Assembly: GCA_003647095.1 (NCBI GenBank)
Contig: QMME01000003.1
Location: 1-35,756, forward strand
DNA length: 35,756 bases
Reading direction: 5' to 3'
Origin: Deltaproteobacteria bacterium
GTDB lineage: Bacteria > Myxococcota > B64-G9
The position numbers were made by a program, and so were the translations under genes. The notes below the pieces were generated by a model. That model saw nothing but the letters and a program-made list of their open reading frames with translations. It had not been told where the DNA came from and did not search any database. This document shows positions 1 through 35,756 of this stretch, one piece after another. Within the stretch, counting starts at the first letter, position 1; each line of letters opens with the position of its first letter.

Positions 1-570
1 GCCGTCGGCGTCGGCATCGGCGCTATCGTCGTGTCCCGGACAGGTGTCGCAGGCATCGGGCACGCCGTCCGCGTCAGCGTCAACATTGTCATCGCCGGCG
101 GCACAGATGTCGCAGGCATCGGGCACGCCGTCTGTGTCGGCGTCCTGGGTGTCGTCGTGTCCCGGGCAGGCGTCGCAGCCGTCGGGTACCCCGTCGGCGT
201 CGGCATCGAGCCCGTCGTCATGTCCCGGGCAAGCGTCACACCCATCGGGTACGCCGTCTGCATCGTCGTCGACGAAGTCGTCGGAGCCCGGGCAGATATC
301 GCAGGCATCGCCGGCACCGTCACCATCGGCGTCGGCCTGGTCGTTGTTGGCCACCGCGGGGCAGTTGTCCACGTCGCCGCAGACACCGTCCTGGTCGCTG
401 TCGTCGTCCGGGTCGTTGGGGCAGGTGTCGCAGTCGTCGGGAATGCCGTCGGCGTCGGCGTCGAGCCGGTCGTCGAAGCCCGGGCAGGCGTCGCAGAAAT
501 CAGGCACGGTGTCCGAGTCGGCGTCCACGGAATCGTCGCCTCCCGGACAGATGTCACAGGCATCGCCGAA
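1..570 (-). repeat. 63-nt (21-aa) tandem coding repeats DADADGVPDxCDxCPGxDDxx
   Basis: Motif ggg(c/t)ac(g/c)ccgtc recurs at about 58, 121, 184, 247 (period 63); two further units near 440 and 503. Confidence 0.85.
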
Positions 571-1644
571 AAGATCCCCATCGCTGTCTTCCTGGCCGGG
601 ATTGGCCACCAGCGGGCAGTTGTCGTCGCAGCCGCTGGTGGCGCCGCCGGTGCAGGGGGCGTCACCGGCGCTGCCGCTGGCGTCGCCGTCGTCGAGGATG
701 CCGTCGTTGTCATCGTCGTCGTCACAGGCGTCTCCCTGGCCGTCGCCGTCGTTGTCCTCCTGGCCGGGATTGTAGATGCCGTCGCAGTTGTCACAGGCGC
801 CGGCGAAGCTGTCCCCGTAGCCGTCGGCGTCGAAGTCCCACTGGTGGTTGTTTTCGATGGTGGGACAGTTGTCGCAGGCATCGCCGGCCGAGTCGGCGCT
901 GTTGCCGGCATCGATCTCGCCGGTGTTTTCCTGGCCGGGATTGTCGACGTTGGGGCAGTTGTCCTGGGCGCAGGTGAGCCCGTCGCCGTCCAGATCGACG
1001 GCGGCATTGCTGGCGCCCGGGGTGTCGGTGCCGGCGGCGGGATCGAACTCGCCGATGGCCCACAGGCCGTCACCGTCCGGGCAGCGCAGCACGTGGCCGG
1101 GTACGTAGGAGCCGTCCGGGCCGACGGTGCTGTAGGCGTAGTAGCAGTCACCTCCCTGCCCCAGAGGATCCTCCACCAGGCTGACGGCATCGAGAATCTC
1201 TGCCACCGGCAGGGAGTCGAGCACGCAATCGTCGTTGGTGTCGAGATCGTCGCCGTTGGCGCCCGTGAATCCCGTGGCCAGGACGTAGGTGACGTTGTCG
1301 GAGTTTTCGAAGTTCAGGTTGGCCACCACGTCGGGAGCGGCGATGGTCATGGTGTCCTCGCCCACCAGCAGAAAACCATCCGTGGGAATGCTGTAGCCGC
1401 TCAGGTCCACCACCGCCTCGATTACCCCGCTGCCGCCGGAGCCGTCACCGATGACGAACAGGGTCACCCCGTCGAGGCTTTGCCCGGGCGGGCCGCTGAG
1501 TTCGAAGTACTCGTCGGTGTCGGTGCTGGGCTGGTCGATGCGGATCTCGTTCAGGTACACCTGCCCCAGGGCCGCCGGTGCGCCCAGCAGCACGGCCAGG
1601 GCCGCCAGCAGGGTTGCCGGCAATGACGAAGTTCTCTTGGCCAT
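1..1644 (-). CDS. Secreted lamin-tail-domain / thrombospondin type-3 (Ca-binding) repeat protein, 3' end beyond window
   Basis: Manual translation from ATG 1644 (SD AAGGAG at ~1652-1657) stays open to base 1: signal peptide MAKRTSSLPATLLAALAVLLGAPAALG, LTD-type motifs VYLNEIRID...DEYFEL...DTPGASN, then DNCPxxxNPGQEDxDGDGxGDACD repeats. Missing from ORF track because no stop lies in the window. Confidence 0.9.
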   Translation of the reverse strand, partial: MAKRTSSLPATLLAALAVLLGAPAALGQVYLNEIRIDQPSTDTDEYFELSGPPGQSLDGVTLFVIGDGSGGSGVIEAVVDLSGYSIPTDGFLLVGEDTMTIAAPDVVANLNFENSDNVTYVLATGFTGANGDDLDTNDDCVLDSLPVAEILDAVSLVEDPLGQGGDCYYAYSTVGPDGSYVPGHVLRCPDGDGLWAIGEFDPAAGTDTPGASNAAVDLDGDGLTCAQDNCPNVDNPGQENTGEIDAGNSADSAGDACDNCPTIENNHQWDFDADGYGDSFAGACDNCDGIYNPGQEDNDGDGQGDACDDDDDNDGILDDGDASGSAGDAPCTGGATSGCDDNCPLVANPGQEDSDGDLFGDACDICPGGDDSVDADSDTVPDFCDACPGFDDRLDADADGIPDDCDTCPNDPDDDSDQDGVCGDVDNCPAVANNDQADADGDGAGDACDICPGSDDFVDDDADGVPDGCDACPGHDDGLDADADGVPDGCDACPGHDDTQDADTDGVPDACDICAAGDDNVDADADGVPDACDTCPGHDDSADADADG

Positions 1645-1822
1645 GTCGCATCTCCTTTGGAATACGAGGTTTTTTGCCAAACGCCGACACCCGGTCACGG
1701 CGTTCCGGGACCGGGACCGCGCCCTGACACTAGGTTGCCCGCCGCCTGCTGTCAACAGCCGACCAGAGGGTTATAAAATATTCTGATAGGTATTGCTTCT
1801 GTTTTTGATAGAAACTTACTAC

Positions 1823-1851
1823 TTGACCCGGCTTTTCGTTCATGCTTTACT
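1823..1851 (+). promoter_or_regulatory. Possible sigma70 promoter of atp operon
   Basis: TTGACC-17 nt-TTTACT with TG extended -10, preceded by an AT-rich tract (1771-1822); -10 match is weak. Confidence 0.35.
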
Positions 1852-1929
1852 GCGCGCCGCGTCGGGGTACAGGACGGTGAACATTATGCTTTCTTGTTGG
1901 CAGGAGATAACCAGGAAGGGTTGTCAGAG

Positions 1930-2469
1930 ATGAACAGGAAGGTTGCAAGGCGTTACGCCCAGGCGCTGTTCGAACTGGTGGAGAGCAACCACCGGCAGGT
2001 GGCCAGGCGGCTCGAGGACCTCGTCGAACTGCTCGGCCGGAGCCCGGAGCTGCGAGAGGTGTTGCAGAGCCCGGCTTTCCTGCAGGAGGAACGGCGCCGG
2101 GTGGTGGATAAGCTGCTCGAGCGGCTGGGCTGGTCGAAGCCGCTGGACCGGTTCCTGTGGGTGGTGGTGGAGAACCACCGGGTGGCCCTGCTGGGCGACA
2201 TCCTCCAGGTCTTCACCGCCATGGTGGACGAGATGGAGGGAAAGGTCCGCGCCCGGGTGGAAAGCGCCCGGGCCATCGCCGACGAGCAGAAAGATCGACT
2301 CACCGGGGCGCTGTCCCGCGCCCTGGGTCGCGAGGTGATCATCGAGCACGAGCTGCAGCCCCGGCTGCTGGCCGGCCTGCGGGTACGCGTGGGTGACCTG
2401 CTGGTGGACGGCAGCCTGCGCATGCAACTCGACAAGATGCGTGACCAGCTCACACAAACCCCAACCTGA
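1930..2469 (+). CDS. atpH: ATP synthase F1 subunit delta
   Basis: N-terminal VARRYAQALF, C-terminal LLAGLRVRVGDLLVDGSLRMQL; directly upstream of atpA. ATG 1930 preferred over TTG 1894. Confidence 0.95.
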   Translation: MNRKVARRYAQALFELVESNHRQVARRLEDLVELLGRSPELREVLQSPAFLQEERRRVVDKLLERLGWSKPLDRFLWVVVENHRVALLGDILQVFTAMVDEMEGKVRARVESARAIADEQKDRLTGALSRALGREVIIEHELQPRLLAGLRVRVGDLLVDGSLRMQLDKMRDQLTQTPT

Positions 2470-2502
2470 AAATAAGCGCTTATAACCAGCGAGGGTGACG
2501 AC

Positions 2503-4047
<1,545 letters not shown>

Positions 4048-4061
4048 GAAGAGACTGAACC

Positions 4062-6406
<2,345 letters not shown>

Positions 6407-6422
6407 GCGGGGAGAGCGAACC

Positions 6423-6836
6423 GTGGCCGATACTTTCCAGTTGCGCCTGCTCACACCCGAGCGCAGCCTCTTCGAGGGCCCGGTGGAAGCGGTCATCGTC
6501 CCCGGCGAGAATGGTCAGCTGGGGGTACTGGCCGGGCACACCAAGCTGGTGACCACCCTGGTACCGGGCGTGGTGCGCTATGTTGCTTCCGGCCAGACCC
6601 ACCAGGTGGCCGCCAGCGGTGGTTTTGCCGAGGTCTCACCCGGCGGGGTAACAATCCTGGCCGACACCGCCGAACCTCCCCAGGAGATAGACCGGCAACG
6701 GGCGGAGCGCTCCCGCCAGGAAGCGCTGCAGGCTCTGGCCAAGCGGGCCGAACTCGACGAGAAAGAGGTCTCACGCCTGGAAGCACGCCTGGCCCGGGCC
6801 CTCAATCGCCTCAAGGTAGCCGACTCGGCTCGCTGA
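6423..6836 (+). CDS. atpC: ATP synthase F1 subunit epsilon
   Basis: LLTPER...PGENGQLGVLAGH...SGGFAEV...ILADTAE, C-terminal helical hairpin; last gene of operon. Confidence 0.97.
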   Translation: MADTFQLRLLTPERSLFEGPVEAVIVPGENGQLGVLAGHTKLVTTLVPGVVRYVASGQTHQVAASGGFAEVSPGGVTILADTAEPPQEIDRQRAERSRQEALQALAKRAELDEKEVSRLEARLARALNRLKVADSAR

Positions 6837-6926
6837 AAGCGGTCGGTCAATCGGGCCTGGCAACCGTGGCAAGCTCCTGACGAGGTGGGGGTGTTGAACT
6901 GCGCCGAGAGGCCAGGTGGCAACCCT

Positions 6927-6935
6927 TGCTATAAT
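6927..6935 (+). promoter_or_regulatory. Extended -10 promoter for the sensor-kinase operon
   Basis: Perfect TGnTATAAT (TGCTATAAT) in an AT-rich intergenic patch about 75 nt upstream of ATG 7009. Confidence 0.6.
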
Positions 6936-7008
6936 TGATCTTGTTTCTTATGTGGTGTATCAATAACAATCGTTTATCGGTCTGAGCCCGGCCGAGCGAG
7001 GCGTACAG

Positions 7009-8532
7009 ATGCCGGAAGACACAGGCTTGCAAGGTGATGGTCGGCCGGATGATTCCACCAGCATCGGCAAGCTGGACAAGATCCAGCAGGCCCTGGAAAA
7101 CAGGCCTCGGGTGAGCATTCGTGCGCGCATCGCCGCGGTGTTTGCCATCCTGTTCGTGCTCATGTGTACCGTCACCGTCTCGGCGGTGCTGCTGTTGCAG
7201 CAGGTGCGGCAGAAGCAGGTGTTTTTCGAGAAGGTCAGCCACTTCGTCTTCGAGTTACAGCAGGCCCGGCGCTTCGAGAAGAACTTCTTTCTGTATGGAA
7301 CCAACCTGCAGGAAGCCATTACCAATGTCCACGTTGCCCGAGCCTACCTGCGCAAGAACCAGTCCGAGATAGAAGCGGTCATCGGCGGGCAGGGCCTGCA
7401 GTCCATGTTGTCGGGTATCGCCAGCTACCAGAAGGCACTGGAGCAACTACTCGACAATCCGGCGCCGAGCCGGGATCGCAAGCGTATCGAGTCCGCCTTG
7501 CGCAAGTACGGTGCGTTGTTGATAAGCGATGCCGAGGATACCCTGGAGCGTGAGCGCCAGGCCATTCACTCCATGCTGCAGACTTCCATAATCGTGGCTC
7601 TGGGCTTTCTGGGATTCATGGTGGTGATGCTGGTTTTTTTCGCCGGCTTCATTACCCAGGCGGTGCTCAGGCCGCTGGGTCGCTTCATGCGTTATGCCGA
7701 TCGTATCGGCTCCGGCGATCTTTCGCCCATCACCCCGGCCCGCAAGTACCGCGACGAATTCAGCAGCCTGGCAATAGCTTTCAACCGGATGCTGCGCGAG
7801 TTGCTGCACCGGCACGAGCAACTGATCCAGTCGGAGAAAATGGCGGTGGTGGGCAACCTCACCTCTGGGATTGCCCACGAGTTGAACAATCCCCTGAACA
7901 ACATCGGCCTGTCGGTGGAGGCCTTGCTGGATGGCTTCGAGGAAATGGAGGCGGGGCAGATCCGTCATATTCTCGAGCAGGTATCCACCCAGGTGGATCG
8001 GGCCAGCGGCACGGTGCGTAACCTGCTTGATTTCACCCGCAAGGAACATCGTGTCTTTACCCGCCTGGACATCAACCAGGCGCTGCAGGAGACACTGAAG
8101 CTGGTAGAAAACGAGCGCCGTTTGGCGGGCGTGGAGTTGTCGTTGCAGCTGGGTGAAGATATTCCGGCCGTGCGGGGAAACCCCCGGGGCATGGAGCAGG
8201 TCTTCCTGAACCTGTTGCTCAACGCCATTCAGGCTCTTGGTGACGGCGGCCGGATAGAAGCCAGCAGCCGCTGCGAAGGCGGGCGGGTGATTGTCGAGAT
8301 AGCCGATGATGGGCCGGGAATAGCGGCGGAACACCTGGACCACATTTTCGAGCCCTTCTTCACCACCAAGGATCCCGGGCGGGGAACCGGCCTGGGGCTG
8401 TCGGTCAGCCAGGGCATCGTCCAGGAGCATGGCGGCACCATTTCCGTGACCAGTCAGCCGGGGCAGGGTACTCGATTCACCATCAGCCTGCCCATTGCAG
8501 AAGCTCTCCCGGGCAAGGAGGAAGGCATATGA
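7009..8532 (+). CDS. Membrane sensor histidine kinase (extracytoplasmic helical sensor, HAMP, HisKA, HATPase)
   Basis: Two TM segments flanking a helical domain ([15 protein letters not shown]), HAMP ([14 protein letters not shown]), H-box [10 protein letters not shown] (His290), N-box [27 protein letters not shown]. Confidence 0.95.
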
Positions 8533-9458
8533 GTTTTTCGGTGTACTTGCCGGTCGCCGGCTGTGCCCTCAACATCTTCCTGTTGCTGGGGCTGGGCGGA
8601 CTGGTAGGGTTCCTGTCGGGACTGTTCGGGGTGGGCGGAGGGTTCTTGCTTACCCCGCTGCTGATCATGATCGGTGTGCCTCCCACCGTGGCGGCCGCCT
8701 CTGATTCCAACCAGATCGTGGCGGCCTCGGCGTCGGGCACCTATGCTCATGCCCGGGCCGGTTCGGTGGATTTCAAGATGGGCCTGCTGTTGCTGCTGGG
8801 CGGCATCGCCGGCGGTTCGGTAGGAGTGGTCTTCATCAAGATGCTGCGGGCCCTGGGAGCTGCTGATTTCGCCATCAAGATCACCTACATCATCATGCTG
8901 GGCGGCGTGGGCAGTTACATGTTCTTCGAGAGTCTTGGCAACCTGCGCGGTACCCGGGCGGTGGCGGCCGGTGGGGACAAATCCCGCCCCTCGGTCTATG
9001 CGCGTCTGGTGGAGGCGCTACCCTGGAAGATCCACTTCCAGCGCTCCCGGGTGACGCTATCGGTACTCATGCCGCTGCTGCTGGGGGTGCTGGTGGGCAT
9101 CCTGGCCGCCATCATGGGCGTCGGTGGGGGCTTCATCATGGTGCCGGTCATGGTTTACCTGCTGCGCATGCCCATGCACGTGGTGGTGGGAACCAGCCTG
9201 TTCCAGATACTGTTCACCTGTATCAACGTGACCGTTCTGCAGGCGGCGGTGAATCACACCGTGGATCTGGTGCTGGCGTTGCTGCTGCTGGCCGGTTCGG
9301 TCATCGGTGCACAGCTGGGTGCCAAGGTGAGCCGGCGCCTGAAGGCCGACCAGCTCAAGATTCTCATGGCCATCATTGTACTGGTGGTGATGGTCAAGAT
9401 GCTGGTGGGACTGCTCCTGGCCCCGGACATAATGCTGGCCTACAAGGGAGGGCACTGA
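8529..9458 (+). CDS. TauE/SafE (TSUP) family membrane transporter
   Basis: Duplicated signature GLFGVGGGFLLTP and AIMGVGGGFIMVP, VVGTSLFQI; about 8 TM; ATGA overlap with kinase stop. Confidence 0.92.
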   Translation: MSFSVYLPVAGCALNIFLLLGLGGLVGFLSGLFGVGGGFLLTPLLIMIGVPPTVAAASDSNQIVAASASGTYAHARAGSVDFKMGLLLLLGGIAGGSVGVVFIKMLRALGAADFAIKITYIIMLGGVGSYMFFESLGNLRGTRAVAAGGDKSRPSVYARLVEALPWKIHFQRSRVTLSVLMPLLLGVLVGILAAIMGVGGGFIMVPVMVYLLRMPMHVVVGTSLFQILFTCINVTVLQAAVNHTVDLVLALLLLAGSVIGAQLGAKVSRRLKADQLKILMAIIVLVVMVKMLVGLLLAPDIMLAYKGGH

Positions 9459-9459
9459 C

Positions 9460-10215
9460 ATGGTGGCCCGGTTCGTGACAGTGTTGCTGTTGCTGGCGGC
9501 ACCGGCTCTGGCGGGCACGGGGTTGACCCTGCAGCCGGAGCGGGTTTCCGCCGGCATGTTCTTCGCCGGTGCCGACGTGGTAGTGCAAGCCCGGGTTCCC
9601 CGCGCCGAGCAGCTGGTGTTCGAGATCAGAGGCCAGCAGAAGACCTATCAGCTCAAGCGCAAGGGCAAGGCGTTGGGCTTGCTGTGGATGAACGTCGGCG
9701 ACCTGGAGATCAAGCATGCTCCGGAGCTTTACCTGCTGGCCTCCTCGGTCGATTGCCAACAGCTGGCTTCTCGGGAAGAGCTGGCCGGTCAGGGAGTAGG
9801 TCTCCCGGCCCTGCGGAGACAGCTGAGCAGCGACGGGCGCCCCCTGACTGCCGAGCTGTTCGAGGACTTCCTGAAGCTCAAGCAGTCAGAGGGCTTGTAC
9901 GAGTTCAGGTCCGGTGTGGTCGAGGTAGATGGAGATGACGCTGGTGACGTGGTCACTACCCGGGTAGTATTCCACCTGCCGGCCAAGGTTCCGCTGGGGA
10001 ACCATCGGGTTAGGGTGCTGGCTTTCAACCAGGGCCGGGGACGGGTACTGTACGAGAAGCCGCTGACCATCGAACAGGTGGGAGCGGCACGCTGGATAAC
10101 GGTGGTTGCCCACAACCATGGACTGCTTTACGGCATCGGGGCGGTGATCATCGCCCTGGTGGTGGGTTTGCTGACCGGCTTTCTTTTCGGCCTGGGTTCC
10201 AAGGGGGCCCACTAG
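9460..10215 (+). CDS. TIGR02186-like exported protein with C-terminal membrane anchor
   Basis: Signal peptide, LKRKGKALGLLWMN and APELYLLAS motifs, C-terminal TM (GLLYGIGAVIIALVVGLL); this family characteristically follows TauE genes. Confidence 0.78.
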   Translation: MVARFVTVLLLLAAPALAGTGLTLQPERVSAGMFFAGADVVVQARVPRAEQLVFEIRGQQKTYQLKRKGKALGLLWMNVGDLEIKHAPELYLLASSVDCQQLASREELAGQGVGLPALRRQLSSDGRPLTAELFEDFLKLKQSEGLYEFRSGVVEVDGDDAGDVVTTRVVFHLPAKVPLGNHRVRVLAFNQGRGRVLYEKPLTIEQVGAARWITVVAHNHGLLYGIGAVIIALVVGLLTGFLFGLGSKGAH

Positions 10216-10227
10216 ATCGGAAGGACC

Positions 10228-12786
10228 TTGTCTCTCTGGAAAAAGTTGTTTTCGCACCCGCCGGCTAGCGAAACCAGCGAGGGCGTGCGTTTGCAGCTGG
10301 AGCGATTCCAGCAAATCGTCCAGCACAACAACAGCATACTTGCCCGCATCGCCGACGCCGGCGAGCAGCTCAGCGGTGAGTACATTTTCGACACCCAGTA
10401 CCTGCGCGACCTGGCCGAGAAGCTGGCCCAGGATGTACGGGCCGTGGTGCAGGCCCTGAACGAGCTCACCGGCGGTCGCTACCAGGAACTGGTAGAGATA
10501 GTATCGGACCTGGATTACCGCTTGCGGGCCATGCTGGAGGGACGTACCGTGACTCCGGCCGCAGCGGTGATCCTGCGGCTGGAAGAAATCGGAACCGAGC
10601 TGGCCGGGGTGGCCGGTGAGAAGATGGCGCGCCTGGGAGAACTGTCCCGCGTACTGGGAATACCGGTGCCGGCGGGAGTGGTGGTTTCGGCCGATGCCTG
10701 CCGGCGCTTCCTGGATGAACTGGGTATCACCACCATCGTCACGGCCAATCGGGAATTGCCCGGCGAGCAACTCCAGCAGTTGGCGGGCGAGTTGCAACAA
10801 CGCATCCTCGACGCCCGCGTTCCGCGTTGGCTGAGCAGGAACCTGCGCCGGGCGGCCCGGAAATTGCTACGGCAAAGCGGGGCTCACAGCCTGGCCGTGC
10901 GTAGCAGCGCCGTGGGCGAAGACGGAGAGGTTTCCTTCGCCGGCCAGTATCACACCGAGCTGGGAGTGTCGCCGGGCCGGATAGAGGACGCCTATCGCCG
11001 GGTGGTGGCCAGCCTGTTTTCCTCCCGGGTAGTGGAATACCGGCAAAGGCATGGCCTGGATCCCCTGGAGGGTTTGATGGCGGTGGGCATCCTGGCCATG
11101 GTGCCGGCGCGTGCTTCCGGTGTCGTCTATACCCTCGATCCCAATTCACCGGCCAGCGATGCCTTGCTGATCGGCGCCGGTTGGGGACTGGGCTGCTCGG
11201 TGGTGGATGGCAGCCAATCGGCGGATCGTTTCCTGGTGTCACGACGTCCTCCCCACGAGATAGTCGGCAGTTCGCTGGCCAGCAAGGAGTTCCAGGTGGT
11301 GACCACGCCGTTGCCGGGTACGCAGCGGCAAGCGGTAGCCCCGGAGCGGCACCAGGTGCCGGCCCTCACTCCCGAGCAACTGGCCGAGCTGGCCGGGCTG
11401 GCCCTGCGCGTGGAGCGCTACGGGCGCTGCGCCCAGGACATCGAGTGGGCCCTGGACGAGCAGGGGCGGCTGCTGCTGCTGCAGGCCCGGCCCCTGCGTG
11501 TTTCTCCGTCCTCTGCCGCCTCGACGGTAACCGTAGACAACGAGCGCTACCCGGTGTTGTTGCAGGGAAGAGGCGAGGTGGCCTGTCGCGGGGTGGGGTG
11601 CGGGCCGGTGTGGATACCGGGAGAACAGGCGTCGTTGAATGATGTCCCGGAACAGGCGGTGGTGGTGAGCCCCACGGCCACCCCGCGCCTGGCTGCCTGG
11701 CTGCCGCGGGCTGCGGCGGTGGTCACCGATGTTGGTAGTGCCACCGGCCACCTGGCGGCGGTGGCCCGGGAGTTTCGTATTCCCACCATTGTCGACACTC
11801 ATGTGGCCAGCCGGGTGCTGGTGCCGGGCGAGATGGTTACGGTTGATGCCGACGAGAACATCGTCTACCGCGGCGAGGTGGAGGAACTGATCAAGGAACA
11901 CCTGCTGCAGGAATCTTCCTTCGAGGAGAAGCGCGAGTTCCGCTTGCTCAGGCGCATGTTGCACCAAGTGGCTCCGCTGAACCTGGACGATCCCTCTTCC
12001 CGGAAGTTTTCTGCCGGCAACTGTCGCACCTACCACGATGTCATTCGCTTTGCCCACGAGATGGCCGTACGCGAGCTGGTAAGGGGAAGGTGGCTGCACG
12101 CGGCGCGGGCCGGGCAATCGGTATACCGGTTGGCGGTCGATATTCCCATCGATCTGCTGATCATAGACCTGGGAGGCGGTGTCGAAGTCCCGCCGGGCAG
12201 GAGCGAGGTGAGCCTGGAGGAGGTAACCAGCGCGCCATTGCTGTTTTTACTGCGGGGGCTGGTCGGCAAGGGGGTATGGGCCACCGAACCGGCGGACATG
12301 GACCTGGGGGGATTCATGTCCAGTGCCACGCGCACTTCCAGCCTGGCCACGCCTCTGACGGTTCAGCCCGAACAGAACGTGGCCATAGTCTCCACCCACT
12401 ATCTCAGCCTCAACCTCAAGCTGGGCTATCACTACAACCTGGTCAACTGTCGCCTGGCGGATGACGCCGGCGAGAATTTCGTGTATTTTAGGTTCGCCGG
12501 GGGAGTGACCGAGTTGGCCAGGCGTTCACGCCGGGCCATGTTTCTGCGTCGCGTTCTCGAGCGTTACGATTTTGTGGTAGAAAGCAAGGGAGATCTGGTG
12601 ATTGCCAGGCTGAAGATGGTCGATGGCGAGCGGCTACGAGGCAGTTTGGAGATGATTGGTCGCCTGGTGGGTTTCACCAGGCAGCTCGATATATACTTGC
12701 GCAGCGACGAATTGGTTGAGGCCTACGTGGAGAAGTTCCTCTCCGCTGCCGGTGGCACCCACGCGGCGGCGGGCACGGATGGCTGA
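10228..12786 (+). CDS. PEP-synthase/pyruvate,water dikinase-like phosphotransferase with non-canonical N- and C-terminal domains
   Basis: ATP-grasp motifs AVRSSAVGEDG.SFAGQY, QDIEWA, LLQARP; swivel domain GSATGHLAAVAREFRIP (His508); no recognisable PEP/pyruvate TIM-barrel motifs in the last ~290 aa. Confidence 0.85.
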   Translation: MSLWKKLFSHPPASETSEGVRLQLERFQQIVQHNNSILARIADAGEQLSGEYIFDTQYLRDLAEKLAQDVRAVVQALNELTGGRYQELVEIVSDLDYRLRAMLEGRTVTPAAAVILRLEEIGTELAGVAGEKMARLGELSRVLGIPVPAGVVVSADACRRFLDELGITTIVTANRELPGEQLQQLAGELQQRILDARVPRWLSRNLRRAARKLLRQSGAHSLAVRSSAVGEDGEVSFAGQYHTELGVSPGRIEDAYRRVVASLFSSRVVEYRQRHGLDPLEGLMAVGILAMVPARASGVVYTLDPNSPASDALLIGAGWGLGCSVVDGSQSADRFLVSRRPPHEIVGSSLASKEFQVVTTPLPGTQRQAVAPERHQVPALTPEQLAELAGLALRVERYGRCAQDIEWALDEQGRLLLLQARPLRVSPSSAASTVTVDNERYPVLLQGRGEVACRGVGCGPVWIPGEQASLNDVPEQAVVVSPTATPRLAAWLPRAAAVVTDVGSATGHLAAVAREFRIPTIVDTHVASRVLVPGEMVTVDADENIVYRGEVEELIKEHLLQESSFEEKREFRLLRRMLHQVAPLNLDDPSSRKFSAGNCRTYHDVIRFAHEMAVRELVRGRWLHAARAGQSVYRLAVDIPIDLLIIDLGGGVEVPPGRSEVSLEEVTSAPLLFLLRGLVGKGVWATEPADMDLGGFMSSATRTSSLATPLTVQPEQNVAIVSTHYLSLNLKLGYHYNLVNCRLADDAGENFVYFRFAGGVTELARRSRRAMFLRRVLERYDFVVESKGDLVIARLKMVDGERLRGSLEMIGRLVGFTRQLDIYLRSDELVEAYVEKFLSAAGGTHAAAGTDG

Positions 12787-12803
12787 AGCCCAGGGAGGTG
12801 CCA

Positions 12804-13202
12804 ATGGCCGACAAGGGAAAGGTGCTGGTGCTGGACGATGAAGAGATCGTCTGTGAAAGGGTGGCTGACAACCTTACCCGCAAGGGTCTCAGCGTGGAGA
12901 CCTTTACCGACAGCCAGCAAGCCATCGACAGGTTGGCCGGCCAGCAGTTCGACGTGGTGGTTACCGATCTGAAGATGAAGGGGCCCAGCGGCCTGGACGT
13001 GGTGCACTTCGTGCGCCAGAACCAGAGCGCCTGTGAAATGATCATCATCACCGGCTATGCTTCCATGGATGCGGCGCGCGAGGCCGAGTATTCCGGGGTG
13101 TACCAGTTCGTCACCAAGCCGTTTCGCATGGAAGATCTCTCCAAGCTGGTACTCAAGGCCGCACGCCGGGCTCGTTCCCGCAAGGGCAAGGTGGCACCGT
13201 GA
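12804..13202 (+). CDS. Stand-alone response regulator receiver
   Basis: VLVLDDE, VVTDLKM (phospho-Asp), IIITG, TKPF; no output domain; SD GGAGG before ATG 12804. Confidence 0.93.
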   Translation: MADKGKVLVLDDEEIVCERVADNLTRKGLSVETFTDSQQAIDRLAGQQFDVVVTDLKMKGPSGLDVVHFVRQNQSACEMIIITGYASMDAAREAEYSGVYQFVTKPFRMEDLSKLVLKAARRARSRKGKVAP

Positions 13203-13585
13203 GCGCCAAGAAGGTCATCCTGCTCGACGATGAGCCCATCGTCGGTGAGCGGTTGCAGCCGGCACTGGAGAAGGCCGGGTTCCAGGTGGAAAGCTACACC
13301 GACAGCCAGCAGGTGGTGGATCGGTTGGCCCGGGAGCGCTTCGACGTGCTGGTGACAGATCTGAAGATGCGCAAGCCGGACGGGTTGGAGGTCATGCGCT
13401 TTGCCAAGCGCCAGTGGCCGGGTATCAAGGTCATCATCATCACCGGCTTCGCCACCGTGGAGACCGCCACCGAGGCCATGCGCGAGGGGGCGGTGGAATT
13501 CATCGCCAAGCCGTTCAAGATCAGGGCCTTGCGCGATCTCATCTTGCGGATAACAGCGGATACGGAACAATCTCCCCCGTCCTGA
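13199..13585 (+). CDS. Stand-alone response regulator receiver
   Basis: ILLDDE, LVTDLKM, IIITG, AKPF; GTGA overlap with previous stop. Confidence 0.93.
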   Translation: MSAKKVILLDDEPIVGERLQPALEKAGFQVESYTDSQQVVDRLARERFDVLVTDLKMRKPDGLEVMRFAKRQWPGIKVIIITGFATVETATEAMREGAVEFIAKPFKIRALRDLILRITADTEQSPPS

Positions 13586-13635
13586 TTGACCCGGAAACAA
13601 GCGCCGTCGGGGCGGGAGATTCTCCGCCGGGGTGG

Positions 13636-14313
13636 TCAACTCCCGGTACCGGGCGGGCGCAGGCGGCCGGCATGAATGTCTGCGCGGCGCGCGGGCAGGT
13701 CGGCCGAAGCCCGTTCCAGGTGGCTGGCCATGAGTATGCTTACCCCCTGCCGTTCGACCAGGTTCCTGATCAGCTCGAGCACCCGCTCGCGGACAACCTC
13801 GTCGAGCGAGGCGGTAACCTCGTCGAGCAGCAGTCCCGGGCAGTCGAGCACCAGGGCCCGGGCCAGGGCCACCAGCTTCTGCTCGCCCACAGAGAGCCGG
13901 TCGGCCCGCCGGCCGGCCAGGTGGGCGATACCCAGCTGCTCGAGCACGGCCCGGGCGCGTTGCCGCCGTTGCGGGCGCGGCACCCCGCGCAGGCGCAATC
14001 CGTAGGTGGTGTTACGCAGCACCGAGGTGGCGAACAGGTAGGGTGTTTGCTGCACCAGGGCCAGGCGCCGGCGTAGCTGCATGGGGGCCGGGGCCGTCCC
14101 CCGGTGAAAGGGTTTTCCCTGGAGGTGGATCGTTCCGGCCTCGAGATCGAGCAAGCCGGCCGCTGCCAGGATCAGGGTGCTCTTGCCGCTGCCGTTCTCA
14201 CCGCAGAGCAGGACCAGTTCGCCGCGACCCACGCTCAGTTCGTCGATGTGCAACACCGGCTGGCCGCCCCGCCGGACGCGCAGGTCCCGTATCGACAGGA
14301 AGGGTTCGCTCAT
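13636..14313 (-). CDS. tupC: Tungstate ABC transporter ATP-binding subunit
   Basis: Real start MSEPFLSIRDL at 14313 (overlaps tupB stop); GENGSGKST, Q-loop VQQTP, LSVGEQK, LLLDE, H-loop ASH. Confidence 0.82.
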   Translation of the reverse strand: MSEPFLSIRDLRVRRGGQPVLHIDELSVGRGELVLLCGENGSGKSTLILAAAGLLDLEAGTIHLQGKPFHRGTAPAPMQLRRRLALVQQTPYLFATSVLRNTTYGLRLRGVPRPQRRQRARAVLEQLGIAHLAGRRADRLSVGEQKLVALARALVLDCPGLLLDEVTASLDEVVRERVLELIRNLVERQGVSILMASHLERASADLPARRADIHAGRLRPPGTGS

Positions 14314-15002
14314 TTTTCCCCCCGCCGGCTCTGCAACATGCTGGCGGTCAGGTTGACCGCCAGGGCCACAACCAGCAGCACCACTCCCAGGGCCACCCCG
14401 CGGGCGAACTCTCCCTTGCCGGTCTCGAAGGCGATGCCGGTGGTGATGTTGCGGGTGGTGCCGCGAATATTGCCACCCACCATCATGGAGATACCCACCT
14501 CGGCGAACACCCGCCCGAAACCGGCGGCCACGGCGGCCACCAGGGCGGTGCGCATCTCCAGGGCCACCACCCGGGCAGCGCGCAGCCGCCCACCGCCCAG
14601 GCCCAGCACGGTGTGGCCGATACGGGGATCGGCCCGTTCCACGGCGGCCGCGCACAGGCCCACGATGATGGGAAAGGCCAGGATCACCTGGCCGACTACC
14701 ATGGCACCGCGGGTGTAGAGCAGGTTCAGCTCTCCCAGCGGACCGCGCCGGGTCAGAAACGCGTAGACCAGCAGGCCCACCAGCACCGTGGGCAGGGCCA
14801 TCAGGGTGTTGGCCAGTCCCAGCACCAGCCGGCGGCCGCGAAAGCGCCCCAGACCCAGGGCCAGCCCGGCCGGCAGGGCCAGCACGGTGGCCAGGCCGGT
14901 CGAGGTAAGCGACACGCTCAACGACACCCACACCGGACCCCATACCTCCGGGTCCAGCCGCAGCAGCAGGGAAATTCCCTGGACGGTTCCTTCCGCGATC
15001 AT
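14310..15002 (-). CDS. tupB: Tungstate ABC transporter permease
   Basis: NTLMALPTVLVGL, RRGPLG, AGFGRVFAEVGISMMVGGNIRGTTRNITTGIAFETGKGEF typical of TupB. Confidence 0.9.
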   Translation of the reverse strand: MIAEGTVQGISLLLRLDPEVWGPVWVSLSVSLTSTGLATVLALPAGLALGLGRFRGRRLVLGLANTLMALPTVLVGLLVYAFLTRRGPLGELNLLYTRGAMVVGQVILAFPIIVGLCAAAVERADPRIGHTVLGLGGGRLRAARVVALEMRTALVAAVAAGFGRVFAEVGISMMVGGNIRGTTRNITTGIAFETGKGEFARGVALGVVLLVVALAVNLTASMLQSRRGEK

Positions 15003-15009
15003 GACCCGG

Positions 15010-15897
15010 TTACGGGGACGGCGCCGGAGGAGGCGGCGTCACGGAGTTGCCGGCCGGCGCCGGCGGTTGCTGGCCGGGGGCCAGGGGGTGAAAGAGGACC
15101 CTGCCGCCCACCTTGAAGCCGGCGATCATCTGGCGGGCCCGGGGAGATTGCAGCCATCCCAGCAGGGCCAGTGCCTCGGGCAGGTGGGCCTGGGGATGCT
15201 TGACCGGGTTTACGGCCATGAACGAGTAGGGGTTTTGCAGCCGGGGATCGCCTTCCACCAGTATCACCAGGTCGAGCGCATCTTCGGCGCTGAGGAAAGT
15301 GGCCCGGTCGGTCAGGCAGTAGGCAGACTTCTCGTCGGCCAGGTTCAGGTTGAGACGCTGGCCGCGACCGGACTCCAGATACCAGCCTCCCCGGGGGTGT
15401 ACCCCCGCCGCCTGCCACAGGCGCAGCTCGGCCCGGTGGGTTCCCGACTGGTCACCGCGGGAGACGAAAGTGGCGGACGCCCGGGCGATCCGGGCCAGTG
15501 CCGCCACGGCATCCCGGCCCCGCACGGCGGCGGGGTCGGCCTGTGGACCCACCAGCACGAAGTCGTTGAACATGATGGTGGCGTGGTGGATGCCGAAGCC
15601 TGCGCCGACGAACTCGTCCTCGGCCTGGCGATCGTGCACCAGCACGGCATCGACGTCGCCGTTGCGGCCCAGTTGCAGCGCCTGGCCGGTACCCACGGCC
15701 AGCACCTGTACCGAGATGCCGCTGCGGGCCTCGAACGGTGGCAGGATGGTCTTGAGCAGGCCGGTGTTGTCCAGCGAGGTAGTGGAAGCCACCCGCAGCA
15801 CCCGGCCAGCACAGGGGCAGTCTCGAGGCTGTTGCCGGCAGGAACAGAGCAGGAGCGCCAGCGCCACGCTGCTTGCCAGTGCGAGTTTTCTTTTCAT
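15010..15897 (-). CDS. tupA: Tungstate ABC transporter substrate-binding lipoprotein
   Basis: ASTTSLDNTGLL (TTTS-like), VGTGQAL, VLVH, MFNDFVLVGP, SRGDQSGTH, LTDRATF; SD AAGGAGG. Confidence 0.92.
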   Translation of the reverse strand: MKRKLALASSVALALLLCSCRQQPRDCPCAGRVLRVASTTSLDNTGLLKTILPPFEARSGISVQVLAVGTGQALQLGRNGDVDAVLVHDRQAEDEFVGAGFGIHHATIMFNDFVLVGPQADPAAVRGRDAVAALARIARASATFVSRGDQSGTHRAELRLWQAAGVHPRGGWYLESGRGQRLNLNLADEKSAYCLTDRATFLSAEDALDLVILVEGDPRLQNPYSFMAVNPVKHPQAHLPEALALLGWLQSPRARQMIAGFKVGGRVLFHPLAPGQQPPAPAGNSVTPPPPAPSP

Positions 15898-15981
15898 CTG
15901 TCGGATCCTCCTTCCATTCCGGCGCCATGATATTTCCCCGGCCGTGACAATGAAAGGGTTGTTTGTGCTAGTATCTGCTCC

Positions 15982-18939
15982 ATGAAAAAAAGGCGCCGAC
16001 AGGCCCGAAACAAGCGGGGACAGGCCCGGGTGCTTGTTACGCTTTTTCAGCTAGTTGCGTTGCTTGCCGGATTGTTGCCGACGGCCTGCCGGCATCCGCT
16101 CGTGTCGGGAACCGACGCGGGCCGGCAGGATGGAGAAGGCGGAGAAGGCGGGGACGGAGGTATGGAAGACAGCGACGGCGACTGGAAGCCGGTGGACGAT
16201 GCCGCAAGTTGCCCGGGACTGGTTGACATCGTCGATGCCGGCACACTGTTGCTTCATCTTGGTGCGGTCGATGTGTACCAGCGGTTTTTCTCCCCGGGAA
16301 TCGTGCAGTTGCGCTACCGTCCGGCCGGCAGTCCGCCCCCACGGCGACCTTCCTGGGCGGTGGTGGCCGAACCCGGGGATGAGGATGTTTCTATAGTATT
16401 TTCAGAAGACTGCCGGCAGGTAGAGGTGTCCAACGACACCTTGCAGGTCGTTGCCTCGGCGGACGGCGCCGTACGGGCCTGGCAGCGTCTTGATGACGGG
16501 GAGTTGGAAAACATCTTCACGGCCAGCGGGCCGGTGCAGTTTCCCGACGCCGGCGGGGTGGTGCTTTCCGTGGTGGGCCCGGAGGGGGAGCATGTCTATG
16601 GCCTGGGCGAAAAGACCGGTCCGCTCGACCGGCGCGGCCGGCACCTGGTATTCCGCAACACCGATCCCCTGGCCGGAGGGGGCGACTACACTCCGGATAG
16701 CGATCCCCTCTACCAATCCATACCTTTTTTCATCGGCTTACGCCGGGGACAGGCCCACGGTGTTTTCCTGGACAACAGCCATCGGCTGGTGATCGACCTG
16801 GCGCGTGATGTGGCTGGCGAGTATCGCCTCGAGGCCGATGGCGGAGACATGAACCTCTTTCTACTGGCCGGGCCGGAAATGGCGCAGGTGCTGGAGCGCT
16901 ACACCTGGCTCACCGGAAGGATGCCTCTGCCACCGCGCTGGACACTGGGATACCACCAATGTCGCTGGAGCTACTGGCCGGATGATCGCGTTCGTCAGGT
17001 AGCCGAAGAATTTCGCAGTCGGGCCATTCCCGCCGATGGTCTCTGGTTGGATATAGACTACATGGACGGCTTCCGTTCCTTTACGTGGGATCCGGCGGGA
17101 TTTTCCGATCCGGCCGGCCTGCTGGCCGATCTTGCTTCCCGGGGATTCAAGACCACGGTGATAATCGACCCCGGCCTGAAGCACGATCCGGACTGGGATG
17201 TTTACCAGCAGGGGATTGCCGGAGACCACTTGTTGCACAGTCCCGACGGATCCGTTTTCGTGGGCGAGGTGTGGCCCGGCGAGGCGGTGTTTCCAGACTT
17301 TTCCTCGCCGGCCGCGCGTGACTGGTGGGCCGGGCTGGTACCGAGACTGATCCGAACAGGGGTGCGGGGCCTGTGGATCGACATGAACGAACCGGCGTCA
17401 TTCAGGGCCGTAGACGGATACACCGTTCCGGACGAGGTCCTGGCCCGGGGCGAGGGGGAAGCTACTACCATGGCCGAGGTACACAACGTCTATGCCCTGC
17501 TCATGGCCAAGGCCACCCGTCAGGGAATGGAACAGGCCGCTCCGGACCGGCGTCCTTTTATCCTCACCCGGGCGGGATTCGCCGGAATACAACGCTACGC
17601 CGCCGTCTGGACCGGGGATACCCCGTCGAGTTGGCCCATGTTGCGGACCAGCCTGTCGCTCGTGTTGTCTCTGGGGCTTTCCGGGGTTGCCTTCTGTGGC
17701 AGCGACGTCGGGGGGTTTTCCGGCGGGGCCACGCCGGAGCTGTTTGCGCGCTGGCTGGAACTGGGCTCGCTGAGCCCATTCTTCCGCGGCCACGTGCAGA
17801 CGGGGGCTCCCGACCAGGAACCCTGGGCCTTCGGAGTCGAGGTCGAGGACATCAGTCGCTCGACAATCGGCCTGCGCTACCGGCTGCTGCCCTACTTGTA
17901 TTCCCTGTTTCAGCGGTCCGCGCAGACGGGGGAGCCGGTACTGGCTCCGCTGCTGTTTCACTACCAGCACGATTCCGCCACCTGGGAAATCGAGGATCAG
18001 GCCATGCTGGGTCCCTGGTTGCTGGTGGCGCCGATCATGGAACAGGGGGCCCAGAGCCGTACCCTGTATCTGCCCGCGGGGCGGTGGTACGAGTTGCATT
18101 CCGGCCGCCTGTACCAGGGACCGGCCACCATTACCCGGCGGGTTTCCCTGGCTGCCTTGCCCGTGTTCGTGCGCTCGGGTGCCATCCTGCCGCTGGCGCC
18201 GCTGTTGCAGTGGAGCGACCAGGCACCGCTGGACCGACTGGAGCTGTGGCTGTATCCCGACCGGCAGGAATCGCTTTTTTATCTCTACGAAGACGACGGT
18301 GACTCGACCGCCTACCGGAGTGGCGAATTCTGCCTCAGCGAATACCGCCTGCTACGCACCGCCAGCGGAGCCTCTCTGGTGGCCCGCCGGCGGGGAAACT
18401 ACCATCCCCCGACACGCCCGCTGGTGATTCGTGTTCGTCCCCTGGCCAGACCCCCGGTGGCGGTGTCTGTCGATGCCGTGGCTCTCGCGGAAAGGTCGAG
18501 CAGGGAGGATCTGGAAAGTGTCGGGCGGGGCTGGTGGCTTGACGAAAACGATGGCTCCCTGTGGGTAATTTTCGAAGACCGGGCTGAATTCACGCTGGAG
18601 CTGACCTACGAAGGGGATGAATCGCCATCTCCCACGGTGTGCATGCCCTTTTCCGTGACCGTTCCCGCGGCAACGCCCGCCCAGGAGGGTATCTACCTGG
18701 CACTGTCCACGAACGGCTGGCAGCAGCGGTTCCTGGGCCCGGTGGGGCAAGGCGGTCGCGTGGAGGGTTGTCTCGAGGTTCCGCGTGGTGAGTGGTTCGA
18801 GTACAAGTACACCCGTGGCGACTGGTCAACGGTCGAAAAGTGGACCGGCTGTCTCGAAGCCAGTAACCGCTACGCCCTGGGTGTGGCCCTTCCGGTAAAG
18901 AACGATACCGTGGAGACCTGGGCCGACTGGTGCCAGTAG
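15982..18939 (+). CDS. GH31 alpha-glucosidase-like enzyme, probably exported, with C-terminal CBM20-like module
   Basis: YGLGEK, LYQSIPF, GYHQCRWSY, WLDIDYM, WIDMNEP (nucleophile), WTGD (acid/base), DVGGF, YEDDG; tail FEYKYTRGDW..VEK...NR. Start codon uncertain. Confidence 0.93.
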   Translation: MKKRRRQARNKRGQARVLVTLFQLVALLAGLLPTACRHPLVSGTDAGRQDGEGGEGGDGGMEDSDGDWKPVDDAASCPGLVDIVDAGTLLLHLGAVDVYQRFFSPGIVQLRYRPAGSPPPRRPSWAVVAEPGDEDVSIVFSEDCRQVEVSNDTLQVVASADGAVRAWQRLDDGELENIFTASGPVQFPDAGGVVLSVVGPEGEHVYGLGEKTGPLDRRGRHLVFRNTDPLAGGGDYTPDSDPLYQSIPFFIGLRRGQAHGVFLDNSHRLVIDLARDVAGEYRLEADGGDMNLFLLAGPEMAQVLERYTWLTGRMPLPPRWTLGYHQCRWSYWPDDRVRQVAEEFRSRAIPADGLWLDIDYMDGFRSFTWDPAGFSDPAGLLADLASRGFKTTVIIDPGLKHDPDWDVYQQGIAGDHLLHSPDGSVFVGEVWPGEAVFPDFSSPAARDWWAGLVPRLIRTGVRGLWIDMNEPASFRAVDGYTVPDEVLARGEGEATTMAEVHNVYALLMAKATRQGMEQAAPDRRPFILTRAGFAGIQRYAAVWTGDTPSSWPMLRTSLSLVLSLGLSGVAFCGSDVGGFSGGATPELFARWLELGSLSPFFRGHVQTGAPDQEPWAFGVEVEDISRSTIGLRYRLLPYLYSLFQRSAQTGEPVLAPLLFHYQHDSATWEIEDQAMLGPWLLVAPIMEQGAQSRTLYLPAGRWYELHSGRLYQGPATITRRVSLAALPVFVRSGAILPLAPLLQWSDQAPLDRLELWLYPDRQESLFYLYEDDGDSTAYRSGEFCLSEYRLLRTASGASLVARRRGNYHPPTRPLVIRVRPLARPPVAVSVDAVALAERSSREDLESVGRGWWLDENDGSLWVIFEDRAEFTLELTYEGDESPSPTVCMPFSVTVPAATPAQEGIYLALSTNGWQQRFLGPVGQGGRVEGCLEVPRGEWFEYKYTRGDWSTVEKWTGCLEASNRYALGVALPVKNDTVETWADWCQ

Positions 18940-18940
18940 A

Positions 18941-19071
18941 CCCGGCATTTCCCGCCTCGGCCGCAATCTCCGCGTCGCTGCTGCGAAAATGGTCCTCGAC
19001 GTAGTTGCACTACGACTGCGGCCATTTTCTTGCATCTCCTCGATCTTGCTGGCCGAGGTGGGAAATCCGGG
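18941..19071 (+). repeat. 131-nt nested inverted repeat (REP/MITE-like element or structured RNA)
   Basis: CCCGG-c-ATTTCCCGCCTCGGCC pairs with GGCCGAGGTGGGAAAT-CCGGG; GAAAATGGTC with GGCCATTTTC; CGTAGT-tgc-ACTACG at the apex. Confidence 0.8.
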
Positions 19072-19085
19072 AGGGTTGAGTTGCA

Positions 19086-19114
19086 TTGACAGGTGCTCCG
19101 CCGCGGGCTAGCGT
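19086..19114 (+). promoter_or_regulatory. Sigma70-type promoter of Lon-like gene
   Basis: TTGACA-17 nt-TAGCGT, about 40 nt upstream of ATG 19153. Confidence 0.55.
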
Positions 19115-19152
19115 GCGGAAAGCAAGGGGTATCCGTGGTAATGGGAGGATGC

Positions 19153-21582
19153 ATGGAATTGAAATCGGCAACCAACTCGAAGAGACTGCGCATTTCGCCG
19201 AAACGGCTGCGCCGGCGCATCAACCCCCGCCAGCTTCCCGGCCCCAAGGCCTACGGCAAGCATCGCACCCACATCATTGGCCAGGAACGGGCCATCGAGT
19301 CCATGCAACTGGGACTGCGCATCGAAAGCCCCGGCTACAACGTCTTCGTGTCCGGCCCCTCCGGCAGCGGCAAGATGACCACCACCAGGCACGTACTGGC
19401 CGAGTTCAAGCAGCCGCGGCGGCCCCTGCGCGACTATGCCTACGTGCAGAATTTTCTCGAGCCCGATCGACCGCGCCTGCTGATACTGGATCCCGGAGAC
19501 GGTGCCCGGCTCAAGAAAGGCATGGAGCGGCTGATCAAGTCGCTGCAGCGGGAATTGCCCAAGGCCCTGGGCACGGAAGCCTACCACAAGGAACGCGATC
19601 GCCTGCTCAACGATTACCAGGGCCAGGAGCACGAACTGGTAACGGCCTTCCAGCGCAAGGCCCGGCGCCAGGGCTTCGCCCTGGTGGAGATGCAGGGTGG
19701 ACCAACGGTCGAACACGATGTACTGCCGATAGTCGATGGCGAGCCGGTCCCCCTGCCGGTCCTGGAAGAACAGGAGGCGGAGGGCAAGCTCAGTAGCAAG
19801 CGCTTCAGCCAGTTGGCCAAGCGCCACCAGCGCCTGCGCTCGGAAATGGAACAGGTGGCGCGTCGTACTCGTTCGCTGGCCCGCGAGTTGAACAGCGACC
19901 TGGAAGCCCTCGACCGCCGGGTGGGCGGCGTGGTCATCGACAACCTCATCGAGGAACTGGCGGAGCAGTTTCACAACGAGTCGGTGAGTGACTACCTGGA
20001 CGAGGTCAAGGAGTTTCTGCTGGATCGCATTCCCGCCCTGGCCGGCCGGCTGGAAGACGGCGAGGAGGGTGCCGGCAGCGGCGAACTGATGGTGGATCCC
20101 TTCGCTCCCCTGCAGGTCAACGTGGTGCTTACCAATGCCCACCGCAAGGGCTGCCCGGTGGTGTTCGAGCCGTCACCCACGGTGGCCCGCCTGCTGGGCA
20201 CCATCGAGCGCAGCACCGACGATTCCGGCCGGGTGGAGGTTGACTTCATGAGCATCAGGGCCGGATCCCTGCTGCGGGCCAACGGGGGGTTCCTGCTGCT
20301 GAAGGCGGACGATCTGCTCGGGGAGCCGGGAGCCTGGAAGATCCTCAAGCAGGCCCTTTCCACCGGCCAGCTGGAGATTCGTCCCCCCGAGGGTCCCATG
20401 GCCATGATCAGCACCGGACTCAAGCCGGATCCCATCCCCCTGGACGTGAAGATCATTCTCCAGGGCGACGACATGCTCTACCGGGCTCTTTACCTGGCCG
20501 AGGATGATTTCAAGAAGACCTTCAAGGTGAAGGCGGAATTCGATGATGTCATGGAGTGTCGGGCCTCCACCCTGGAGAAGTTCCTGGCCTTCGTGCAGCG
20601 GGTGGTACAGGAAGAAGATCTGGCCCACCCCAACCGCCGGGCGGTGGCCGAACTCGTCGAGGAGATGATGCGCGAGGCCGAGGACCAGCAGAAATTGAGC
20701 ACCCGTTTCCGGGTGGTGGCGGATCTGCTGCGCGAGGCCACCTACTGGGCGCGCCGGGCCGGGCGCCGAACCATCACCCGGGCCGAGATCGCCCGGGCCA
20801 TCAGCCAGCGCCGCCGTCGTGTCAACCTGGCCGAGGAAAAATACCGCGAGGACATCGAGCGGGACGTGGTGATGGTATCGACCAGCGGCAGCCGGGTGGG
20901 CCAGGTAAACGGCCTGGCCGTGTTCGACCTGGGAGACTACAGTTTCGGCAAGCCCTGCCGGATAACCGCCTCGGCCGGCGTGGGTCGCCAGGGAGTGGTC
21001 AATATCGAGAGGGAGGCCGGCCTGTCGGGCGCCATCCACGACAAGGGGGTGTACATCCTGGGAGGTTTCCTGTCCGAGAGGTTCGGGCGCGACTTTCCGC
21101 TGACCCTGGATGCGCGGATATGCTTCGAGCAGAGCTACAGCGAGATCGACGGCGACAGTGCCTCCTCCAGCGAGGTCTTCGCCCTGCTCAGCAGCCTGGC
21201 CCGGGTGCCGCTGTCGCAGGCCATTGCCGTCACCGGTTCGATCAACCAGCGGGGCCAGCTGCAGCCCATCGGCGGAGTGAACCAGAAGATCGAGGGGTTC
21301 TTCGACATCTGCCAGGCCCGCGGGCTGGATGGAAGTCACGGGGTGATCATCCCCCGGGGCAACCTGCACAACCTGATGCTGCGCCACGAAGTCGTCGAGG
21401 CCGTGCGGCGAGGCCGCTTCCACGTCTGGGCGGCCGCCACCGTCGACGAGGGAATGGAGTTGCTGACCGGGGTGCGGGCGGGCCGGCCGGGGCGCAAGGG
21501 CGTCTATCCGCCGGGTACCCTCAATCGCCTGGTGGCCGATCGCCTGCGCCGCATGGCCGAGACTTACCGTGATTTCAGCTGA
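19153..21582 (+). CDS. Lon-family (LonC-like) protease with AAA-like domain
   Basis: IIGQERA, GPSGSGKMT, IRAGSLLRANGGFL, FKVKAEFD, VGQVNGL, FEQSYSEIDGDSASS (catalytic Ser), IGGVNQKIEGF (catalytic Lys). Start 19153 has SD GGAGG. Confidence 0.92.
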   Translation: MELKSATNSKRLRISPKRLRRRINPRQLPGPKAYGKHRTHIIGQERAIESMQLGLRIESPGYNVFVSGPSGSGKMTTTRHVLAEFKQPRRPLRDYAYVQNFLEPDRPRLLILDPGDGARLKKGMERLIKSLQRELPKALGTEAYHKERDRLLNDYQGQEHELVTAFQRKARRQGFALVEMQGGPTVEHDVLPIVDGEPVPLPVLEEQEAEGKLSSKRFSQLAKRHQRLRSEMEQVARRTRSLARELNSDLEALDRRVGGVVIDNLIEELAEQFHNESVSDYLDEVKEFLLDRIPALAGRLEDGEEGAGSGELMVDPFAPLQVNVVLTNAHRKGCPVVFEPSPTVARLLGTIERSTDDSGRVEVDFMSIRAGSLLRANGGFLLLKADDLLGEPGAWKILKQALSTGQLEIRPPEGPMAMISTGLKPDPIPLDVKIILQGDDMLYRALYLAEDDFKKTFKVKAEFDDVMECRASTLEKFLAFVQRVVQEEDLAHPNRRAVAELVEEMMREAEDQQKLSTRFRVVADLLREATYWARRAGRRTITRAEIARAISQRRRRVNLAEEKYREDIERDVVMVSTSGSRVGQVNGLAVFDLGDYSFGKPCRITASAGVGRQGVVNIEREAGLSGAIHDKGVYILGGFLSERFGRDFPLTLDARICFEQSYSEIDGDSASSSEVFALLSSLARVPLSQAIAVTGSINQRGQLQPIGGVNQKIEGFFDICQARGLDGSHGVIIPRGNLHNLMLRHEVVEAVRRGRFHVWAAATVDEGMELLTGVRAGRPGRKGVYPPGTLNRLVADRLRRMAETYRDFS

Positions 21583-21658
21583 GGGGGCGATCCGCCGGAC
21601 GGGGCACCACGCCCCCGCCACCGGTCCGCCTCGCCGTTGCCGCCCGGTAAATATTGGG

Positions 21659-21688
21659 TTGACTCGGCGCGGCAGACCGGCCTACCAT
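21659..21688 (+). promoter_or_regulatory. Sigma70-type promoter of lipoprotein gene
   Basis: TTGACT-18 nt-TACCAT upstream of SD GGAGG and ATG 21725. Confidence 0.45.
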
Positions 21689-21724
21689 TTTCCCCCTGAG
21701 TGATAACCCCAGAAGGGAGGATTC

Positions 21725-22804
21725 ATGAAAAAGGCAATTCTACTGGCTGGCGCGGTGTCCCTGTTGCTGCTGGCGGGTTGCTCCAAGAAGGCCGGTGCTC
21801 CCGGCGAGTTTTCCATGGTGCCGGCCGATGCCGACATCGTGGGGGTGCTGGATGCCAAGTCGGTCATGGACTACGTCAAGGGCGTGGCACCCAAGCTGGT
21901 TCCCGCGGAGTTGAAGGACCAGATTCCCCCCATCGAGACCCTGCTGCAGCAGGCCATGCAGATGACCGGCATCGACCTCAACAAGCTGGGCCGGGTGATC
22001 TTCGTGGGTTACGCCGGCAGCGACGAAAAGATGGCCTTCTTTGCCGAGGGCATCGAGGCCAAGGCCCTCAAGGGCAAGAAAGAGGCCGATCACAACGGTG
22101 TGACCATCTACAGCATGCCCCAGCACGTGCACTACGCCGAGATCGCCGGCAAGGGCATCGTCGGCGCACCCAGCGTGGAGATGGTCAAGAAGGTTCTCGA
22201 CGCCCAGAGCGGCAAGGCCAAGAAACTGGCCGACGGCGATCGGGCCAAGCTCCTGGGCGAACTCGCCGGCATGGAAAGCGATCTCGACCAGCTGCGCTTC
22301 TACCTGCTCACCGGCGACCTGCCCGGTACTCCTCCGGGCATGAAGCTGCGCGGCGGGGCCTTCTTCTTCGACCTGGACAAGGGCCTGGCCGGCACCATGC
22401 TCGGTGACGAAGCGGGGGCGCAGAAGATCAAGCAGCAGATCGACATGGGTCTCATGGCCGCCCGCGTGGCCCTGGCCATGCCCCAGGACAAGGGCGAGTT
22501 GCCCGTGGAACTGGACGACTCCGCCAAGAAGATGATCACCGAGGTGCTCAACAAGGTGGAAGCCACCCAGAAGGGCGGCACCGTGACCCTGGCCTACCAT
22601 GGCGATCTCAAGCCCCTGGTGGAAAAGGCCGTGGCCGTGGGCCTTGCTTCCTGGCAGAAGGAACGGGCCGGTGCCACTCCGGTTTCCCCTGCCCCGGCGG
22701 CAGCCCAGCCCCCGGCGGCCCCGGTGGCGGCCCCGGCGGCGGCCCCGGCGGCGGCCCCGGCGGCTGCTCCGGCGGCTCCGGCCCCCCAGCCTGTCAAGAA
22801 GTGA
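21725..22804 (+). CDS. Lipoprotein of unknown function with Pro/Ala-rich C-terminal tail
   Basis: MKKAILLAGAVSLLLLAG|C lipobox; strongly G/C-ending codons; tail of PAAA repeats. Confidence 0.85.
   Translation: MKKAILLAGAVSLLLLAGCSKKAGAPGEFSMVPADADIVGVLDAKSVMDYVKGVAPKLVPAELKDQIPPIETLLQQAMQMTGIDLNKLGRVIFVGYAGSDEKMAFFAEGIEAKALKGKKEADHNGVTIYSMPQHVHYAEIAGKGIVGAPSVEMVKKVLDAQSGKAKKLADGDRAKLLGELAGMESDLDQLRFYLLTGDLPGTPPGMKLRGGAFFFDLDKGLAGTMLGDEAGAQKIKQQIDMGLMAARVALAMPQDKGELPVELDDSAKKMITEVLNKVEATQKGGTVTLAYHGDLKPLVEKAVAVGLASWQKERAGATPVSPAPAAAQPPAAPVAAPAAAPAAAPAAAPAAPAPQPVKK
22711..22786 (+). repeat. 12-nt coding tandem repeat (CCGGCGGCGGCC-like, PAAA)n
   Basis: About six degenerate units encoding PAAPVAAPAAAPAAAPAAAPAAPAP. 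Confidence 0.8.
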
Positions 22805-22887
22805 TCTTCATACTTTCTCAAGCCACGACGCCAGCGGCCTGAGCACCCGGCGCGGGTGAGCGGCGGCATTATTTTCCGGAGGTGTCC

Positions 22888-25800
22888 ATGAGGTACCGGT
22901 TTCTGCCGTTGCTGCTGGCGCTGCTGGCAGCGGGGTGTCTGCGGCCGGCGACCTCCCGCCCGGAAGGGGCGACGGCCTTGCCGGCCGTCGAGCCGCGAGC
23001 GCTGTTGGAACGCGGTATCGAGTCGTTCGTGGGGCCGGGGCGGCTGCCGGCGGCCCGGTCGCTGTTTGCCCGGGCTGCCGGTCTGGAGCCCCGCCTCCGG
23101 GAGGCCTGGTGGTGGCTGGCCTGGTCGGACGTCCTGCTGGGTCGCAGCGAGCGCGCCTTCGGCTCTTTCCTGCAAGCGGCCGGCGACTACGCTCACCCGG
23201 CCGACGCCCTGGCCTTGCAACGCGCCTTTGCCCTGCTGTCGGGGCGCCGGCAGGCAGAGCGCCTGCGGGATGTACTGCGCCGGGCCGTCTCCGCTCCCGG
23301 GACCCATCCGCTGGTGCGGGCCCGGGCCCGCTGGCTGCTGGGGCGGTTGCTGCGAAGACTGGGACGCTTCGATCGGGCCCGGCAGGAGTTCGCCCGGCTG
23401 GGCTTCGTCTCCGAGTGGATGGTGGTCGGCCCCTTTGCCAACGACCAGAACTCCGGCTTCGACACCCCCTACGGGCCGGAACGAGAGCCGCTCGATTACC
23501 GGCGGGAGTTCGCCGGCAAGCTGCAGCGAGTGAAGTTCCGGCCGGTGGAGCGCCTCGACTACGATGGCTCGGTCAACCTGTCGGCGTTGCTCGATCCCGA
23601 CAGCTGGAGCTGTGCCTACCTGGCCAGCCACCTGTCGAGTCCCCGGGCCATGCCGGCGGTACTGCGCCTGGGAGTGGGGCGGGCGGTCAAGGTCTGGCTG
23701 AACGGCCGGCTGCTGTTGTCCTCGGACGATGTTGAAAGGGCGGGATTCGACCAGCTGGCAGTCTCCGCCGGCCTGCGCCGGGGCTGGAACCGCTTGCTGG
23801 TCAAGGTCTGCCAGCGCAACGGTCCCTGGTTGCTGCGATTGCGCCTGACCGATCCCCGGGGCCGTCCCCTGCGGCTGCCGGCCACGAACAAGCTGCAGCG
23901 GGTGGCCAGCGGCGCAGACCGGCAGTCTCGCCCCGTTCCTCCCCGGCAACTGGCGGACGTGCTCGAGCAGCAGCTGAAGGGGCGGGGTTCCTGGTTGCAA
24001 CGCCTGCTGGCGCGCTGGCAGATCGAGCAGGGATTCTACCGGCGTGCCGCAGACCGGCTCGACCGCCTGGCGGCGACATCCTCGGGATGCCGTCCCCTGC
24101 TGGCCCTGCTTTCCCACCGGGCACAGCAGGCGGCCGGTCGCGACAGCCTGGCGCTCAAGGCGTTGGATCAAACGACCTGTGCTGCCACCGTCCCCGGCTT
24201 GCTTCTGGCACGAGCCGCCTACGAGAGTTCGCGTGGTCGTTACCAGCGGGCCATGCGCCTGTTGCGCCGTTCCAGGTTGGAACTGGATGGCGAGGGAGAC
24301 GCTGCTCGCCTCTGGACCCGCCTGCTGGTGGAGCGCGGGTTTGCCGTGCCGGCCCGGCAACGGCTGGAGCGCCGGTTGCAACACCGGCCCGACGACGATG
24401 ATTCCTGGCGCCTGTTGGCCGAGGTGGCTGGTACTCTGGACCTGCGACGGCTGGTCTTGCGGTCCAGGAGAAAGGTGCTGGCCCTTCGTCCCGACCTGCC
24501 TGCTGCCTACAACGCACTGGTACGGCTGGCCCGGCAGCGCGGGGACAACGGGCGCGCCCTGCAATTGCTGGATCGCCAGGCACGGGCCTTCCCCTGTTCC
24601 CTGAATACGCGCCTGCTTCGGGCCCGGGTGCTGCTGGCGGTGGGGCGGGAACCGGCGGCCAGGAAACAGCTTGAGCGCTTGCTCCGCTTGAGCCCGGACG
24701 ACTGGCGCGTCTATCGCCTGCTGGGCCAGCTGCATGATCGCCACGGCCGGCGCCGGCTAGCCCTGCAGGCCTTCCAGCGGGCCTTGGAGCTGAAGCCCGA
24801 GGCCAGCTTCCTGCGCGACTACGTGGACTTTCTCGAGGATCGCCAGGACCCGGCCTTCGAACGTTACGGTCTCGGTGCCGACCAGGTTCAGCAGATACTG
24901 ACACGATTGCCTCCACTGTCGGCCTATCCAGAGGCCGAGGCGGTGTTCCTGCTCGACGACGAGGTCACCCATGTCTTTGCCGACGGCTCGGCGCACCACC
25001 TGGTACACCAGGCCTACCTGGTGCGCACGGCCAGCGCCCGGGCTCGCTTCAATCGCTTCGCCGTTCCCAGCGGTCCCTCCTTTCGGCTGGAGGTGGCGGA
25101 GACCATCTTGCCCGATGGCAGTCGCCGCGAGGCGACAGCGGTAAGGCGCGGAGCCATCTACTTCCCCTCGCTGGAGCCGGGCGTGGTGATTCACGTGGCC
25201 TACCAATACGAATCGGCTTCCCTGTCCTGGATGCAGGATCACTTCGCCATGCAGTTCAACTTCCAGGGGCGCTTCCCCTCCTTGCGACCCCGCTGGGTGG
25301 TGGTTACTCCCCCGGGAAAGCAGGTGCAGATCCTCGTACGCGGCCAGGGCATCGAACACCGGCGCCAGTCGCTGGGGGCCGAACGGGTAGACGTCTTTAC
25401 CGCCCGTGACATGCCCATGTTGCACGCCGAGCCGTTGGCGGTTCCGGAACGCGAACGCCGCGCCATGGTGCTGCTGACCACGGTACCCTCCTGGAAGGAA
25501 CTGGCCCGCTGGCAGAACAGCCTTATCGTCGATCAGTTCGAATCGGACCAGGCCATCCGTGAACAGACCGAGAAGCTGGTGGCCGATGCCGGTAGCGTCC
25601 TGGCGAAGGTGGAGGCGCTGTACGGTTTCGTGGCCCGGAAGATCCGCTATCTCAATCACGACGTGGGTATCTTCGGCAAGAAGCCCAACAAGGCCATCAA
25701 TGTTTTCGAAAACCGCTTCGGCGACTGCAAGGACAAGGCCACGCTGTTGATCGCCATGTTGCGCCTGGTGGGTATCGAGGCCGCCTACGCCGGTATCCGT

Positions 25801-26658
25801 ACAGTGGATCGCGGTCCCGTTTTCTGGCAGGTGCCACACGCCCAGACCAACCACGTCATCGCCTACCTGCCCGCCCAGCCGGGCATCGAGCACGAGCTGT
25901 TTCTCGATACCACCGCCGAGTACAACCATTTCCTGCACTTGCCGGAACGCGACCAGGGGGTACGCGCCCTGGTCCTGGAGGGCCAGGGCTACCGCCTGGT
26001 CGACACCCCGGTGCTTCCGCCTTCCGCCTCGCAGCTGCTGTTTACCGCCGACGCCTCCCTGGAGGGTGACGACCTGGTCATGCAGGTGCGCGAGAGCTGG
26101 AGCGGCTGGTTGGCGGCCTGGTTCCGATCGCACCTGAACGTGGAAGGCAAGCGCCGCGAGTTCATGGCCGGACTGCTCAACGTTCGTTTCCCGGGGGCTT
26201 CCCTGTCCGGCGACCACTACCGGGGCATTGACGACCTGGGAAAACAGGCCGGGATAGATTACCGCTTGCTCCTGCCCGGCCGGGCTCGCCGCGAAGGCAA
26301 GCAACTACGACTCAATCTTTTCTGGTTCGACAAGCTGGTGGAGCGCATGACTCCGCGGCCGGAACGCCACGGGGACGTGTTCCTGCCCTACCGGGCGGAA
26401 AGAATATTGCGGGTGAAGCTGCACTTGCCACCCCGGGTGAGGCCGCTGGTACTGCCCCCACCGGTGAACATCGACAACGACCTCGTCGGCTTCTCCCAGT
26501 CATGTTCCGAGAAGGAAGGAGTCCTGGAATGCCAGCGCCGGCTGGTGATCAAGCCCCGGCGCATACCCCGCGAGCGCTACCAGGAATTCCGCCGGCTGTG
26601 TCACCTTATCGATCAGGCCGAACGTGTGGAAATAGTCTTGCCCGACGGCACTCAATGA
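22888..26658 (+). CDS. Large lipoprotein: TPR repeats + beta-sandwich insert + DUF3857 + transglutaminase-like core
   Basis: Lipobox LAAG|C; TPR-like helices; WMVVGPF...NRLLVKV insert; triad motifs GDCKDKATLL / NHVIAY / FLDTT. ATG 22888 follows SD GGAGG. Confidence 0.85.
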   Translation: MRYRFLPLLLALLAAGCLRPATSRPEGATALPAVEPRALLERGIESFVGPGRLPAARSLFARAAGLEPRLREAWWWLAWSDVLLGRSERAFGSFLQAAGDYAHPADALALQRAFALLSGRRQAERLRDVLRRAVSAPGTHPLVRARARWLLGRLLRRLGRFDRARQEFARLGFVSEWMVVGPFANDQNSGFDTPYGPEREPLDYRREFAGKLQRVKFRPVERLDYDGSVNLSALLDPDSWSCAYLASHLSSPRAMPAVLRLGVGRAVKVWLNGRLLLSSDDVERAGFDQLAVSAGLRRGWNRLLVKVCQRNGPWLLRLRLTDPRGRPLRLPATNKLQRVASGADRQSRPVPPRQLADVLEQQLKGRGSWLQRLLARWQIEQGFYRRAADRLDRLAATSSGCRPLLALLSHRAQQAAGRDSLALKALDQTTCAATVPGLLLARAAYESSRGRYQRAMRLLRRSRLELDGEGDAARLWTRLLVERGFAVPARQRLERRLQHRPDDDDSWRLLAEVAGTLDLRRLVLRSRRKVLALRPDLPAAYNALVRLARQRGDNGRALQLLDRQARAFPCSLNTRLLRARVLLAVGREPAARKQLERLLRLSPDDWRVYRLLGQLHDRHGRRRLALQAFQRALELKPEASFLRDYVDFLEDRQDPAFERYGLGADQVQQILTRLPPLSAYPEAEAVFLLDDEVTHVFADGSAHHLVHQAYLVRTASARARFNRFAVPSGPSFRLEVAETILPDGSRREATAVRRGAIYFPSLEPGVVIHVAYQYESASLSWMQDHFAMQFNFQGRFPSLRPRWVVVTPPGKQVQILVRGQGIEHRRQSLGAERVDVFTARDMPMLHAEPLAVPERERRAMVLLTTVPSWKELARWQNSLIVDQFESDQAIREQTEKLVADAGSVLAKVEALYGFVARKIRYLNHDVGIFGKKPNKAINVFENRFGDCKDKATLLIAMLRLVGIEAAYAGIRTVDRGPVFWQVPHAQTNHVIAYLPAQPGIEHELFLDTTAEYNHFLHLPERDQGVRALVLEGQGYRLVDTPVLPPSASQLLFTADASLEGDDLVMQVRESWSGWLAAWFRSHLNVEGKRREFMAGLLNVRFPGASLSGDHYRGIDDLGKQAGIDYRLLLPGRARREGKQLRLNLFWFDKLVERMTPRPERHGDVFLPYRAERILRVKLHLPPRVRPLVLPPPVNIDNDLVGFSQSCSEKEGVLECQRRLVIKPRRIPRERYQEFRRLCHLIDQAERVEIVLPDGTQ

Positions 26659-28847
26659 TGCTGCTGGCGTAACCAGCGCACCACGCTGGGAAGATCGAGA
26701 TCGCTTTCGTCGCTCAAGGTTGCGGTGGAGGCTCCGGCGGCAGGCAAGTAGCACATCTGGGTATAGTCCACCACCATGCGGGCGGCGTTGTAGCGCCAGG
26801 CCAGGCTGGCCAGGGCGTGTTTCATGCGCGCCAGCCAGGCGATGGGCAGACCGGCCTCGTCACGCTGGTAGAACAGGGGTACGACTTGCTCTTGCAGCAC
26901 CCGGCGCAACTGTTCCCCCTCGCGGGCGTCCTGCACGGCGGGATCGCTATGCAGCGAACCGTCGCCGATGGCAAAACCGTTCTCGCCGTCATAAGCCTCG
27001 GCCCACCAGCCATCCAGGGTGGAGCAGTTCAGGCCGCCGTTGAGGACGACTTTCTGGCCGCTGGTGCCGCAGGCTTCGAGCGGACGACGCGGGTTGTTCA
27101 GCCACAGGTCCACACCCTGTACCAGGTGCCTGGCCACGTTGATGTCGTAATCCTCCACCAGCACCATCCGGCCCCGCAGTTCCGACCGGCGGCTGAGGTG
27201 GAAGATACGCTTGATGATCTCCTTGCCCCGCTCGTCCCGGGGGTGGGCCTTGCCGGCGTAGAGAATCTGCACCGGCCGCTGCTCGTCTCCCAGCAGCCGG
27301 ACCAGCCACTCCTCATTGTCCAGCAGCAGGTTGGCACGCTTGTAAAGGGCGAAGCGTCGGGCGAAGCCTATGGTCAGGGCGTCGGGATTGAGCAGGCCGG
27401 CCCGCTGGCGGGCTTCCTGCTCGTCCTCTCCCCGGCGCAGGGCCTGTCGTACCAGGCGTCGCCGGACGAAATCGATGAGGCGGCCCTTCAGGACCCGGTG
27501 GGTCTCCCACAGTTCACCGTCATCGATATCCAGCACTTCCTGCCATACCTGGGGGCGACGAATGCGTTCGAGCCAGTCGCGACCCAGATGCCGTTCATAC
27601 AGGCGGCGCATCTGCGGTGCCAGCCAGGAAGCCACGTGCACCCCGTTGGTGATGTGACCGATGGGCACCTCGTGGACGGCTCTGCCCGGCCAAAGCGATT
27701 GCCACATGCGCCGGCTCACCCCGCCGTGGATGGCCGACACCCCGTTGGCCCGCTGTGACATCTTCAGCGCCAGCACCGTCATGCAGAACGGTTCCCGCTG
27801 GTCGTCGGGATCGCTGCGCCCCAGGCCCAGGAACTGCTTTTCGTCGATGTTGAGCCTCTGCCGCAGGCGACCCAGGTTCTGCTCCACCAGGTCTGCCGGG
27901 AAGCGATCGTGCCCGGCCTCGACGGGGGTGTGGGTGGTGAACACGGTGCTCTCGGCCACCTGCCGGGCCGCCACCTCGAAGGATGTTTCCTGCTCGCTCA
28001 TGAGCCGGCGGGCCGCTTCCAGGGCGGCGAAGGCGCAGTGACCCTCGTTCAGGTGAATGACGCCGGGCTTGATACCCAGGGCCTCGAGTGCCCGCATGCC
28101 GCCGACGCCGAGCAGGATTTCCTGGCGGATGCGTACCCGCTGGTCACCTCCGTAGAGGCGTTCCAGGTGGGTGGCCAGTGCCTGGTCGGCGGCGACGTTG
28201 TCCTCGGTTCGCGGATCGAGCAGCAGCAGGCGGTTACGACCCACCCGCGCCTCGAGCACGCTGGAGAAAAGGGGTCCGTCGAGGGTGTCGACGCGCACCT
28301 GCACCGGCTGGCCGTCCGTTCCGCGGGCGGGCCGCAGGGGCAGGGAGGCCAGGTCGGCGGTTTCGTACTGTTCCTGTTGCCAGCCGTCGAGATCTATCCG
28401 CTGCCGGAAGTAGCCCTGGTCGTAGAACAGTCCTACTCCCACCATGGGAACGCCCAGGTCCGAGGCCGCCTTGAGGTGATCTCCGGCCAGTACCCCCAGG
28501 CCGCCCGAGTACAGGGGCAGCGACTCGTGCAGCCCGAACTCGGCGCAGAAATACGCCACCGGGCGCACCCGCAGGGGCCCGGCATGGATGCGGCCCCAGC
28601 CGCGGCGGGCATCGAGGTATTCCTGTAAACGATGGTAGGCATAGATGACGCGACTCTCGATGGCCAGTTCCCGGGCCCGCTCCTCGAGCCGTCCGGGTCC
28701 GCTTTCACGCAGGAAGGCCAGGGCGTTGTGGTTGCAGCGCCGCCACAGCTCCTCGTCGAGTTCACGCAGGATATCTATGAACTCGGGTTGCCAGGACCAC
28801 CACAGGTTCCCGGCGATGTGAAGCATCTTCTGGTAGAGCTTTTCCAT
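26652..28847 (-). CDS. glgP: Alpha-glucan (glycogen/maltodextrin) phosphorylase
   Basis: [68 protein letters not shown] (PLP Lys). Start MEKLYQK at 28847 with SD GGAGG. Confidence 0.97.
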
Positions 28848-28876
28848 GGTTGCCTCCAGCCGCCAGTGAGTGAGGC

Positions 28877-28965
28877 ATTGTCCTAGATCGGAAAACGACT
28901 CGTCAACCAAGAAAACTTCTGGTGGAGAGCAACGATTGACAGGGCAACGGCGGCGATGGTACACA
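28877..28965. promoter_or_regulatory. Back-to-back promoters for glgP (-) and polyprenyl synthetase (+)
   Basis: Minus: TTGACG (28906-28901)-18 nt-GACAAT (28882-28877). Plus: TTGACA (28936-28941)-18 nt-TACACA with TG extension. Confidence 0.4.
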
Positions 28966-29079
28966 GGCATGCCGCTGGTAGTTGCCCGGGTGGCGCTAAC
29001 CGGGTAACCTGGCTACAAATGGTCCGAAACCCGGAGTCCTCGACTCACCGGCACCGGGAAGGAAGGATCCGACGAGATC

Positions 29080-30087
29080 ATGAGCGATGCGCTGCTAACA
29101 GCCCGGGCCGTGGATGTCAGCCCACTCGCCGACGCCCAGCGACTGGTGGCACCAGCGCTGCAGCTGGTCGAGCGGCAGATTGAACAGAGCACCTCGTCGG
29201 CAGTACAACTGGTTCCCGAAGTGGCGCGTCACCTGGTGGATTCCGGGGGCAAGCGTATCCGCCCCACCCTATCGCTGCTGGTCTGTCGCCTGGCCGGTGG
29301 CCACGCGGAAGACGATGTCGAGCTGGCCGCCGCCACGGAACTGTTCCACAATGCCTCGCTGTTGCACGACGACGTGGTGGATCGCGGGCACGTGCGCCGC
29401 GGGGTGCCGGCGGCGCCCCGGGTGTACGGAAATTCCGCCAGTGTGCTGGTAGGAGATTTTCTCATGGCCCGGGCGCTGAAACTGGTGGTGGAACACGGCT
29501 CCCGGCACTTGCTCGAGCACCTGTGTTCCACCATTACCTCGATGGCCGAAGGAGAGGTCCTGCAGCTGGTGCGTTCCGGGCGGATGACCCTGAACATGCC
29601 CGGTTACGAGCAGATCATCTCCGGCAAGACGGCAGGCCTGTTTTCCTGGTGCTGCCGGGCCGGGGCCTGCCAGGCTGGGGCGAAAGAGTCGCAGGTGGAG
29701 GCGGCGGCCCGGTTGGGCAAGTTCTTCGGCATGGCCTTTCAAGTGACCGACGACGTGCTCGACTACACCTCCGGGCCGGAGAGAAGCGGCAAGGACCTGG
29801 CCAACGACCTGCAGCAGGGCAAGGTGACCCTGCCGTTGTTGTTCGCCTGCGAGCGGGATTCGTCCCTGTTCGAATGCGTGGAGGAACTGGCCCGCGGCGA
29901 GCCAGGCCCCGAGCAGTGCCTGCACATCGTCGAGCGGGTAATCGCTTCCGACGCCATCGACCGTTCCATGGAAATGGCCCGGGACTTCTGCGGCAAGGTC
30001 TCCGAGGAGTTGGGAAGTTTTGCAGGCGGTCCGGAATCGGAGGTCATCGAACGCCTGACCGCCCACCTGCTGGAAAGAGTATCCTGA
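29080..30087 (+). CDS. Long-chain polyprenyl diphosphate synthase (IspB/HepT-like)
   Basis: SGGKRIRP, HNASLLHDDVVD...RRG (FARM), LVGDFL, AEGEVLQL, KTA, AFQVTDDVLD (SARM), GKVTLP. Confidence 0.93.
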   Translation: MSDALLTARAVDVSPLADAQRLVAPALQLVERQIEQSTSSAVQLVPEVARHLVDSGGKRIRPTLSLLVCRLAGGHAEDDVELAAATELFHNASLLHDDVVDRGHVRRGVPAAPRVYGNSASVLVGDFLMARALKLVVEHGSRHLLEHLCSTITSMAEGEVLQLVRSGRMTLNMPGYEQIISGKTAGLFSWCCRAGACQAGAKESQVEAAARLGKFFGMAFQVTDDVLDYTSGPERSGKDLANDLQQGKVTLPLLFACERDSSLFECVEELARGEPGPEQCLHIVERVIASDAIDRSMEMARDFCGKVSEELGSFAGGPESEVIERLTAHLLERVS

Positions 30088-30239
30088 CCAGGCAACCGGT
30101 TGTATAAACCGAAACGTTATGACCTACATGTGGTGGTAACTGTAGTTTCTGATCTCGCAATATTTTTCCCATCCACCTGCTAACAGTGTGATTTTGAAGA
30201 GTGTTTTGGTCAAGTGGCCGATTCCGGGCATGCAATACC

Positions 30240-30256
30240 TGTGACGTATTGTCACA
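30240..30256. promoter_or_regulatory. Palindromic putative enhancer (UAS) TGTGAC-N5-GTCACA
   Basis: Perfect 6-bp inverted repeat about 100 nt upstream of a sigma54 promoter. Confidence 0.55.
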
Positions 30257-30310
30257 TAGAACACAATAATGCGCGGTGCGTCAGGACGTGCAGTGACATA
30301 TGTTTCTATA

Positions 30311-30323
30311 TATCAAGGAGTTG
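30311..30323 (+). promoter_or_regulatory. IHF binding site
   Basis: TATCAA-GGAG-TTG matches WATCAANNNNTTR exactly, with AT-rich 5' flank, located between palindrome and sigma54 site. Confidence 0.65.
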
Positions 30324-30348
30324 TCGAGCACCGGTATTATGCGCGATT

Positions 30349-30365
30349 TTGGCACGGCATATGCA
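30349..30365 (+). promoter_or_regulatory. Sigma54 (-24/-12) promoter
   Basis: TTGGCACGGCATATGCA: TGGCACG and GG-N10-GC spacing, 37 nt upstream of ATG 30402. Confidence 0.8.
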
Positions 30366-30401
30366 CCCGGTGAAGGCGGACGCTAGCATAGGAGGAAGGA
30401 C

Positions 30402-31706
30402 ATGCGTAAAATCATTTCGATTCTGGCGGTGGCCGGTCTGGTGGCGGCGTGTTCGCCCGGCAGCATCGAGGACATTTCTCCGACGGCCGATGATTCCTTC
30501 AGCCGCCAGGACAACAAGATAGTGGGTGGCTCGGTTTACGAGGGCCTGCCCGCGGTGGGAGCCCTGGTCTACAACGGCAACATGCACTGCACCGGTACCC
30601 TGATTGCCCCGCGCAAGGTGCTCACCGCCGGCCACTGTGTCTCGGGCTTCAGTGCCTCGCGCATGCAGTTCGTCATCGGCCCGCGCATCGACCAGGCCCA
30701 GTACGTCATCGACGCTGCTTCCATACAGGCACACCCGTACTACAACGGTTCCTCGATAACCAACGATATCGGCCTGGTCATTCTCAAGCAGGATGCTCCC
30801 ATTGCTCCCCTGGGTATCAACACCGCCAGCATGAACTCGTGGAAGGGCACCAGCCTGTTCTTCGTCGGCTACGGTGTCAACAACGGCTACAACCAGACCG
30901 GCGCCGGTATCAAGCGGGCGGTGTGGATGGACATCACCGGTGTCTCCACCTCCACGTTTTCCTACGAGAATCCCGACAAGAACACTTGCAACGGAGACTC
31001 CGGTGGACCCGCCTTCCTCAAGACCTCCTCGGGCGACTACCTGGTGGCCGGGGTTACCTCCTACGGCGACCAGTACTGCAATTCCTACGGTGTCGATACC
31101 CGCGTCGATGCCTACCTGGACTTCGTCGGTGAGACCGGTGGCAGCACACAGCCCGACCAGCCCGCCGATCCCTGCAACGGCGAGACCTACGAGGGTCGCT
31201 GCGACGGCGACACCGTGGTCTGGTGCGAAAACGACCAGGTAAACACCCAGGACTGCGCTGCTTCCGGCAAGGTCTGCGGCTGGTCCGACCAGTACGGCTA
31301 CTATGGTTGTGTCGCCGCCCCGCAGCAACCGGATGAACCACCCGATCAACCTCCCGACCAGCCCGCCGATCCCTGCAACGGTGAAACCTACGAGGGTCGC
31401 TGCGACGGCGACAGCGTCATCTGGTGTGAAAACGACCAGGTCAACACCCAGGATTGCGCTGCTTCCGGCAAGGTCTGCGGCTGGTCCGACCAGTACGGCT
31501 ACTATGGCTGCATAACGGCTGCCCAGCAGCCCGATCAGCAGCCCGAGCAGCCCGCGGACCCTTGCAACGGCGAGACCTGGCAGGGTCGCTGCGAGGGCGA
31601 CACGGTCATCTGGTGCGAAAACGACCAGGTCAATTCCATCGACTGCGGTTCACACGGCGCCAGTTGCGGCTGGAACTACCAGAAGGGCTACTACGACTGC
31701 ATCTAG
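30402..31706 (+). CDS. S1 (trypsin-fold) serine protease lipoprotein with three Cys-rich C-terminal repeats
   Basis: Lipobox VAA|C, activation site K|IVGG, LTAGHC, NDIGL, GDSGGP; SD AGGAGG. Confidence 0.95.
   Translation: MRKIISILAVAGLVAACSPGSIEDISPTADDSFSRQDNKIVGGSVYEGLPAVGALVYNGNMHCTGTLIAPRKVLTAGHCVSGFSASRMQFVIGPRIDQAQYVIDAASIQAHPYYNGSSITNDIGLVILKQDAPIAPLGINTASMNSWKGTSLFFVGYGVNNGYNQTGAGIKRAVWMDITGVSTSTFSYENPDKNTCNGDSGGPAFLKTSSGDYLVAGVTSYGDQYCNSYGVDTRVDAYLDFVGETGGSTQPDQPADPCNGETYEGRCDGDTVVWCENDQVNTQDCAASGKVCGWSDQYGYYGCVAAPQQPDEPPDQPPDQPADPCNGETYEGRCDGDSVIWCENDQVNTQDCAASGKVCGWSDQYGYYGCITAAQQPDQQPEQPADPCNGETWQGRCEGDTVIWCENDQVNSIDCGSHGASCGWNYQKGYYDCI
31151..31703 (+). repeat. Three ~48-aa six-Cys coding repeats with Pro/Gln/Asp linkers
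   Basis: PADPCNGETYEGRCDGDTVVWCENDQVNTQDCAASGKVCGWSDQYGYYGC starting about 31161, 31362 and 31551 (periods 201 and 189 nt). Confidence 0.9.
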
Positions 31707-31728
31707 GGCGAGCACCTTCCCCTTTCCT

Positions 31729-31760
31729 GCCCCCCGCCTCCACGGGCGGGGGGTGTTTTC
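31729..31760 (+). terminator. Intrinsic terminator between convergent protease and fdhA
   Basis: CCCCCCGCC-tccacg-GGCGGGGGG stem followed by TGTTTTC. Confidence 0.7.
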
Positions 31761-34439
31761 TCATCCGGCTCGTTCCAGGCGCACCGCGCACACCTTGAAC
31801 TCGGGGATCTTGGCCACCGGGTCCAGCGCGGTGTTGGTGAGCCGGTTGGCGGCCGCCTCGAAGTAATGGAAAGGAATGAATACCACTCCGCAATCAACCC
31901 GCTCGTCGATGCGGGCCTCGAGTTCGATCTGGCCGCGCCGGGAGATAACCCGTACCGGTGCCGAGCCGGAGATGCCCAGGCGGCGGGCATCGGCCGGGTT
32001 GACCTCGATGAAGGGACGCGGCGCCAGCGCTTCGAGGCCGGCCGCCTTGCGCGTCATGGTGCCGGTGTGGAAGTGTTGCAGCACCCTGCCGGTGGTAAGC
32101 AGCAAGGGATACTTCTTGTCGGGCAGTTCCGCCGGGGGCAGGTACTCGATGGCGTGGAACTTGCCCAGGCCGCGGGCGAAGCGCCCCACGTGCAATATGG
32201 GGGTGCCGGGATGGCCCGGGGTCGGGCAGGGCCAGCATAGCTGCTCTCCCTGGCGCAGGCGCTCGTAGGTGATACCACGATACTGGGGGGTGACCACCGC
32301 CAGCTCGGTGAAGATCTCCTCGGCGGAACTGTAGTTCCAGCCGTGGTCCAGGCGCCTGGCCAGTTCGCTGATGATCTGCCAGTCGGGGCGGGCCTGTCCC
32401 GGAGGGGGCACCGCCTGGCGGCTGAGTTGCACGCGGCGCTCGGTGTTGGTGTAGGTACCCTCGCGCTCGGCGTAGGCCGCCGCCGGCAACACCACGTCTG
32501 CCAGGCGGGCCGTTTCGGTGAGAAAGATGTCCTGCACCACCAGGAAATCGAGATGGCCCAATGCCTTCTCCACGTGACCACTGTCGGGGTCGGAAAGCAT
32601 GGGATTTTCGCCCATGATGTAGAGCGCCTTCACTTGCCCGCTTTCCGCACCATCGAGGATCTCGGTGATGGTCAGGCCGGGCTTGTCGGGGAGCGACTCG
32701 AAGGGGACACCCCAGGCCTGGGACATCTTCTGGCGGGCGGCCAGGTCGGCCACCTGCTGGTAGCCGGAAAAGACGTTGGGCAGCGCTCCCATGTCACAGG
32801 CACCCTGCACGTTGTTCTGGCCGCGCAGGGGGTTGACCCCCCCGCCTTCCACGCCCACGTTGCCACACAGCATGGCCAGGTTGGCCAGCGATTTCACGTT
32901 GTCGGTGCCGGTTACGTGCTGGGTGATGCCCATGGCGTAGGCGATCGAGGAGGGACGCTCGCTGGCGTAGATGCGGGCCGCCAGAACGATATCGTCCGCC
33001 GACACCCCGGAAATCTCCTGGGCCCGCTGCGGCGAATACTGCTCGATCACCCGCCGGAATTCCTCGAACCCCTCGGTGCGCTCCTGGATGTACTGGTGGT
33101 CGTGCAGGTCCTCGGAGACGATGACGTTCATCATGGCGTTGAGCACGGCGACGTCGGTACCCGGCCGGTGGCGCAGCCACACCGTGGCCAGCCCCGCCAG
33201 GGGGATGTCGCGCGGCTCGAGCAGCAGCAGCTTGGTGCCCCGGCGTATGGCCCGGCGCATGTGGTGGGCGATGATGGGATGGTTCTCGCTGGTGTTGGAG
33301 CCGGTGACCAGGAGTGTCCGCGCCTTGCCGAAGTCGGCGATGGGATTGGTCATGGCACCGCTTCCAAACGTGGCCGCCAGACCGGCGACCGTGGAGCTGT
33401 GTCAGAGCCGGGCGCAGTGGTCGACGCTGTTCGACCCCTGCACCTCCCGGGAAAACTTCTGCATCAGGTAGTTGTCTTCGTTGGCCACCTTGGCCGAGGA
33501 AAAGGCGGCGAAGGCCTCGCCCCGGTGCTGGCGGAACTTCTGTGCCACCAGATCGAGCGCCTCGTCCCAGTCGCATTCCACCAGCTCACCCCGCTTGCGC
33601 ACCAGCGGGCGGGTGAGTCGCTCCGGGTCGTGCAGGTAAGGAAACGAGCCGAAGCGGCCCTTCAGGCACAGCAGGCCCCGGTTGACCTCGCTGTGGCGGT
33701 CGCCGGAAGCGGCCACGACACGATCCCGCCGAACGTGAAGCTCGATGCTGCAACCGGTGCCGCAGTAGGGGCAGATGACCGTCTCTTTCCTGTCCGGGCG
33801 GGGTGGTTGCTCGCGGAAGCTCAGCGCCCCGGTGGGACAATGCACCACGCACTCGCCGCAGGATTCGCAGATGCTCTCGGCGATGGGCTGGTTGGCGAAC
33901 GGTCCCACCTCCACGGCGTGACCGCGGCCCAGGAAGTCTATGGCCCCCAGGCCGATGATCTCCTGGCAGGTGCGAATGCAACGGGCGCAGCGCACGCAGC
34001 GGTTCATGTCACGCACGAACAACGGGTTGGATTCATCGATGGTGCTCTCGCGCAGCACCGGGATGAGACCGTGCTCGCGCACGCCCAGCTCCTCGGTGAG
34101 CTTCTGCAGCTCGCAGTCGAGGTTGGCCCGGCAGCGCAGGCAGTCGTAGGTGTGATCGGCCAGCAGCAGCCTGAGCACGGTGCGCCGTGCCGCCAGGATC
34201 TCGTCGTCCTCGGTGGTGACCTTCATTCCCTCGGCCACCTCGGTGATACACGACGGGGGCATGCCGCGCATGCCCTCGACCTTGACGATGCACAACCGGC
34301 AGCCGCCGTAAGGTTCCAGGTCGGGGTGGTGGCACAGGGTGGGAATGCGCACCCCGGCCTGACCGGCGGCCTTGAGGATGGTGGTGCCCCGCTCCACCTC
34401 GACCTCCTTGCCGTCTATGAAGAGCTTGATGGTGGACAT
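31761..34439 (-). CDS. fdhA: Formate dehydrogenase alpha subunit, selenocysteine-containing (892 aa, Sec346)
   Basis: ORFs 33402..34439 and 31761..33353 are in one frame joined through TGA 33402-33404: [26 protein letters not shown]. N-terminal 2Fe-2S, HxxxCxxCxxxxxC, 2x[4Fe-4S], CPYCGTGC; PLRGQNNVQG; C-terminal molydopterin-binding domain (IPEFK). Confidence 0.95.
33369..33392 (-). promoter_or_regulatory. Bacterial SECIS element
   Basis: 11 nt after the UGA: GGUCGCC-GGUCU-GGCGGCC stem-loop, same position and GGUC loop as the E. coli fdhF SECIS. Confidence 0.85.
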
Positions 34440-34442
34440 GGT

Positions 34443-35756
34443 TCAATCCTCCAGATCGCAGCGCAGGCAACGCCGTGCTTCCTGCACCGCTGCCTGCTTG
34501 GTGTAACCTTTTTCCACCGGCAGAAAATCGCCGCTCAGGGATTTCACTGGCCGGACGGGAACGGGTACTCGCCGGGATGCCTTGCCCGAGGAAGCTATGG
34601 CCGGCAAGTTGTCGAGATCCTCGGGTCCGGTGAACACCTCATCGATATCGCCGCTGCCGCCCAGGTAGATGTCTATGGCCCGGGCCGCCCGGCGGGCGGC
34701 GCCGATGGCTTCTACCACCGAGGCCGGGCCGGAAACGGCGTCCCCGGCGGCGAACACTCCCGGGTGCGAGGTGACCATTTCATCGTTCACTGCGATGCGA
34801 TTGGCCCGGCCCACCTCCACCCCCAGTCGCTTCGGTATCTCCGGCTGCTGGCCGATGGCGGCCAGCAGGGTGTCGGCGGTGACGGTGAAGTCGCTGCCCG
34901 CGATGGGTACCGGCCGGCGCCGTCCGCTGTCATCCATGGGGCCGAGCTCCATGCGCTGGCAGGTAATTTCCAGCCTGCCCCGGCGGCGCCTGGCGGCTAC
35001 CGGCAGCACCAGTTGTTCGAGCACCACCCCTTCTTCCAGGGCATCGCCAATCTCGTGGGGATCGGCGGGCATCTCGGCCCGGGTGCGCCGGTAGAGAATG
35101 GTGACCCGGGCACCCAGGCGCCGGGTGGTGCGGGCGGCATCGATGGCCGAGTTGCCGCCGCCGATCACTACCACCTCCTGGCCCAGGCGCGGGCGCTTGC
35201 CCCGCGACACCTCGCGCAGGAACTGCACGCAGTCGGTGACCCCGGGAGATTTTTCTCCGGGCATGCGCAGCGACAGGCCTTGGTGGGCCCCCAGCGACAG
35301 GAACACGGCATCGAAACCCTGCTTGAGGAGTTTGCTGCTCGACTCCACCCGGGTTCGGGTCTTGAACTTCACCCCGGCCCGGCGCACGATGGCGATGTCG
35401 CGGTCCAGGTCCTCGGCGCCGAGGCGGTAGCGGGGAATGCCGTAGCGCAGCATGCCACCCAGCTTCTCGAACTGCTCGAAAACCGTCACCTGGTGACCGC
35501 AGACCTTGGACAGGTAATAGGCGGCGGTCAGGCCGGCCGGACCCGAGCCCACCACCGCCACCTTCTTGCCGGTCCGCGGCGCCGGCTTGCCGGTGCGAGC
35601 CTCGGCCCGGGCACCGTACTTGACGGCGGCTCCCTTGAGCGCCCGGATGGCGATGGGTTCGTCCAGGGAACCCCGGCGACAGCGGCTCTCGCAGGGATGG
35701 AAGCATACCAGCCCGCATACCGAGGGCAGCGGCATGCTCTCGCGCACCACCAGGTA
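34443..35756 (-). CDS. GltD-like FAD/Fe-S NAD(P)H oxidoreductase (probable FDH partner subunit), 5' end beyond window
   Basis: CGLVCFHPCESRCRRG Fe-S motif, GSGPAGL, GGMLRYGIP, GGGNSAIDAAR + YRRTR, FAAGD, EARRCLRCD; frame open to window end; stop 3 nt before fdhA start. Confidence 0.88.
   Translation of the reverse strand, partial: YLVVRESMPLPSVCGLVCFHPCESRCRRGSLDEPIAIRALKGAAVKYGARAEARTGKPAPRTGKKVAVVGSGPAGLTAAYYLSKVCGHQVTVFEQFEKLGGMLRYGIPRYRLGAEDLDRDIAIVRRAGVKFKTRTRVESSSKLLKQGFDAVFLSLGAHQGLSLRMPGEKSPGVTDCVQFLREVSRGKRPRLGQEVVVIGGGNSAIDAARTTRRLGARVTILYRRTRAEMPADPHEIGDALEEGVVLEQLVLPVAARRRRGRLEITCQRMELGPMDDSGRRRPVPIAGSDFTVTADTLLAAIGQQPEIPKRLGVEVGRANRIAVNDEMVTSHPGVFAAGDAVSGPASVVEAIGAARRAARAIDIYLGGSGDIDEVFTGPEDLDNLPAIASSGKASRRVPVPVRPVKSLSGDFLPVEKGYTKQAAVQEARRCLRCDLED

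Follow-up and report, generated by a model that had tools for sequence, protein, structure and literature searches.

Six co-oriented genes on the + strand of the window (the whole stretch of 35,756 nt that was analysed), spanning 7009-13585, form a real module that is common to bacteria of many phyla and is undescribed in print. The order is sensor histidine kinase (HK), TauE/TSUP-family permease (TauE), Alph_Pro_TM protein (AlphTM), PEP synthase (PEPS)-like dikinase (PEPSL) and two receivers (RR1 and RR2). We tentatively propose that the six genes make up a self-contained signalling-and-transport module, passed between phyla, that works without a transcriptional output. With similar reserve, we suggest that kinase and receivers activate the dikinase at the post-translational level and that the permease depends on this enzyme to function. 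The features of the locus are as follows.

6927-6935, + strand: putative promoter, an extended -10 (TGcTATAAT) 73 nt 5' of the kinase ATG
7009-8532, + strand: HK, sensor histidine kinase, 507 aa, with HAMP, HisKA and HATPase_c domains (Pfam)
8529-9458, + strand: TauE, TauE/TSUP-family permease, 309 aa, C-terminal end ...AYKGGH at 9447-9455
9460-10215, + strand: AlphTM, Alph_Pro_TM protein, 251 aa, PF09608 (Pfam)
10228-12786, + strand: PEPSL dikinase, 852 aa, TTG start, with helical N-domain (1-110), ATP-grasp (129-435), mobile domain (474-543) and novel C-terminal domain
11869-12783, + strand: C-terminal domain of PEPSL, residues 548-852, ~300 aa, which replaces the PEP/pyruvate barrel
12798-13202, + strand: RR1, 134 aa, GTG start (ATG also at 12804), single Response_reg domain, Asp57 codon 12966-12968
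13199-13585, + strand: RR2, 128 aa, GTG start, single Response_reg domain, Asp54 codon 13358-13360

The HK/TauE and RR1/RR2 junctions are overlaps (ATGA at 8529-8532 and GTGA at 13199-13202), and the TauE/AlphTM and AlphTM/PEPSL gaps are 1 and 12 nt. The length of the PEPSL/RR1 gap depends on the start of RR1: it is 11 nt for the GTG (12798) and 17 nt, the value given in a sequence-only reading of this DNA, for the ATG (12804). That reading had also placed the ORFs, overlaps, other gaps, extended -10, His290, His508 and receiver Asp sites where we located them. The extended -10, TGNTATAAT, had a single match in the window, at 6927-6935 (0.05 expected; at least one match in 5 of 100 shuffles). 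It has no -35 and is therefore absent from the list of a two-hexamer promoter scan, which returned one site elsewhere (1.1 expected).

The HK-TauE-AlphTM-dikinase-RR-RR order, on one strand, recurs in public genomes whose record titles carry eight phylum labels. Since order and orientation are the same in dozens of loci of other phyla, the arrangement is beyond chance. Co-occurrence of the genes, a check set beforehand, was borne out at the loci with enough flanking DNA: AlphTM was present in 40 of 46, TauE in 40 of 44 and HK in 35 of 42. Among 47 loci with downstream DNA, two receivers were found in 29 and one in 11. A tree of 77 PEPSL proteins contained a 50-member clade with 100% support, 47 rows of which had the TauE+AlphTM context, the remaining three being truncated contigs. 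PF09608 occurred among 41 relatives solely in the three genomes with the orthologous dikinase, and the presence of the cassette among relatives was patchy and cassette-wise. PEPSL-family copies number 1-9 per genome around G001 (Desulfovibrionaceae), usually adjoining kinase/receiver pairs; these up to nine paralogues share the invariant residues of the C-terminal domain and have different permease partners or none. Across the homologous loci, no downstream metabolic enzyme was found to be conserved beside the cassette.

Like PEP synthase (PpsA; EC 2.7.9.2) and pyruvate phosphate dikinase (PPDK), PEPSL has an ATP-grasp domain (PPDK_N, PF01326, 232 bits, residues 129-435) followed by a mobile phospho-His domain (PEP-utilizers, PF00391, residues 474-543), whose catalytic His508 (SATGHLA, with the TGH motif; codon 11749-11751) was kept by all 24 homologues in the alignment. 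It differs in having an extra 110-aa helical N-domain and a 300-aa domain in place of the PEP-utilizers_C barrel, there being no Pfam match beyond residue 543. Scores with the NCBIfam PEPS models were 285.6 against a cut-off of 598 (NF005057) and 269.5 against 739.75 (TIGR01418), and both matches stopped at profile position ~476 of ~790. Alignments with the PEPS structures 8a8e, 9dae and 2ols covered residues about 108-557 (best E 4e-56), and the matches of all PEPS models and solved structures stayed within about 108-562. The gene contexts also differ, that of PEPSL being signalling and transport and that of PEPS gluconeogenesis. An ordinary PEP synthase was ruled out by the missing barrel and by the scores below cut-off, and the sequence-only reading was right to set the enzyme apart. 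Judged from its sequence, the 'PEP synthase' label of PEPSL is wrong and its last third is a novel domain. Homologues carry the database name 'pyruvate, water dikinase'. Rifampin phosphotransferase and enzymes of the PigC/RedH type have ATP-grasp and swivel-His chemistry in common with PEPSL, and the NCBIfam RedH, PigC and Rph models matched it over the ATP-grasp part (Rph 190.7 against a cut-off of 999). The swivel domain of those enzymes is C-terminal, after the substrate domain, whereas that of PEPSL is central.

The C-terminal domain had no Pfam match, and a comparison with PDB sequences gave nothing at E ≤ 10. Fold searches gave no clear relative (Foldseek best E 0.025; VIA-align best Z 5.7), a 'no known fold' result that is provisional because the model is mediocre (pLDDT 73). 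The ATP-binding domains of CheA and DesK were among the low-probability Foldseek rows. The domain defines a family of 1,517 cluster representatives. About 30 of its residues, with His, Arg, Asp and Cys well represented, stay invariant even in paralogues of 32% identity. These include C599, H603, D604, R607, H610, E611, D647 and H735, an FRF-GG motif, R765/R766/R768/R769 and Q819-L-D821 (alignments A1 and A2).

The locus has the classical features of a two-component system, with an H-box His and HATPase_c in the kinase and an acidic pocket, Thr and Lys in the receivers (D13/D14/D57/T85/K107 in RR1 and D10/D11/D54/T82/K104 in RR2). The phospho-acceptor candidate of the kinase, His290, lies in GIAHELNNP (codon 7876-7878). 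Hydropathy gave TM1 at 44-62 and TM2 at 194-212, and the helical periplasmic domain between them (63-193), with a 13-residue motif at 86-98, is conserved across 32 orthologues. Response_reg alone was found by Pfam in RR1 and RR2, with no DNA-binding or other output domain, as the sequence-only reading had it. The same held at homologous loci: receivers were called by script, giving 62 receiver-containing ORFs across 51 loci, and a DNA-binding Pfam domain was found in none of the 62. Eighteen of these ORFs exceeded 170 aa, 12 of them being dikinase-receiver fusions. A PAS/sigma-54 activator that has no receiver domain lay upstream in 6 of the 51 loci.

RR2 is the receiver type of nearly all cassettes (59-87% identity across phyla), and RR1 is the orthologue of a receiver that in other genomes is fused to the dikinase C-terminus. 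This fusion is in frame in 12 of the 29 two-receiver loci, and dikinase-receiver fusions made up 22 of 120 homologues among the matches listed. Modelling of the enzyme with a receiver, which the sequence-only reading had suggested, lent weak support to a contact between the two: the PEPSL+RR2 prediction reached an ipSAE of 0.46 against 0.00 for the best control, in the range (≤ 0.60) where just 7 of 80 solved complexes passed our mark, as did both of the mismatched pairs that passed. Over all scores, the mark was passed by 58 of the 80 solved complexes, as against 2 of 110 mismatched pairs. In the PEPSL+RR2 prediction the partner had a pLDDT of 81 or more and the runs had 87% or more of their contacts in common; no interface was reported.

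Could the six genes have no shared mechanism, being a gluconeogenic PEP synthase, a sulfite exporter and a two-component pair with its DNA-binding partner elsewhere? The database name of the enzyme is in line with this, and the source genome (G000) is 70% complete, so an unlinked regulator is possible. Against it stand the missing PEP/pyruvate barrel and low PEPS scores, the gene order kept across eight phylum labels, the RR1 fusions to the dikinase, the patchy, cassette-wise presence among relatives and the absence of a DNA-binding receiver from all 51 loci. We consider this explanation highly improbable and close to refuted.

The fusions and contact prediction bear also on a second idea, in which PEPSL would be a second phospho-donor (ATP to His508 to Asp57/Asp54) and the receivers would then gate the permease directly; sensor kinase and dikinase would be two inputs converging on CheY-like receivers. 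In its favour, most PEPSL paralogues adjoin receivers, and a similar swivel domain (E 3e-7) is found in PTS Enzyme I, itself a protein phospho-donor. However, the large and highly conserved C-terminal domain is left without a role, and its profile comparison with the histidine-kinase core (HisKA+HATPase_c; hhalign, A2 against A5) gave a probability of 0.13, which lends no support to such an origin of this domain, whose model is mediocre. A fused receiver is commoner as the mark of a regulated enzyme, and we know of no case of His-to-Asp transfer from a swivel domain. Both the second-donor route and the convergence of two inputs are unlikely in our judgement.

Of the six genes, that of the permease is the most conserved (60-86% identity with orthologues of other phyla); its product matched PF01925 with 170 bits (gathering score 32.6) over profile positions 1-237 of 237. 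At homologous loci the AlphTM gene always follows that of TauE, and AlphTM is likely an auxiliary subunit of the permease. The sequence-only reading had called this protein TIGR02186. It does belong to PF09608 (152.3 bits; gathering score 24.5), but its score with TIGR02186, an NCBIfam hypothetical equivalog, was 85.5 bits against a cut-off of 255.25; by these profile scores AlphTM is a relative of the TIGR02186 family outside its membership. It starts with a signal peptide, followed by an Ig-like beta-sandwich in the periplasm that has a helical segment inserted. A single C-terminal TM helix (225-243) comes next, and the short, basic tail after it has His251 (10210-10212) as its last residue. 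The fold matches of its AF2 model (pLDDT 90.7) were generic Ig-like domains only (best Z 8.7). A conserved C-terminal His on both permease subunits is specific to the cassette. AlphTM ends in His in 48 of 51 copies, and TauE ends in GGH in 36 of 48 copies of the orthologue-like kind but in 5 of 21 paralogues; the 12 orthologue-like copies that lack the terminal His include some frameshifted or truncated calls. Judged by family, the transported anion is most likely a sulfur oxyanion.

A known relative is the Desulfovibrio 'nitrate cluster' (DVU0251-DVU0245 / Dde_0597-0605). According to Korte et al. (2014; PMC4001038), it behaves as a genetic unit: transposon mutants in its TauE, receiver and PPDK-like genes were all nitrate-resistant, and a dual-specificity phosphatase mutant was still nitrate-sensitive in D. 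vulgaris. The authors guessed at a leaky thiosulfate transporter. Table 3 of the same source lists the D. vulgaris kinase as a pseudogene, yet the receiver mutant had a strong phenotype, a combination that favours PEPSL as a second phospho-donor. The cluster (PMC4001038) and the Desulfovibrionaceae copies substantiate the link to sulfate reducers that the sequence-only reading had given. The nitrate-cluster genetics would also fit a phosphorylation of the imported anion that is toxic or futile.

Both the nitrate cluster and the cassette have a permease of the TauE type, a sensor kinase with HAMP, a receiver without further domains and an enzyme built on PPDK_N and the mobile domain, with the same extra N-terminal and C-terminal domains. 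At locus L082 (genome G046), which has nitrate-cluster gene content, identity to the cassette was 32% for PEPSL (full length, E 4e-100), 27% for TauE and 34% for the receiver. The L082 PEPSL falls in the other clade of the tree and is a distant paralogue of the cassette enzyme. Loci of this type have an unrelated 195-aa membrane protein in place of Alph_Pro_TM, an sCache/PAS kinase, one receiver and a gene order unlike that of the cassette, with a phosphonate-type periplasmic binding protein and a dual-specificity phosphatase in addition; no phosphonate-binding (PtxB-like) or phosphatase gene was found in the window's cassette. Orthology was rejected in favour of paralogy since the PEPSL clade and gene set differ, and for this reason the nitrate-cluster genetics may not carry over.

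The nitrate phenotype would also fit futile phosphorylation of an analogue (PMC4001038), and it is possible, though doubtful, that TauE-AlphTM imports a small anion which the C-terminal domain of PEPSL binds and phosphorylates by a PTS-like logic. The reaction would be ATP + X + H2O -> AMP + X-P + Pi, with the solute trapped or activated, and kinase and receivers would merely tune the enzyme. The order of ATP-grasp, swivel and acceptor domains is that of PEPS/PPDK, whose last domain binds a small molecule; the PEPS alignment ends at residue ~557, invariant Arg, His and Asp residues of the C-terminal domain suit an oxyanion site, and the permease linkage is strict. However, distinct solutes should alter the binding residues, and up to nine paralogues in a genome, with different permeases or none, keep the same invariants; since these are shared by 1-9 copies per genome, one common chemistry fits better than many solutes. 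The receiver fusions and kinase/receiver neighbours suggest signalling, a protein-type dual-specificity phosphatase adjoins the enzyme in the paralogous cluster, and no downstream metabolic enzyme is conserved beside the cassette. The sequence-only reading had offered both a transport-coupled solute phosphorylation and a post-translational relay; the evidence leans to the relay, with the choice between them undecided.

In the mechanism we prefer, post-translational control of the dikinase by the two-component proteins, family knowledge suggests that the membrane kinase would use its conserved helical domain to sense a signal in the periplasm, autophosphorylate on His290 and pass the phosphate to Asp54 of RR2, probably also to Asp57 of RR1. 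The receivers would then bind PEPSL and switch it on or off, a step to which the gene fusions point. As in PEPS/PPDK, whose ATP-grasp and swivel-His parts are intact in PEPSL, the beta-phosphate of ATP would move to His508, and the swivel domain would then deliver it to an acceptor bound by the novel C-terminal domain. By analogy with the genetics of the distant paralogous cluster, phosphorylation may be required for anion transport by TauE-AlphTM. Its target would most likely be the permease complex itself or a protein partner of that complex, the cytoplasmic C-terminal His tails of TauE and AlphTM being candidate docking or acceptor sites, although any identity given to the phosphoryl acceptor is a guess. 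In the most specific form of this mechanism, which we think quite unlikely to be right in full, an ATP-driven phospho-His relay would run onto a secondary transporter: ATP would charge His508, the C-terminal domain would present TauE ...GGH and AlphTM ...GH as acceptors or docking points, the anion permease would open, and the receivers, charged by the sensor kinase, would gate the relay. If true, the relay would be a PTS-like gate that combines an ATP-grasp dikinase with two-component proteins and has spread between phyla as a cassette.

The cassette resembles the PTS in that a phospho-His swivel domain with a relative in Enzyme I (E 3e-7 to 1e-4) is genetically tied to a membrane transporter, with a possible relay to transporter or cargo. 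The Enzyme I match is limited to the mobile domain, and no HPr or EII family (HPr, EIIA, EIIB) was found among the 26 scanned proteins of the window, which places the cassette outside the PTS. Its phosphate would come from ATP via ATP-grasp, in contrast to PEP via the barrel, its permease is of the TSUP type and control would lie with the two-component proteins. With CheY-like single-domain receiver systems the cassette shares a canonical HAMP-HisKA-HATPase kinase and the full DD/D/T/K set of its receivers. Its output would have to go via protein contacts, as that of CheY does. The cassette differs from CheY-type systems in that the presumed target is an enzyme/permease pair of the same operon, and in that one receiver is often fused to the enzyme.

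The sequence-only reading had placed six co-oriented genes here, and the ORF call reproduced their coordinates exactly. Its domain assignments were all borne out by Pfam, the two small proteins being a receiver domain only. The cassette, as given by ORF call and Pfam, is:

7009-8532, + strand, sensor kinase
8529-9458, + strand, TauE, a TSUP permease
9460-10215, + strand, PF09608 (Alph_Pro_TM) protein, hereafter AlphTM
10228-12786, + strand, PEPS-like swivelling-His dikinase, hereafter PEPSL
12798-13202, + strand, receiver 1 (RR1), receiver domain alone
13199-13585, + strand, receiver 2 (RR2), receiver domain alone

The kinase His290, the swivel His508 of PEPSL and the receivers' Asp57 and Asp54 are all there, each receiver Asp with its partner residues. 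The label of the third gene was only partly right: the protein is a PF09608 member, but TIGR02186 is too strong a name for it, at 85.5 bits against a cut-off of 255.25. The junctions are, in order, an ATGA overlap, gaps of 1 nt, 12 nt and 11 nt, and a GTGA overlap; the gap between PEPSL and RR1 is 17 nt instead of 11 if RR1 begins with the ATG at 12804. Located 5′ of the cassette are the ATP synthase genes atpHAGDC, which end at 6836. They are followed by a predicted extended −10, TGcTATAAT at 6927-6935, which has no −35 and is the sole TGNTATAAT in the window (0.05 expected by chance). The sigma-54 consensus has a GG-to-GC spacing of 12, and a sigma-54-like TGGCA-N6-TTGC at 6917-6929 (+), overlapping the −10, was rejected because its spacing is 10, two bases short. 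The terminator scan gave no terminator 3′ of RR2, and the fold of 13583-13645 has a z of −0.67. DNA of the window is found in hydrothermal-vent and marine-sediment metagenomes; the same search gave no RNA run.

A pattern-plus-tblastn scan with one genome per species gave 51 loci, MAGs throughout, labelled by title or lineage as Gemmatimonadota, Acidobacteriota, Myxococcota, Thermodesulfobacteriota, Armatimonadota, Pseudomonadota, Binatota and Eiseniibacteriota. Among loci with sufficient flanking DNA, AlphTM lies upstream of PEPSL, on its strand and in the window's order, in 40 of 46, TauE in 40 of 44 and the kinase in 35 of 42. The exceptions are four distant PEPSL paralogues (L050-L053), displaced genes in two loci (L025, L049) and a kinase farther upstream in two Maridesulfovibrio loci. 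Downstream, in the 47 loci with at least 900 nt, there are two receivers in 29, one in 11 (always of the RR2 type) and a frameshifted locus in 1; receivers were counted as absent in 6, one of which (L024) in fact has a single RR2-type receiver. The six genes are one conserved unit, and it is extremely improbable that they are neighbours by chance.

Identity to the window's proteins differs sharply between the genes: 60-86% for TauE, 46-88% for RR2, 51-68% for RR1, about 50% for the kinase and PEPSL, and about 38% for AlphTM. In a FastTree tree of 77 PEPSL proteins, 50 form a clade with 100% support; 47 of its rows have the TauE and AlphTM context and the remaining 3 are truncated contigs. Within this clade the partner of an Armatimonadota row is one from Chromatiaceae, and Acidobacteriota surround an Acidithiobacillales row; transfer of the cassette between phyla is therefore indicated. 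Of 41 genomes related to the window's, 5 carry the C-terminal domain of PEPSL (C-domain, residues 548-852), and PF09608 is limited to the three with an orthologous PEPSL, so the cassette is accessory and moves as a unit.

Judged by its sequence, PEPSL is not a PEP synthase, in that the PEPS-like part stops well before the C-terminus. PEPS models and solved PEPS structures cover only residues about 108-562, and Pfam matched nothing beyond residue 543; there is no barrel. The ATP-grasp and swivel-His parts are intact, and the last domain is different. This C-domain is 50-63% identical across several hundred proteins of about 850 aa, and its profile matched 1,517 cluster representatives at E ≤ 0.001 and 755 at E ≤ 1e-30 (1.84 billion searched), at the C-terminal end in full-length matches. 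About 30 positions are invariant, including C599, H603, D604, R607, H610, E611 and H735, as are the stretches FRFxGG and RRxRR. The N-terminal helical domain of 110 aa is likewise conserved. Longer forms exist, for example one of 1,486 aa in L094, whose N-terminal extension has no match in Pfam.

The C-domain profile gave 0 matches at E ≤ 10 among PDB sequences, and an ESM Atlas search with the domain returned only PEPSL's own family. With a mediocre AF2 model (pLDDT 73), Foldseek found nothing convincing (best E 0.025), and VIA-align against 48,161 chains reached a best Z of 5.7, under the usual noise level. The fold is provisionally new, a grading that reflects the quality of the model and the fact that missing matches are no proof. 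The idea of a degenerate histidine-kinase core, suggested by an AHE motif and some CheA/DesK rows in Foldseek, was dropped (hhalign probability 0.13). PEPSL is a new variant among swivelling dikinases, and the parts of the cassette all come from known superfamilies.

A receiver is physically joined to PEPSL in many genomes. RR1 is fused in frame to the PEPSL C-terminus in 12 of the 29 two-receiver loci, and the same fusion occurs in 22 of the best 120 database homologues. For whole PEPSL with RR2, complex prediction gave an ipSAE of 0.46 against 0.00 for the best control, with a partner pLDDT of at least 81 and runs agreeing in at least 87% of contacts; this is weak support: of 80 solved complexes, 58 reached the mark used, as did 2 of 110 mismatched pairs, and the passes at an ipSAE of 0.60 or under are 7 of the 80 solved complexes and both mismatched pairs. 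There is no transcriptional output: the lack of a DNA-binding output domain, first noticed in the window, holds for every receiver protein in the 51 loci. The periplasmic domain of the kinase is conserved across phyla, including a 13-residue motif, so its signal is probably the same in all carriers. That PEPSL charges the receivers is a reading we consider improbable; in the one we favour, it is the kinase that would charge them.

Upstream of the kinase, 6 of the 51 loci encode a protein with PAS, sigma-54-activator and HTH_8 domains but without a receiver domain; all 7 copies are on the strand opposite to the kinase (e.g. L009:592-2157 (−)). In some lineages this protein may add a transcriptional layer. 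At L037:13028-15643 (+), a single open frame of 871 aa holds a receiver domain and a molybdopterin oxidoreductase; these may be two genes merged by the ORF call.

The AlphTM model is confident (pLDDT 90.7). It shows a signal peptide, a periplasmic Ig-like sandwich into which a helical part is inserted, a single membrane helix and a tail that is short and basic, and the protein is predicted to be built like a single-pass auxiliary subunit. Fold searches returned generic Ig-like sandwiches only, with no functional hint (Foldseek best E 1.1e-3, VIA Z 8.7). The C-terminal residue of AlphTM is His in 48 of 51 copies, and GGH is the C-terminus of TauE in 36 of the 48 orthologue-like copies versus 5 of 21 paralogues, three of these five being themselves paired with AlphTM. 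By the positive-inside rule, both tails would be cytoplasmic. Passages of Marietou et al. 2018 (PMC5840216) name a 'highly conserved TSUP clade B', put the TSUP permeases of D. vulgaris at nine and regard functional predictions as not feasible.

Passages of Korte et al. 2014 (PMC4001038) on the 'nitrate cluster' of D. alaskensis and D. vulgaris describe transposon mutants fitter in 100-150 mM nitrate, in genes for TauE, a small hypothetical protein, a PtxB-like protein, a kinase, a bare receiver and a "pyruvate phosphate dikinase". In the same passages, a mutant of the adjacent dual-specificity phosphatase is still nitrate-sensitive in D. vulgaris, and the authors' guess is a leaky thiosulfate transporter. 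Of the 121 genomes in the family around a Maridesulfovibrio MAG, 83 carry the C-domain, with 1-9 copies apiece, and the genome G046 has one locus with the gene content of Table 3 of that paper. Over its full length, N- and C-domains included, the PEPSL of this locus is 32% identical to the window's. Because this PEPSL lies in the other clade of the tree, TauE and the receiver are 27% and 34% identical to the window's, and AlphTM is absent, unlike in the window, the locus is a paralogue of the cassette and not an orthologue. No close TauE orthologue was found in G046, the best matches having 29-32% identity. Other genomes of the family carry an orthologous TauE (65-69%)-AlphTM-PEPSL (35-38%)-RR2-like order, sometimes followed by two more PEPSL genes. 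In L063, L064, L065 and L076 (family around the genome G001), three tandem PEPSL genes follow TauE-AlphTM; the first of the three is succeeded by one receiver, and a kinase and receiver pair is divergent. In L074, a TauE paralogue lies 3.7 kb from a PEPSL. DVU0145-0150 are described as syntrophy-induced, sigma-54/DVU0151-regulated 'transmembrane transport' genes in passages of PMC4265775 and PMC4641369, which name no PEPS-like gene for them.

Our tentative preference is for a switch at protein level that acts on the permease complex. The receivers, once charged, would control PEPSL, which would pass phosphate from ATP via His508 to an acceptor located at the C-domain; a working permease would require this transfer. 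Phosphorylation of an imported solute by PEPSL seems rather unlikely to us. The switch is preferred for four reasons, each of them indirect. The invariant C-domain residues are kept across many paralogues per genome with different partners, and the permease subunits have cassette-specific His tails. In the paralogous cluster, mutants in enzyme and receiver resemble the permease mutant in their response to a non-native anion, and a protein-type phosphatase would act against enzyme and receiver.

Our literature search, with subscription papers and supplements outside its scope, found no published mechanism for the module, nothing on TIGR02186/Alph_Pro_TM/PF09608, and no described system in which PEPSL is combined with bare receivers and with a TSUP permease plus Ig-like partner; only Korte et al. 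(PMC4001038) was found to treat TauE, PEP-utilizing, response regulator and histidine kinase genes together. Of the bacterial membrane proteins that have no firm function, TSUP/TauE permeases are among the most common, and the module would provide one TSUP clade with a regulator, an auxiliary subunit and an energy-coupled partner. It would be a clear example of a two-component system wired to an enzyme and a transporter without transcriptional output, and the wiring is directly testable. Hundreds of "PEP synthase" annotations would receive a correct, different name, and the C-domain may be a new fold with new phosphoryl-acceptor chemistry. According to the passages of PMC4001038, the paralogous cluster determines the nitrate sensitivity of sulfate reducers, which is relevant to the control of oil-field souring.

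A seventh conserved partner, a cytidylate-kinase-like P-loop and BON protein of about 270 aa, is present in 32 of the 51 loci (45 copies). Its gene lies directly 3′ of RR2, mostly on the opposite strand (L003-L047; e.g. L003:13704-14546 and L011:13394-14206), often accompanied by a DUF202 membrane protein and by a further copy of the partner. It does not adjoin the window's cassette; elsewhere in the window's genome there are four paralogues (contigs C204 (1083-6449), C115 and C237), two of which flank a second TauE paralogue (30% identity) without a dikinase. In L010, L012, L034, L042 and L046, a second small module of a TauE paralogue (27-32%), a bare receiver and a kinase (39-41%) directly adjoins the main cassette.

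Other features of the window are:

13636-15897, − strand, ABC transporter converging on the cassette end (ATPase, permease, PBP_like_2 binding protein)
15982-18939, + strand, GH31 glycosidase, apparently ordinary and unrelated to the cassette
19093-21582, + strand, LonB/LonC-like AAA protease, apparently ordinary and unrelated to the cassette
26652-28970, − strand, glycogen-phosphorylase-like protein with DUF3417, apparently ordinary and unrelated to the cassette
31761-34439, − strand, formate-dehydrogenase-like molybdopterin protein (2Fe-2S, NuoG-type 4Fe-4S and molybdopterin domains)

The 230-aa permease of the ABC transporter has no Pfam match at 1e-5. The formate-dehydrogenase-like protein is divided into two in-frame ORFs by one TGA (33402-33404) in the context HCARL-TGA-HSSTVAGL, which by its motif resembles a selenocysteine site.
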